From an uncultured Methanolobus sp. (GTDB lineage: Archaea; Halobacteriota; Methanosarcinia; Methanosarcinales; Methanosarcinaceae), in NCBI GenBank assembly GCA_963675495.1, contig OY776215.1, positions 1,696,001 through 1,760,000 of the forward strand: a stretch of 64,000 bases of DNA, read 5' to 3'. The translations under genes and the position numbers were made by a program. The first letter of the stretch is position 1. The number at the start of each line of letters is the position of its first letter. Below, in pieces: positions 1 to 64,000 of the stretch. The notes beneath the pieces were generated by a model. The model was not told the DNA's origin and made no database searches. It saw nothing but the letters and a program-made list of their open reading frames with translations.

Positions 1-303
1 AAGCTCAAAAGAAAATGGGAAGCTTCACTGAACCTCATAAGCGCGGTTGATGATTATGGACAGAAAAGGAAAGCTGAAGAATACATTAAGACGCTGGCTG
101 AGCTGGCGAGACTTCCAAACGTGAACACTTATGCTTTAAAGGGAGAAATAGAAAGCGTAGTCCAGGAAGTTCCTCAGGCAGCCCTGAATATATTCAATCT
201 TACCTCTGAGCCGGATTTTGAATTCATCCGCAGAATGGTAGAGCTGACAGGTTCATCCTGCCTCTTCACACTCGACTCTGGAGATGAAAACGCACTGGCA
301 TGA
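1..303 (+). CDS. 3' end (partial) of a probable amino-acid permease / cation-chloride cotransporter-like protein
   Basis: Frame is open from base 1 (KLKRKWEASLNLISAV...). It ends SCLFTLDSGDENALA, resembling C-termini of archaeal SLC12-like permeases. Family call is from recall only. Confidence 0.5.
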   Translation, partial: KLKRKWEASLNLISAVDDYGQKRKAEEYIKTLAELARLPNVNTYALKGEIESVVQEVPQAALNIFNLTSEPDFEFIRRMVELTGSSCLFTLDSGDENALA

Positions 304-382
304 TGAGAATAATAACTACAATTTTAATGTCAGGTAAAAACCGATTGAAATAACTATAATTTATACTGCAAAAAATAGGTTG

Positions 383-407
383 AGCCAGCGGTGATAAGTC
401 GCTGGCT
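383..407. terminator. Hairpin downstream of mtmB copy 1, between convergent genes
   Basis: agccagcg-N9-cgctggct inverted repeat; a related hairpin follows mtmB copy 2. Confidence 0.55.
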
Positions 408-450
408 GCTAGGGAAGTGATAAACTAATTTATCACAAGTATTTTTGGAC

Positions 451-1827
451 TTAGAATACAAGTCCGAGCTCTTCGAGCTTTTTGCGTGCGCCGTCGTAGA
501 CCTTGACGTATTCGTCGGTTGGTGTTACGGTTGCAACATCGTAACATTCCTGGAATGTCTTTCCAGCTGGTGCCTTTGCATAATCGTTCTCGTAGAGTTT
601 GACAAGGTTGTCGAGGATACCATTGACCTCTCCAATATCCATGCCTGAAGTTGCTCTTGCGACTTCTCCCATCATCCTTGCTTCCATACCTGTGGTCTTG
701 TCCTGGACAACACCTTTTGCAGATGCAACACCGGAGAGGATCTCACGGCCGGATGCTGTGTCGGTCATAGACTGTGCGGATGCTTCAAGCAAACACATTT
801 CGGTACATGGACCTGCACATGGATAGTACTGGTTACCGGAAATCATGTCTGTGAATTCTGAGATTGTTGCACATGCCCATCCAGCGATCTGAAGGGTTTC
901 ACGGGTGTTTGTGGATCCCCAGCGGATGTGGACCGGACCATCAAGATGCCAGCTTGCATTGCTCATCACAAATGCATTGATGTGGGTTGCGATGTCAACA
1001 ATTGTGGTTTCTTCTATGCCACCGGCATATCCACCAAAGATAGGCATCTGTTCATCCATGATGATGTCACTGTTACCCTGATAGTGTGCCATCACACTGA
1101 TAGCGTCAAGGTCGATCTTAAGCTCATTGAGCTGTGATACTTCGTGACTGTCGCTGCAGACCTGGCCACCGGCACAGTCTGAAGCGATATTTCCCTGAGC
1201 GGACAGGGAAGTCTCTGGTCCCTATATGCCCATGCCTGGCCTTCCGGCCATTGCAGCTGCAGCCTTGATGAGCCTTGTCTCGGTCTTGGCAGCCAGGATC
1301 TCGTATGGACTCTTTGGAATTGTTGGCTTTCCACGAACAGACATAATGACACCATCAACAATAGTGTCGACTTCCTTCTCAAGAGCGTAGCTCATGTGAA
1401 CAGGCATGAAAACGTCTTCAGAAATTGGAGAACCGGTTGGACCACCCTGTATTATTGGCTTTCTCTTGTCACCAACACTTCTTTTTCTGACGTTTACTGC
1501 GTCTCTGCCGGTTCCAAGAACAAATTCCTTCTGAACATTGTTGATAGCATCCCATATCTCATCCTCAGTATATTTTACTACACGACTTGTGTCGGTACAG
1601 AATATACCACAGTCAAGGAGCATCTCAAAACCTGCTTTGAACAGGTTTTCCATCATGCCCTTGTCGGTTGGGACGAATTCGTTCTTGAAGTCAAGCTTAT
1701 ATTTCTGCTTGAGCTCCATTGCCTTCATAGGAATGGTCATGAGGTCCCAGTCATCCTGGGTCATCTTTGTACCTTTCTTTGCACGCTCGTAGAATTCGTA
1801 ACAATCCATTGATCTTGAAAATGTCAT
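451..1827 (-). CDS. mtmB: Monomethylamine methyltransferase MtmB copy 1, 458 aa, pyrrolysine at codon 202
   Basis: ORFs 1222..1827 and 451..1095 share a frame and are joined across TAG at 1222-1224. Context AGRPGMGI-O-GPETSLS is the MtmB Pyl site. Confidence 0.97.
1150..1221 (-). promoter_or_regulatory. PYLIS-like stem-loops immediately 3' of the mtmB UAG
   Basis: mRNA after UAG contains UUCCCUG/CAGGGAA and UCGCU-CAGAC/GUCUG-AGCGA stems; nearly identical in copy 2 (about 35968-36039). Confidence 0.5.
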
Positions 1828-1840
1828 AATATGTGCCTCC

Positions 1841-2497
1841 TTATTTCATAATTTCCAATGCTACACGAGCTGCATCTGCTGCATTCTCTGCTGTTGCATC
1901 TGCTCCGATCTCTGCGATCCAGCCATCTGAAACTGGTGCACCACCGAACATGATCTTAACATCATCTCTAAGACCTTCTTCCTTGAGCATCTCTACTGTG
2001 TCCTTCTGGCCAAGCATGGATGTTGTCATGAGTGCTGAGCCTACAAGAATTACCTTCTTGCCCTTGTTCTTTGCAATTTCTTCAACGATCTTGTCATTTG
2101 GAACATCTACTCCCATATCAAGGATGGTAAAGCCGTTTGCACCAAGCATTGTTGTTACAAGGCGGTGGCCGATATCGTGAATGTCGCCTTCCTGCACATA
2201 AGTGATAGCAAGACCTACACCTTCATCGTCTGCTCCCTTTTCTTCTGCAAGTATAGGAACCAAAATTTCCATTGCAGCGTTCATTGCCTTTGCAGACATC
2301 ATGATCTGTGGAAGGTATACCTCTGCTGCTTCAAACTTATCTCCAATGATCTTCATACCTACTGAAAGACCGCCATTGATGATCTCAACTGCAGTGAGTC
2401 CACTGTCAAGAGCTTCCTGGGTAGCTGCTGCACTACCGTTGATGTTCTGGGTAACGATTATATCTCTGAGTTTGTCTAACATTTCCTGATTTGACAT
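1841..2497 (-). CDS. mtmC: Monomethylamine corrinoid protein MtmC copy 1
   Basis: B12-binding motif DIHDIGH, SALMTT, GGAP; directly upstream of mtmB. Confidence 0.95.
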   Translation of the reverse strand: MSNQEMLDKLRDIIVTQNINGSAAATQEALDSGLTAVEIINGGLSVGMKIIGDKFEAAEVYLPQIMMSAKAMNAAMEILVPILAEEKGADDEGVGLAITYVQEGDIHDIGHRLVTTMLGANGFTILDMGVDVPNDKIVEEIAKNKGKKVILVGSALMTTSMLGQKDTVEMLKEEGLRDDVKIMFGGAPVSDGWIAEIGADATAENAADAARVALEIMK

Positions 2498-2716
2498 GTT
2501 TTGCCTCCTTATGTGATAGTAGTTGTAATCAAGATAGAAAGCAATGTTTTCGCTTTCTGAACGTTGCCTGTATCCCGCTTTAAGTTACAGGCGCACGGTA
2601 ACCATGTACCGTATCACTACTATTTATATTTTATGTTTACTAAGATAATGGTATAAAAAAGTGCCATAAGCCCCATTAATAATGGAACTTATCAGGCAAT
2701 ACCAAATATAATTAAT

Positions 2717-4120
2717 TTACTCGATCTGCTTTCTGAATTTGTCACAGCAGTTGATGTCAATTCCAAGAAGTTTCTCGATGTTCATCTTAGCTGCAATTCC
2801 TTTTGGAGCACCTGCAACTGAAGTGATTACACCGATACCAAGCTCTTCCCTTAGTTCCCTCATTACATACTCATCACTGAGGTCGTCTGTGGTAACGTCA
2901 AGCTTCTTGGCAACGAAGTCCTTTGCTTCTCCAATTCTCATGCTCTTTGCAAGCTGCATCCTTGCAACAAGGTCACCAGCAGCTCTGATTCCGCTCATTC
3001 CGGAAGTCATTATGTGGGAGATCGGCATACCCATCGGGTCGCCGACCCCTATCTATATTCCATCCACGCCGGCGACTTCGACCATCGCCTTGCTTGCTCT
3101 TGAAACAGCGTCAATTGTTGGGGTCTCGAACATTGGGATACTGCCTACACCCATTCCCATGTTCACATGACAGGGGATAGAGGAAGCTTTAACGGCTGCC
3201 TTGGTGAAGGTAACAGCTCTTCCAAGGTTCCATGCAGATGATTTACTGGTATTTGTGTTGCATACAGGACCAAAGACATTTGCACCGGCCTTTGCTGCAA
3301 GTGGAGCCTGCTGATGTGGCCACAGACCTGCAAGTACTGTACCGTCATATTCCATCTCACCGTGAAGACCGAGCAAAAGCTCTCCAGCCATACCTGCTTC
3401 GATATAGATGTCAGGGAACTGCTTTCTCAGTGCCTCGATTGCATGAAGGGAGGCAAACATGTCACCGTCTCCTGCAGCACCGATAGTATCGAAGTTAACA
3501 CCATCTGCACCGGATGCCATGAGTTTCTGCATGATCCATACAGTGTCTCTTGTAAGGTGTTCAGCTGAATGTTCCATGGATTCCTGTGCTTCCTTGATCT
3601 TGAAAGCTTTCATAAGGTCGCCTGGGTTCTCGAAAGGACCATCAGGTGTGTAGTACAATCCCATGTTTGGCATTGCACCGTAAAGAAGAGGAACTACCAT
3701 GTTCTGCTGGCAGACTTCCATTGTCTGCATTTCCTGTGAGATCACAGGTTTTACAGGTTTGTAACTGTAGTCGATGTGACCTAATTCCATTGTGTCAGCA
3801 CCGAATGCTCTCTCGTGCATCATTGCACCAACGAGCCTGCTGGATGGGATACCTACTCCGCTGTTACCCTGGTCACCGTCAATTCTGATGGTTCCGATAT
3901 CGTGGGTCACTGGGACTTCCATACCTTGTTCGACACCAACCATCCTTGAAGGCATGGTTAAGATTTCTACAAGTTTGTCGATCTCATCTTCACTAAGGTT
4001 AGGGATCTCACCAAGGTCTGCAGCATCTGCCATACCTGCTTTAAGGTCAGCGATGATCTGCTCCTTTGTCATGAAAATACGCTTTCCGTCTCCCATTCTA
4101 AGTTTATATTCTGTTGCCAT
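2717..4120 (-). CDS. mtbB: Dimethylamine methyltransferase MtbB copy 1, 467 aa, pyrrolysine at codon 356
   Basis: Starts [12 protein letters not shown] (ATG 4120, SD GAGGTG). In-frame TAG at 3053-3055 in context GVDGI-O-IGVGDP. Confidence 0.97.
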
Positions 4121-4773
4121 AAAAATCACCTCATTTAAAGCAGGAGTTCCTTAGCTTTTATTACAGCTTCACTGGCGTTCTCTGCATAGCAGTCTGCACC
4201 GATCTTTTCAGCCCATGCTTCTGTTGCTGGAGCTCCGCCGACCATTACCTTGATATTATCTCTAATACCGTTCTCTTTGAGCATTTCAATGACTTCTTTC
4301 TGGGCACCGAGAGTGGTTGTCATAAGAGCGGACATACCTACCATGTCTGCATTTGTTTCTTTGATCTTGTCAATGAAGTTCTGCAGAGGAACATCCCTGC
4401 CGATATCGTGGACTTCAAAACCTGCTGACTGAAGCATGGTTGAGACAATGGACTTGCCAATGTCATGAACGTCACCTTCGACAGTACCGTTTACTATAAC
4501 GCCGAGTTTCTTGCTTGAAGCATCTGCTGGCATATCTGCTTCAAGGAGAGCGACACCTGCTTCCATTGCGCCTGCGGCCATCATTACATGAGGAAGGAAC
4601 ATCTTACCTCTCTCAAAACGGATACCAACTTCATTCATTCCTGCTGCGAGACCTTTCTCGATGATCTCAGGAGCTGAAATACCTTCGCCTCTTGCTTTTT
4701 CTACAGCTGCTGTTACAACATCATTCTTGCATGTGATAACTGCATCTGATAATTCTTTGAACATTTCTTCTTT
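2719..4773. repeat. ~2.05 kb direct repeat copy A (mtbC-mtbB); copy B at 28879-30933
   Basis: Line-by-line near identity at offset 26160, with only scattered substitutions. Confidence 0.95.
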
Positions 4774-4779
4774 GCTCAT
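4135..4779 (-). CDS. mtbC: Dimethylamine corrinoid protein MtbC copy 1
   Basis: DVHDIGK motif; upstream of mtbB. Confidence 0.93.
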
Positions 4780-4937
4780 TTGTACACCTCATTAATTTTT
4801 GATAATTTAAACAATTTAGATATTATTCTTCGCTTATAGGGAATATAACCCGTAGCAAAATAACATACATAATAGACAGATATATATGTTGCCTTTGAGA
4901 TGAGTATTTAAATGTTTTTCCAACACCCTACCTGCAT

Positions 4938-4955
4938 CTAGTATATATATTTTTC
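4938..4955 (-). promoter_or_regulatory. Putative BRE/TATA promoter of mtbC-mtbB copy 1
   Basis: Minus strand AAAATATATATACTAG; the same 16-mer occurs upstream of mttB (9198-9213). Confidence 0.55.
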
Positions 4956-5119
4956 TGCCATATTTTCTTATTAAACCCCGGACATATGTGACTAAAATAA
5001 AGACTAAAAGGCACAGAGCAATTACAAGATCACCAATCCATAAATAGGATAATGACTTGCACATCACTGTGCCTTATTGACTACTCAACTAATCTTTTAG
5101 ATACTCTTTTTAGACCTCC

Positions 5120-5269
5120 TTAGAACTGTGAAACAAATGTTCTTGCCTGCCAAAGTGCAAGTATGGCAACGATAAGGATCACTACCATCCACATCACATC
5201 TGCAGCAGGTAAAGGTGAGTTCACCCAGTAAGCATTGTAAGCATCCATTGCGGCTTGTGTTTGTACCAT
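5120..5269 (-). CDS. Small 49-aa single-TM membrane protein, last gene of the mttP unit
   Basis: GGAGG SD before ATG 5269; MVQTQAAMDAYNAYW...VMWMVVILIVAILALWQ hydrophobic helix. Confidence 0.7.
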   Translation of the reverse strand: MVQTQAAMDAYNAYWVNSPLPAADVMWMVVILIVAILALWQARTFVSQF

Positions 5270-5282
5270 TTTAAGTCCTCCA

Positions 5283-5576
5283 TCAAACATATACCAAACA
5301 GGCATCTGCAGCCCGTATCTTTCCAAAGTCAGTAATTACGTATTTGTGAAGAAGGAACCCTTTCTTGTAGATACCATCCTCATCGACCTTGACCTCAACA
5401 TCCTGCAACATTCCACCTGAAGCCAGCTCGATTATATCAAAATTGATAGAATCTCTCTGGAAATTGCCTTTAAGGTTGTACTCCTTCTGAATCTGCTGGA
5501 CGATTTCGTAGTTCCATTTACCTTCATTGTTGCACAATTCAAGTATTCTGAATTTAATAGGCCTGTTTCCTGCCAT
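5283..5576 (-). CDS. 97-aa protein downstream of mttP, winged-helix-like
   Basis: ATG at 5576 abuts the mttP stop. KFRILEL...WNYEIVQQI...YVITDFG pattern resembles PadR-type wHTH. Confidence 0.75.
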   Translation of the reverse strand: MAGNRPIKFRILELCNNEGKWNYEIVQQIQKEYNLKGNFQRDSINFDIIELASGGMLQDVEVKVDEDGIYKKGFLLHKYVITDFGKIRAADACLVYV

Positions 5577-5577
5577 T

Positions 5578-6624
5578 TTAATCACCTCTCAATGATTCCA
5601 TTTCGCCAGTGTCCTCAGAGAACATTATAGTACTACCTCCAAGACACAAAGCACCTCCAAGCAGAATGGTCCATCCAGGAACATCTCCGAAGAAGAGGAA
5701 GATGAATATTACAGCGAAGAGACCATAGAGGTTTCCAATACCCTGACCTCTTCCTACACCGATCAGTGGGAAAGACTTGTACCAGGTAACGTAACAGAAA
5801 CCAAATGTAATACCTGCAAAGATCAGTACGAGAAGTGTCATTGGTTCGAATGCGAGAAGTGCATACTTGAACATTGGGAATCCTACGATAGCAAGCACAG
5901 GAACAATAATGATCCACCAGATAATGTTCTCACCAACAAATCTCAGTGTAAGACCCACATCAGGTTCTGCGATGTCAAGACCTTTACCTGCGACAGCACC
6001 TTCTATACCCCAGCCTGCTGCGGCCATAAGTCCACCAAGGTAACCGATCCATGCAACATTGCCACTTCCAAGTTCTGAAAGCACACCGCCACCAAATATA
6101 GTGATACCACCAAGAATGATGAAACCAATACCAAGGAAAGCACGTTTGGATATCTTTTCACCATACCACTTTTGAGCAAGTATAGAGCCTATTACAGGGT
6201 ACATAAGTGCTGCAACGGCTGCGAAAGCACCACCTACAAAACCCATAGCAATAAATGATCCCAATATAGCCATAGGACCACCGAAAATAGATGCAAGGAA
6301 GAACCATTTTGAACATGGATGGAATTCTTTTAGAGTCCTCTTCATTTCTCCGAACTTACCAAGAGCACCATTCCAGACCATAAGGGCCAGCATAACAGTT
6401 AACGCATTGAATGCAGTGATAAGTACAGCTACTATAACCAATGCCACTCCGTCACCACTTGTGGCGGCTACTTCACCATACATTTCATCAAAAGGATTAA
6501 GTACCCATACTACGGTACCAGGGATATACCACAGACCCCAAAGAACCGCACAAAACAAAGCCCACATGTAACCGAATTTTACTCGGCGCTTATGCTCCTG
6601 CGTTTTTAATAATTTCAAATCCAC
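5578..6624 (-). CDS. mttP: Trimethylamine permease MttP (DMT/EamA family)
   Basis: About 10 hydrophobic segments; GTG start with GGAGGT SD; follows mttBC. Confidence 0.88.
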   Translation of the reverse strand: MDLKLLKTQEHKRRVKFGYMWALFCAVLWGLWYIPGTVVWVLNPFDEMYGEVAATSGDGVALVIVAVLITAFNALTVMLALMVWNGALGKFGEMKRTLKEFHPCSKWFFLASIFGGPMAILGSFIAMGFVGGAFAAVAALMYPVIGSILAQKWYGEKISKRAFLGIGFIILGGITIFGGGVLSELGSGNVAWIGYLGGLMAAAGWGIEGAVAGKGLDIAEPDVGLTLRFVGENIIWWIIIVPVLAIVGFPMFKYALLAFEPMTLLVLIFAGITFGFCYVTWYKSFPLIGVGRGQGIGNLYGLFAVIFIFLFFGDVPGWTILLGGALCLGGSTIMFSEDTGEMESLRGD

Positions 6625-6908
6625 TTTACTACCTCCAACTTTTTAAACCTTCATAAATATGATCTGCCAATAGATGACAGTCTATACTCTTTCCGGGAAA
6701 CCGGTATTGGGAAGGGGATACGTAAAAAAGATGATGCAGTACCAGTCCTCCAACTGATAAATAATCATCTTCTTTCGGGGTGCATTAAAAGCGGGAATAT
6801 AAGGGAAATTCCCAAAGCACCCATAAAAGAAAGATAAAACTTCTGAACGTTATAATGTAGCCGAAGGATGTACCGAATGATACATCCTCACAACTAACTA
6901 TACTGATT

Positions 6909-7556
6909 TCAGAAGAGTGCGTTCAATTTTGCAACTACATCAGTTGCATTCTCGCCGTAGACATCTGAACCGATTTTGGTTGCCCAGTCCTGAGTTACAG
7001 GAGCGCCGCCAACCATTGTCTTCAGTGAGTCGCGAATACCTGCTTCTTTAAGCTGCTCCTCGATCTGGATCTGGCTGACCATTGTAGTGGTCATAAGAGC
7101 AGATGAAGCAACTACATCAGCACCTACTTCCTTTGCCTTCTCAACATAAGCTGCGATTGCTACATCTCTTCCGAGATCAACAACTTTGAAACCAGCGATC
7201 TTGAGCATTGTTGCAACAATGTCCTTACCGATTGAGTGGATATCTCCCTCGATTGTGCCGATAACAATTGTTCCCTTGTTTGCTGCTTCTGCACCCTTTG
7301 CTTCAAGTATTGGAGTAAGTACAGCTACTCCTGCGCTCATTGCCTCTGATGCTGCAATAACATGAGGAAGGAATAATGTGCCTGCCTCGAACTGATCTCC
7401 TACTTCGTTCATAGCTGCGGTGAAACCGTCCTGGATAAGGTCTACAGGATCTACATCTGCATCAATACCTTCCTGAGCTGCTTCTGCTGCTGCTTCATTA
7501 TCAAAATCTAAAATCGCTGCTTTTGCTTTTGCGATAATCTCTTCTTTAGTTGCCAT
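6909..7556 (-). CDS. mttC: Trimethylamine corrinoid protein MttC
   Basis: DIHSIGK motif; directly downstream of mttB. Confidence 0.94.
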   Translation of the reverse strand: MATKEEIIAKAKAAILDFDNEAAAEAAQEGIDADVDPVDLIQDGFTAAMNEVGDQFEAGTLFLPHVIAASEAMSAGVAVLTPILEAKGAEAANKGTIVIGTIEGDIHSIGKDIVATMLKIAGFKVVDLGRDVAIAAYVEKAKEVGADVVASSALMTTTMVSQIQIEEQLKEAGIRDSLKTMVGGAPVTQDWATKIGSDVYGENATDVVAKLNALF

Positions 7557-7575
7557 TTTTTGTACCTCCGTTCAA

Positions 7576-9066
7576 TTACATGCTGGCTCTGAATGCCTTG
7601 TCAGCTTTCTCTACAACTGCCTGCATGTCTTTGAGCAGATCAGCGTCTATTGGTGTTACTTCGTGGTTCTTCATGATGTCAACGACTTTTTCATGAGCAA
7701 CCGTTGCGATATCCTTTGAGCCTGCCATTTCCCAGTCACCGAACATCAGTCTGTCAATGAGCATTGGGCTGGATGGAAGGTCAATGTTCTGCCTTGTAGT
7801 CTTGTGTGCAAGGAAGTTGTTTCCTATACCAACCTGGTCTATGGATTCAACTGCCATTGTCTCTTCGTCAACAGGAATTCCCTGCATTGCCTTCTTGGTC
7901 ATTGAGATCATGTCGTTGTCAAGAACGAGCTGCTCAAGTGAGAAGGTCATACCGAGCTCAAGCATACCTGCACCGTAAAGGGTGTTTGCACCAGACAATG
8001 CGGGGAAAAGAGTAGTCATTGTTTTCTCATGGCCAGCCTGGCCATCAGGTATCTTGGCATCAGCCTACGAGCCTGCTACAAATGTAGGAAGACCATAATA
8101 CTGACCGAGTTTTGCAACAGCTGCACTGATAAGTGCAAGTTCAGGAGAACCTACAGGAGCAGTACCTTTCTTCAGATCGAATGTTGTGGTAGAACTACCA
8201 TACCATACTGGTGCACCTGGCTGAACCAGCTGTGCGAGTACGATACCTGAGATTACTTCAGCGTTGTGTGTTACAAGTGTACCTGCAAGGTGAACTGGAG
8301 ATGAACCGCCAGCCATTGCCATACTGAGTACGTTAACAGGCGTACCGAACTTTGCGCCCTTTATGATAACCTGACATGCGTTCTCACTGAGTTCCAGTGG
8401 GCTTGTAGGACAGAGCAATGTTGAGAATATAGGCTTCTTACGTGCTTCCTCATCATCCCCACCGAAGTATGCGGTAGCGATTCCCTGATAGTAATCTACA
8501 TTCTCGCCTACAGGGTCAATGTGGTGGAAGTGCTTTGTTGTGTTCATCAGTGGAGTCAGTGTCTCGTGGACATCCTGTGCTCCCTTTCCTGCCCAGTCCC
8601 TTGCGGAAACTGCAAGTGAATAGTAGTTGATATTCTCTGCCCAGTCACAGAGCTTTGCTGTGTCTGCTACGTCCTTTTCTGTCGAGTCAACAGTTGAATA
8701 TTTACCAGGTGCATCATAGTTGCACATCTTGACACCGGTGCCGAAACAGGTCCAGTGTACCTTTCCTTTGTGTTCCTGCTTGACGTTGTTCTTCTTGTCA
8801 CGGCCCCAGAGGACGAACTTAGAAGGAGCGTCACGAAGTGCTCTGTTAACTACAAACTCAGGAATCTTAACGATCTGTGTTTTTTCATCGACTAAACAGC
8901 CACCTTCTTTGAAGATAGCCCTTGCTTCAGCATCTGATACCTGGATACCAGTGTTAATGAAGACATCCATTGTAGCGTAGTGAAGTGATCTGAGATCATC
9001 CTCAGAGAAAAGCTCCAGACTAACGCCTTCTAATGGTCTTCTACCTGGGTAATATTGTTTTACCAT
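7576..9066 (-). CDS. mttB: Trimethylamine methyltransferase MttB, 496 aa, pyrrolysine at codon 334
   Basis: ATG 9066 with GGAGGT SD. In-frame TAG at 8065-8067 in context TFVAGS-O-ADAKIPD; GTAPVGSPE motif. Confidence 0.97.
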
Positions 9067-9197
9067 TTTCTTAACCTCCAATTATAATTCAATTCCAAGA
9101 TCTATCAAAGATAATCTTGAAGATGTGAACATGCATTGTAGCAATATGTTCTTGCTGAAGTGTAGAATGAAATAGTATATAAAGGTGACCTATGGAA

Positions 9198-9214
9198 CTA
9201 GTATATATATTTTC
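9198..9214 (-). promoter_or_regulatory. Putative BRE/TATA promoter of mttB
   Basis: GAAAATATATATACTAG on the minus strand; shared with the mtbC promoter. Confidence 0.55.
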
Positions 9215-9674
9215 GCATTTGCTGCAATTTCGTCATGCAATATAAAGATATCGTACCAAACACAAATAAAAAATAAACATGAAAACGGTACTGAAGTTGT
9301 TTTTGCTAAAACACACTGAAAGAATATTACTAAGTACATTCATAGTAAGTGGGCAGTACTATATAAAAGTTACTATTGGCGAGTTGACAGAATATAATAT
9401 GATACCATATATAAAATTGTGGTTAGCATACAAATTAAACAAGATATACAAAGAATTAGGCTTTTTGGTAATAACTTCAGGAAATGAATTTTAATAGTCG
9501 TACATAAATCCTTTTAATTTACATTATGAACACATACAAATTAAATTAAGTATGCAGCCTATTGACATTGTTTTTTGTGTTCACAGTGTTAAAAAACAAC
9601 CACAAAATATATGTAGCTTGTTTTTGCAACAATCCAACAAACAAATAATACAATAAAAAAGGAGTTTACAAAAA

Positions 9675-11609
9675 ATGAGTTACAGCCTTGGCATAGATGC
9701 AGGAGGAACGTACACAGATGCAGTTCTCCTAAGAGATGATGATGAAACCATACTTCAATCCAGCAAAGCATTGACAAGCTACCCTAATCCACTGGAAGGG
9801 ATAAAACAATCTATTGACGGATTAGACCCCATATGTCTCCAAGATGTGAAAGTTGTGTCTGTTTCAACTACACTTTCCACAAACAGCATCCTTGAAGGTA
9901 CCGGCTCCCCCGTTGCCATGATACTTATTGGAAATTATGATATTAAACAAGAACTTCCAACCCAACATTTTTTAAAGGTTAGCGGAGGTCATGACCATAA
10001 TGGTATTGAAACCGATGATCTGGACCTCGAATCTATCAAGGAATTTACATTAAAGGTCAAGGACAAGGTTTCAGCTTTTGCAATATCTTCATACTTTAGT
10101 GTGAGAAATCACGACCATGAACTAAAAGCAAAAGAAATGATAATAGAACTTACAGGCCGTCCTGTAGTCTGCAGCTATGAACTCTCTCAAGATCTCGGAG
10201 CTTTTGAAAGAGCTGTGACAGCATTCCTGAATGCACAATTGATACCTGTAACTGAGAGATTCATGACAACCGTTGAAGCGGAAATAAAATCAAGAGGAAT
10301 TGATGCAAAGATATTCATGCTTAAATGTGATGGATCTGTCATTGGTATCCAGAGTGCCCTCAAAAAACCAATTGAATCCATTTTTTCAGGACCTGCTGGA
10401 AGTCTTGTAGGGGCTTCATTCCTTGCAAAAAGAGAAACATGTGCCGTCATAGATGTAGGAGGTACCAGCACAGATATTTCAGTGATACACAATGGAGTTC
10501 CTGATATGAGTGATTCTGGTGCTGTTGTTGGTGGATGGAAAACCAGGGTCAAAGCCATACGTATGGAAACATCGGCAATGGGAGGAGATAGCCATGTGTG
10601 GGTAAAAGGTAAAGATATCAACATCGGTCCCAGAAGAGTCATCCCTCTGTGCAGAGCTGCTGTACTCTACCCGGATTTCCTTGAACAACTCAAAACAAAT
10701 CCCATCCCTTCAAAGATACGCATGGGTATCAATTATCAGCCGACAAAATTCTACCTGAGAACGGATTATGAGGAACTGGAGGCCAGCAAAGAGGAAAAAG
10801 AAATACTTAATGCTATAAAAAAGAGTCCTACATCAACTACTGAGATATTCAACCGGATAAAAAAATACCCTTCCAGCACCATCTTGGATAGCCTCATACA
10901 GAAAAGACTGTTGCAACCTATAGGTTTCACACTCACTGATGCACTACATGTACTTGGCGAGTACACGGAAAGAAATGTCGAAGCCGCCAATACAGGTGCT
11001 GATATGCTTTCTTCAATTGTAGATATGGATAGGTATGAATTTGCCAGACACATCAAAAAAGAATTTGCAAAAAACATGGCATGTGACCTCATATCATTCT
11101 TCCTTGAAGGAGTGGACAAAAACGAAATAAGGAAGATATTTGATATCCAATCACCTGCAAAGTTCAAAGTAGATGTTCCTATTGTATTAATAGGAGGGCC
11201 TGTAACTGCTTTTGTAGAAGACCTACAAGAAATACTGAATGCAGAAATTATCCTTCCTGAATATTCCAGTGTAGGAAACGCTGCCGGTGCACTAGCTGCA
11301 AAAGGCATCCGAAGATTTGAAGTGCTTATCAGACCTGCTTCAATGGCAGCTCCTGATTGGGAATTCCTTGTGTTCTCTGAAAATGGAAAAAGTAATTTCT
11401 ATGAATATCAGGAAGCTCTTGACTATGCGGTTAGCATGGGGGAGAAGACAGTTCTTAACTATATGAAAGATGCCGGACTTGACTCTAATCACATAAAAAT
11501 AGATGTTAAAAAAGAGGAAATTATTCCATTGGGATGGAAAACACCAATGGAAACAAAGCTTGTAGTGCTTGGGGTTGGTAACAGGAACACTGAACAGGAT
11601 TGTTGTTAA
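9675..11609 (+). CDS. Hydantoinase/oxoprolinase A family (ASKHA ATPase) protein, paralogue 1
   Basis: Motifs LGIDAGGTYTD, FSGPAGS, VIDVGGTSTD, MGGDS, GNAAGA. Confidence 0.9.
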   Translation: MSYSLGIDAGGTYTDAVLLRDDDETILQSSKALTSYPNPLEGIKQSIDGLDPICLQDVKVVSVSTTLSTNSILEGTGSPVAMILIGNYDIKQELPTQHFLKVSGGHDHNGIETDDLDLESIKEFTLKVKDKVSAFAISSYFSVRNHDHELKAKEMIIELTGRPVVCSYELSQDLGAFERAVTAFLNAQLIPVTERFMTTVEAEIKSRGIDAKIFMLKCDGSVIGIQSALKKPIESIFSGPAGSLVGASFLAKRETCAVIDVGGTSTDISVIHNGVPDMSDSGAVVGGWKTRVKAIRMETSAMGGDSHVWVKGKDINIGPRRVIPLCRAAVLYPDFLEQLKTNPIPSKIRMGINYQPTKFYLRTDYEELEASKEEKEILNAIKKSPTSTTEIFNRIKKYPSSTILDSLIQKRLLQPIGFTLTDALHVLGEYTERNVEAANTGADMLSSIVDMDRYEFARHIKKEFAKNMACDLISFFLEGVDKNEIRKIFDIQSPAKFKVDVPIVLIGGPVTAFVEDLQEILNAEIILPEYSSVGNAAGALAAKGIRRFEVLIRPASMAAPDWEFLVFSENGKSNFYEYQEALDYAVSMGEKTVLNYMKDAGLDSNHIKIDVKKEEIIPLGWKTPMETKLVVLGVGNRNTEQDCC

Positions 11610-14176
11610 GAGCCTAACTCCTTTGTAATAGAAGAAATGGCTATGAGGACATCCTGTCCTCCCCAATCACTAATTTTAAACTTTGACTTGACTGGAACAA
11701 GGATTCCTTCCTTACTCACCAGAGGAATCTCACAAGTGGATGATTTACCTGACATTATCTCATCTAGATTTGAAAGAACATCATCTTCCCAGTTTTCAGG
11801 ATAGAGCATCAAAAAATCTTTCATTACAAGGTCTTGTTCAGAATATTTCAGATTTTGGACCAAAGCTTCATTTACATGAAGGACTCTCCCCTCGATATCC
11901 ATAATAAATACAATCTCATCAAGGGCGTCAAGCAGGGAATTAAGATTATTTTTGCTTTTCTGGGAACCTGGATCACTTTTCATTCTGGAGATCATGATTC
12001 CTACCTGATTTGCAACTGTTTCTATAAGATTCCTTGAATTTGCCGGTATCTCAAGTTCGGTATGCGAACCAAGGACAATAGCAGCAACCATTTTGTCATT
12101 AAATTTAACAGGTATGAATGCCATTGCCTGTAGCCCTTCAGAATCACGGCCCTCGCCATGCACCATCGTGTTGATCTCAGCGAAATATTTGTATACCGGA
12201 TAACCTGTGGTGAAAAGACGTGCTATTAGTGTGTTCGAACCGAAATGAGATACTGAAGCCACAAATTTTTCAGAAAGATTTCGATAAGCAGCTGCATTGA
12301 AATCACCAGTTACCTGGTCAATCATATAAATGATACCGGAATCTATTGCTTTTGCCTCTAGTGTAAAATCAAGCAGCTTCTCAAATGTTTCCTCAAGACC
12401 TGCGGTTTCCCCCAGAACATTGTCAAGATCACACTCGATACGCATGAAATTATTGGCATGCTTGCGTTCAGTTATATCGACAATAATACCCTGAAGGTAA
12501 TCCACAATACCATTCTCATCGTAGTGAAGCACAGTCCTTTCGTCAACCCATCTCACTTCACCTGCTTTTGTCAATATCCTGTATTCCTGGCTGAAATCAG
12601 AAAAACCTTCCCTTGAAGCTCTTTCTACTTCCGTTCTCACACTTTGAAGGTCAGAAGGATGAATAATATCACCATAAATAATCTTGCCTGAAATAAAATC
12701 TGAAACATCATAGCCAAATTGCTCTATGTTCTCAGAAACAAATTCCACAGGCCAATCCTGTTCAGGCTTCCAGAGAAATACTATTGCAGGGCTTGAACTC
12801 ATGATGGATTCAAGCATCCGACGCATCCTGAGTGCTTCAGAAAGAACATCCTTTGTTTTCTTGTATTGCACAAGTTTCCACATACCTTCCATTAGGAGGG
12901 TTAACTGGCGGGCATCGGATTCATCATAATCCAATATTTTGTTAGCTATCCCGGCAACTGCAACTACCTGATCATTTTCAAATACAGGAATCGTTATGTG
13001 GCGAAAGATTTTTTCATTTATTCCTGGATATATATCATTAACATGTTCGGAATCATAATCCTTATTGACTATAACAGCTTTGCGTTCACGTATAGCTTCG
13101 CCCCAAAAACCTGTAGATCTTACAGGATGCATAAAGGGTTCTTCACCTAAATAAGAATTAAGATCGCTAGGCCACTGATATGTTTCAAGCATATTCTTAT
13201 CTTCATTCAAAAATTCAAGATAACCTATTTTGCTATTGGTAAGCTCTGCAGCATTCTGGATGGCATACTCAGCAATCTCATTCAACGGGGAATCCTGCAT
13301 CTGATGTAGTTTCAAAAGAGCTTCAAGGCGCATCTCATTCAGATGTATGGTTTCCTGGGCTTTTTTGCTGGATGCAACATCTTCCATTATTCCAATGCCC
13401 CCCAACAAAGACCCATCGTCATCCATCACAGGAGAAAAACTTGCTTTGATCATCATTACTTTCCCACTTATACTGGAAACATACTCACCTTCATAGTAGC
13501 TAGGATTTCCCAGGAAAACAACATCGATAGCACTTCGCAAATTTTCATCATTTAACGATGAAAGAACATTGAAACCAATTATCTTCTCCGCAGGTGCACC
13601 AATTACATCCGAACAGCTCTTATTACAGTGGGTAATAATGCCATTTTCGTCAAAATAGAGGAGACCCACAGGAGACCTTTCAATTATTATCTGATATTTT
13701 TGTCCGGTTTCCAGCAGTTGCCTCTCAGTTTTCTCAAGCTCTGTATTATCAATAAGTATACCCTGGAAATGAGTGATGTTTCCTCCTGCATCCCTATTTA
13801 TAAATGACCTTTCGGTCACCCAGCGAACTTCACCTGATTTTGTCAGTATGCGGTAATTAAGAGAAAAATAAGAGGTGTTCTTTTTCTCAGAATGTTTCTT
13901 CACCTCTAGAAGGATCCTGTCAATATCATCAGGATGGACAATATCACCATAAACCAACTTCCCTGTTGTGAAATCTTCAGGCGTATATCCTAGTCGAGTA
14001 ATGTTTCCAGATATAGATTCAACGGGCCATTTACCTTCTGCATTCCAAAGAAAAGAGATAACCGGACTACTATTGTAAACAGCTTCCAGTTTTTTGTCAA
14101 CAGGATCAAGAGCAGACAACTTTGCCCCATACGTTTTATTTTTACCCGAATCTTTAACAACTGAAATATTAATCAC
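11606..14176 (-). CDS. Cytoplasmic multi-PAS/GAF sensor protein with no kinase output domain
   Basis: PAS signatures (WPVEFVSEN, IHPSD, YRILTKAGEVRWV, GIIVDITERK) and GAF segments (VAGIANKILDYDESD). No H-box or HATPase motifs. Start position uncertain. Confidence 0.85.
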   Translation of the reverse strand: MINISVVKDSGKNKTYGAKLSALDPVDKKLEAVYNSSPVISFLWNAEGKWPVESISGNITRLGYTPEDFTTGKLVYGDIVHPDDIDRILLEVKKHSEKKNTSYFSLNYRILTKSGEVRWVTERSFINRDAGGNITHFQGILIDNTELEKTERQLLETGQKYQIIIERSPVGLLYFDENGIITHCNKSCSDVIGAPAEKIIGFNVLSSLNDENLRSAIDVVFLGNPSYYEGEYVSSISGKVMMIKASFSPVMDDDGSLLGGIGIMEDVASSKKAQETIHLNEMRLEALLKLHQMQDSPLNEIAEYAIQNAAELTNSKIGYLEFLNEDKNMLETYQWPSDLNSYLGEEPFMHPVRSTGFWGEAIRERKAVIVNKDYDSEHVNDIYPGINEKIFRHITIPVFENDQVVAVAGIANKILDYDESDARQLTLLMEGMWKLVQYKKTKDVLSEALRMRRMLESIMSSSPAIVFLWKPEQDWPVEFVSENIEQFGYDVSDFISGKIIYGDIIHPSDLQSVRTEVERASREGFSDFSQEYRILTKAGEVRWVDERTVLHYDENGIVDYLQGIIVDITERKHANNFMRIECDLDNVLGETAGLEETFEKLLDFTLEAKAIDSGIIYMIDQVTGDFNAAAYRNLSEKFVASVSHFGSNTLIARLFTTGYPVYKYFAEINTMVHGEGRDSEGLQAMAFIPVKFNDKMVAAIVLGSHTELEIPANSRNLIETVANQVGIMISRMKSDPGSQKSKNNLNSLLDALDEIVFIMDIEGRVLHVNEALVQNLKYSEQDLVMKDFLMLYPENWEDDVLSNLDEIMSGKSSTCEIPLVSKEGILVPVKSKFKISDWGGQDVLIAISSITKELGS

Positions 14177-14941
14177 TTCCTAAATAGAATCAATAAATTT
14201 GAATAACTTTTTTAATGGAATAAAATTCATAATCTTGTGTAACTTGCTCTAATGTTAGTTATTATTCATATTTTATCATGGGAATCTTGTATTGGTATAT
14301 AATAATACCGGCGAGAGTTTTTAATCAATGGTACATAAGAGTTGTGATTAAAGACAAAAAATGCAACTATTCACTAAAAAAAAGACATATAATGCTTATT
14401 TTCAAATGAAAGTTCATGCACCTACTCACAAAATATATATGCACATTGCTTTAGTTTCAATCCTGAACAAAGCCACACCCAATTTATTAAGTTGTTTTTT
14501 TATGCATATATATCTTTCTTCTTAATTTTAACAACAATGTGTCAGATGAGTAAAGCTATAAACAGCAGCATCAGGTACATTCGTGCTATAAATGAGGTAA
14601 TATACAGGCATATTGTGATGCAAAAATATAAATAGGAGATGTACCATAATAGAAAATAGAGATTAAACAAGTTGCCTTGATTTAAATTGGGTCTATATCC
14701 TGGCAGATAATCTCTGTAGAAATTCTACCTCTTTCAATTGCTCCTTTGTTTTACCTCCACTAAAACAGAAAGGAGCAAATATTTCTACAAACCAATCCGT
14801 TTTTTGAGGGTTATAAATGACTTTATCAAAAACAAGATGTATTGAAATTTTTAGTTTTATGGGTACCCTACCCTTAAAGACCACATCTACTGTTTTCAAG
14901 AATAATATCCTAAATGCTGAAAGTTCCCTGGAGGGTCTCTG

Positions 14942-16897
14942 ATGCATTACAGTCTTGGAATAGATGCCGGAGGCACCTATACTGATGTTGCGATAATCAG
15001 GGATTCAGATGGGAGCATAGTAAAATCCAACAAATCGCTTACAACTTATCCCGACCTGTTAATAGGTATCAGGAACACTTTGGATCAACTGGACCCTCAC
15101 TATCTTGAAAACGTTCACTATGTATCAGTATCAACTACTCTGGCAACTAACAGCGTTCTGGAGAAAACTGGTTATCCAGTAGGGCTAATCCTTGTTAACG
15201 ATGCAGACATTCCAAACAGAGCAAAGATAGAGAATTTTGTTCTTGTAAAAGGAGGGCACAATAGTGCAGGAAATGAAGTATGCCCCCTTGATATAGATTC
15301 TGTACGGAACTTCGTTCTCAGGATCAAAAATAAAGTTTCTGCTTTTGCAATATCATCATATTTCAGCGTGCGCAATCCTGAACACGAATTGAAGATAAAG
15401 GAACTAATAACCGAACTTACAGGTCTTCCGGTAGTTTGCGGACATGAACTGTCACAGGACCTTGGAGCATACGAAAGAGGTATCACAGCCTACTTGAATG
15501 CTCAATTGATCCCCATAGCCAGCCAGTTCATGGAATCAGTCACTTCTGAGATAAAAAGAAGGAATATAAACGCAAAAATAATGATGCTCAAGTGTGATGG
15601 CTCTGTGGTCGCTATAAATGAAGCCTTGAAAAAACCGATAGAATCAGTGTTTTCAGGACCTGCAGCAAGTCTTGTGGGAGCAGCATATCTTTCAGGAAAT
15701 GAAGATTGCGCCGTCATAGATGTGGGTGGAACAAGTACAGACGTTTCACTGATACATCGTGGAATACCACAACTTAGTGAAGCAGGTGCTGTTGTCGGGG
15801 GCTGGCAGACGAAGGTCAAAGCAATACGTATGGAAACATCTGCAATGGGTGGGGACAGTCATGTGTGGGTGAGGAACCACGTCATCAACATTGGCCCAAG
15901 AAGGGTTATACCACTATGCTTAGCTGCTGTGGAATATCCCGAGATCGTTGAAAAGCTCAAACAAAATCAGGTAATCTTACGTAACCAGATAGGTGAGAAC
16001 CTGCAACCTACTAAGTTCTTCATCAGGTCAGGACTTGAAGCTTCAGATATCAGTTCTGCAGAAGAAGAATTACTATCAAGGATTGGAGATAGGCCACTAA
16101 CTGTCAGTGAAATATACTGGAATGAGAACAGGCTTCCAAATCCAGGAACACTTGACCTGTTGATACAAAAAAGGCTTATCAAGACCATCGGATTTACTCC
16201 CACCGATGCCCTGCATGTTCTTCAAGAATATACGCAGTGGAACAAAGAGGCATCTTTACTTGGAGCAAGTATACTGGCTGCACTTGCCGGAATTGATGAA
16301 GACGAGCTTTGCCTCCAAATAAAAAATGATGTAGCCAGGAATATGGCATTGAATTTAGTATCTTTTTTACTTGAGGGCATAAGTAAAGAAGAGATAGAAA
16401 AGGTCCTTATGGGCAAATTCTTTGCGAGGTTTAAGTCGGAACTGCCTGTTGTTCTGCTTGGGGGACCTGTCGGTGCCTATTCAAAAGAGCTCGCCAGATT
16501 CGTAGATGCACAAATACTTGTACCAGATAATTGTAGTGTGGGAAATGCCGTCGGTGCGGTTGCAGGAAAAGGCTCCAAAAAACTGGAAGTCCTTATAAAA
16601 GCAAATTATACAGAATCAAAATATAATCTGAAAACATCATCTTTTGTAATTTTTTACCCTGGAGGAAGGGAAGAGGTCTCATCGTACCACGAAGCCCTGG
16701 AATTTGGAGAAGAGATCGGACCTAAACTCATTATGAAGTACATGACCGATTCAGGAATGGACAGCGATGGAGTAAACATTGATATGCATCGGAATGATAT
16801 TATTATACACGATGGGGGACTTCCTGTGGAAACAAGACTCAGTTTTTCGGGTACAGGTCAGGCAAGGAAGAATAGGGCAACAATGGAGGTAGATTAA
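14942..16897 (+). CDS. Hydantoinase/oxoprolinase A family protein, paralogue 2
   Basis: Same motifs as 9675..11609; GGAGG SD. Confidence 0.9.
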   Translation: MHYSLGIDAGGTYTDVAIIRDSDGSIVKSNKSLTTYPDLLIGIRNTLDQLDPHYLENVHYVSVSTTLATNSVLEKTGYPVGLILVNDADIPNRAKIENFVLVKGGHNSAGNEVCPLDIDSVRNFVLRIKNKVSAFAISSYFSVRNPEHELKIKELITELTGLPVVCGHELSQDLGAYERGITAYLNAQLIPIASQFMESVTSEIKRRNINAKIMMLKCDGSVVAINEALKKPIESVFSGPAASLVGAAYLSGNEDCAVIDVGGTSTDVSLIHRGIPQLSEAGAVVGGWQTKVKAIRMETSAMGGDSHVWVRNHVINIGPRRVIPLCLAAVEYPEIVEKLKQNQVILRNQIGENLQPTKFFIRSGLEASDISSAEEELLSRIGDRPLTVSEIYWNENRLPNPGTLDLLIQKRLIKTIGFTPTDALHVLQEYTQWNKEASLLGASILAALAGIDEDELCLQIKNDVARNMALNLVSFLLEGISKEEIEKVLMGKFFARFKSELPVVLLGGPVGAYSKELARFVDAQILVPDNCSVGNAVGAVAGKGSKKLEVLIKANYTESKYNLKTSSFVIFYPGGREEVSSYHEALEFGEEIGPKLIMKYMTDSGMDSDGVNIDMHRNDIIIHDGGLPVETRLSFSGTGQARKNRATMEVD

Positions 16898-18823
16898 ATG
16901 CAATATAGTCTAGGAATCGATGCAGGAGGAACTTATACTGATGCGGTGATAATAAGGAATGAAGACAGAAAAGTTATCGACTCGAACAAGGCACTCACAA
17001 CCTATCCTGATCTGCTGACCGGTATAGAGAATGCTATGGACGGACTGGACAACAAATACCTGAGTGACATTAAACTTGTATCAGTATCCACAACTCTTGC
17101 CACCAATACAATACTTGAGAAAACAGGGTATCCTGTAGCTCTCATCCTTATAGGAAAACACACCCTGCCTGCAAATATGCCTATCACTGACTACGTTGTA
17201 GTAAACGGAGGACACAATGTAGTAGGAACCGAAGACGAAGTGCTTGATATTGAAACTGTAAAAGAATATGCCCTGAAAATGAAAGACAGAGTGTCCGCAT
17301 TTGCTATTTCCTCATATTTCAGTATCCGAAACCCTGAACATGAACTGAAAGTAAAGAACCTTCTTAATGAGCTGACAGGACTCCCGATAGTCTGCGGTCA
17401 TGAGCTGTCGCAAGATCTTGGAGCCTATGAAAGGGGTGTTACTGCATACCTTAATGCACAACTTCTCCCCATAGCGGACCAGTTCATAAATGCTATTATT
17501 ACCGATATTGAAAAAAGAGGGATCGATGCAAAACTAATGATGCTCAAATGTGATGGCTCTGTCATCGGAATCCATGAAGCCATGGAAAGACCAATAGAAT
17601 CAATATTTTCCGGGCCTGCTGCCAGTCTCATGGGTGCATCCTTCCTCTCTAAAAATGATACATGTGCTGTTATTGATGTAGGTGGAACAAGCACCGACGT
17701 TTCACTAAATCACAACGGTCTGCCAGAACTTGTTGATACTGGAGCCGTGGTAGGTGGATGGCATACAAAGGTCAAAGCCATACGTATGGAAACTTCCGCA
17801 ATGGGTGGAGATAGCCACATATGGATAAAGAACCGCAATATCAATATCGGGCCTCGAAGGGTGATACCACTTTGCCTTGCTGCTGTAAAATATCCCGGGT
17901 TCATGGAACAACTCAAATCAGGTAGAACACCTTCAAGGGTTCCACTTGCAGAGAATATCCAGCCCACAAAGTTCTTTGTAAGAACAGGAAAGGAAGCACC
18001 AAAACTTAGTGAATTTGAAAAAAAGCTTCTTGGAACAATTGGCGCAGAACCCGTTTCAATTAATGATATCTTCTGGAATATGAAAACTCCGGTATCTGCA
18101 GACCAGATAGATGCATTGATACAGAAAAGACTTGTCCAGGCCATCGGATTTACCCCCACCGATGTACTGCATGTGCTTGGAGAGTACACAGTATGGAACC
18201 GTGAAGCTTCACTTACAGGTGCAAAGATACTTGCAAGGCTTACATCCATGGATGAAAATGAGCTTTGTGTCCACATCAAAAAAGAAGTAGCTATCAACAT
18301 GGCGCTGGACCTTATGAGTTTCATGTTCAAAGGTGTTGAAAAATCTGAGATCGAGAAAATAATCCGTGGTGAGTTCTTCTCACAGTTCAAAGTGAATGTA
18401 CCGGTGATCTTACTTGGAGGACCTGTTCATGCCTATGTTGAAGAGCTCAACAAGCTGATAGATGCAACTATTATAGTTCCCGAACATGCAGATGTGGGAA
18501 ATGCAGTTGGAGCACTTGTTGGAAAAGGTGTCAAAACCGTAGATGTACTTATTAAGGCATTCTACCAGAAAACGAAGAGGACTATTCTAGTATTCTCTCC
18601 AATGGAAAGAAAGGAGTTCTCACTTTACTCAGAAGCTCTGGAATACGCAACGCAGCGTGGGGAGAAACTAATACACGAATATATGGAAAACTCGGGTATC
18701 AAATCAGAAGACGTAAATATCGAAATCAAGAGAGAAGACATCACAATGATGGAAGAGGGCGGAGCTCCTGTTGAAACAAAGCTCGTGTTCCTTGGAACAG
18801 GAATTCCACAAACGGAAAAATGA
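16898..18823 (+). CDS. Hydantoinase/oxoprolinase A family protein, paralogue 3
   Basis: Same motifs; its ATG directly follows the TAA of paralogue 2. Confidence 0.9.
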   Translation: MQYSLGIDAGGTYTDAVIIRNEDRKVIDSNKALTTYPDLLTGIENAMDGLDNKYLSDIKLVSVSTTLATNTILEKTGYPVALILIGKHTLPANMPITDYVVVNGGHNVVGTEDEVLDIETVKEYALKMKDRVSAFAISSYFSIRNPEHELKVKNLLNELTGLPIVCGHELSQDLGAYERGVTAYLNAQLLPIADQFINAIITDIEKRGIDAKLMMLKCDGSVIGIHEAMERPIESIFSGPAASLMGASFLSKNDTCAVIDVGGTSTDVSLNHNGLPELVDTGAVVGGWHTKVKAIRMETSAMGGDSHIWIKNRNINIGPRRVIPLCLAAVKYPGFMEQLKSGRTPSRVPLAENIQPTKFFVRTGKEAPKLSEFEKKLLGTIGAEPVSINDIFWNMKTPVSADQIDALIQKRLVQAIGFTPTDVLHVLGEYTVWNREASLTGAKILARLTSMDENELCVHIKKEVAINMALDLMSFMFKGVEKSEIEKIIRGEFFSQFKVNVPVILLGGPVHAYVEELNKLIDATIIVPEHADVGNAVGALVGKGVKTVDVLIKAFYQKTKRTILVFSPMERKEFSLYSEALEYATQRGEKLIHEYMENSGIKSEDVNIEIKREDITMMEEGGAPVETKLVFLGTGIPQTEK

Positions 18824-18940
18824 AAATACATCAACTTTCATTTTTCCTTTACTATATAATTTGCGTTTAAATGAATGATAAAAATTTATTAAACGGCACC
18901 AAGCAATAAATATCGTATTTTGCACATGCTGGTGTGCGTA

Positions 18941-18951
18941 ATATATAAATA
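18941..18951 (+). promoter_or_regulatory. Putative TATA box of pylT
   Basis: ATATATAAATA about 46 nt upstream of the tRNA, preceded by a GCACA-N6-TGTGC inverted repeat. Confidence 0.5.
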
Positions 18952-18996
18952 GTATTAATTAACATATGGAAGTGGGTTCAAAACTGCAATCATCAT

Positions 18997-19068
18997 GGAA
19001 ATCAGATCAGGTTGATCGAATGGACTCTAAATCCGTTCAGTCGGGTTAAATTCCCGGGGTTTCCGCCA
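18997..19068 (+). tRNA. pylT: tRNA-Pyl (anticodon CUA)
   Basis: 72 nt GGAAATCAGATCAGGTTGATCGAATGGACTCTAAATCCGTTCAGTCGGGTTAAATTCCCGGGGTTTCCGCCA. CTA at 19027-19029, 6-bp anticodon stem, 3-nt variable loop, encoded CCA. Confidence 0.97.
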
Positions 19069-19075
19069 ATCTGTG

Positions 19076-19113
19076 TTTCATTGTGTGAGAAATCACATAA
19101 TGACGAAATCTTT
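19076..19113 (+). terminator. Hairpin plus T-tract after pylT; imperfect second copy at 20688-20725
   Basis: tcattgtgtga-gaaa-tcacataatga followed by T-rich sequence; 32/38 match to the second copy. Confidence 0.6.
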
Positions 19114-19254
19114 TTTGTTTTCTTTTAATTCCTTATCTTAGATGTTAATTGAATCAACTAAGTCTTAGCACTCATAAATGAATATGATATTTCATTGAAC
19201 TTTTTCAGATACAGTTCTCCACATAAAAACTGAGTGACAAGAGAAATAAAAACA

Positions 19255-19301
19255 TTCTCCGGGAGAAGGCACAATTCATCAGAAGGATTCAGCCCGGAGA
19301 A
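19255..19301. repeat. TCTCCGGG...CCCGGAGA long-loop inverted repeat; further copies at 20807-20853 and 31449-31498
   Basis: Same stem arms and related loop sequence (gaaggatt) at three minus-strand gene 3' ends. Confidence 0.6.
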
Positions 19302-19319
19302 ATAAATGACTTTTTTGTA

Positions 19320-20612
19320 TCATTCTTCCAATTGGAAAAATGTCTTGAATATCTCGATAGAATCCAGAAAGTCCTGTTTGCCCATTAGCTCCCTGGTTGA
19401 ATGCATTGCCAACATCGGCAATCCCGCATCTACCACATGAACAGGCATATATTTGCTGAGCAATGGACCCAGGGTCGTTCCTCCCGGTTGATCCGAATGA
19501 TTTACAAATTTCTGGAATTTCACACCGGCCTTGTCACACACCTGCTGAAAAGCTGCAATGGTCTCTACTTCCGATGCGTAGGAACGATTGCCACTCATCT
19601 TGATGGTTATCCCTTTGTTCATTACAGGCTTGTTAGTAATATCATTCTTTTCACCGTAATTGGGATGCAATCCATGTGCGCCATCGGCTGAGATCACGAA
19701 GGTGTCCATCAATTGACGGGTGAATTGTTGTTCCGTTTTCATCGTTGACATATGGATCCGCTCCAAAATAGTTCTAAGCATCACAGAGTCAGCGCCTTGT
19801 TTGGTCATGGAGCCGATCTCTTCATTGTCCATGAATGCCACCATATTGATTCCGCCTTTATTTTTTGATCCTACAAGAGCTTCCATAGCAGCATACACCA
19901 TGGACAGATCATCGATTCTCGGACAAGAGATGAATTCCTCCCTGGCTCCCACCAACATACCTTCTTCACTACAATAGATACTCAAGTCCATATCCAAAAT
20001 ATTCTCACGATTAACACCAGCTTCCTTAGCAACCAGATCCAACAGATAATTATCCTTTATCTCATCTTCGATCAACTGGGTTAAGAGAGGTTGCATTTCT
20101 TTTTGCACTTTGATCTCCACACCGTTATTGACCTCGCGGTTCATATGGATAGCCAGATTGGGGATAATGAGTATCGGTTTTCGAAAATCCAAATGAATAA
20201 CTTCAGGCTTCAACACTTCATCGGACCTCACCGCTATCCTTCCGGCAATGGACAAGGGCCGGTCGAACCATGTATTCAGAATAGGTCCTCCGTAACGCTC
20301 CACATTCAGTGTCAGCATTCCTTCACTGTTAACCTCAGGACTGGGTTTTATCCTGAATCCAGGATTATCCGTATGCGCAGCGATTATTTTCACACCTGTT
20401 GTCAGATATTGACCGCTTCCGATAGCAAAGCCCACCAACATGGAAGGATAGGGTGTCAGATAGTATTTCCCTGACGCATTCAACGTCCATGGCTCATTCA
20501 TATTCAATTCCAAAAAACCTTCAGCATCCAGACGCTCCCTTATGGTATCCACTGTCTGAACTGCTGTAGTCGCTTTTTCCATAAATCCAAAAAAATCACT
20601 GATATAATCCAT
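19320..20612 (-). CDS. M18 family (aspartyl) aminopeptidase
   Basis: Motifs AHTDNP, ERYGG, WFDRPLS, RIDDL, DNEEIGS, SADGAH, LAMHS. Start set at MDYISDFF (uncertain). Confidence 0.9.
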   Translation of the reverse strand: MDYISDFFGFMEKATTAVQTVDTIRERLDAEGFLELNMNEPWTLNASGKYYLTPYPSMLVGFAIGSGQYLTTGVKIIAAHTDNPGFRIKPSPEVNSEGMLTLNVERYGGPILNTWFDRPLSIAGRIAVRSDEVLKPEVIHLDFRKPILIIPNLAIHMNREVNNGVEIKVQKEMQPLLTQLIEDEIKDNYLLDLVAKEAGVNRENILDMDLSIYCSEEGMLVGAREEFISCPRIDDLSMVYAAMEALVGSKNKGGINMVAFMDNEEIGSMTKQGADSVMLRTILERIHMSTMKTEQQFTRQLMDTFVISADGAHGLHPNYGEKNDITNKPVMNKGITIKMSGNRSYASEVETIAAFQQVCDKAGVKFQKFVNHSDQPGGTTLGPLLSKYMPVHVVDAGLPMLAMHSTRELMGKQDFLDSIEIFKTFFQLEE

Positions 20613-20875
20613 ATTTATCATCTTTCTTATGATGCCCATGCAAATTCTTTTTTGCAACGGGCTTTGAACCTAGTTTTCTACATAGCTTTTCATTAGGTGA
20701 GAGATCACATAATGATAATATCTTTCATCTTTTGTTTTAGCACGATAGTAGATAATAGATTCTCAGGATACTTAATATTGTAACGTTATAATAAAAAGAA
20801 AAAGAATCTCCGGGCAAAAAGTGACCACCCACATGAATGATTTGACCTGGAGGCGAAAAATCAATATTAATATTA

Positions 20876-21107
20876 TTAATATTTGTGGCTTTTTGCATCC
20901 CCACCATTCCCTAGAAATTCTCTGTTGGGGGTCTTGCTCACAATACCACAGCCAGATGCCAGCAGACCAATTTCTGCATCCAGCACCTTCTGTAACTGTT
21001 CCTTGATCTTCTCAGATGCCTAGTTCCAGAGCATGTTCACAGGATGAAGATTATAACCTTCGAGTTTGGCAACTGTGGTCATTTTTTCTGCATCATCGTT
21101 GGCTTCA
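20876..21107 (-). pseudogene. mtbA: Decayed mtbA remnant with a large internal deletion
   Basis: Aligns by eye with the mtbA 3' end (31511-31690) with stops and an indel, then jumps to the N-terminal [13 protein letters not shown] region (about 32355-32400). Confidence 0.85.
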
Positions 21108-21271
21108 ATGAAAACGATTACAACGTTATTGTATTAATTCAACGCTATTGTAATCTTAATAAACGTATATTTTAAAGCATAATGTGTCTAACCTATTGTT
21201 AACACAATAAAAAATTACAAAGAAATGTACTACTAAATAAATTACAGACTTTACAAAGCAAATTAAAAAAT

Positions 21272-23299
21272 ATGTCACTGAAATTTAAACTTATTCTGTA
21301 TATAGTCACAGGTACCTTACTTGTACTTGCAGCAAGTACTGCAATGACCATTTCCACCGTAACCACTCAGGAAGAGGAACTTGCCTATCAGCAATCCATT
21401 GAAATGGCCAAGAACTACGCCAGTGAATTCAATGGTGATATGGAAACGAATCATGCCATTGCAGAAACCATGGCCTTAATTATTGGTAGCTATGATTCTA
21501 TGAGCAGGGAAGAAGCAAATAATATGCTTTACAACATGCTGGAAGAACATCCTCACTTAATTGGTACATATGTTGCTTACGAACCAAATGCGTTTGATGG
21601 TAACGATGATTTATATGTGAATTCTCAGGGACATGATTCCACTGGAAGATTTATTCCTTACTGGAATAAGATTACAGGACCTATCACACTTGATCCCCTT
21701 CTAAATTATGAAACACTTGATTACTACCAGTTGCCCAAAAAAACAAAAAATGAAGTATTGACAGAACCCTATTATTACGAAGGTATGTTCATTGTGAGTC
21801 ATGTTTACCCAATAATGAAAAACGATGAATTCATCGGAATCGGGGGGGTAGATGTTTCCCTGAATTACCTGGATGAAGAAATCAGTGAAGTAAAAGCATT
21901 TGATACTGGCTATGCCTTCATGACCGGCAATACTGGCATCCTGGTGTCACACCCTACCAACAAGGATTGGATCGGAAAAAAAACACTTTATGATTTTAAC
22001 AATGAAGACTTTTCAAAAGTTGCAGATGAAATAGGAAAGGGAAAAAATGGCCACATTGAAACTATCGACCCCATTACCGGGAAAAATGTAGTAATGTTTT
22101 ACGAACCAATACGAACAGGTAATTTTTCATTTATTCTGGTCATTCCAAAAGAGGAAATGTTTGCAGGTGTGAAAACCCTTAGTAACAAGCTTTTGCAAAT
22201 ATCCTTTGCAGCCGTAATTTTCATGGCTGCTACCTCTTATTTGATAGCAATGTCCTTTACAAGGCCCATCAAGGACATAGTTAATGATTTTAAGAATATA
22301 TCAAAAGATGCGGTCAGGGGAAATCTTGACTCCAGGGCTGAAACAGATGTTGAAAGTGATTTCAAAGAGATTCCTATGGGTCTCAATGAAATCCTGGATG
22401 CAGTGATAACACCTATTCGTGATACTGTAAGGCTTACAAATGCACTTGCTAAGGGAGAACTTGGTGAAAGATCTCACTTAAATGTCCATGGAGAATTCAG
22501 GCAACTTGCAAATACACTGGATAACTTTGCCTTATTACTTGAAACAATAATAAAAGACTCGAATCAGGTGCTTACTACAATACAACAAAATGATTTTTCA
22601 AGAACTGTAAGGGTATATGGAGAAGGGGATTTCCTTATTCTGACAGAGGGAATCGAAAAAACAAGGGCAACTCTGTCAGAGATGATAGATGAACGCGAAA
22701 AGATAGAAGAAATAAGGAAAAAAGAGATCCATCATCGTATAAAGAATAACCTTCAGGTCATTTCAAGTTTGCTTGACCTTGAATCCGATAAATTCATGGA
22801 TGAAGAGGTTATCGAGGCTTTTAAGGAAAGCCAGAACCGTGTTATATCAATGGCTTTGGTGCATGAGGAACTTTACAGGTCGCAAGACATGGAAAGCATA
22901 GATTTTTCCGATTATCTTATGAAGCTTGTTAATGAGCTGTCATATTCATACGCGGTCAATAAAGAATACATTAAAGTTAAAATGAATGTTGACCCTACTT
23001 TCCTTGATATGGATACTGCTATTCCCCTTGGTATGATAGTAAATGAACTCGTTTCGAATTCATTCAAGCATGCTTTTAAGCAGGAAAAAGAAGGGGAAAT
23101 ATACGTTAATCTGAGCCTTGAAGACAGGAAGTTGACCTTGATAGTAGGAGACAATGGTACAGGCTTTCCGGAAAAAATCAATTTCGAAGAGACAGATTCT
23201 CTGGGATTGCAACTGGTCACCACCCTGACATCCCAGATAGATGGTATAATTGAACTTGATAGAAGCAAAGGCACCGAATTCAGGATAACTTTAAAATGA
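21272..23299 (+). CDS. Membrane sensor histidine kinase (TM-dCache-TM-HAMP-HisKA_2/HATPase)
   Basis: Two TM helices; Cache motifs YEPNAFDG, FIPYW, EPYYY, GVDV; H-box EIHHRIKNNLQ; NELVSNSFKHAF; DNGTG. Confidence 0.92.
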   Translation: MSLKFKLILYIVTGTLLVLAASTAMTISTVTTQEEELAYQQSIEMAKNYASEFNGDMETNHAIAETMALIIGSYDSMSREEANNMLYNMLEEHPHLIGTYVAYEPNAFDGNDDLYVNSQGHDSTGRFIPYWNKITGPITLDPLLNYETLDYYQLPKKTKNEVLTEPYYYEGMFIVSHVYPIMKNDEFIGIGGVDVSLNYLDEEISEVKAFDTGYAFMTGNTGILVSHPTNKDWIGKKTLYDFNNEDFSKVADEIGKGKNGHIETIDPITGKNVVMFYEPIRTGNFSFILVIPKEEMFAGVKTLSNKLLQISFAAVIFMAATSYLIAMSFTRPIKDIVNDFKNISKDAVRGNLDSRAETDVESDFKEIPMGLNEILDAVITPIRDTVRLTNALAKGELGERSHLNVHGEFRQLANTLDNFALLLETIIKDSNQVLTTIQQNDFSRTVRVYGEGDFLILTEGIEKTRATLSEMIDEREKIEEIRKKEIHHRIKNNLQVISSLLDLESDKFMDEEVIEAFKESQNRVISMALVHEELYRSQDMESIDFSDYLMKLVNELSYSYAVNKEYIKVKMNVDPTFLDMDTAIPLGMIVNELVSNSFKHAFKQEKEGEIYVNLSLEDRKLTLIVGDNGTGFPEKINFEETDSLGLQLVTTLTSQIDGIIELDRSKGTEFRITLK

Positions 23300-23318
23300 T
23301 AAAAATACAGGTGAAATT

Positions 23319-23735
23319 ATGGATGATATAAAAATTCTTGTGGTAGAAGACGAAGGAATCATTGGTCTTAATATAAAGAAGAAGCTTAAAAGTTTTGGAT
23401 ATACTGTACCGGCTATAGTTGCAACAGGGGAAGAAGCTATAAAGATGGCAGAGATAACATTTCCTGACCTCATATTAATGGATGTAAGACTTAAGGGGGA
23501 CATGGATGGGGTAGAAACTGCTGAGAAGATCCGTAAGCATTTCGATATTCCAGTGATATATCTTACTGCATATTCGGATGATGATGTTCTTGAAAAAGCA
23601 AAAAAAACTGAGCCTTACGGATACATTGTGAAACCATTTAAAGCAGATGACTTGCGTAGCAATATCGAAATAGCACTTTACAGGCATAAAACGGAAAAGA
23701 GTGCACAAGAAAAAGTGTGTAGTAACATCATATGA
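23319..23735 (+). CDS. Stand-alone response regulator receiver protein
   Basis: ILVVEDE, LMDVRL, YLTAY, KPF. Confidence 0.93.
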   Translation: MDDIKILVVEDEGIIGLNIKKKLKSFGYTVPAIVATGEEAIKMAEITFPDLILMDVRLKGDMDGVETAEKIRKHFDIPVIYLTAYSDDDVLEKAKKTEPYGYIVKPFKADDLRSNIEIALYRHKTEKSAQEKVCSNII

Positions 23736-23802
23736 AATCTTTGAATAACGATATTCATAAGATTCAGACACTATTATCATAAAATCAGAACAGTTGGTAT
23801 GA

Positions 23803-24582
23803 ATGAATGGTTCACTAATAGACATAATTCTCAATTCGGAAAAACGGAAAAATGTTCTGCTTCTTTTGATGGAAGGAGAAAAAAGCCGCGAAGACATAAA
23901 AACAAGTCTTAATGTTACTTCTACAGCTCTTATTCCCCAGATAAAGAAACTCAAGGAACATGGTCTTGTCATTCAGAATGGGGATTATTACATCTTAACC
24001 AATATGGGGAAAGTACTTGTGGCAAACATGCTGCCTCTTTTAAGTGCAGTAGATGTTTTTGAAGAGAACAGTAACTATTGGTTGAATCGTGATCTTAACG
24101 GCATTCCTGAATCTATGCTTAAACGATTCGGTGAACTCGGAAACTGTGTTATAATTGAACCTGACCTTAACTATCTTTTTGAATTTCCTAAAGAATTTAC
24201 CGAAAACATAAGTAAATCCAGTTATGTTATGGCTTTTAATGCTTATTTCCATCCTGAGTATCCAGCCCTTTACTCAAGTCTTGCTGAAAAGGGAATCGAT
24301 TTTTCCCTTGTCACGACAAATTCTGTCCATGAAAGAATGGAAAAAGATTATTCAGAAGACGTCAGGAAATTCATGAGCTTTGAAAATACTGAGATGCTTG
24401 TGTCAAATGAGAACACCGGTCTGGCAACGTTAGTTAGTACTGATAGATTCCTGTTTCTCTGTTTCTTTAATAAACAAGGACAATATGACCATACCATTCT
24501 AATGAGCTTTGACAGCAATGCACTACAATGGAGTAAAGAACTATTCTCTTATTTTAAAGATAAAGCGGAAAATATCTCTTAA
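23803..24582 (+). CDS. Winged-helix DUF1724 / Msr-like transcription regulator
   Basis: N-terminal SEKRKNVLLLL HTH; C-terminal ALQWSKELFSYF typical of this methanogen family. Confidence 0.85.
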   Translation: MNGSLIDIILNSEKRKNVLLLLMEGEKSREDIKTSLNVTSTALIPQIKKLKEHGLVIQNGDYYILTNMGKVLVANMLPLLSAVDVFEENSNYWLNRDLNGIPESMLKRFGELGNCVIIEPDLNYLFEFPKEFTENISKSSYVMAFNAYFHPEYPALYSSLAEKGIDFSLVTTNSVHERMEKDYSEDVRKFMSFENTEMLVSNENTGLATLVSTDRFLFLCFFNKQGQYDHTILMSFDSNALQWSKELFSYFKDKAENIS

Positions 24583-24639
24583 ACATGAACCTTTTCAAAA
24601 ATAAGATTATACTTTTCTCCAGCATAATGTATAATATCT

Positions 24640-24802
24640 TAATGATCTGGCATATCTTTCTATCTACAACCGGTTATCAGAACAAAGATTATACCATTGA
24701 TAGCCTTACACAGCTATATGCTTTCTTTCTCTCGGTTATTGGCTGTTGTAAAAAACGTTCAAGATACTTCCATTGCTCACCAGAGAGTTCTTTGAACTCC
24801 AG
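24640..24802 (-). mobile_element. IS5-family transposase N-terminal remnant
   Basis: Minus strand reads EFKELSGEQWKYLERFLQQPITERKKA, then after a frameshift AINGIIFVLITGCR*KDMP, matching the IS5/DUF4096 pattern (L.D.QW...INGI..VL.TGC.W.D.P). Confidence 0.75.
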
Positions 24803-24954
24803 GCAAACCCTTCATACAAACATTGCATGAAGTAATATTTAGGCTCTGTAGAAAAGTTAATTAAATCGACATCAATCAAGCAAAACTGCCAAGTATTTTC
24901 AATGTCGTGTAATACATTTTAAATTATTGATTATTTTATTTTTGTCTGAATACC

Positions 24955-25263
24955 GAGGATTTTTACAGAGCCAAAGAAACAAAGGCTTCTAAGATTATCA
25001 ATAAAATGGGAAGTGGAGAGCGTTTCCTTGCCCATAAGACAACAATGAAGAACATTGTCTTCCCATCCCACCCAACTCTGTTCGACAGGCAAATGTATGG
25101 AACTTGGGAAGCAGCAGAATCAAAGGACGTCGCAACAGTAGCTAATGAGAAAGCTGCCGACATTCTCAAGATTTACAAAGTTGCACCAATCAATGCTGAT
25201 ATTCTGAAGGATATGGAAACTATTGTCAAGAAAGCAGATGATACGGTGAAGGCTTCACTTTAA
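24955..25263 (+). pseudogene. mttB: mttB C-terminal remnant, inverted relative to intact mttB
   Basis: FLAHKTTMKNIVFPSHPTLFDRQMYGTWEAAESKDVATVA...KDMETIVKKAD aligns to the MttB C-terminus at 7576-7860. Confidence 0.88.
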
Positions 25264-25344
25264 GAAAATTAAGTTATCAGGAGAGAAGTCCTTGCAGGAC
25301 CTCCTCCAATAACAACAAATCATATTTTTCCATTTAATTCGCCT

Positions 25345-26526
25345 TTAATTAATGCTATAATGTCCTAGTTTTTTTCTCATTTCAAATCTTGCAACAAATA
25401 CTGCAGAAATTAGTCCAGCAATCAATACAACATATCCAGCATTATAAAAAATATTTGAAACTCCATAATGACTCATTATATATCCATTAAATACTGTTCC
25501 TGATGCACCACCCACAAACATGTTAAAAGAAGCCAATGACATAGCAGTGCCTCGCGACATGTGTAATTTTTCTTGAGCTGTGGCTACAAGTGTTGATTGC
25601 ATGAAAATGAAAGCCATTCCAAAACCAATTAATCCGATACCTAAAATCCAAATGTTAGTGTATGCTGATATTGCAAATAAAGACATGAATCCAATGATGC
25701 CTGCACTGGCAAGATAACCATGATTTAGCACTGATTTAGCCTTTGGCGCAATTCTACCACCAGCCACAGTTCCAACACCAAATAATGATAATATAAGCCC
25801 CACTTGCAATACATTATATCCTGTTACTGATTGGATCAGCTTTCCTGAATATGTAAAACTTCCAAACACTGAAAATCCGACTAAAAACATTACCAGTACC
25901 AGCCTCATAAACCTATAGTTCGTTAAAGGTACTTTATATGCACTGATGAGATTGAATTTATCTACGGTGCCTTTATCCTTATCGAGAACTCTTAACATAA
26001 TAAATGCCATTATTAATTCTGCGACTCCATATATGATATATACTAATCTCCATGAGCCAAAGTATGCTATTGCTCCACCTAGCGCTGTTGCAGTAGCACC
26101 ACCAAGGAACATAAGACCCATTACTTTTCCAAGAGCTTTATGCCGATCTTTATTGTCAAATAACTGTCCGACCAGTGCCATCATTACAGGAAAAATACCT
26201 GCTCCAAAAGCTCCGTTAACTGCCCTGAAAAAAATTAAAGATGGAAGATTAAAGGCAAATCCTCCAAGTATGCTAAATATCGCAGTTCCGATTGCAGATA
26301 TATTGATTATCTTTGCTTTTCCATACCTATCTGAGAGAGGACCAAACAATAGTGTGAATGCTCCAAATGAAAGCATATAAGCTGTAACAGATAAAGCAGC
26401 AGTACTTATTGTTATGTTTAAATCTTTTGATATGTTAATCAATAATGGTGCAGCTGCATAATTATCTCCATTTGCAAGAAATGCCATCATCCCCAAAATT
26501 AAAACAATCTTATTTTTGTCATCCAT
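25345..26526 (-). CDS. MFS transporter
   Basis: About 12 TM segments; motif A GPLSDRYGKAK. Visibly AT-richer than the methyltransferase genes. Confidence 0.88.
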   Translation of the reverse strand: MDDKNKIVLILGMMAFLANGDNYAAAPLLINISKDLNITISTAALSVTAYMLSFGAFTLLFGPLSDRYGKAKIINISAIGTAIFSILGGFAFNLPSLIFFRAVNGAFGAGIFPVMMALVGQLFDNKDRHKALGKVMGLMFLGGATATALGGAIAYFGSWRLVYIIYGVAELIMAFIMLRVLDKDKGTVDKFNLISAYKVPLTNYRFMRLVLVMFLVGFSVFGSFTYSGKLIQSVTGYNVLQVGLILSLFGVGTVAGGRIAPKAKSVLNHGYLASAGIIGFMSLFAISAYTNIWILGIGLIGFGMAFIFMQSTLVATAQEKLHMSRGTAMSLASFNMFVGGASGTVFNGYIMSHYGVSNIFYNAGYVVLIAGLISAVFVARFEMRKKLGHYSIN

Positions 26527-26666
26527 TATTTTTACCTGTTTTTTAATTATTCTAAATTCTCTTTGATTAATAGCCATTTCAAGTATTTTTGAAATGTCTT
26601 TTTCACTATAATTGAAACATCTTATTTAAGCATATGTGTTTCAAATTAAATTGAAATGTAGATTCG

Positions 26667-26995
26667 ACCTTTGGAAATATCGTTCAGAGAATAGAGCTAC
26701 TTCTGAAGAAGGCATTGAACATCCGTTTATTGATATGGGAATCACAAAAGACGATACAAGAAAGATTGCAAAAGATATAGTCCAAATATTTGGAACCTTA
26801 CATTTTCTGCTTGCCTGGTATCCAGGATTCCTTATTATGAAACATTAGAACCTGCAATGCTGGAGATTATAGGCAAAGGATTATCCTACCTTCATGGACT
26901 TGATTTTGAAAAATGCAGGTTGCGTTTACATAATAATGGAGAACTCAGCAGATCGAAGTTCCGAAAGACAGATTTGAAGCACTTATCTGCAAGAA
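26667..26995 (+). pseudogene. Frameshifted LarE-like (PP-loop sulfur transferase) C-terminal remnant
   Basis: Fragments YRSENRATSEEGIEHPFIDMGITKDDTR, SACLVSRIPY and CRLRLH...IEVP in different frames match LarE-family motifs. Confidence 0.7.
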
Positions 26996-27269
26996 AAGTA
27001 GTATTGAACACAATCATCCCTTTTGTATTTCGTTAGCAGATAATGCTAAGGGGATTTGTTCTTTTTAAATTATTATGTCAAAATAAAATGGGAAGTAGGT
27101 TTTCTACAGAGTCGAAACGAGCTCTATAATAACTAAAAAAGTATTTGGCAATCTACTGATTTTTCCCTAATAAATTGCCAGATTCGCTATTTTGCATAAT
27201 TGGAGGTTATGCGAAAATAAAAAAATATTGCAGTGAACTTTTCAGTGCCACTGCCCCGATTTTCTGGTA

Positions 27270-28754
27270 TTATACACTTTGCGGTTCCACCTGCTTCGCA
27301 ACATGATTTTCATGTTGTGAATAATACCACATAGGTACATACAGAGCCAGTACAAGAATTCCGACACCAGTTGAGAACCAGCTTCCTTCGACACTGTTAA
27401 GGTAAATGATACCGATCAGACAAAGAGGAAGGTTGAAGAAACCAAACATGAGTGCAACATTCTTCCAGCCCTCTGGTGCCTTGAAAGGTCTTTCAAGATC
27501 TGCAAGATGTGGATCTGCCTTTGCCTTTACGTATGCAAAGAGACTGATACCATTTGCACATACATATCCAATAGCTGATGCTGCAAGGATGGCTGTTGGT
27601 GTACCCATTGAAATGAGTGCCAGGTTGAAGATACCGATTACGACCATTGCCAGTATTGGTGTTCCGTGGGCATTTACCCTGCCGAATACTTTTGGAAGGT
27701 TTCCTTCAACTGCCATTGAGTGCATTGCCCTTGCAGAACCAAGGTATGCGGTCTGAATGATAAGGACCATTGCTGCAATAAGCATTACAATAGCTACCGT
27801 TGAACCCATGTCACCGAGAGATGCCTGTGCAACAGGAAGCATAGGATCGATTGGTGCGTTGGCAATACCATCAATACCGAGTACACCCGTAACTGTCATC
27901 TGTACGATTACGAATGCAAGAAGACAGATTGCACCACAAGTGAAGAGTGCTTTTGGTACATCCTTACCTGGTTCCTTGTATTCAGGACCATAGATAGCTG
28001 CTGTTTCCCATGCACATGCACTCCACTGAGCCATTGCAAAGATACCAAGCAATATAAGAATGTGATGAAGATCCCATGCCCAATCAGTTGGCAACCAGGT
28101 GCTTGTGATATTTGCAAGTACGAAATCGCCTGTTACGTAAGGTGCTAGTGCAATTATAATGAGTGGAATAAATGCTAGTGCTGCTAGAATATAACCTACC
28201 ACTGCGCCACTTGAGACGCCACGATAGTTAACAAGTATAAGAGCTCCGAATATAACAACACCTGCACCCAATGCAAGCTGATATTCACTGAAACTAGCTG
28301 CCAATGCAGGGAATAGGCTGTGTAGATAGAAACCTACAAGAATTGCGAAAATAGCAAGTACAGGATTCCAGGCGAACCAGTAACTCCATGCACTGAATCC
28401 ACCTATAAGTTTACTCTTGTCGTATTTGCCCTTGAAATTTGGTGTTTTAAAAACATTCTGTGCAAATCCAGGAAGACCTGATGCCTTCGGGAAAGTTGTT
28501 GCAAGTTCACCATAAGCCAGATTCTGCATGAATCCCTGGAATACGGAAAGACCCCAGACAATAATAGCAGCTGACCACAGATAACCAGCAAAGTATCCAA
28601 TTGATGGCAAGATCAACAGAGGTACACCTACAGCAATTGCAAGACCCTGTTTCCAATCGATAGACCGCTCAAGTTCACTATGTTCACCGGTCTCACAGAC
28701 CACTTTGGAACATTGCTCTGCATGCTGCCAGTCTATTCCTTCTTTTTTCTCCAT
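27270..28754 (-). CDS. mtbP: Dimethylamine permease MtbP (APC family)
   Basis: About 12 TM APC permease (LERSIDWKQGLAIA, YGELAT, AWETAAIYGPE) directly downstream of mtbB copy 2. Confidence 0.85.
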   Translation of the reverse strand: MEKKEGIDWQHAEQCSKVVCETGEHSELERSIDWKQGLAIAVGVPLLILPSIGYFAGYLWSAAIIVWGLSVFQGFMQNLAYGELATTFPKASGLPGFAQNVFKTPNFKGKYDKSKLIGGFSAWSYWFAWNPVLAIFAILVGFYLHSLFPALAASFSEYQLALGAGVVIFGALILVNYRGVSSGAVVGYILAALAFIPLIIIALAPYVTGDFVLANITSTWLPTDWAWDLHHILILLGIFAMAQWSACAWETAAIYGPEYKEPGKDVPKALFTCGAICLLAFVIVQMTVTGVLGIDGIANAPIDPMLPVAQASLGDMGSTVAIVMLIAAMVLIIQTAYLGSARAMHSMAVEGNLPKVFGRVNAHGTPILAMVVIGIFNLALISMGTPTAILAASAIGYVCANGISLFAYVKAKADPHLADLERPFKAPEGWKNVALMFGFFNLPLCLIGIIYLNSVEGSWFSTGVGILVLALYVPMWYYSQHENHVAKQVEPQSV

Positions 28755-28786
28755 TTGTTTATTCACCCCTTCATAAAATAATAACT

Positions 28787-28824
28787 GACACCTGCAATTA
28801 CCTTAGCTGGCAATTACAGGTGTC
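28787..28824. terminator. Hairpin between mtbB copy 2 and mtbP
   Basis: gacacctgcaatt...aattacaggtgtc inverted repeat. Confidence 0.5.
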
Positions 28825-28876
28825 TTTTACACTTCCAAGCTCAACCACTGGTCAAGCTATTCTGGAAGGGCAAAAT

Positions 28877-30280
28877 TCACTCGATCTGCTTTCTGAATTT
28901 GTCACAGCAGTTGATGTCAATTCCAAGAAGTTTCTCGATGTTCATCTTAGCTGCAATTCCTTTTGGAGCACCTGCAACTGAAGTGATTACACCGATACCA
29001 AGCTCTTCCCTTAGTTCCCTCATTACATACTCATCACTGAGGTCGTCTGTGGTAACGTCAAGCTTCTTGGCAACGAAGTCCTTTGCTTCTCCAATTCTCA
29101 TGCTCTTTGCAAGCTGCATCCTTGCAACAAGGTCACCAGCAGCTCTGATTCCGCTCATTCCGGAAGTCATTATGTGGGAGATCGGCATACCCATCGGGTC
29201 GCCGACCCCTATCTATATTCCATCCACGCCGGCGACTTCGACCATCGCCTTGCTTGCTCTTGAAACAGCGTCAATTGTTGGGGTCTCGAACATTGGGATA
29301 CTGCCTACACCCATTCCCATGTTCACATGGCAGGGGATAGAGGAAGCTTTAACGGCTGCCTTGGTGAAGGTAACAGCTCTTCCAAGGTTCCATGCAGATG
29401 ATTTACTGGTATTTGTGTTGCATACAGGTCCAAATACGTTTGCACCGGCCTTTGCTGCAAGTGGAGCCTGCTGGTGTGGCCACAGACCTGCAAGTACTGT
29501 ACCGTCATATTCCATCTCACCGTGAAGACCGAGCAAAAGCTCTCCAGCCATACCTGCTTCGATATAGATGTCAGGGAACTGCTTTCTCAGTGCCTCGATT
29601 GCATGAAGGGAGGCAAACATGTCACCGTCTCCTGCAGCACCGATAGTATCGAAGTTAACACCATCTGCACCGGATGCCATGAGTTTCTGCATGATCCATA
29701 CAGTGTCTCTTGTAAGGTGTTCAGCTGAATGTTCCATGGATTCCTGTGCTTCCTTGATCTTGAAAGCTTTCATAAGGTCGCCTGGGTTCTCGAAAGGACC
29801 ATCAGGTGTGTAGTACAATCCCATGTTTGGCATTGCACCGTAAAGAAGAGGAACTACCATGTTCTGCTGGCAGACTTCCATTGTCTGCATTTCCTGTGAG
29901 ATCACAGGTTTTACAGGTTTGTAACTGTAGTCGATGTGACCTAATTCCATTGTGTCAGCACCGAATGCTCTCTCGTGCATCATTGCACCAACGAGCCTGC
30001 TGGATGGGATACCTACTCCGCTGTTACCCTGGTCACCGTCAATTCTGATGGTTCCGATATCGTGGGTCACTGGGACTTCCATACCTTGTTCGACACCAAC
30101 CATCCTTGAAGGCATGGTTAAGATTTCTACAAGTTTGTCGATCTCATCTTCACTAAGGTTAGGGATCTCACCAAGGTCTGCAGCATCTGCCATACCTGCT
30201 TTAAGGTCAGCGACTATCTGCTCCTTTGTCATGAAAATACGCTTTCCGTCTCCCATTCTAAGTTTATATTCTGTTGCCAT
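28877..30280 (-). CDS. mtbB: Dimethylamine methyltransferase MtbB copy 2, pyrrolysine-containing
   Basis: In-frame TAG at 29213-29215; protein differs from copy 1 by a single I/V change. Confidence 0.97.
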
Positions 30281-30933
30281 AAAAATCACCTCATTTAAAG
30301 CAGGAGTTCCTTAGCTTTTATTACAGCTTCACTGGCGTTCTCTGCATAGCAGTCTGCACCGATCTTTTCAGCCCATGCTTCTGTTGCTGGAGCTCCACCG
30401 ACCATTACCTTGATATTATCTCTAATACCGTTCTCTTTGAGCATCTCAATGACTTCTTTCTGAGCTGGAAGGGTTGTGGTCATAAGAGCGGACATACCTA
30501 CCATGTCTGCATTGGTTTCCTTGATCTTGTCAATGAAGTTCTGCAGAGGAACATCCCTGCCGATATCGTGGACTTCAAAACCTGCTGACTGAAGCATGGT
30601 TGAGACAATGGACTTGCCAATGTCATGAACGTCACCTTCGACAGTACCGTTTACTATAACGCCGAGTTTCTTGCTTGAAGCATCTGCTGGCATATCTGCT
30701 TCAAGGAGAGCGACACCTGCTTCCATTGCGCCTGCGGCCATCATTACATGAGGAAGGAACATCTTACCTCTCTCAAAACGGATACCAACTTCATTCATTC
30801 CTGCTGCGAGACCTTTCTCGATGATCTCAGGAGCTGAAATACCTTCACTTCTTGCTTTTTCTACAGCTGCTGTTACAACATCATTCTTGCATGTGATAAC
30901 TGCATCTGATAATTCTTTGAACATTTCTTCTTT
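28879..30933. repeat. ~2.05 kb direct repeat copy B (mtbC-mtbB)
   Basis: Matches 2719-4773. Confidence 0.95.
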
Positions 30934-30939
30934 ACTAAT
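30295..30939 (-). CDS. mtbC: Dimethylamine corrinoid protein MtbC copy 2; probable non-canonical ATT start
   Basis: Near-identical to copy 1. The homologous start codon is ATT, 6 nt after GGAGGT. Confidence 0.88.
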
Positions 30940-31353
30940 AATAATACCTCCATCACTTTTTGCCTCCAGTTGGTAGAGAACATGAAACTTGAAGAGCAAT
31001 CAGTTATAGTAAATCATAAGAAGAAAATGTATATATCATAAACTCAATCAAATGTGCTTACTGTGTTTGAATTCACTACCAACACTGACATGCTCTATTG
31101 TCTTGATAGTATTACAACAGCGTTGTAATCTTGGGTTATCATTATAATGAGTAGATATCTTATAGGCAGGATATTGAAAGTATGAAATAGCACTTCGAGT
31201 AAAAAGATTAATCAAAATAGTCAGTGCTATTTTTTATTTAAAGATCTATTCTATATCTATTATATGTAGCTGCTACAAATAAAAAAATTCTGTATTGGTA
31301 AGATGCTGAATGTTAGAGAATTAATTAGTAACTTATCACATGAAATTCTTGTC

Positions 31354-31404
31354 TCAGAACACCTGCCCTGATTCCTTGAACTTCTTCCTGGTGTCGTCGT
31401 ACCT
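31354..31404 (-). pseudogene. Tiny mtmB 3'-end remnant
   Basis: Reads RYDDTRKKFKESGQVF* versus the MtmB end VYDGARKKLEELGLVF*. Flank shares ttatcaca with the mtmB copy 1 3' flank. Confidence 0.65.
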
Positions 31405-31510
31405 TAAGATATTGATACAAAAATAAAATCAAAAATAAAAATAGAATATCTCCGGGCAGAAAAGTGACTACTACTCATATGAAGGATTAACCCGGAGAAA
31501 TTACTTGTCA

Positions 31511-32530
31511 TCAATATTTGTAGCTCTTTGCCATCTCCACCATTGCCTGGAGATTCTCGGTTGGAGTCTTGCTCACAATACCGCATCCAGGAGCCAGCAG
31601 ACCAATTCCTGCATCCAGAACCTTCTGTGACTGTTCCTTGATCTCCTCAGGTGTCCTGTTCCAGAGCATGTTAACAGGATCAAGGTTACCAACGATGACA
31701 GCATTTTTCACATTTCCTACAGCAGTTGCAGCATCTACATTCTGGTCAACACTAATAGCATCCACACCACATGTTTCCATGACTCCAAGACCCTGGGTGG
31801 TGTCACCACAGACGTGCAGTACTGTTGGAACATTAAGCTCACGCATAGCATCACAGACCTTCTTGTGGAAAGGTACCACGAACTTCTCGTAGAACTCATT
31901 ACCGATAAGCTGTGGACTTGCGGTTGGGTCAATGATGACCATTGTGTCTGCACCGTTCTCTACCATCTTCTTTGCATATGCAACACTGAACTCAGTTGTG
32001 AATTCCATGAGTGCAAGACCAAATTCCTCCTTTGTCATAATAGCCATGAACCACTCGTCACCATTGATGTGCTGAGCGAGGGAGAAAGGACCGATCATGC
32101 TGCCCATAATAGGAAGTTCGCCTCCATACTTGTCTGCAAGGATCTTGATAGCATCACATACGACGTTGATCCTGCCGTTGTCAAGGGTGTAGCCTTTGAG
32201 CTTCTCGATGTCTTCCATGCTACTTACAACGTGACCAATCACGGATGGCTGCTGTTCCTGTGTACCATCTTTGATCTCACAGCCAAAGAACTCAGCTTCT
32301 GCGGTGATATCGAAAGGTACGCGTACAGCTTCAAATCCGACTACAGTGTGACCTGCTTCGGCAAGTGTTGCCATCTTTTGCGCATCATAGTTTGCTTCAG
32401 GCCAGAAAGCGCCACAAGCTTCCATCTGATCTACTGTTCCGGTCTGAGTTACGGATACTGCAGGCATCCTGTCAACCGGCTGACCGATTAATGCACGTGC
32501 TAATCTTTCTTTTGGGGTATATTCTGTCAT
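31511..32530 (-). CDS. mtbA: Methylcobamide:CoM methyltransferase MtbA
   Basis: MtaA/CmuA family: Zn ligands LHVCG and APGCG, plus GNLDP; located in the methylamine cluster. Confidence 0.92.
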
Positions 32531-32564
32531 AAATTAAAACTCCTGAAAAAATAGAAACCCAGAA

Positions 32565-33047
32565 TTATAATTCTGAACCCCACCCACATTTTTTTCCAGG
32601 TTTTGAAGTCGCAGAAGTTATTTCAATTCCCGTTGAACCTTCCCATAGACCATGTACATTACAACCTTCGATCGCCCTTAGGATTACAATTGCTGATCGT
32701 ACACCACAGGTACCACATACACCAAATCCATGAATTCTGCAGTTCATTATCTCACGTGCAGAGATCATCTCCTCAGTTCCAACCACCGTAAAAATTGCCT
32801 CAGCTTTTCCGTCTGTTGCTTTTAATTCCTTTTTCTCGACAAAATCACCATTTATATGTAATTCTATCCATTGGATGTAGTGGTCTTCTTCCATAACATG
32901 AGGAAGACTACCGACCATGACTTTTACCTCAAATGGCTCACCTGTTATTACCTCTGCAGGAGCTTCAATGACTGGAATATGCTTTTTTTCCATGTCAGTA
33001 AGATTTTCATTATCTTTTGCTCGTTGAACATTGATATCCGATTTCAT
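32565..33047 (-). CDS. Superoxide reductase / neelaredoxin-like protein with a Cys-rich insertion
   Basis: EKKHIP, PHVMEEDHYIQWI, CNVHGLWE. Confidence 0.85.
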   Translation of the reverse strand: MKSDINVQRAKDNENLTDMEKKHIPVIEAPAEVITGEPFEVKVMVGSLPHVMEEDHYIQWIELHINGDFVEKKELKATDGKAEAIFTVVGTEEMISAREIMNCRIHGFGVCGTCGVRSAIVILRAIEGCNVHGLWEGSTGIEITSATSKPGKKCGWGSEL

Positions 33048-33134
33048 AAATTTCACCTGATACTAATCTGTTTTACAAATAGGCTTCTCCGTTTAAAAAA
33101 AAGTAAATGCCAGTGCTCCCACTGACATATCCCT

Positions 33135-33380
33135 CTAAAACTTATAGTGGCTTACCGAGTGATACAGCATAACTGCGAAGAATAAAATTATCCCTCCCAG
33201 CAAGCTGAAATATCCTATCGGATCCCATAGGAATTGGATGGCACCTGTCTCAGTCCATCCAACAAGCACTGAACCCTGTATTTGTGTTGGTACCACAAGA
33301 CAGACGAAGGCAAGTATGAATATAAATACAATATCAAATGCCTCCCTTATCGCGCTTTGTTTCTGTGTGTTTTCATCCAT
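33135..33380 (-). CDS. 81-aa two-TM membrane protein downstream of mtmP
   Basis: GAGGTGG SD before ATG 33380; two hydrophobic helices; ends in TAG. Confidence 0.78.
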   Translation of the reverse strand: MDENTQKQSAIREAFDIVFIFILAFVCLVVPTQIQGSVLVGWTETGAIQFLWDPIGYFSLLGGIILFFAVMLYHSVSHYKF

Positions 33381-33390
33381 ATTGCCCACC

Positions 33391-33654
33391 TCAGTCGTAG
33401 TATTTGAAATCGAACATGTGTTGCTTAATTGAATGACGTACTTGCCAGTAACCCATTGTTTCAATTCCCACTACCAGTACAAAGAACACAATGTAAATTC
33501 CTCTGATTGCAGGAGAGACCGCTGAACCTGCTGCAGATAGTATAGTAAAGACTACATAACCCTGCACAGCTATCAACAGTGCTATTGCACCTACTATCAA
33601 ATATGTGTCCTTTGCGAATGCTGCATTATATTTTGTTTCGCTAACTCCATCCAT
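33391..33654 (-). CDS. 87-aa two-TM membrane protein downstream of mtmP
   Basis: Starts 5 nt after the mtmP stop; two hydrophobic helices. Confidence 0.8.
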   Translation of the reverse strand: MDGVSETKYNAAFAKDTYLIVGAIALLIAVQGYVVFTILSAAGSAVSPAIRGIYIVFFVLVVGIETMGYWQVRHSIKQHMFDFKYYD

Positions 33655-33659
33655 TCATA

Positions 33660-35051
33660 TCACTCCTTTTCAGCATGATGACTTGGGTTTGGCCAACCCA
33701 TTTCCTCGCCCCAATCCAAGGTTTTCTCGAACTTCTTGTGCCTGTTGTGGAAGTAGAAGTATGCTATCAGATAGAAAGCCAGAGCAAAGATAAGGTTGTA
33801 TCTGTATCCCCAGAATAGTGTGGACATGATAACGATAGCTATTGCCATTGCAAAATAAGATATCCATGGTTGTAGAGGACTCACGAAAGGACGTACCTTG
33901 TTAATATGTGTCGGGAACATCTTTCTGAAACGCAGCAGAGAAAATGGTATCAATACATAGCAAAGCAATCCGGATACAATGGAGAAGGTAATGACCTGGT
34001 CCAGATAACCACTGAATGCAAAGGCTATTGCGATAGGCATTGTGAAAATTACTGCTTTGTAAGGTGTCTGGTATTTTGGATGTACGGAAGAGAACCAATT
34101 TGACACAAAGTGATCCCTTGAAAGAGCAAACCATGATCTAGAGGAATCACAAACACATCCGTTCGCACTGGAAACACAGGTAAGCAAAGTTCCAAGCGCC
34201 AACAGAGCTATCAGTGCATAAACACCAGTTGACTGTGCAGCCTCAAACAGTGGATAAACCGAAACTCCAAGACCTTCTGCAGGTATGCCGGAAGGAAGCA
34301 GACTTGCACATATGAAGAGCGTCATCGCAGCTCCGACAAGTAGTGTGATCATTCCTGCCTGTTGTCCAAGAGGTACTGCTCTTGAAGGATGTTTACATTC
34401 TTCTGCACACATTGCTGCTCCTTCTATACCCAGGAAGAACCATGGACCGAACTGCAAAGCTGCAAACAGACCTATAAGGCCATTTGGCATAGCTCCCTGG
34501 AAAAGATATTCCGGATGAAGCTCAAATACACCGAATGTTCCTGAGAAGAAGAATACTATGATAGCAAAGAAAGCTATAGCTGTCATGAAGAAGTTAAGAG
34601 TTAGTGCAGCTACCACACCTCTGTAATTGATGAACGTAAGTGTCGCTATTACCAATAATGTCACAGGGAATACCTGCAATTCTGGGAATACCTCCTGCGC
34701 TATAAATGCAACGACAATAGCATCCGCGGCTTCCAGTGCTATATATTCCATGTATACAGCAAGGCCTACACTCGCTGCTGCACCGGGTCCGATGAACAAT
34801 CGTGCCCAATCATAGGGACCTCCTGCCAATTTCGTAGCGGATCCCAGTTCACTTGCACACAAAGCGATTATCACGTACATTGTTCCTGCAACAAGCATTG
34901 CAAGCAATGAACCCAGGATACCTCCCTTCGCCACAGTGAAATTCCACCCCATAAATTCACCTACAAGAACTATCCCCACTCCCAAAGCCCATACGTGATA
35001 AGGTTTTAGAGTCTTGACAAGTCCAGGTGATTCTGTTACTTCGTCGGTCAA
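33660..35051 (-). CDS. mtmP: Monomethylamine permease MtmP (APC family)
   Basis: About 12 TM; ALGVGIVLVGEFMGWN, WFFLGIEG, AEECKHP; TTG start with GAGGTG SD; downstream of mtmB copy 2. Confidence 0.85.
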   Translation of the reverse strand: MTDEVTESPGLVKTLKPYHVWALGVGIVLVGEFMGWNFTVAKGGILGSLLAMLVAGTMYVIIALCASELGSATKLAGGPYDWARLFIGPGAAASVGLAVYMEYIALEAADAIVVAFIAQEVFPELQVFPVTLLVIATLTFINYRGVVAALTLNFFMTAIAFFAIIVFFFSGTFGVFELHPEYLFQGAMPNGLIGLFAALQFGPWFFLGIEGAAMCAEECKHPSRAVPLGQQAGMITLLVGAAMTLFICASLLPSGIPAEGLGVSVYPLFEAAQSTGVYALIALLALGTLLTCVSSANGCVCDSSRSWFALSRDHFVSNWFSSVHPKYQTPYKAVIFTMPIAIAFAFSGYLDQVITFSIVSGLLCYVLIPFSLLRFRKMFPTHINKVRPFVSPLQPWISYFAMAIAIVIMSTLFWGYRYNLIFALAFYLIAYFYFHNRHKKFEKTLDWGEEMGWPNPSHHAEKE

Positions 35052-35055
35052 ATCA

Positions 35056-35166
35056 TCACCTCTTTAATTTTTTGGATGTTTTGCTCGCATCAAGCAATAC
35101 CCATGCAATCAATGCGAAGGCTAGTAAGTATATTACTCCGTTAATGATCGTCCAATAAGTGTCCAT
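35056..35166 (-). CDS. 36-aa single-TM small protein upstream of mtmP (absent from the ORF track)
   Basis: AAGGAGG SD; MDTYWTIINGVIYLLAFALIAWVLLDASKTSKKLKR*; its stop overlaps the mtmP SD. Confidence 0.75.
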   Translation of the reverse strand: MDTYWTIINGVIYLLAFALIAWVLLDASKTSKKLKR

Positions 35167-35228
35167 TGGAAAACCTCCTTTTTAGTGTATTCTACATGAT
35201 TATTCATTAATTACTTAGATAAAAAAAA

Positions 35229-35252
35229 TGCCAGCGATAACCTTCGCTGGCA
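35229..35252 (-). terminator. Hairpin plus T-tract after mtmB copy 2
   Basis: tgccagcga-N6-tcgctggca followed by T8 on the minus strand. Confidence 0.65.
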
Positions 35253-35268
35253 AAATATTACAGATAGC

Positions 35269-36645
35269 TTAGAATACAAGTCCAAGCTCTTCGAGCTTTT
35301 TACGTGCGCCATCGTAGACCTTCACATACTCATCGGTTGGTGTTACGGTAGCAACATCGTAACATTCCTGGAATGTCTTACCAGCTGGTGCATTTGCATA
35401 ATCGTTCTCGTAGAGCTTCACAAGGTTGTCAAGTATCTTGTTGACCTCTCCAATGTCCATACCGGCAGTTGCCCTTGCAGCTTCTCCCATCATCCTTGCT
35501 TCCATACCTGTGGTCTTGTCCTGGACAACACCCTTTGCAGATGCAACACCGGAGAGGATCTCACGGCCGGATGCTGTGTCAGTTATGGACTGTGCGGATG
35601 CTTCAAGCAGGCACATCTCGGTACATGGACCTGCACATGGATAGTACTGGTTACCTGAGAGCATGTCAGTGAATTCTGAGATTGTTGCACATGCCCATCC
35701 AGCGATCTGAAGGGTTTCACGGGTGTTTGTGGATCCCCAGCGGATGTGGACCGGACCATCAAGATGCCAGCTTGCATTGCTCATTACAAATGCATTGATG
35801 TGGGTTGCGACATCAACAATTGTGGTTTCTTCTATGCCACCGGCATATCCACCAAAGATAGGCATCTGTTCGTCCATGATGATGTCACTGTTAGCATTGT
35901 AGTGTGCAATAACACTGATAGCATCAAGGTCGATCTTAAGCTCATTGAGCTGTGATACTTCGTGACTGTCGCTGCAGGCCTGGCCACCGGCACAGTCTGA
36001 AGCGATATTTCCCTGAGCGGACAGGGAAGTCTCTGGTCCCTATATGCCCATGCCTGGCCTTCCGGCCATTGCACATGCTTGTTTGATCAGCCTTGTCTCG
36101 GTCTTGGCAGCCAGAATCTCATAAGGGCTCTTTGGAATTGTTGGCTTTCCACGAACAGACATAATGACACCGTCAACAATAGTGTCGACTTCTTTCTCAA
36201 GAGCGTAACTCATGTGGACAGGCATGAATACGTTTTCAGAAATTGGGGAACCTGTTGGACCACCCTGTATTATTGGTTTTCTTTTGTCACCAACACTTCT
36301 CTTCTGAACCCTTACAGCATCTCTGCCGGTTCCGAGTGTGAACTCTTTCTGGACATTGTTGATAGCGTCCCATATCTCGTCTTCAGTATATTTTACTACA
36401 CGGCTTGTATCGGTACAGAATATACCACAGTCAAGAAGCATTTCAAAACCTGCTTTGAACAGGTTTTCCATCATGTCCTTGTCGGTTGGAACGAATTCGT
36501 TCTTGAAATCAAGTTTATATTTTTGCTTGAGCTCCATTGCCTTCATAGGAATGGTCATAAGGTCCCAGTCGTCCTGGGTCATCTTTGTACCTTTCTTTGC
36601 ACGCTCGTAGAATTCATAACAATCTAATGATCTTGAAAATGTCAT
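35269..36645 (-). CDS. mtmB: Monomethylamine methyltransferase MtmB copy 2, pyrrolysine at codon 202
   Basis: In-frame TAG at 36040-36042; same length and context as copy 1. Confidence 0.97.
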
Positions 36646-36658
36646 AATATATACCTCC

Positions 36659-37309
36659 TTATCCCATAAGTTCTAATGCTACACGAGCTGCATCTGCTGC
36701 ATTCTCTGCTGTTGCATCTGCGCCGATCTCTGCGATCCAGCCATCTGATACTGGTGCACCACCGAACATTATCTTTACAGAATCCCTGAGGTTTTCTTCT
36801 ACAAGAGCTTCAACGGTGTCTTTCTGACCCAGCATAGATGTGGTCATGAGCGCAGAACCTACAAGGAGTACTTTACTACCAGCAAGCTTTTTGATCTCAT
36901 CCATAATGTCATCATTTGGTACGTCCACACCAAGATCAACTATCTTGAAGCCATTTGCACCAAGCATTGTTGTTACAAGACGGTGACCAATATCATGAAT
37001 ATCGCCTTCCTGTACAAAAGTGATGGCTGTTCCTACACCTTCTCCAGACTTTGCATCTGCGAGTAAAGGAGTAAGGATTTCCATTGCAGCGTTCATTGCC
37101 TTTGCAGACATCATGATCTGCGGAAGATAGATCTCGGCTGCTTCAAATTTGTCCCCTATGATCTTCATGCCTACTGAAAGGCCGCCTTCTATTGCTTCAA
37201 CAGGACCGATACCTGCATCCAGAGCTTCCTGTGTAATTGCTGCACAACCATTTATATCCTGATTCACAATTGCATCTCTAAGTTTGTCTAACATTTCCTG
37301 ATTTCCCAT
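36659..37309 (-). CDS. mtmC: Monomethylamine corrinoid protein MtmC copy 2
   Basis: DIHDIGH motif; ATG 37309 after AGGTGG. Confidence 0.94.
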   Translation of the reverse strand: MGNQEMLDKLRDAIVNQDINGCAAITQEALDAGIGPVEAIEGGLSVGMKIIGDKFEAAEIYLPQIMMSAKAMNAAMEILTPLLADAKSGEGVGTAITFVQEGDIHDIGHRLVTTMLGANGFKIVDLGVDVPNDDIMDEIKKLAGSKVLLVGSALMTTSMLGQKDTVEALVEENLRDSVKIMFGGAPVSDGWIAEIGADATAENAADAARVALELMG

Positions 37310-37797
37310 TAAATCCACCTTTTGTATTTTTCATATTTTTTTGAAGTTGTTCTTACAGAATTGCATCTACCAGTACAACTATTCTTGGAAACAACTTCCT
37401 TAAGAGAAGTTATCCAATTGATAACGACTGCACGTAAGAGAATTAACTGACAGAATATAGCATAATTCATCCCGATTTTTCAACATTTACAGTACATAGC
37501 TCATCAATTATTACTTTAAAAAAGGTATGAAGATTTCAGTTTCTGACTGGCTATTAAAGGGGAATCATAATTATCATAGTCCTTGTGAATTGGCACATGT
37601 CTTGTGAATTATAAGTATCCATGTGACTTTACCTATAAATTAAATTAATATAAGGTTAGATTAAAACGTCATTCGGGGAAGGTAAAAAGGTATTTGTGCT
37701 ACTTAACAAGGATTTTGACCAATGGATTTAAGGAAACTCACAATCAAAAGTCCCTGAAAATAGGACTATTGCAGCAGAAACGGGGAAGATGATGGGT

Positions 37798-38595
37798 ATG
37801 AAAACGTCACTAATAAATACTGTTTGGTTTTCTGAAAAAAGAAAGAATGTATTGTTACTATTATATGAAGGGGAAAGGGACATCGAACAAATAAAAAAAT
37901 CACTTAATGTAACAACCAGATCCATAATGCCCCAGATAAAAACACTAAAGAATAACGACCTTATAAAGCAGGAACAAGACCAATTCGGTTTGACCACTAT
38001 AGGAAAAACAATTGTGAAGAGTATGCTACCATTTCTCTGTACATCAAGAATTATTGAAGAGAACAAAGATTTCTGGGCCAGCAGGAACTTTGATGCGATA
38101 CCTCCTCATCTTTTCAGTAGAATAAAGGACCTTGGGCATTATTTCCTCATAGAACCTGATATCAACCACATGTTTGAGCTTCCCAGGGAATTTGTTGATA
38201 ACATTCCTAAATCAAAATCTATTGTGACTTTTGTTTCATATCTTCATCCAACATTCCTCTCTCTTTATTTGAAAGCAGCCCGATCAGGAGCGAATATATC
38301 ACTTTTTGTTTCAGAGAAAGCTTTGGAAAAAATGAAAAAAGAATACTTTGAACAATTCAATGAATTGATGAAAATAACAAACACAAATGTTTTCCTTTGC
38401 AAAGAGAACCCGAAAATACCAATGGTGACAGTGACTGATTGGTTTTGTTATATTTGCCTTTTCAATGAAGAGGGGAGATATGACCACAGGGATATAATCA
38501 GTTTTGACGAGAGTTCCTTAAAGTGGTGTAATAAATTATTTGACTATTACAAGACAAATTCACAAAAGCTCTGTCAAATAACAGAGGTTGAATAA
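37798..38595 (+). CDS. Winged-helix DUF1724 / Msr-like regulator
   Basis: SEKRKNVLLLL; LKWCNKLFDYY; divergent from mtmC copy 2. Confidence 0.85.
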   Translation: MKTSLINTVWFSEKRKNVLLLLYEGERDIEQIKKSLNVTTRSIMPQIKTLKNNDLIKQEQDQFGLTTIGKTIVKSMLPFLCTSRIIEENKDFWASRNFDAIPPHLFSRIKDLGHYFLIEPDINHMFELPREFVDNIPKSKSIVTFVSYLHPTFLSLYLKAARSGANISLFVSEKALEKMKKEYFEQFNELMKITNTNVFLCKENPKIPMVTVTDWFCYICLFNEEGRYDHRDIISFDESSLKWCNKLFDYYKTNSQKLCQITEVE

Positions 38596-38626
38596 GAGAC
38601 ATGTTATTTGGGGAGGGGGTCAGATA

Positions 38627-39418
38627 ATGGATTCATCACTAAATGAAATCGTTTGGTTTTCTGAAAAAAGAAGAAAAGTATTGTTACTATTACTAAGCGG
38701 ACCAAAGAGTCCCGAGGAAATGAAGAAGGAGTTTGGCGTTGATTGGCGTGCTTTAATACTTCCACTAAAGGAGTTAAAAGAAGAAGGACTGGTCCGTAAC
38801 CCTGAAGGATCTTATGAACTATCAAACATTGGGAAACTTATCGTAGAAAACGTAAAACCAATAGAAGGTATTTTGAATCTCTTTGGGAAAGATACAGATT
38901 ACTGGGTTAAAAGAGACTTGGATGCCATCCCGGAATATCTGCTGCAAAGGATCGGAGAAATAGAGGATTCCATAATTGCCGAGCCAGAATTGAATGATAT
39001 GTTCGAACCACCCAGGGAATTTACTGAACATCTTATGAGTTCAAAATATGTACATTCTGTTTTTTCGATATATCATCCACTGTATCCGTCACTTTACAGT
39101 AAACTTGCAGAAAAGGGAACTGAACTATCAATTATTCTAACTGAGGCTGTACTTGAAAGAATGCAGGAAGATAGACAAAAAGAACTGAAAAAAATACAAC
39201 ATTTCGAAAATATAAACCTGTTCTTATACAAAAAAGAAGTGTGTCCTCCACCAATTGTAGTTACGGATAATTTATTCTCTGCCAGTTTTTTCAATGATCA
39301 AGGAATGTATGATCATCGAGATATAGTGAGTTTTTCCCAAAGTTCACTAAAATGGGGAGAAGAACTGTTCAAATATTACCAAGAAATGGCAAATTCGATG
39401 GCAAAATCTGAAGACTGA
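38627..39418 (+). CDS. Winged-helix DUF1724 / Msr-like regulator
   Basis: SEKRRKVLLLL; LKWGEELFKYY; ATG 38627 after GGAGG. Confidence 0.85.
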   Translation: MDSSLNEIVWFSEKRRKVLLLLLSGPKSPEEMKKEFGVDWRALILPLKELKEEGLVRNPEGSYELSNIGKLIVENVKPIEGILNLFGKDTDYWVKRDLDAIPEYLLQRIGEIEDSIIAEPELNDMFEPPREFTEHLMSSKYVHSVFSIYHPLYPSLYSKLAEKGTELSIILTEAVLERMQEDRQKELKKIQHFENINLFLYKKEVCPPPIVVTDNLFSASFFNDQGMYDHRDIVSFSQSSLKWGEELFKYYQEMANSMAKSED

Positions 39419-39469
39419 GATAATTTTGCAACAATGTGAAATGGATACTGATGAGAAGGAAGTGTATGA

Positions 39470-42328
39470 ATGAAGCAGAATGACATGTCAATAAAAGCCA
39501 AATTAATCATGTATATCGTAGTTGGCGTTTTTTTGGTGCTTGTCGTTTCAACTGCTGTAAGTATCTCAACTGTGACTATACAACAAAGAGAACTTGCATA
39601 TCTTCAATCTGTAGAAATGGCGAGGGATTACGCGAACCAGTTCGATGGAGATATGAAGGCGAATATGGCTATTGCAGAAACTATTGCCAGAACAATGGAA
39701 ATGTACACAACTGCAGATAGGCAAGAAGTAAACAAAATTCTCGAAAATGTCCTTGAAGCATACCCCTCTCTTACAGGAGTTTATGTGGGATACGAACCTA
39801 ATGCATTTGATGGAAAAGATAATGAATATATCAATGCACATGCACACGATTCTACTGGAAGGTTCATACCTTACTGGAACACTATTCGTGGATTCATCGA
39901 TGTCGAACCCCTGGTAAATTATGATAAACAGGATTACTATCAACTTCCAAAAGCAACACATGAAAATATTGTTACTGAACCTTATTTTTATCAAGGTATC
40001 TTCATGGTCAGCTTTGATTCACCTATCTTTAAAGATGAAAAATTCATAGGTGTTGGTGGTGTTGATGTATCTCTTGGTTACATCGATGATGTGGTAAGTG
40101 ACATAAAAGCTTTTGACACCGGATATGCATTTGTGACAGGAAATACCGGTATTCTTGTGTCACATCCTGAATACAAAGAAAGAATGGGAACACACACTCT
40201 TTATGATTTTGGTATACCTGAAATATCAGCAGCTGCAGATGACATCAAAATGGGAAAGGGCGGAAGTGTTGAAACCATCGATCCCGCCACAGGCAAAGAA
40301 GTCATAATGTTCTACGAGCCTGTAAAAACAGGTAATTATTCTTTTGTGCTTGTAGTCCCAAAAGAAGAAATGTTTGCCGGAGTCACTGAACTCAGGAATA
40401 AACTGATTATCATATCCATGATCTCAATCTGTTTTATGGGCTTTGTCTCTTATCTGATAGCAACATCAATAACTTCTCCTATAGATGAAATTGTAAATAA
40501 CTTCAGAAATATCGCTCAGGATGCCGTTGATGGAAAACTGGATACAAGGGCACAAACCGATGTAGAGATAGACTTCAAGGAAATTCCAATCGGACTTAAT
40601 ATGATATTGGATGCTGTGATAGCACCTATCCGGGAATCGATAAGAGTTACAAATGCCCTTGCAAAAGGGGAGTTGGGAACACGTACCGAGCTGGAACTTA
40701 AAGGGGAATTTAAGCATCTTGGAGATACATTGGATAATTTTGCAGGTTCCTTGAACAATATTATTAAAGATTCCAGTAATGTGCTTACTGCTATACAGAA
40801 CAATGATTTCTCCCGTAGTGTCCAGGTCCATGGTGAAAGTGATTTCAAGGTTCTAACGGACGGAATAGAAAAGACAAGAAACTCGTTAGATCTGGCTATT
40901 CACGAGCAAAGAAGAGCAGAAAAAGCTCTCAGTGATTCTGAAAGGAAGTTCAGGACTTTGTTTGAAAGTCCAAATGATGCAATATATCTTACTGATATGC
41001 AAGGAAATATCCTGGAAGTAAATGAGATCGCATGTTCAAGAATGGGATACAACCGCAATGAACTTCTTTCCCTGAGGTACATGGATATTGACGCTTCCAA
41101 CCGTGGACAGGATTTTCTTAGACTTCTCAAAGAGCTATGTAAAATCAAAACCAACCTATTAGAAACAATTCACATGAGAAAAGATGGTACTGTTTTTCCA
41201 GTAGAATTAAGCAGCCGAATGATCATGTTTGATGGATATACAGCAATCATTACCATTGCAAGAGATGTCAGCAAAAGAAAAGAAACCGAAAAAGAACTTA
41301 AAAACTACGCTAAAGAGCTTAAACATTCCAATGAGCTTAAAGAAGAAATGGAGCACATAATCAATAACAGTCCTGTTATAGTCTTCAAATGGAAAACAGA
41401 AACTGATTGGCCAGTAGAATTCGTTTCCGAAAACATCGCAAAACTTGGTTATACTGTAGAGGATTTTACATCAAACCGTATCAAATATGCCGATATAATA
41501 CACCCGGAAGACAGTGAAAGAACACATTTACATATTTCCAATTATTATATGAAAAAAGATGCTGAACTGAACTATGAGTATAGAATAATCACAAAATCAG
41601 GCGACATAAGATGGGTAGATGAAAGGACTTTCTCAAGACGTGATCATTCCGGCAGAATCACACTACAAGGTATCATTCTTGATATAACTGAACGGAAAAA
41701 GGTGGAAGAGGCACTTTTGCAGGGAGAGAAAATACGTAAGAAAGAAATACATCATCGTGTTAAGAATAATTTGCAGGTAATCTCAAGTCTTCTTTATCTT
41801 GCATCTGACAATTTTGAAGATCCGAATGTAATAGAAGCATTCATGGACAGTCGTAACCGTGTTCGTTCAATGGCTCTGATACACGAAGAGCTATACCAAT
41901 CCGGGGATATGACAAGCATTGACTTTTCTGATTACACGGAGAAATTGATGGATTATTTATCCAAATCTTACGGAACTGGAAACGAGAGCATTGAACTGAG
42001 TTCGAATATTGAAAATGTTTATTTGAATGTTGATACTGCTGTTCCACTAGGTATGATAATCAACGAACTTGTTTCAAACTCACTAAAACACGCTTTCCCT
42101 GAAATGAAAGAAGGGAAGATAAGTGTAGAACTTAGAGTACTGAAAGGGAATATCCTGTTGAGAATAAAAGACAATGGAATAGGACTTTCTTCTAAGATCG
42201 ATTACAGAAATACTGAATCTCTGGGTTTGCAACTTGTGGTCACACTAGTTGACCAGATTGATGGTACTATTGAACTAAATGCAATTGATGGAACTGAATT
42301 TTCCATAAATTTTAAAGAAAGAAAATAG
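39470..42328 (+). CDS. Membrane sensor histidine kinase (dCache-HAMP-2xPAS-HisKA_2/HATPase)
   Basis: Paralogue of 21272..23299 with two extra PAS domains; H-box EIHHRVKNNLQ. Confidence 0.92.
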   Translation: MKQNDMSIKAKLIMYIVVGVFLVLVVSTAVSISTVTIQQRELAYLQSVEMARDYANQFDGDMKANMAIAETIARTMEMYTTADRQEVNKILENVLEAYPSLTGVYVGYEPNAFDGKDNEYINAHAHDSTGRFIPYWNTIRGFIDVEPLVNYDKQDYYQLPKATHENIVTEPYFYQGIFMVSFDSPIFKDEKFIGVGGVDVSLGYIDDVVSDIKAFDTGYAFVTGNTGILVSHPEYKERMGTHTLYDFGIPEISAAADDIKMGKGGSVETIDPATGKEVIMFYEPVKTGNYSFVLVVPKEEMFAGVTELRNKLIIISMISICFMGFVSYLIATSITSPIDEIVNNFRNIAQDAVDGKLDTRAQTDVEIDFKEIPIGLNMILDAVIAPIRESIRVTNALAKGELGTRTELELKGEFKHLGDTLDNFAGSLNNIIKDSSNVLTAIQNNDFSRSVQVHGESDFKVLTDGIEKTRNSLDLAIHEQRRAEKALSDSERKFRTLFESPNDAIYLTDMQGNILEVNEIACSRMGYNRNELLSLRYMDIDASNRGQDFLRLLKELCKIKTNLLETIHMRKDGTVFPVELSSRMIMFDGYTAIITIARDVSKRKETEKELKNYAKELKHSNELKEEMEHIINNSPVIVFKWKTETDWPVEFVSENIAKLGYTVEDFTSNRIKYADIIHPEDSERTHLHISNYYMKKDAELNYEYRIITKSGDIRWVDERTFSRRDHSGRITLQGIILDITERKKVEEALLQGEKIRKKEIHHRVKNNLQVISSLLYLASDNFEDPNVIEAFMDSRNRVRSMALIHEELYQSGDMTSIDFSDYTEKLMDYLSKSYGTGNESIELSSNIENVYLNVDTAVPLGMIINELVSNSLKHAFPEMKEGKISVELRVLKGNILLRIKDNGIGLSSKIDYRNTESLGLQLVVTLVDQIDGTIELNAIDGTEFSINFKERK

Positions 42329-42339
42329 AAGGTGTAAAG

Positions 42340-42735
42340 ATGGATAATCCAAAGATACTGGTCGTTGAAGATGAAAATGTCGTTGCTTTGGAGCTAAAGA
42401 AAAGACTCAAAAAACTTGGTTATCAGGTATCTAGCGTTGCATCATCCGGAAAAGAAGCCATTAATAAAGCTGAAGGTTTTCTTCCAAATCTTGTGATAAT
42501 GGATATCAGGCTAAAAGGAGATATGGATGGAATCCAGGCGGCACAAATAATCAGGGAGAAGTTTAATATACCAGTGATATATCTCACGGCCCACTCAGAT
42601 GATGAGACACTTAAAAGAGCTAAACAAACAGAACCTTATGGATACATACTAAAACCTTTTGAAGAAGACGACCTGCGAACCACAATCGAAATAGCACTTT
42701 ATAAGCATCAAGTAGAAAATTCTCCTACAAAATAA
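42340..42735 (+). CDS. Stand-alone response regulator receiver protein
   Basis: ILVVEDE, IMDIRL, YLTAH, KPF. Confidence 0.93.
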   Translation: MDNPKILVVEDENVVALELKKRLKKLGYQVSSVASSGKEAINKAEGFLPNLVIMDIRLKGDMDGIQAAQIIREKFNIPVIYLTAHSDDETLKRAKQTEPYGYILKPFEEDDLRTTIEIALYKHQVENSPTK

Positions 42736-42861
42736 GCATTATTTGAATTCATCAGGGACATCTGGAAGCTTTTATTTGAAGAGAGGCTTAAAGTTTTCAA
42801 AGAGAATATAGTCTTTTGATTTAAAATTGAACTTTGTTGAGGATTCATTTGGATATCACAA

Positions 42862-43258
42862 ATTACCATACCTTATGACAATTCACATTCCATACAAACA
42901 ATAACACCAAATTATGCTATATATTATTCTATTCTACTGGAAAGTATCCCTTTAATAAAAGGGTCCATATCCATAGGCAGGAATACGGGTCGGTATTCCT
43001 GCACTTCCCCAAAAATTAGCAGGTTTGCCGGAATGTATATTTTGTCGTTTAACTAAAATCAATAATCCTTATCAGTGTGTTTGATGTTACGATTATCATA
43101 CCCCATGACAATTCACATGTCATGCAAATAATAACACCAAATTATACTATATAATATTCTGTTTTAAGGTAAAAAGCCCCTTAACAAAAGGACCCAGATC
43201 TATTGGTAAGAATGCGGATTACTATCCCTGTAACTCCAAAAATCAATTGCTTTATCGT
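42862..43258. repeat. Two imperfect ~170-bp tandem copies (offset 230) upstream of pylS
   Basis: atgacaattcacat...aataacaccaaattat...ctatata in both 42862-43030 and 43092-43258. Confidence 0.8.
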
Positions 43259-43385
43259 AAGCTTTATATAATAAATCTGGCCGTCCACATACACAAACTA
43301 TAAGTACTATGAATTATGGACAATATATATATATGCCGATGATTAACATTAACATGTTTCTTTAGTCGATACAAACACGACATAA

Positions 43386-44852
<1,467 letters not shown>

Positions 44853-44861
44853 GGTGGTATC

Positions 44862-45953
44862 ATGATAAAAAATATTGATTACCATGGCCTTGACATATTC
44901 GCACAGGATATTATAAGTGGCCTTCAGCTCACAGATGCTAACCTAAGAGAACTGCTCTCCCTTACAGAAAAACAAGATCTCCAAAAGCTGCACTACGTTG
45001 CAAGAAAAGTGAGAGATCATTTCTTTGGGAACAAAGTTTTCCTCTACAGTTTCGTTTACTTCTCAACCCACTGCAAAAATAACTGCACTTTCTGTTACTA
45101 CAACAGGTGCAACGATATACAGCGATACCGCCTTGGTATGGATGAGATACGCAATATTTGCAGGGCAGTGAAAAACGAAAGCATACATATGGTTGACCTG
45201 ACAATGGGAGAGGACCCATATTTTCACAATAATCCTGAAAGATTCGTTGATATTGTCAAAGCAGTCAAAGAAGAAACCGGTCTTCCAGTTATGATCTCAC
45301 CAGGAGTCATGAATGATGAAACACTAAGCAGACTTCATGAGATGGGAGCTGATTTTCTTGCCCTGTATCAGGAAACACATGATGTTGATCTCTTCCATAA
45401 ACTGAGAGTAGGCCAATCATTTGAAGAAAGAATGCATTCAAGGCAATTTGCCAAAAATATCGGCTACTGCGTGGAAGATGGTATACTCACAGGCGTTGGG
45501 AATGATATAGATTCAACCATAAAATCCCTGCGCGGAATGCAGAAGAGCAGACCTGACATGGTACGTGTCATGACCTTTGTTCCACAGGAAGGAACTCCTC
45601 TTGAGGAAATAGATCAGCAGTCCAGTCTCTCTGAACTTAAGATAATATCAATACTAAGGCTGATGTTCCCTGACAGGCTTATACCCGCATCCCTTGACCT
45701 TGAGGGAATAGATGGCATGGTACATCGCCTTAATGCAGGTGCCAATGTGGTCACATCGATAATACCATCCGATTCTCCACTTGAAGGCGTTGTCAATTAT
45801 GACAGAGAACTTGAAGAAAGGGACAGGGATCCAAAAAGTGTTGTCAAACGCCTCAAGTCTATGGGTATGGAACCTGCAAGCCAGGATGAGTTCAACAGAA
45901 TAATAGGAAAATCAATACCAAAGACAGTCGAAGTGCCGGTTGTGGCAGTATGA
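44862..45953 (+). CDS. pylB: 3-methylornithine synthase (radical SAM)
   Basis: CKNNCTFC motif; DLTMGED; follows pylS. Confidence 0.96.
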   Translation: MIKNIDYHGLDIFAQDIISGLQLTDANLRELLSLTEKQDLQKLHYVARKVRDHFFGNKVFLYSFVYFSTHCKNNCTFCYYNRCNDIQRYRLGMDEIRNICRAVKNESIHMVDLTMGEDPYFHNNPERFVDIVKAVKEETGLPVMISPGVMNDETLSRLHEMGADFLALYQETHDVDLFHKLRVGQSFEERMHSRQFAKNIGYCVEDGILTGVGNDIDSTIKSLRGMQKSRPDMVRVMTFVPQEGTPLEEIDQQSSLSELKIISILRLMFPDRLIPASLDLEGIDGMVHRLNAGANVVTSIIPSDSPLEGVVNYDRELEERDRDPKSVVKRLKSMGMEPASQDEFNRIIGKSIPKTVEVPVVAV

Positions 45954-47047
45954 AAAACATATGCATTATCGGAGGCAAACTACAAGGTTTTGAGGTCTCT
46001 TATCTTGCCCATAAGGCAGGCATTAATGTTGTGCTTGTGGACCGCAAGGCAAAACCCCTTATATGCAATGTTGTTGACAGTTTCCAATGCTTTGACATAA
46101 CCGAGGAACCCGAAAAACTGAGAGAAATCTCAGAAAATGTAGATGCCATCATTCCGGTAAATGAGAACCTGATAACCATAGAATTTTTAAGAAGTATAGA
46201 GAATGAACTTGCATGCCCTATACTCTTCGATTTTGATGCCTACTACGTAAGCATGGATAAGAAGCGTTCAAAGGATTATTTCAAGTCAATTGATATACCC
46301 ACACCTGAAGATAAGCCCTCCAAGCCACCATATTTTGTGAAACCACCTTGTGAGAGCAGCAGCATTGGAACCTCCATAATATATGATGACATAGGTCTCG
46401 AAGGCCTTGACCCTTCGATGCTTATCGAGGAATATGTTGAGGGTGATGTTGTTTCCCTTGAAGTCGTAGGGGATGGCAGAAACTACGCAGTTCTAAAGGA
46501 AACGAAGATACATATCGATGATACGTACGACTGCCATATGGTGACTCCCATCGATAACTATCCTGAGTTCAGAAAAATAAGTTATGAACTGGCAAAGAAC
46601 CTCAACCTTCGGGGAATAATGGATGTTGAGGCAATAGATAGTCCTCAGGGACTGAAAGTACTTGAGATAGATGCGAGATTCCCGAGCCAGACACCTACTG
46701 CTGTCTACCATTCTACAGGAATAAATCTGGTAGAAATTCTCATGCAAGCGTTTTCAGAAGGAGTTCAAGAGTTGGAAATAGCTCCTGAAAAGAATTACTG
46801 CATCTATGAGCACCTGCTCCTTGATGGTGGAAACCTGAAACCTGTTGGGGAGCATGTCCTCTCACAGGGCTACGAATACGTACAGTTCCATGCTTCTGAG
46901 GGGCTTGAAATATTCGAGTCAAAGGGAAAGAACAGTGTTTTCACTCTTATAAGCTGGGGAACTGACAGGAAAGAAACTGAAAAAATGAGACAAAGCGGAA
47001 TGGAAATGATAATTGAACATTTCCAGACAAATCCACAGGAGGTATAA
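45950..47047 (+). CDS. pylC: 3-methylornithine--L-lysine ligase (ATP-grasp)
   Basis: IGGKLQG; LEIDARFPSQTP. Confidence 0.96.
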   Translation: MKNICIIGGKLQGFEVSYLAHKAGINVVLVDRKAKPLICNVVDSFQCFDITEEPEKLREISENVDAIIPVNENLITIEFLRSIENELACPILFDFDAYYVSMDKKRSKDYFKSIDIPTPEDKPSKPPYFVKPPCESSSIGTSIIYDDIGLEGLDPSMLIEEYVEGDVVSLEVVGDGRNYAVLKETKIHIDDTYDCHMVTPIDNYPEFRKISYELAKNLNLRGIMDVEAIDSPQGLKVLEIDARFPSQTPTAVYHSTGINLVEILMQAFSEGVQELEIAPEKNYCIYEHLLLDGGNLKPVGEHVLSQGYEYVQFHASEGLEIFESKGKNSVFTLISWGTDRKETEKMRQSGMEMIIEHFQTNPQEV

Positions 47048-47048
47048 A

Positions 47049-47834
47049 ATGGCACTTTTGACACCAGAAGACCTGGAAAACCTTTCAATGCAGCTTGAAG
47101 AAAATGATGAGATCGCAAGAAGGGTCACGGGTCTTGATATAAGGGGAATATGCGAATCACTTTACGGAACAAAACCAGGTTCTGAAAAAGTAGGTATCAT
47201 ACCCATCACCGCGGGAAACGGTGTTATCGGTAATTTCACGTCTTCTCTTCTCTATATAGTCGAATACTTCGGCTTTGAAGGATTCATATCAGAGCATCCG
47301 GATGTTACAGGTTACTATGAAGCCGTGTCCCAGGGAGCTGACATAATAATGATGGCAGATGATCATATTTTCACTGCTCACAACCTGAGGAACGAGAAGA
47401 TCGTCGGCAATCATGTGGCTACAGGTGTTATTTATGCGGACATTGCTTCAAGGTTCCAGGAAGCCAGTTCAAAGGATATACTAGTAATTGGACTTGGAAG
47501 AGTTGGTTATGCAGGAGCATGTCATCTTGTAGACAAGGGTTTCAATGTCTATGCCTGCGATCCTAACAAGAAATTCCTTCAAAAAGCTGTTGATGAACTT
47601 GGCATAAAACCTTACTGCAGTGATGACAGGAAGAAATTTTCCATGGTTTTTGAAGCCACACCCAATGCAGACACAATATCAGAAGGCATGATCGAAGAAA
47701 GATGCCTTGTCTCAACCCCTGGGATACCGTGTGGACTTCCGCCTGAAGTCGGAAAGAAATATCGTGTTGACCTTGTGATGGAGCCTCTTGTGATAGGGGT
47801 TGCTTCAATGTTGTATTCTGTAATTCAAAACTAA
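47049..47834 (+). CDS. pylD: 3-methylornithyl-lysine dehydrogenase (pyrrolysine synthase)
   Basis: MALLTPEDL; MADD; GLGRVG; STPGIP. Confidence 0.96.
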   Translation: MALLTPEDLENLSMQLEENDEIARRVTGLDIRGICESLYGTKPGSEKVGIIPITAGNGVIGNFTSSLLYIVEYFGFEGFISEHPDVTGYYEAVSQGADIIMMADDHIFTAHNLRNEKIVGNHVATGVIYADIASRFQEASSKDILVIGLGRVGYAGACHLVDKGFNVYACDPNKKFLQKAVDELGIKPYCSDDRKKFSMVFEATPNADTISEGMIEERCLVSTPGIPCGLPPEVGKKYRVDLVMEPLVIGVASMLYSVIQN

Positions 47835-47848
47835 AGGAGTAACAAGAA

Positions 47849-49483
47849 ATGTATGTGATTTCACTGGACCTTGGAACTAGCGGTTTCAGGGCACAACTTA
47901 TAGACCTTGAAAAGAAAGAAACTTTAAAGACTGTGATTACAATGGGCCACCCGCTTCCCGGTGGAAATGTCATGGACCACCTTGATTTTGCCATGGCTAC
48001 CGGAGAAGATGTAGCTCACAGGCTGATCATTGAAACTGTAAAGGAGATTCTGGAAAAGTTCGATGTGGAACCTGAAAAGATAGAGCGTATAGCAGTCTGT
48101 GGAAATCCCATACAACTCTCGCTTTTCCAGAATATGGAGATAAGGGACCTTGCATACGCAGGTGAGAACAAACAGAAATCCCTTGGAGTGGAAGATGTCA
48201 AAAGAGATGCCAGGATATTCCCTGCAAATGAGATATTCAAAGGTATCTTTGAAATGGATAACTGTGAGGTAATCGTTCCTCCAGCCATCAAACACGAGAT
48301 CGGTGCCGATGCTCTTGCCATGATGCTGGAAACCGATTTCATCAACCAGACAGAACCGTGTCTTGTTACTGATTACGGCACCAATGCCGAGATGGCACTG
48401 AAGATAGGCGACAGAATAATAACTGCAAGTGCAGCTGCAGGACCTGCTATTGAAGGACAGGGTATAGCATGTGGAATGCTGGCTGGTCCAGGCGCAATAA
48501 GTGATATAACTATTGAGAACGGTCTCTGGAGACTTACTGTTCTTGACAGGACAATGAGCCCCGGTGAAGGACCTCTTGTTGATCCTGTTACAGGGGAGAT
48601 CGCTGAGGAGGGTGGATTGATCCCAAAGGGTATCACTGGAACCGGTGTTATCTCTACAATCGCACTAGCCATCAGGGAAGGACTCATGACGAAGATACCC
48701 GAACTGCCCAATGGAAAACTGATACTCAGTGAAAATATAATGATTAACAACAAGGATGTGGAGGAAGTAGGCAAGGCTATAGGCGCTATACGTGCAGCTC
48801 ATCTAACACTCATGGTTGAATCTGGCGTGAAATACGAGGATCTCACCTACTCATATATGTCAGGGGCAACCGGGACATATGTGAATGCTGAAAAAGCAAG
48901 ATACATAGGATCGGTACCTGGATTTTCCAAAAATATCATTCAGTTTGGGAACACATCCCTGGGGCTTGCAAGGAAGATCGCTATTGACAGGTCAAAACTT
49001 GATGAGGTCATAGAGATCGCAAAGAAGATACAGGCCGACCACCTGATGATGGCCACCAGCGAGACCTTCAAAGACATATATATGTGCGAGCTATCGAAAT
49101 GGCAACAGGGAATGCCTGAAGATGTGTATAAACAGATGCTTGAGATGTACAACATCCCTGTGTTCCCTGAGAACATTAAAGAAGTTGAAATAGAAAAAAG
49201 GGTTGTCAGGGACATTGATGACGTGGGGAAACTTGGCCTTGATATCGTAAAGGACATAGGGATCATTCTTGAAGCACCGGTGGTTGATTGCATACTCTGT
49301 CATAAATGTGAGCAGGAATGCCCTGAAGATGCGATTATAATAATTCAGAAGGATGGAGAAAAAGAAAGATATGCCGATATCGACAGTCAGCACTGTCTTG
49401 GTACAAGCTGCAGGCGTTGTGTTGCCATATGTCCTGTGCAGACCATAGACCACAAGATACTGAAAATAAAGGAAAAGAACTAA
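47849..49483 (+). CDS. ramA: Methylamine corrinoid protein reductive activase RamA
   Basis: LDLGTSGFR, TDYGTNAE, and C-terminal 2x[4Fe-4S] motifs (CILCHKCEQECP; CLGTSCRRCVAICP). Confidence 0.94.
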   Translation: MYVISLDLGTSGFRAQLIDLEKKETLKTVITMGHPLPGGNVMDHLDFAMATGEDVAHRLIIETVKEILEKFDVEPEKIERIAVCGNPIQLSLFQNMEIRDLAYAGENKQKSLGVEDVKRDARIFPANEIFKGIFEMDNCEVIVPPAIKHEIGADALAMMLETDFINQTEPCLVTDYGTNAEMALKIGDRIITASAAAGPAIEGQGIACGMLAGPGAISDITIENGLWRLTVLDRTMSPGEGPLVDPVTGEIAEEGGLIPKGITGTGVISTIALAIREGLMTKIPELPNGKLILSENIMINNKDVEEVGKAIGAIRAAHLTLMVESGVKYEDLTYSYMSGATGTYVNAEKARYIGSVPGFSKNIIQFGNTSLGLARKIAIDRSKLDEVIEIAKKIQADHLMMATSETFKDIYMCELSKWQQGMPEDVYKQMLEMYNIPVFPENIKEVEIEKRVVRDIDDVGKLGLDIVKDIGIILEAPVVDCILCHKCEQECPEDAIIIIQKDGEKERYADIDSQHCLGTSCRRCVAICPVQTIDHKILKIKEKN

Positions 49484-49555
49484 AAAATGAGAGATCACTC
49501 ATTTATTTTTAAAATTTGTTCTTGAGTGATTCTTATTTTTTATTTCTTTTTTATT

Positions 49556-50239
49556 TCAGGTTAAGAATTCTTCTAATGATGCCCAATAAACTTCATGTCC
49601 TTTTACTGATTTCCACAAAGATTTAGAGCCATGAAAACCTTCTTCTTCAGGTTTAAATTGAGTTATGTACTTTTTATTTACGAACCTGAATAATTCGTCC
49701 GTATTTTTTATCTCTTTTTTTGCAGATGCAACAAAGGTTGGTTTGTTTAGAGACCGAATTTCTGCTGCCAGATCTATCTTTTTCAAATGTTCGATCGGGC
49801 TAAATGCTATCACTGATCTTATCATTTCATTATCAGATGGAATTAATAAGGCTAAAGAAGCGGAGTAAGAACTTCCAAAAATAATAATTGGATCGTTGTT
49901 GTTTAATTTATATGAATATTCTACAGCAGCTTCGATATCCTTTCTTGCATCCAAATATCCTGTAGCTAAACCTTTTTGTTTAGCTAATGTAGATGTTTCA
50001 TTTGTTACCCCCAGTACATTCATCCCGGAACGCTGGTTTATTGCCAAAAAGGAAAAACCTAGATCATTCAATTTCAAAGCTGTCTCGCGATATTCTCCTC
50101 TGTTAAAATAAGAACGATGGCACAGGACAATAAATCCTTTAGCTTTTTTTAAAAGGTACAGATCAGCTGTTATTACCAGACCGTCTTTTGATTCAAACTC
50201 AATTGTTTTGTATTTTGTATTTTAATTATCTTTATTCAT
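49556..50239 (-). pseudogene. Alpha/beta hydrolase (dienelactone-hydrolase-like) with a premature TAA at codon 6
   Basis: The frame continues upstream of ORF 49556..50077 (FESKDGLVITADLY...LCH...RGEY) to ATG 50239, interrupted by TAA at 50222-50224. GSSYSA nucleophile motif and FHGS are present. Confidence 0.7.
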
Positions 50240-50343
50240 CTTTACACAACTTAATATAAACTTGTAGACAATAAACAGCATCAAAATTTAACAATGTTTT
50301 GAGAAAGAGTTCGAAAATATGTTAATAGACCAAAAATAAGAGC

Positions 50344-51912
50344 TTACTCATCAAATTTCAAAATTGTTGTTTTGAGGGTTGCCAGATCCACTACTGGAAC
50401 CTGCGCAGGAGTGGGGACTACATTTACCCTTTTCTGAAACTCAGTCTGGTCCTGCCAGGTTCCGGAATTTATCAGCAGGACATTCTTGTACCATTCAACA
50501 CCCACTGTATGTACGTGGCCACAATGAAGGATATCCGGTACATTTCCAATAACAAAATGATCTTTCTTCTCAGGTGCAATGGAAACACGGCTACCATATA
50601 TAGGGGAAAGATGCCTAAATTTCATCATTTCAACCATTGCCTTGGTAGGATCACCATATGATACACCAGGAACAGCTGCAACCAGATCATCGATCGAACG
50701 GCCATGATATAACATTACCTTTACACCATCCAGATCCACAATTGAAGGGTTTCCTACAAATGTCACGTTTTCAGGGAAATCCGCTCTTATTATCTCAGGT
50801 AATTTTGGCTGGGGTTCAGCCTGGCGGACAGCATCATGGTTTCCAGGAGAAATAATAATATGGATATGACTGGGTACCCTGTGGAAATATTCGGCTGCTT
50901 TTTTGTACTGATCATACACATCCAGAATTGAAAGTTCGTTTTCCTGTCCCGGGTATATGCCAACTCCGTCAACAAGATCACCTGCTACAAGGAGATAACG
51001 AACTTCCTTTGCAATGGCAGCCAATGCTTCATTGTCAGTATCACCATTCAAAAAATCAAGGAATCGCTCCCAGGGCTCTTCAAGAAAAGTTGAGCTCCCA
51101 ATGTGTACATCAGATGTAAGAATTGCCTTTCCAATAGTACCACTCCTCTTAATACTCGTATTCGGAAGATCCGGGAGAATTATCTTTTGTACTATCATTA
51201 GCTTGCCATCGTTTGTGAGTTTTCCTGTAAAACCGACAACCTCATCCAGCACCAGATGGCTGGCCTGTTCATAGAGATCTTTGTCTGCCATGCGTATAAG
51301 AACTGAGAATGAACCGGTCGGATCTTCGACTTCAAGTATCTTGTGACCATTGCTTGTGCTCTTTATATCAGATATCATGCCAATTACAGATATCTCTCCA
51401 GCTTCCTTATTTCCCCTGAAATTGCTTCTTTTACCCGTTTTCAGGCTCTCTATGGGACGGGCATTTACTCTACCTCGAATTATATCACTAATTCTGCTGT
51501 AACGGTTTCTGAAAAACTGGACAAATTCCATGTATTCACCGACACAAGTTGAATTATCTGTGATATCTGAAATCACGGAAACAGGACTATCAGAGTAGCA
51601 AAAATTACTTGAAGAGTCTCTAGAGCTGCTTAATGTCTGGTAGGAAGAATCGTAATCATTTTTGGATACCTCATTCTGTGGACTCAGTTTAGAAGATGAT
51701 GTGAAACTTTCTTTTTCCACAGGAGTTACGTCACTAAATCCTTCAAGGTCGATATGGTCAACATCAATTACAAGCACAGAAAGATCGATATTCTCAAGTA
51801 TGTATGCAACAAGTTCCTTAGGGGAACAATGAGAGCATATTAGGTCCACTGCTTCAGGACTTATCTGGTAGCCTTCTTCAATAAAGACAGTCAAAACATC
51901 AATTTCATTCAT
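50344..51912 (-). CDS. polB: DNA polymerase D small subunit (DP1)
   Basis: OB fold (EVEDPTG) and calcineurin-like motifs SDVHIGS, AGDLVDG, PGNHD, YHGRS, CGHVH. Confidence 0.95.
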   Translation of the reverse strand: MNEIDVLTVFIEEGYQISPEAVDLICSHCSPKELVAYILENIDLSVLVIDVDHIDLEGFSDVTPVEKESFTSSSKLSPQNEVSKNDYDSSYQTLSSSRDSSSNFCYSDSPVSVISDITDNSTCVGEYMEFVQFFRNRYSRISDIIRGRVNARPIESLKTGKRSNFRGNKEAGEISVIGMISDIKSTSNGHKILEVEDPTGSFSVLIRMADKDLYEQASHLVLDEVVGFTGKLTNDGKLMIVQKIILPDLPNTSIKRSGTIGKAILTSDVHIGSSTFLEEPWERFLDFLNGDTDNEALAAIAKEVRYLLVAGDLVDGVGIYPGQENELSILDVYDQYKKAAEYFHRVPSHIHIIISPGNHDAVRQAEPQPKLPEIIRADFPENVTFVGNPSIVDLDGVKVMLYHGRSIDDLVAAVPGVSYGDPTKAMVEMMKFRHLSPIYGSRVSIAPEKKDHFVIGNVPDILHCGHVHTVGVEWYKNVLLINSGTWQDQTEFQKRVNVVPTPAQVPVVDLATLKTTILKFDE

Positions 51913-52056
51913 AATAATAGCAGGTTAAAATGTAGATCATATTACAATAACATAACTTACAAAATGATTTTAAACCATAAACATTTTATTTTTTGCAAAT
52001 ATACTCCTTAACTCATAAATACATTCTTTTATTTGACCAGAACATAGGTAAGAATA

Positions 52057-52617
52057 ATGAACTTAAAAGACACTTTTCATAATTTCAAAGAAAGTGATAA
52101 CTTCTTTGTTTCACTTGCTAGGGACATTCTAACTGTCCTGTTAGCCGTATTGATATTTGCATCTTTCTCTCAAGTGGTCTTTGGGATGTGGACTCCTATG
52201 GTCGCTGTAGAATCAGGAAGCATGGAACCACACATGAATATCGGGGATATAATTTTTATCCAGAATATTGATCGAACACAAGTTATAACATATGAAGATG
52301 GCATGGATAACTACACATCCTTTGCCTATCCAGGAGATGTAATATTATACAAGCCCTATGGACAGGAAGGTGTCACACCTATTATTCACAGAGCAATGTA
52401 TTATGTCGAAGAGGGTGACACTATGTGGGAAGGAGGACCTGCTGCACCTCATGCCGGTTATATCACAAAAGGTGACAATAAAATAACGAATAAGTACTAT
52501 GATCAACAAGGACAGGTAAGTTACCAGATGCCTGTCAAAGAAGAATGGGTTATAGGCATCGCACGTTATAAGATTCCGTATATAGGATATCTCCGTTTGA
52601 TGATTCCAAGCTTCTAA
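52057..52617 (+). CDS. Signal peptidase I (S26/Sec11 type)
   Basis: VESGSMEP, GD, IIHR, TKGDN. Confidence 0.92.
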   Translation: MNLKDTFHNFKESDNFFVSLARDILTVLLAVLIFASFSQVVFGMWTPMVAVESGSMEPHMNIGDIIFIQNIDRTQVITYEDGMDNYTSFAYPGDVILYKPYGQEGVTPIIHRAMYYVEEGDTMWEGGPAAPHAGYITKGDNKITNKYYDQQGQVSYQMPVKEEWVIGIARYKIPYIGYLRLMIPSF

Positions 52618-52626
52618 ATTTTTTTA

Positions 52627-53862
52627 TCATAGATGTAGTTGAGTTGTGAGGACAGGTTTGAAGGATTCTAGTGGTTTGAGCCTGTAGTCCTCGAACAATA
52701 CTTTTTTTGTGCTGTTTATAGGAACGCTCAACACTATTTCTTTTGTTCTTCCATACCTGCCTTTACTTACGACAACAGCATTTACTATCCCAAGCATATC
52801 AAGTTCTGACATTAGATCCGTCACCCTGCGTTGTGTAAGGATGTCCATATCGACCTGCAAACATAACTGACGATATACGTTGTACACTTCACCTGTTGTT
52901 ACATTCTTATAACCATTATTTCTCAGTACCATTACACTGTAAAGCGCAAGTTTTGACTGAGTTGGAAGAGTCCGTACGACTTCAACTACACGATCGACCT
53001 CAATTTTTTCCTGGGCACCTTTTACATGTTGCTCTTCAACACGAGATTTACTCTCTCTTTCTGCAATTTCACCGGAAACTCTTAACAGATCAAGAGCACG
53101 CCTTGCATCACCATGCTCCTGAGCCGCAAAAGCAGCACATAAAGGAATGACCATATCATCAAGTGCATCAGGTTTGTAAGCAATCTTAGCTCTTTCATGA
53201 AGAATATCACTTATCTGATCAGCATCATAAGGTGGGAAAATAATTTCTTCTTCACCAAGCGAACTCTTGACCCTGGGATCAAGGAATTCAGTAAATTTAA
53301 GATCATTTGAAACTCCGATCATACTGACCTTTGAATTTTTAAGATCAGTATTGATTCTTGAAAGATTATATAGAACATCATCACCTTTCTTAATCAATTT
53401 ATCAATTTCGTCTAAAATTATAATGACAACTTGTTTTTCAGTATCAATTGTTTCTTTGAACTTGAAAAAGACCTGATCTGTTGGCCAACCAGTCATTGGA
53501 ACATCTTCTCCAAACTGACGTGTGAGATTTGCAAGAAGTCGATATTGAGTATCAATAACTTCACAATTAAGGTAAACGACTTTACAGGAGAGACCAAGTG
53601 TTTCTCCTTTTCTTTCCAGTTCGATCCCAACATTTCTGGTAACCGCAGTTTTACCTGTACCAGTCTTTCCATAAATAAGAATATTAGAAGGTGTATCTCC
53701 TCTGAGTGCTGAAACAAGAATTGACGCAAGACTATTGATCTGATCATCACGATGAACAAGTGAATCAGGAGTGTATGAATGCCTTAAAACCTCTTTATTT
53801 TTGAAAATAGGTTCATTTTCCAGAAGTTCCTGAAAAAGACCGTCTAATGATTTACTTTCCAT
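52627..53862 (-). CDS. cdc6: Orc1/Cdc6 replication initiator
   Basis: Walker A GKTGTGKT, Walker B LDEID, GDARRALD, C-terminal wHTH GRYGRT. Confidence 0.97.
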   Translation of the reverse strand: MESKSLDGLFQELLENEPIFKNKEVLRHSYTPDSLVHRDDQINSLASILVSALRGDTPSNILIYGKTGTGKTAVTRNVGIELERKGETLGLSCKVVYLNCEVIDTQYRLLANLTRQFGEDVPMTGWPTDQVFFKFKETIDTEKQVVIIILDEIDKLIKKGDDVLYNLSRINTDLKNSKVSMIGVSNDLKFTEFLDPRVKSSLGEEEIIFPPYDADQISDILHERAKIAYKPDALDDMVIPLCAAFAAQEHGDARRALDLLRVSGEIAERESKSRVEEQHVKGAQEKIEVDRVVEVVRTLPTQSKLALYSVMVLRNNGYKNVTTGEVYNVYRQLCLQVDMDILTQRRVTDLMSELDMLGIVNAVVVSKGRYGRTKEIVLSVPINSTKKVLFEDYRLKPLESFKPVLTTQLHL

Positions 53863-54006
53863 TTACTTATTCCACCCTATCCTAAAAATTTAAAGATGTT
53901 ATAATGCGATTAATTTAGAAGGACACAATCAATAATGTGATTGGTTTTTATCTCTTTATTCCAAACGCTACATTGGAAGGAGAGGTTATTAATGTTTATG
54001 GTTTAG

Positions 54007-54437
54007 ACCCCTTGGTTTCAACTGGAATCCAATATAAAAATGATACAATGTAATATAATCAATATGCGCAAAAACATCTAAAAAAATATAATTAGTTCTG
54101 TATATAAGCAAGTATGTTTCTCATGGAACTTAACCCCTTGATTTCAACTGGAGAGTTTATAAAGAACTGTGACCCTATGATTTCAACTGGAGTAGAAAAA
54201 AAAGATATGGACTATCTTTTTAAAAAATAGAAAAAAAAGATTTCAGTGTAAGTATCTGAATAATTGTATATAAAGCTTTCTCTCAGAATAATGAGTTTTT
54301 GGAACAAAATAGATTTGAGTTATTTTTTTAATGTATTTCCAGTTGAAACAATGGGGTAGCACATATGACTAAACTTTTTTAGAAATGTATGCCAAATTAA
54401 TTTTTTCATTTCAAGGTTCCAGTTGAAATGATGGGGT
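54007..54437. other. Replication origin oriC: five ORB elements around an AT-rich unwinding region
   Basis: TCCAGTTGAAA-N4-(A/G)GGGT on the minus strand at 54007-27, 54133-52 and 54172-91, and on the plus strand at 54337-57 and 54417-37; upstream of cdc6. Confidence 0.92.
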
Positions 54438-54730
54438 TACAGTACCAAATCTAGAACAAAATTTTAGTGCTTCTTCAGGCTTAAACTCATCCTAAAACAA
54501 AATATATATTTCATCATATTAAATAATCCAATGTTTGTACTACAACACATTTTATTTATCTTAACATAATCCTATTCCAAAATAAAAATTAAATAATACA
54601 AAAAAGAATTTGATAAGATACCATTAGCAAAGGAATCTAAAATAAAAAAAATTCAACATTTTTTTAAAACACTTTTCTGACAAATTTCTAACACAATTCT
54701 TTTAAATATCTTCTATTATTCATATAGCAA

Positions 54731-55876
54731 ATGAAAGAAACTGGCCTATCTGAAGAGGAAATAAGAAGTATCCTGAACGATTCAAAAAGGCAAGACCTAA
54801 AATATGAACGGGTACTAAGTTCTATGTGCACTTATCCTCACAAAATAGCTGTTGAAGCTCATACCCAGTTCATAGAATCGAACATGGGTGATTTTGGTCT
54901 TTTTCAAGGTACTTATAATTTGGAAAAAGAAGTACTTACTATGTTAAGTCATCTTTTGCACCACCCTGATGCATCAGGTTACACTACTACAGGTGGAACT
55001 GAATCGAATATCCAGGCCATACGTTCCATGCGGAACCTTTTCCTTCAGAGATCAAACTGCAATAAACCTAATCTTATTGTCCCGGATTCAGCTCATTTTT
55101 CTTTCGATAAAGTATCCGATATTCTTGATGTAGAATTGAGAAAAGCCAGGCTTGATGCTGATCTTAGAGTATCTGTTGATTCGGTTAAATCTCTTATAGA
55201 TGAAAATACAATAGGTCTTGTTGCTATAGCAGGCTCAACGGAATTTGGTCAGGTCGATCCTATTGGTAAACTATCTGAAATTGCGCTACAAAACAATATT
55301 TTTTTACATGTTGATGCTGCATTTGGTGGATTTGTCCTTCCATTTCTTGAGGAAAAGCATGAATTTGATTTCATGTTACCAGGTGTAACATCGATTGCGA
55401 TCGATCCACATAAAATGGGCCTGAGTACGATACCATCCGGTGTTCTTCTATTCAGGAATTTTGATTTTCTTCAAAGTCTCAAAGCAGATACTCCTTATCT
55501 GACAGTTTCCACCCAATATACTCTTACAGGAACCAGAAGTGGAGCTTCTGTTGCAGCAACATATGCAGTTATGAATTTTTTGGGAAAAGAGGGTTACAGA
55601 AAAATGGTTTCGCAATGTATGGACTTAACCCATTATCTTCTGAAAAGTCTTGCAGATATCGATATCTATCCACTAATTGAACCTGTAATGAATGTAGTTG
55701 CACTGGAAGTTCCAAAATCGGATATTGTCAGAAGCAGGCTTGCAAAAGAATTCAACTGGCAGGTTTCGATAACCCAGAATCCTCATGGTTTACGTCTTGT
55801 CATAATGCCCCATGTGACTTTTGAAATGATAGATTCTTTTGTGCAAGATCTGAAACAGGTTCTTCAGACAATCTAA
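54731..55876 (+). CDS. mfnA: L-tyrosine/L-aspartate decarboxylase MfnA
   Basis: [28 protein letters not shown] (PLP lysine), GTRSG. Confidence 0.92.
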
Positions 55877-55925
55877 TTTGGTTGAAATTCAAAATAAAAA
55901 ATGGATATTTGAAAAATAAAAATTT

Positions 55926-55996
55926 GAGGGGATGAGGCTAGATGGCACCTGGCCTTGAAACGTGTAAGGCGTGTGTTCATCTTGCCCGTCTTATTC
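55926..55996 (+). ncRNA. Candidate structured RNA hairpin
   Basis: GC-rich island that folds by hand into a ~70-nt stem with several G-U pairs on the plus strand. Confidence 0.3.
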
Positions 55997-56125
55997 TAAA
56001 ATAGATCATTTTTACATATACCCTTAAGCCAAGCAGGGTGAAAGTATTCTATAATACTATTTTATGGGTCTAACTTCACATAAAAATTAGATAAAAATAA
56101 ATATGAACCCATCTAACATGTTGTC

Positions 56126-57217
56126 ATGAATACTTCATTGAAGATTGGAAGCATTATGGGAATACCTATTAAGCTTCATATTACTTTTTTATTGATTCTT
56201 CCAGTTTTTGCTCTTGTTTTTGCCACAAATCCGCAACCCTATGGTTTTGCAGATGTAGGTTCAAGTACTGAGGTTTATGCTCTGTCCCTTTTAACAACAA
56301 TATTGTTATTTGGCTGTATTCTGCTCCATGAGCTAGGTCATTCTTACATAGCTAAAAGTTATGGTGTTGAGATCAAGGATATAACCTTGTTGTTATTTGG
56401 TGGCGTTTCTTCCATGGAAGAGATTCCCAGGAATCCTTCCCAGGAATTTAAGATGGCATTTGCAGGACCATTTGTAAGCCTGGTCATAGGTTTTGGTCTT
56501 CTCGCATTACACATAATGGCTATTTCATTCATACCATCGTACAGTGGTACTTCCATTTATCTAATGGTGGGAATCCTGGCTTCTATCAATATAGTCCTGG
56601 CGATTTTTAATTTGCTTCCGGCTTTTCCCATGGATGGGGGAAGGCTTCTTCGTGCCTGGTATGCAAAAAGAATGAGCTATGTAAAAGCAACTCATTATGC
56701 TGCTTACATTGGTAAGATGTTCGCTTTTCTTATGGGTGTCATTGGTTTGTTCTCAAATCCATGGCTCATTTTGATAGCCTTTTTTGTTTACATTGGTGCC
56801 TCCGAAGAGGACAAACAAACAACTGTGTCAGTAAGTCTTGAAAAGCACAAGGTTGAAAATGTAATGTCAAAGGAAGTAGTTTCGGTTCTCCCTGAAATGA
56901 CAGTAGAGGATCTCTCACATTTTATGTTTGAGAAAAAACATTTGGGATATCCTGTAATTAAAGGCAATTCTTTAAAAGGGATTGTGACCTTTACAGACAT
57001 ACGTAATGTTCTTCCGCATGAGCGCTATGCAACCCTTGTGTCCGATGTCATGACAAAGGATGTGATCTCATTACCTTCAGGTGCCAATGCGGCAGAAGCT
57101 TTCAAAACAATGACTGTCAACAATATAGGTCGTGTTCTGATAGTAGACGATGATACTGTAAAAGGTATCCTTTCCAGAACAGATCTTATGCGATTATTAA
57201 TGTTAGAGAGTGAATAA
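56126..57217 (+). CDS. Site-2 protease (M50) with C-terminal CBS domains
   Basis: HELGH, NLLPAFPMDGG, two CBS repeats. Confidence 0.93.
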   Translation: MNTSLKIGSIMGIPIKLHITFLLILPVFALVFATNPQPYGFADVGSSTEVYALSLLTTILLFGCILLHELGHSYIAKSYGVEIKDITLLLFGGVSSMEEIPRNPSQEFKMAFAGPFVSLVIGFGLLALHIMAISFIPSYSGTSIYLMVGILASINIVLAIFNLLPAFPMDGGRLLRAWYAKRMSYVKATHYAAYIGKMFAFLMGVIGLFSNPWLILIAFFVYIGASEEDKQTTVSVSLEKHKVENVMSKEVVSVLPEMTVEDLSHFMFEKKHLGYPVIKGNSLKGIVTFTDIRNVLPHERYATLVSDVMTKDVISLPSGANAAEAFKTMTVNNIGRVLIVDDDTVKGILSRTDLMRLLMLESE

Positions 57218-58655
57218 TTTTAGTAGTCTTAAAAGAGGATCTACATTGAAAAATGATAATTTGAGTGATTCACAGGAAAATGTTTCCGCTTACAATTACA
57301 ATAGCAGTGGCGGTAATTTGTACACGGAAGAGGATTCTGGAGAATCATCATTTTCAAGCTCAGGCCCAACTGAGATCGAAGTGATAAAAGAATTCATAGA
57401 GCCTGAAGAAGCAATTTCAGGTTCAGATTCTGAAAATATTAAAAAACCCACTGAGATTATACTTGTGGGAACAGCCCATGTGTCTGAAAAGAGTGTCAGG
57501 GAAGTAAATACGGCTATTGAAAGGGAAAAACCGGATATTGTTGCTGTAGAACTTTGCAGACCTAGATTTGAGGCAATCAAGGGCAATGTTCAAAATAGTG
57601 ACATACCTGTAAAAGAACTTCTCAAAGAAGGAAAGGTCTATTTCTATCTTGTACACATGCTGCTGGCTCATATCCAGAAGAAATTCGCTGATGACATGGG
57701 TGTGCAACCTGGTGCTGAAATGATAAGCGCTATTGAGGCCGCAGAAGCAAGTGGTGCACAGATCCTTCTTATTGATCGGGATATCCAGATAACTTTGCAG
57801 CGTTTCTGGGGCAAGATGGGTTTCATTGAGAAGCTGAAGATGCTTGCAGGTCTGATAGCTGCGGTTCTTGGCATTGGTGGCACCAAGGATATCGATATGG
57901 ATACGATCACAAATCAGGACATGGTTTCCATGCTTGTGGAAGAGTTCAGGGAAACATCACCAAATGCTGTCAAGGTCCTTATCGATGAAAGGGATGCATA
58001 CATGGCCAATAATCTTGTGCGGGCTGCTATTGGTGGCAATAAAAAGATCGTTGCTGTTGTAGGTGCAGGCCACAGGGCAGGTATCCAGCGTTATCTTGAG
58101 AATCCCAAGACCATCCCCACAGCTAATTATGCAGTAGAAGCCCCAAAAAAGCGATTTAGCATAATGAAATTGTTCGGAGTTTTGGTCGTTGCAATTGCCC
58201 TTGGAACCTTTGCATTGCTTATTCTGTCGGGAGTTCCGCTTGGAACCCTTGCTATTGCGTTTGGCTGGTGGTTCATCATAAACGGAGTGCTCAGCGCTGC
58301 CGGAGCAATCATTGCAAGAGGTCATCCGTATTCTGTGCTCACTGCTTTTTCGGTCGCATGGCTCACATCCCTGAACCCGATGATGGCAGCCGGATGGTTC
58401 GCAGGTCTGACAGAAGCTAAATACCGAAGTCCTACCACTGATGACTTCAAAGAGCTGGTTGAGATCGAGACAACCGATGACATGATGAAGAACAATCTCT
58501 TCCGTGTGGTAATGGTTGCAGCTCTGGCAAACCTTGGAAGTATGATAGGTACTTTCCTTGGTGTCTATGTAATGCTTGAGGTCACGGGAATTAATCCTAA
58601 GGAAATTATCCAGAACGGTATTAGTGCAGGACTTATGGCTATTGGAATGGGATAA
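57210..58655 (+). CDS. TraB/GumN family protein
   Basis: LVGTAHVS, VAVELC, LIDERD, VVGAGH, C-terminal TM region; start uncertain. Confidence 0.9.
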   Translation: MNNFSSLKRGSTLKNDNLSDSQENVSAYNYNSSGGNLYTEEDSGESSFSSSGPTEIEVIKEFIEPEEAISGSDSENIKKPTEIILVGTAHVSEKSVREVNTAIEREKPDIVAVELCRPRFEAIKGNVQNSDIPVKELLKEGKVYFYLVHMLLAHIQKKFADDMGVQPGAEMISAIEAAEASGAQILLIDRDIQITLQRFWGKMGFIEKLKMLAGLIAAVLGIGGTKDIDMDTITNQDMVSMLVEEFRETSPNAVKVLIDERDAYMANNLVRAAIGGNKKIVAVVGAGHRAGIQRYLENPKTIPTANYAVEAPKKRFSIMKLFGVLVVAIALGTFALLILSGVPLGTLAIAFGWWFIINGVLSAAGAIIARGHPYSVLTAFSVAWLTSLNPMMAAGWFAGLTEAKYRSPTTDDFKELVEIETTDDMMKNNLFRVVMVAALANLGSMIGTFLGVYVMLEVTGINPKEIIQNGISAGLMAIGMG

Positions 58656-58702
58656 TATTAATTCTTAGATCCCAATCCATTTTCTTTTTTGGATACATAC
58701 AC

Positions 58703-60007
58703 TCAATTATTTTTTTTAATACCAATTTCCTCAAATTTATCTGCAAGCCGATAGGATATGTCAGAAAGATAAGCTGTTCCCCACGTAGCTGCAAGGATAG
58801 CACCCAACATATCGAACACAAGGTCAATCATCGTATCGTGGATTCCATGCTGGGCCAGTATGGCCTCGTAACCAAGTCTTGACGTTAGCTCATCACTCGT
58901 GAATTCTAATATTTCCCACAAAACTCCAGTCGCAAGTATGAACAATAGAATAAAAAGGAACAATACTTTCGGTGGTATATAGATCTCATCGACATAGATA
59001 TCGATAGCTCTTATAAGCGTATATCCGGCAGCTGCCACAACGCATGCTGAAAGCGCATGGGTTATATTATCCCATCTCAGGATATTATCATAAAATGCAA
59101 AGGTCCCAATTAAATGAAGGAAAACAGCAAATGTGATCCATAAAGTAAGTCCGGTATCATGGGGAATATCATACTTGCGTGTGATAAAATACGGTACAAA
59201 AGTGAGGGTCAGACCTGCAGTTGCATTTATGGTTGTAGACAGGTCTTTTAAAATAATCCCTGCTATCAACAGCATGAAAAGAATTACCTGCATTATTCTT
59301 GTTGCAAGCTTCTGTTTTTCGTCAGAGATACCAAGTAATCTGCGAATAGGTGCAGGTGGTCTGGATGTAATATAATCAGTTGCCTCTTCGGACATTTGGA
59401 TAGGAACTTTGACATTGCCTGATTCTCTGGCTGATCTGAAGTACCAGCCAAAAAATGCTCCAGCTACAACACCGGTTATCGTGGCGTAGATGAATTCATA
59501 CATCACAGCGTCATTTATAGCGTCAGGTGTGCGTCCATCAAGGAGATAGCCAGTTCCAAAATTCATATCCAAAAGCCATTGCACCAGATGCCAGAGACCT
59601 GATATTGCAAGTGTTGCAGTAATGACAAGGAGTGTGGCGAATTTGGTATTCATCTTAACAGAAGTGAACCAACTTATTTCAGCTGCTACCAGCAGTGCGA
59701 TGGTAGCTACTGAAAGATAAAATGGTATGCTGGTGGAAAAGAAATAGTAAGCTGTCGAACTTCCGACAATGGGTATGATCGCTAATACAATGAAATACCA
59801 TGAAGGCATAACCGAGAGCTTGCGCATTATAATTGCGGGTGCTATTATTATGCATATCACAAAAGCAATAAGTATCGTCCACATGAACCTGCCGTAGATA
59901 AAATTCCCGATACACAGCAATGAAAGCATCAACACCATTGACCATCCGGCAAATGCATTGAGGGTTGTGTTCTTCAGAAGTTTGCTGAGTTTGTCTATTG
60001 GTTCCAT
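58703..60007 (-). CDS. Multi-pass membrane protein of unknown function with two related halves
   Basis: About 12 TM; WDNITHALS / LWEILEF / DTMIDLVFD motifs in the second half, degenerate in the first. Confidence 0.75.
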   Translation of the reverse strand: MEPIDKLSKLLKNTTLNAFAGWSMVLMLSLLCIGNFIYGRFMWTILIAFVICIIIAPAIIMRKLSVMPSWYFIVLAIIPIVGSSTAYYFFSTSIPFYLSVATIALLVAAEISWFTSVKMNTKFATLLVITATLAISGLWHLVQWLLDMNFGTGYLLDGRTPDAINDAVMYEFIYATITGVVAGAFFGWYFRSARESGNVKVPIQMSEEATDYITSRPPAPIRRLLGISDEKQKLATRIMQVILFMLLIAGIILKDLSTTINATAGLTLTFVPYFITRKYDIPHDTGLTLWITFAVFLHLIGTFAFYDNILRWDNITHALSACVVAAAGYTLIRAIDIYVDEIYIPPKVLFLFILLFILATGVLWEILEFTSDELTSRLGYEAILAQHGIHDTMIDLVFDMLGAILAATWGTAYLSDISYRLADKFEEIGIKKNN

Positions 60008-60135
60008 GATGATTCAGTCTATTATGGATGTTGCTCTCAGATAATCCTGCATTCCTGTCATATCTATTGAGTTTATTCAAATCATTTCAGAAAAAGAATG
60101 TGGGTCAAAAAAGAAAAGAAAAATGGAAAGAACCT

Positions 60136-61029
60136 TTAACAAAGGTCTTTCAAATGGAACTGGTACTTACCAAGCTTTCCGCCGTAGTTTCCTGCGGTGA
60201 TCTTTGAAACACCTGGAACTGCAACAGCTGCTTCGACACCAGCCTTCATTGCCTTCTGGATAGCATCCTCGTCAAGACCATTGATGACAAGCTCGTAAAC
60301 TGCCTTTACACCTTCTGGGATCTCAGTGCCTTCTACCTTGTCCCTGATGGATGGGCAGAACTTCTCGTTTGCAGTTGCCTTCATGAACTTGTAGTTGTTA
60401 AAACCTGCCTTGGAACCACTTGCAACAATTCCGCCTGGGAATGGGGTGATTGTACCGTCAAGGTCCTTGATAGCTTCTACTGCAACTTCTGCTGCTGTTA
60501 GTGCTGTCATCTGGCTGTCACCGAAGATAAAGAAGTTACCGCCTGCGATACCTGCAACAGCGCCGATGTTCTCTTCTACAAGGAAGTCACCCTCCATGAT
60601 CGGGACACTGTGCATCTTGCGGCCATCGATCTGCGTTTCGGATTCCATTCCGTCACCGAAGAACTTGAGTTTGAAGCCTACGTTGAACTGCTTCTCAGCA
60701 TCTGGAAGCCCATTGAAAACAGCTGTTGTTGGAGCTGTAAGTATGCACTGTCCGATGCGCTCAAGTAACTGGTGTTCAAGTGCTTCGTATCCGAAGGTGC
60801 AGATCTGGATGTAAACACCAGGTCTTCCGTCAGGTGTCTCGTCAGGACCAACGAACTTTTCGATTCCTGCTTCTGCAGGGCACATAATAACAGATGTTCC
60901 AAATCCGGTTGCTTCAAGTGCAGCTACTTCAGCCCAGTGTTTTGTTGCTGCGGTGATAAGTATTCTTGAAATTTTGATTGGAAACGCTTCTGCAAAAGTA
61001 TCTTCGATTTCTACTCCATTGATATCCAT
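60136..61029 (-). CDS. ftr: Formylmethanofuran--tetrahydromethanopterin N-formyltransferase
   Basis: [33 protein letters not shown]. Confidence 0.97.
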
Positions 61030-61138
61030 AATAATCCCTTGGTTTAAATTAAAATTATAGTTGTGAATATATTACATGTCAACCCAACTATAGCATAATA
61101 CAACACAATTACAATACATATACTCTTCGAAAAGGAAC

Positions 61139-62815
61139 TTATCTTCCACCTGACTTGCGATATGTTTTATCAAAAAGTGCAAACATTTCCCTGTCAATTT
61201 CCCTGTATTTACCGATCTCAAAGACCGCTTCATTAACAAAAATGGAAATAGAATCAATATTTGAAAGTTTTGCAAAGCTTTTTGAAGAACTTGCAGTGGA
61301 TTCAACCATCTGTTCCTTGATGGATATCTCACAAACTGCGAGTATTGAATTAACAGCATTTGATGCCTGCTCATCAAGATTATTTTCTGCCGCAACTGTG
61401 CAGAAATGCTCCATGACCGGAATTATCCTTGAAACATTATCATCAGAATGTTTTCTTGCGGCAACAACTCCGATATCCTTCAAGGCCGCTGTCACATCGA
61501 CTACAGAGCCTTTTCCAAATATTTCTCCAATTTCTTTCAGTGTCTCTATCACTTTATCGAGACAATCGTGCTTTTTCAGATCGGGATATTCGTGAATGGT
61601 TTTTATTCCAATGTCCCTTAATGTATAGATTATCAGTTTTTTCAGATGGTCCTGATCTTTATTGTCGACAGTTCTTGCAAAATCAATAAGGACTTTCCTG
61701 ATATTCTCAAGAGTAGCAGAATCCCTGTTTACCGCAGCATCGAGAGCTATCTTCTTCAAGAGGACTACTGAATTCTCGGTGGGCTCCAACATCTCTTTTT
61801 TCGCAGCTGCGATTCCAATGCCACCTGTTGAGATTGAAAGTTCATGCATTGGAGTGGATACTACCTTGTTGGTAACAATGTCAACAATGTCTTTTGGGTT
61901 TTTTGAACGTTTTATCAATTCCAGTTTACCCAGTTTTGCGAAATGTTCTCTATCCCTGTACATTTCAAAAAAACTGGTCATACTGTTTATGGTATGCAAC
62001 GTGAAACTCTCCATATCTGCCTTTGAACACTGTTTTCCAATAGAACCAAAAGCATCGATAATTTCTATCAGTGCAAATCTATCTTTTTCATCTCCTGCAA
62101 GGATAGCAAGTTGGTACAGGTGCGCATTCAAGTGTTTTATGATGAGAGCTTTGTTCCCGCTTGATGCCAAAACTTTTGTACATATTTCAGGTATCTCCCT
62201 GATACCTACAGTTGAAACAAAGTTGTCCTTGTTCCTGGTGGCTCCACGTATAAGATCGATAACAGGTTGTAGAGGGTCGATATTTTCTGTACCCTTTTCC
62301 AGTTTTCTGTAGCTTTCATTCATATCATATATCTGCAGGTCTCTGGTAAACTTCTCAAAATCAATTTTGACAGTTTCTGTCCTGAGGTAGTCGGCTAAAA
62401 GGAAAGCTAGTACTGACAGGATAAAACAATATGTAAGGAGAATCGCCATACCTGTTGGCCTGAACGTTCCCAGAAAATGCATAATTGATGCAGCCAGGGC
62501 AAATGTTCCGATGGTGTAGGAAAACATGTCAGTTAAAGCGTCTTTCTTTCCCGCCAGCCAGAGGGATGCGATCCAGAAAAGTGCAAAACAGGTTGCAAGA
62601 ACGATATTGTTCCAGAAAAAGTCCATTTGCTGATCCTTAAGTAAATTTGCAATAAATCCAAGCTGAATTACCAAAGCTCCAATAGCAAGATCAGCACCTA
62701 CATCCCTAATATTTATCTTAAGATAGTTCTTCACTAGAATATCTGCAAAAAGGAAGAAGGATATTACACCACTTATAAGTGCCGTGTCAACAATATCTGG
62801 TATCAGGATCTGCAT
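61139..62815 (-). CDS. Hypothetical membrane protein: N-terminal TM bundle plus helical-repeat cytoplasmic domain
   Basis: About 5 TM, then repeated amphipathic helices (L.DIG / L.EIG). Start set at MQILIP. Confidence 0.75.
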   Translation of the reverse strand: MQILIPDIVDTALISGVISFFLFADILVKNYLKINIRDVGADLAIGALVIQLGFIANLLKDQQMDFFWNNIVLATCFALFWIASLWLAGKKDALTDMFSYTIGTFALAASIMHFLGTFRPTGMAILLTYCFILSVLAFLLADYLRTETVKIDFEKFTRDLQIYDMNESYRKLEKGTENIDPLQPVIDLIRGATRNKDNFVSTVGIREIPEICTKVLASSGNKALIIKHLNAHLYQLAILAGDEKDRFALIEIIDAFGSIGKQCSKADMESFTLHTINSMTSFFEMYRDREHFAKLGKLELIKRSKNPKDIVDIVTNKVVSTPMHELSISTGGIGIAAAKKEMLEPTENSVVLLKKIALDAAVNRDSATLENIRKVLIDFARTVDNKDQDHLKKLIIYTLRDIGIKTIHEYPDLKKHDCLDKVIETLKEIGEIFGKGSVVDVTAALKDIGVVAARKHSDDNVSRIIPVMEHFCTVAAENNLDEQASNAVNSILAVCEISIKEQMVESTASSSKSFAKLSNIDSISIFVNEAVFEIGKYREIDREMFALFDKTYRKSGGR

Positions 62816-62855
62816 GAGAATATATTGTACATGTTTATTTATATATATATTGAAA

Positions 62856-64000
62856 TTATACGGCACTTCTGTCCATGTCAATGGTCAACAATCTGGCATT
62901 TATAGCGACTATGATAGTGCTCAATGACATGAGTACTGCTCCGGCAGCAGGTGATAACAATATTCCCTGTTGGTAAAGAACCCCTGCTGCAAGTGGAATT
63001 GCAAGGGCATTGTAGCCTGTAGCCCAGAAAAGGTTCTGTATCATTTTACCGTACGTTGCGCGGGAAAGATCGATGATTGTCATAACATCAAGAGGATTGC
63101 TTTTCACAAGTACGATGTCCGCGGTTTCCACTGCAACATCAGTCCCCGCTCCAATGGCTATTCCGATGTCTGCCTGTGCCAGTGCAGGTGCGTCATTGAT
63201 ACCATCCCCGACCATTGCCACATTAAATCCTCTCCCCTGAACTTCCTTAATTATGGAAGCTTTTTCTCCTGGAAGAACTCCTGCAAAGTATTCATCAAGC
63301 CCTATCTGTCCTGCCACACGTTCAGCCACTTGTTTCTGGTCGCCGGTAAGCATGATACACTTAATTCCCATTTCCTTCAGTCTGCCGATGACTTCCTTAG
63401 ATTCAGGTCTGACCACATCTTCCAGTGCAATGGCCCCAACGGCATTCTCTTCGATCAGGACAAAAACCATGGTTTTTCCCTGACTGGCTATATCCCTCAT
63501 TTTCTCATCAGGATAATTGATACTTTCATCTTTTAGATATCCGGGACTTACAACCTTTATATCCTTACCGTTAACAGTCCCATGTGCTCCTTTTCCGGCA
63601 ATGGCACTGAAGTTTTCAACCGGGTAGGTAGATTCTGAGGAGTCCATAATTCCCCTGGCTATCGGATGCTCAGAGTTGGATTCAATTGAAGCTGCATATT
63701 TCAGCATTTCCTTCTCTTCAATATTCTCGTCGAAGGTGATCACATCACTGACACCGAACTCTCCTTTTGTGAGTGTTCCAGTTTTATCAAAAATGATCGC
63801 ATCGATATTCCTTGCTCTTTCAAATGCTGTTCTGTTCCTGATCAACAAGCCATTTCTTGCACCGATTGCTGTGGAAACTGAAACAACAAGAGGGATTGCA
63901 AGTCCCAGTGCATGAGGACATGTGATAACCATAACGGTAACTGCTCTTTCCAGCGAAAAAGCAAGGTCGGTGTTTACAAATCGAAGCCATGCAAAAAAAG
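62856..64000 (-). CDS. Heavy-metal P1B-type ATPase, CopB-like (5' part lies outside the window)
   Basis: CPHALGL, DKTGT, SEHP, GDGIND, MSLST. Confidence 0.92.
   Translation of the reverse strand, partial: FFAWLRFVNTDLAFSLERAVTVMVITCPHALGLAIPLVVSVSTAIGARNGLLIRNRTAFERARNIDAIIFDKTGTLTKGEFGVSDVITFDENIEEKEMLKYAASIESNSEHPIARGIMDSSESTYPVENFSAIAGKGAHGTVNGKDIKVVSPGYLKDESINYPDEKMRDIASQGKTMVFVLIEENAVGAIALEDVVRPESKEVIGRLKEMGIKCIMLTGDQKQVAERVAGQIGLDEYFAGVLPGEKASIIKEVQGRGFNVAMVGDGINDAPALAQADIGIAIGAGTDVAVETADIVLVKSNPLDVMTIIDLSRATYGKMIQNLFWATGYNALAIPLAAGVLYQQGILLSPAAGAVLMSLSTIIVAINARLLTIDMDRSAV

Follow-up and report, generated by a model that had tools for sequence, protein, structure and literature searches.

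HyuA-like ATPases of a Methanolobus methylamine cluster belong to a multi-copy family with a possible role in corrinoid-protein maintenance

What do three ATPases that resemble hydantoinase A subunits (HyuA) do inside the methylamine cluster of a methanogen? They are encoded in the 64,000-nucleotide stretch analyzed here (the window), positions 1,696,001 to 1,760,000 of contig OY776215.1 from an uncultured Methanolobus sp. (assembly GCA_963675495.1). The features of the locus, in window coordinates, are as follows.

6909-7556, minus strand: mttC, next to mttB, on the divergent side of paralogue 1
7576-9081, minus strand: mttB, with a single in-frame TAG at 8065; divergent from paralogue 1
9675..11609, plus strand: HyuA-like paralogue 1, 644 aa, intact open reading frame (ORF), identified by Pfam domains and motifs
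10737..10925, plus strand: predicted winged-helix-like insert of paralogue 1, residues ~355-417, from structure models and fold matches
11606..14176, minus strand: PAS/GAF-only sensor protein, 856 aa, between the HyuA-like genes; from Pfam, NCBIfam and synteny
14942..16897, plus strand: HyuA-like paralogue 2, 651 aa, first gene of the tandem pair; intact ORF, Pfam and motifs
16898..18823, plus strand: HyuA-like paralogue 3, 641 aa, translationally coupled to paralogue 2; intact ORF, Pfam and motifs
18997..19068, plus strand: pylT (tRNA-Pyl, anticodon CTA), 173 bp 3' of paralogue 3
47849-49483: RamA, with both the RACo_C_ter ASKHA domain and the Fe-S domain (Pfam)

A preliminary description of this DNA had reported three intact genes with both phosphate motifs, one divergent from mttB and two in tandem before pylT, and the reading frames, coordinates and strands bear this out. 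The motifs are GIDAGGTYTD (residues 6-15) and IDVGGTSTD (residues 259-267) in all three proteins. Hydant_A_N (E 2e-30 to 1e-31) and Hydantoinase_A (E 6e-30 to 3e-33) both exceed the Pfam gathering cut-off in each protein, although in paralogues 2 and 3 the latter is matched over no more than profile positions 1-145 of 291. Pairwise identity is 53% (1 versus 2), 56% (1 versus 3) and 60% (2 versus 3). A 593-bp spacer separates mttB from paralogue 1, which is convergent with the PAS/GAF gene. The latter is a conserved neighbor by synteny; Pfam and NCBIfam detected no output domain in its product, which resembles AmzR, as presented in the available text of a preprint, in architecture. The TAA stop codon of paralogue 2 (16895-16897) directly touches the ATG of paralogue 3, with a GGAGG shortly upstream. 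The sole tRNA gene of the window, pylT, lies 24 kb from pylS of the pylSBCD genes.

Pfam and the source annotations read hydantoinase/oxoprolinase, and structure comparison of the model found a HyuA-like fold along the whole length. The multidomain fold is that of acetophenone carboxylase alpha (5l9w_b; Z 27.6, rmsd 3.4, 498 residues aligned) and caprolactamase alpha (6yra_A; Z 26.7, rmsd 5.4, 511 aligned); the comparison set of HyuA-type subunits also included acetone carboxylase beta (5svc_B) and N-methylhydantoinase (9h03/7hk5), and the ASKHA phosphate and adenosine motifs are common to these subunits and the paralogues. The three proteins could therefore be taken for classical hydantoinase or oxoprolinase A subunits whose B subunit is encoded elsewhere, a reading that we find hardly credible. 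None of the 51 window ORFs scanned with Pfam carries a Hydantoinase_B domain, and the only one in the genome (PF02538), ~80 kb before the window, is part of a 1,211-aa fusion to its own canonical HyuA. Sequence homology to canonical HyuA covers residues 5-320 and ends at about residue 320 (PDB profile, hhalign), the C-terminal half being unrecognizable by sequence, and Pfam lists Hydant_A_C for none of the three. The scores for the NCBIfam equivalogs fall far below their cut-offs: 98 to 110 bits versus 1,000 for CapA, 52 to 81 versus 1,500 for ApcC, and 26 to 41 versus 1,250 for ApcA. Unlike HyuA subunits, moreover, the paralogues carry a winged-helix-like domain in place of the canonical loop between the "VGP" strand and the "TDA" helix, and they keep the genomic company of B12 methyltransferases rather than of ketone or lactam catabolism. 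The single, already fused HyuB and the end of homology at residue ~320 thus support the earlier proposal that these proteins are not hydantoinases.

The three genes had also been regarded as an orphan trio, one for each of the Mtm, Mtb and Mtt systems. The genome, however, carries nine HyuA-like paralogues, the three of the window included, with mutual identities of 44 to 84%, and the others adjoin mtaCB, an mts-like cluster, mcrA and unrelated genes. In Methanosarcina, too, a one-per-system assignment finds no support: around the orthologues of the tandem pair, no methylamine genes were seen within 7 kb on either side; these orthologues are flanked by YgjP-like peptidase/ABC genes and arginine decarboxylase/EamA genes. 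We define the family by sequence, as uncharacterized DUF1638-associated HyuA-like ATPases, and all three paralogues have its full-length profile, its winged-helix-like insert and its GFTxTDxxHV motif.

The family was detected in 116 of 121 Methanosarcinaceae genomes, and in three of the five genomes without it the MtxC-type corrinoid protein was absent as well. Full-length relatives are present in Methanomassiliicoccales and in many bacteria. The nucleotide motifs are intact in all 116 family proteins collected and at least 90% conserved across 118 distant cluster representatives, which align to family profile positions 1 to ~636 in an alignment that includes the three window proteins. The same representatives conserve H148 (103/118), C166 (100/118), H168 (107/118) and H425 (105/118). 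Thus, the three genes are ordinary members of a large, old, multi-copy and uncharacterized family of partner-less HyuA-like ATPases. Nor is the system undescribed: the available text of PMC13729102, PMC11619418 and PMC9768040 remarks on the methyltransferase neighborhood and assigns no function there, and the last of these describes a "HydA" of strain DCMF that is induced together with a glycine-betaine MttB-family cluster. The open-access literature searched yielded no biochemical or genetic test of a family member.

The neighborhoods of these genes point toward corrinoid proteins. Of the nine Methanolobus paralogues, three have a gene for a B12-binding protein no more than 2.2 kb away, a proximity expected at 3.3% of positions (binomial tail, 0.003); the tandem pair is 7 to 9 kb from such a gene, in the same island, and the remaining four are 70 to 293 kb from any. 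Neighbors of the paralogues in this genome comprise mttBC; mtaCB with mtaA, a RamA-like gene and CobW; and an Mts-like fusion with TCP1 and a RamA-like gene. In the orthologue clade of paralogue 1, mttB, mttC and the PAS/GAF gene are kept alongside in 11 of 14 rows; paralogue 2 falls in an orthologue clade of its own, together with tandem members from Methanomethylovorans and Methanosarcina. The gene order mtaC-mtaB-tandem HyuA-like-FilR1 recurs in 13 Methanosarcina loci, the Methanococcoides copies come after a non-Pyl MtmB homologue, and a corrinoid or methyltransferase match lies within 7 kb of 19 of 29 unfused relatives from Methanomassiliicoccales and bacteria.

Pyrrolysine has its own claim on the locus, since pylT directly follows the paralogue 3 orthologue in four of the five Methanolobus and Methanomethylovorans loci seen (the window, L080, L081 and L084). 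At the last of these loci the tandem pair is followed by pylT, pylS and pylB, and in the window pylT has stayed with the pair even though pylSBCD is remote. Pyl-linked factors, acting in Pyl salvage, adduct repair or the handling of tRNA-Pyl, are nonetheless very improbable. None of the five Methanosarcina loci with the orthologous pair has pylT, and by eye an AT-rich, TATA-like stretch upstream of pylT may serve that gene separately. Other paralogues and relatives accompany Pyl-free methanol, methylsulfide-type and bacterial MttB-superfamily systems, or occur in bacteria without any Pyl context, which speaks against the earlier suggestion of Pyl adduct removal or Pyl salvage. The conserved adjacency of paralogue 3 and pylT in Methanolobus and Methanomethylovorans is the sole link to Pyl.

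The proteins might instead be enzymes that work on a small molecule by themselves. A kinase or ligase for a cofactor, a corrinoid precursor or a methylated osmolyte would be one example, in the manner of MfnF, a HyuA-fold enzyme without a B subunit. Canonical HyuA subunits are substrate kinases according to the available text of PMC5214803, and the conserved H148, C166, H168 and H425 might together make up a binding site for a metal or a substrate. A fused relative is weakly similar in NCBIfam to MfnF and to an H4MPT-linked protein, so B-less relatives with enzymatic roles exist, and several paralogues are distant from any methyltransferase. We nevertheless rate such an activity as quite unlikely: nine divergent paralogues whose synteny is conserved and system-specific are easier to reconcile with protein clients than with a single metabolite, the loop replaced in the HyuA fold has become a winged-helix-like domain, and no candidate substrate pathway is conserved around the HyuA-like genes at the loci examined.

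The preliminary description had pointed to a helix-turn-helix-like segment, and residues ~355-417 are indeed modeled as a winged-helix-like fold, followed by an invariant GFTxTDALHV helix that canonical HyuA has as well. In the 118 distant representatives, the insert columns are 97% occupied on average, and conservation of T419, T421 and D422 is 90% or higher. Similarity of the insert to solved winged helices is modest (best Z 6.8, no chain reaching Z 8).

A winged-helix-like unit inserted family-wide into an ASKHA sensor/ATPase recalls the logic of ROK proteins and raises the alternative of regulators that, by binding to DNA or to a transcription factor, adjust the expression of the neighboring methyltransferase genes. 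PAS/GAF-only proteins, FilR1/Msr-type regulators and sensor kinases are among the conserved neighbors, and, in the available text of a preprint, MA4396 carried a frameshift in one of four lines evolved for switching between methanol and TMA. The same line also had an amzR mutation, so the effect of the frameshift is not separable. The insert is close to neutral, with a net charge averaging +1.4 in 109 proteins (from -2 to +7), and K410 and R411 of its third helix are not conserved among distant relatives. Winged helices that bind proteins or peptides (GATOR1, the MetAP2 insert and RiPP recognition elements) are among its highest-scoring fold matches, with Z up to 6.8, whereas the DNA-binding MarR and ArsR types reach only Z 4.5 to 5. 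No Pfam helix-turn-helix family was significant, the only match being DprA_WH at E 0.003 in paralogue 3. AmzR-like and FilR1-type regulators are already present at the locus, and neither the DUF1638 fusions nor the housekeeping surroundings of stand-alone bacterial members hint at a local transcription factor. We therefore consider a regulatory role unlikely.

Fusions of DUF1638 to a HyuA-like protein occur in 9 of the best 150 cluster representatives. As separate genes, the two lie 0.3 to 2 kb apart in at least nine Methanosarcinaceae genomes of four genera, and DUF1638 also stands beside paralogue 1 orthologues at loci L036 and L038. In our genome, DUF1638 is neither fused to paralogues 1 to 3 nor encoded in the window, and none was found within 9 kb of any HyuA-like gene, the nearest pair being 9.7 kb apart. 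Across the phylum DUF1638 is present in 135 of 401 genomes versus 57 of 401 for the HyuA-like subfamily. A corrinoid or methyltransferase match lies within 7 kb of at least 6 of 39 fusion loci, or at least 9 of 39 when RamA or CobW is included; these counts are lower bounds because the tblastn queries were archaeal. Housekeeping neighbors were found at seven of the eight fusion loci scanned with Pfam. At one fusion locus (L127) the order is RamA-like gene, DUF6951, DUF1638-HyuA-like gene.

DUF1638 has been tied to cobalamin reactivation together with RamA-like (DUF4445) proteins. In P. inhibens, both are cofit with a split B12 methionine synthase (Price et al. 2018; PMC5764234), and both are induced with MtgBCD (PMC12478193), according to the available text of these papers. 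The client class of that module, corrinoid methyl carriers, is the one that the HyuA-like family accompanies, and its DUF1638 component is fused or adjacent to HyuA-like proteins, with RamA-like and DUF6951 genes beside one fusion. In contrast to these components, a HyuA-like protein does not appear as part of the module in the text of either paper available to us.

Conserved synteny, the DUF1638 fusions and a weakly supported co-fold with MttC are consistent with a factor that uses ATP to assist in maintaining corrinoid proteins, in cooperation with DUF1638 and RamA, and that is specific neither to Pyl nor to methylamines. They fit the earlier notion of ATP-dependent accessory factors, and we give this reading about an even chance of being right. 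The fold, the conserved motifs, the lack of a separate HyuB, the synteny and the DUF1638 fusions are observations, whereas the substrate, binding partner and chemistry of the HyuA-like proteins are what we infer. ATP would be bound and hydrolyzed in the intact ASKHA site, and the protein would dock onto a corrinoid protein or onto the methyltransferase complex of that protein, with the family-specific insert as a possible contact. Acting alongside DUF1638 and the reductive activase RamA, it would condition or repair the cofactor site, perhaps by loading or exchanging the cofactor or by rendering Co(II) reducible. The tandem pair (paralogues 2 and 3) is reminiscent of Apc alpha/alpha' and, by that analogy, probably forms a heterodimer. 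Such a role would be general to methylotrophic B12 systems. The reconstituted system of Ferguson (2000 and 2009) reportedly contained no helper beyond RamA; the HyuA-like ATPases would therefore not be essential for catalysis.

Co-folding, one of the checks originally proposed, lends weak support to docking of paralogue 1 on MttC. The score was 0.33, the median of three runs (0.56, 0.33 and 0.12), compared with 0.00 for the best of three controls; at least 87% of contacts agreed between runs, and the partner pLDDT was at least 80. Of 157 solved complexes 116 passed, as did 2 of 215 mismatched pairs, and passes at or below 0.60 comprised only 18 of the 157 complexes plus both passing mismatches. 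The result is thus a weak pass, of a kind more often wrong than right unless the interaction was likely beforehand.

How do these proteins relate to other ATPases that service B12 enzymes? RamA, RACE and RACo belong to the same ASKHA class, are encoded in the same clusters and act on corrinoid proteins. Unlike RamA, with its Fe-S and RACo_C_ter/Raco_middle domains, the HyuA-like proteins have no Fe-S or RACo family match in Pfam (E <= 0.001), and the RACo-type structure 4c1n_I matches the HyuA-like model only generically (Foldseek rank 50). GlmL/MutL and the large subunits of the diol and glycerol dehydratase reactivases (2d0o_A, 1nbw_C; Z 12 to 13.5 for such reactivases against the model) share the ASKHA fold and likewise service B12 enzymes. 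Their likeness is limited to the generic core, however, and their clients are adenosylcobalamin isomerases, not methyl carriers. Pfam MutL (PF13941) scored 23.8, 31.7 and 33.9 bits on the paralogues versus a cut-off of 27, and the NCBIfam GlmL equivalog (NF040745) scored 19 to 27 bits versus 475; identity with GlmL/MutL was rejected, as only ~50 to 60 N-terminal residues were matched.

[quoted passage not shown] MAP, the methyltransferase activation protein of Methanosarcina barkeri, is ATP-dependent and autophosphorylates before it activates MT1, the corrinoid methyltransferase for methanol (Daas et al. 1996, as given in the available text of the review PMC5007285). MAP is known here by description, not by sequence, and HyuA-like genes adjoin mtaCB in both Methanolobus and Methanosarcina. 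A bolder version of the maintenance reading, which we regard as speculative and rather improbable, is that the HyuA-like ATPase, alone or with the ~30-kDa DUF1638 protein, is a never-cloned MAP-type activator. Driven by ATP and possibly autophosphorylating, it would dock on the corrinoid protein by its winged-helix-like insert and make Co(II) loadable or reducible before the electron arrives from RamA or ferredoxin, with individual paralogues assigned to the methanol, methylamine and methylsulfide systems and perhaps to MCR. If so, the family would supply a missing third component of B12 methyltransferase activation in archaea and bacteria. Other authors have labeled RamA-like genes MAP, as far as their figure legend indicates.

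The host genome, placed in Methanolobus by the source organisms of near-identical proteins, is 2.87 Mb in one contig, and the window comprises a methylamine island, in which three genes for Hydantoinase_A-like (HyuA-like) proteins are found.

Features of the methylamine island
First part of the island, minus strand, mtmB/mtmC, mtbB/mtbC, EamA-type permease gene and mttC/mttB
9675-11609, plus strand, HyuA-like gene 1 (paralogue 1, 644 aa), after mttC/mttB
11606-14176, minus strand, PAS/GAF-only gene (856 aa), between HyuA-like genes 1 and 2
14942-16897, plus strand, HyuA-like gene 2 (paralogue 2, 651 aa)
16898-18823, plus strand, HyuA-like gene 3 (paralogue 3, 641 aa)
18997-19068, pylT, after HyuA-like gene 3
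Beyond pylT, sensor kinase genes, FilR1-type regulator genes, second mtbBC and mtmBC copies and an mtbA-like gene
43452-47834, pylSBCD
47849-49483, gene for the reductive activase RamA

The methylamine methyltransferase genes number five, each with exactly one in-frame TAG. Two window copies each are found of mtmB/mtmC (451-2497 and 35269-37318) and mtbB/mtbC (2717-4779 and 28877-30999). Identity to the reference copy is 99% for both mtbB copies and 95-99% for those of mtmB, so that this duplication is either recent or homogenised. RamA follows pylD immediately on the same strand, so this corrinoid activase may share a transcript with the genes for pyrrolysine biosynthesis. The PAS/GAF-only protein, a conserved neighbour of HyuA-like genes in which no output domain was found, has the same architecture as the AmzR methylamine-sensing repressors of M. 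acetivorans, a likeness of architecture only.

All three HyuA-like genes are intact, as the preliminary description had stated, with 53-60% pairwise identity and both phosphate motifs in every protein. The TAA of gene 2 abuts the ATG of gene 3, with GGAGG just upstream, which makes the two a translationally coupled pair. The genes had been regarded as a trio, a view that did not survive a whole-genome Hydantoinase_A search. Its 11 matches consisted of a 1,211-aa HyuA-HyuB fusion, a 332-aa protein and nine proteins of 641-684 aa, all nine of the type found in the window. That they are not classical hydantoinases was borne out, since the genome-wide Hydantoinase_B search gave a single match, inside the HyuA-HyuB fusion, and no free B subunit. 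The window genes are real, intact and typical of a widespread annotated family, and the window adds no new kind of system.

In profile searches, only residues ~5-320 aligned with solved structures and with the genome's own canonical HyuA, and no NCBIfam model came near its cut-off for the window proteins. Despite the end of the sequence alignment at ~320, the AlphaFold model (pLDDT 86.6, pTM 0.83) displays a HyuA-like fold over its whole length, matching ApcA (5l9w_b; Z 27.6, rmsd 3.4, 498 residues aligned) and caprolactamase alpha (6yra_A; Z 26.7, rmsd 5.4, 511 aligned). A Pfam scan of the C-terminal domain alone returned no significant family.

The unaligned stretch is a unit of ~60 residues (~355-417) with the topology beta-alpha-alpha-alpha-beta-beta, located at the position of a short loop in canonical HyuA. 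It is followed directly by an invariant GFTxTDALHV helix, which aligns with Apc. Modelled by itself (pLDDT 77.9), this insert modestly resembles winged-helix domains: among 48,161 chains, the best Z was 6.8, 18 reached Z of at least 5 and none reached Z 8. In a Pfam search of the isolated insert, no family was significant, and the one weak match was DprA_WH (E 0.003). A regulatory role exerted through this winged-helix-like insert is unlikely in our estimate. The best-ranked matches bind protein or peptide (GATOR1, the MetAP2/Ebp1 insert, and the RiPP recognition elements of MccB and TglI), DNA-binding MarR/ArsR types rank after them (Z 4.5-5), and the charge of the insert is about neutral.

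In 118 distant representatives, conservation covers the motifs for nucleotide binding, the insert and four His/Cys positions. A stand-alone enzymatic role for these proteins ranks lower again, and we consider it improbable. Residue 168 is His in 107 of the 118 representatives and in paralogues 2 and 3 (motif C-G-H-E-L-S), and Tyr in paralogue 1 (window 10176-10178). The tyrosine was considered as the mark of a dead enzyme and rejected, as Tyr replaces His in 11 of 82 pattern-matched family proteins from several clades.

The nine paralogues of the genome lie in diverse contexts.

Contexts of the nine HyuA-like paralogues
Paralogue 1, 2.1 kb from mttC
Paralogues 2 and 3, tandem pair, 7-9 kb from mttC in the same island
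mta-linked paralogue, between mtaB and mtaA, within a RamA-like/CobW/mtaC/mtaB cluster
mts-linked paralogue, with an Mts-like corrinoid-methyltransferase fusion on one side and a TCP-1/cpn60 paralogue on the other, then URO-D, RamA-like and DUF6951 genes
mcr-linked paralogue, C1:773662-775614 (L015:12567-14615), minus strand, directly downstream of mcrBDCGA
Paralogue beside an M48 peptidase and EPSP synthase
Paralogue convergent with a GAF/PAS kinase gene
Paralogue between a PNPOx-like gene and a SAM methyltransferase gene

A B12-binding gene was found within 2.2 kb of three of the nine, compared with an expectation of 3.3% of positions (binomial tail 0.003). The preliminary description had suggested that there could be one such protein for each methylamine system, which is not supported by nine paralogues located also near mta, mts-like, mcr and other genes. 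The mcr-linked clade comprises the genome's own copy and four Methanosarcinaceae loci (L082, L085, L087 and L091) in Methanolobus and Methanomethylovorans, where the gene lies 0.2-4.3 kb downstream of mcrA. This conserved adjacency hints that the clients may extend beyond corrinoid proteins. A second copy, 84% identical, lies 5 kb from the mcr-linked paralogue. The mts-like and mta clusters adjoining HyuA-like genes also contain a TCP-1/cpn60 paralogue and CobW-type GTPases (L016:10479-12104, L017:4368-5501), an arrangement likewise seen in Methanosarcina, Methanomassiliicoccales and some bacterial loci.

With the full HyuA-like protein as query, matches were found in 116 of 121 Methanosarcinaceae genomes and 13 of 14 genera, at 2-9 copies each. 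An MtxC-type corrinoid carrier protein was absent from three of the five genomes without the family and present once in each of the other two (92% complete). The C-terminal half as query detected 54 of 54 Methanosarcinaceae genomes and gave only two weak matches in the remaining sample of 346 genomes from the phylum. When 1.84 billion cluster representatives (50%-identity library) were searched with a profile, 13,134 clusters matched at E <= 0.001, with 1,656 of them at E <= 1e-30, and almost all of the best 150 representatives matched over the full length. Named members include Candidatus Methanomethylophilaceae and Planctomycetota, and loci from the alignment of DUF1638 fusions came from Brocadiaceae, Pirellulales, Armatimonadota, Desulfobacterota, Phycisphaerae, Lentisphaerae, Spirochaetales, Acidobacteriota, Sporomusa, Desulfosporosinus and Methanomassiliicoccales. 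In a FastTree phylogeny of 141 rows, the nine paralogues and the Methanosarcinaceae representatives formed one clade (support 99-100, SH-like only, as for all our trees) apart from the 117 others. The nine copies are thus a lineage-specific expansion.

We compared 73 loci encoding 116 of the proteins across Methanosarcinaceae. Each of the three window genes has its own old orthologue clade. In that of paralogue 1, mttB, mttC and PAS/GAF are retained in 11 of 14 rows; the Methanosarcina members adjoin DUF1638 and a DEAD helicase, and the Methanococcoides sister copies come after a non-Pyl MtmB homologue. Paralogues 2 and 3 form a conserved pair, and pylT follows the paralogue-3 orthologue in four of the five Methanolobus and Methanomethylovorans loci in view, with the order pair, pylT, pylS, pylB in the Methanomethylovorans locus L084. 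In five Methanosarcina loci the orthologous pair is found among unrelated genes, none with pylT (0/5). A pyrrolysine-specific role, one of those suggested earlier, is not supported. The window pylT is 24 kb from pylSBCD yet directly downstream of paralogue 3; two other Methanolobus loci (L080 and L081) keep this adjacency, with PAS/GAF and not pylS as the next gene. Thirteen Methanosarcina loci contain CobW, mtaC, mtaB, a tandem HyuA-like pair and two FilR1 genes, the same arrangement as MA4391-4398 in the accessible text of PMC11619418.

A DUF1638 domain (E 1e-35 to 4e-42) is N-terminal in nine of the best 150 representatives (892-959 aa), eight of which fall in a single clade. Among the matches listed, at least nine Methanosarcinaceae genomes from four genera also have DUF1638 at a distance of 0.3-2 kb from a HyuA-like gene, and DUF1638 is present (1-8 copies) in all 55 sampled Methanosarcinaceae genomes with HyuA-like genes. 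The converse fails: of 401 genomes, 135 have DUF1638 and 57 the HyuA-like family. The copy numbers are weakly correlated (Spearman 0.40, n = 55) among genomes that are related and with genome size as a confounder. For DUF1638, we found no meaningful solved relative at E <= 1 and no NCBIfam family.

The genetic link of DUF1638 to B12 enzymes comes from bacteria. According to the available portion of PMC5764234, the split B12-dependent methionine synthase of Phaeobacter inhibens is cofit with DUF1638 and a RamA-like protein, methionine rescues mutants in both of these genes, and the two share a phyletic pattern; the authors gave DUF1638 no specific function there. In Ruegeria pomeroyi on N-osmolytes, DUF1638 and a RamA-like protein rise with MtgBCD (PMC12478193, in part). 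The locus of the Desulfofustis fusion (L127) contains RamA-like, DUF6951 and DUF1638-HyuA-like genes in this order. Both there (L127:6631-6969, Desulfofustis glycolicus) and in the mts-like cluster of the host genome (L016:14905-15219), the gene after the RamA-like one is a small DUF6951 gene, which may encode a further member of the corrinoid activation set. A corrinoid or methyltransferase match lay within 7 kb at 6 of 39 fusion loci (9 of 39 if RamA or CobW is included), and for unfused relatives the figure was 19 of 29, all lower bounds because tblastn used archaeal queries. Seven of the eight fusion loci scanned by Pfam had housekeeping-looking neighbours. These contexts and the sparse corrinoid neighbours of the fusions argue against a tight operon link.

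A co-fold of paralogue 1 with MttC, each entered as an alignment, was graded 'weak support', with a score of 0.33 (median of 0.56, 0.33 and 0.12) as opposed to 0.00 for the best of three controls. Contacts agreed to at least 87% between runs, and partner pLDDT was at least 80. Of 157 solved complexes, 116 attained the mark, as did 2 of 215 mismatched pairs; with scores up to 0.60, only 18 of the same 157 complexes attained it, together with both passing mismatches. The prediction thus shifts the odds of a paralogue 1-MttC contact without settling them.

Corrinoid carriers, which are prone to inactive states, underlie methylotrophic methanogenesis and the bacterial demethylation of quaternary amines and osmolytes. 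To our knowledge, RamA is the sole activation component with a known mechanism. The HyuA-like proteins represent a second ATPase family, conserved and multi-copy, that travels with corrinoid methyltransferase systems. The best-supported reading, which we give about an even chance, is that these proteins act with DUF1638 and RamA as ATP-dependent accessory factors in the maintenance of corrinoid proteins, and do so in methylotrophic B12 systems generally. Co-travel with B12 systems and fusion to the genetics-linked DUF1638 point to an unstudied step that keeps B12 enzymes alive, and a vague 'hydantoinase' annotation becomes a testable hypothesis.

The family is also a candidate for the activity of MAP, the ATP-dependent methyltransferase activation protein of Methanosarcina barkeri. 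MAP autophosphorylates with ATP and then activates MT1, with nothing published since, according to the review PMC5007285 as available. PMC8048578 contained nothing on the subunits of MAP. We found no functional study of the HyuA-like family in the open-access literature, and more may exist in subscription journals and in bioRxiv supplements. The part of PMC13044021 examined does not mention the HyuA-like neighbour of mtqB, and its supplement contains no hydantoinase, oxoprolinase or DUF1638. In the accessible text of PMC9768040, a 'HydA' is co-induced within a glycine-betaine MttB-family cluster, and according to the available part of the AmzR preprint, one of four evolved lines had a frameshift in MA4396, a HyuA-like gene of M. 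acetivorans, together with an amzR mutation. The 332-aa-frame protein of our genome (C1:2414759-2415568, locus L003) belongs to the short methanogen type of Hydantoinase_A proteins that lack a B subunit and, judging from weak NCBIfam matches of a relative only, is probably an MfnF-like or H4MPT-linked protein.
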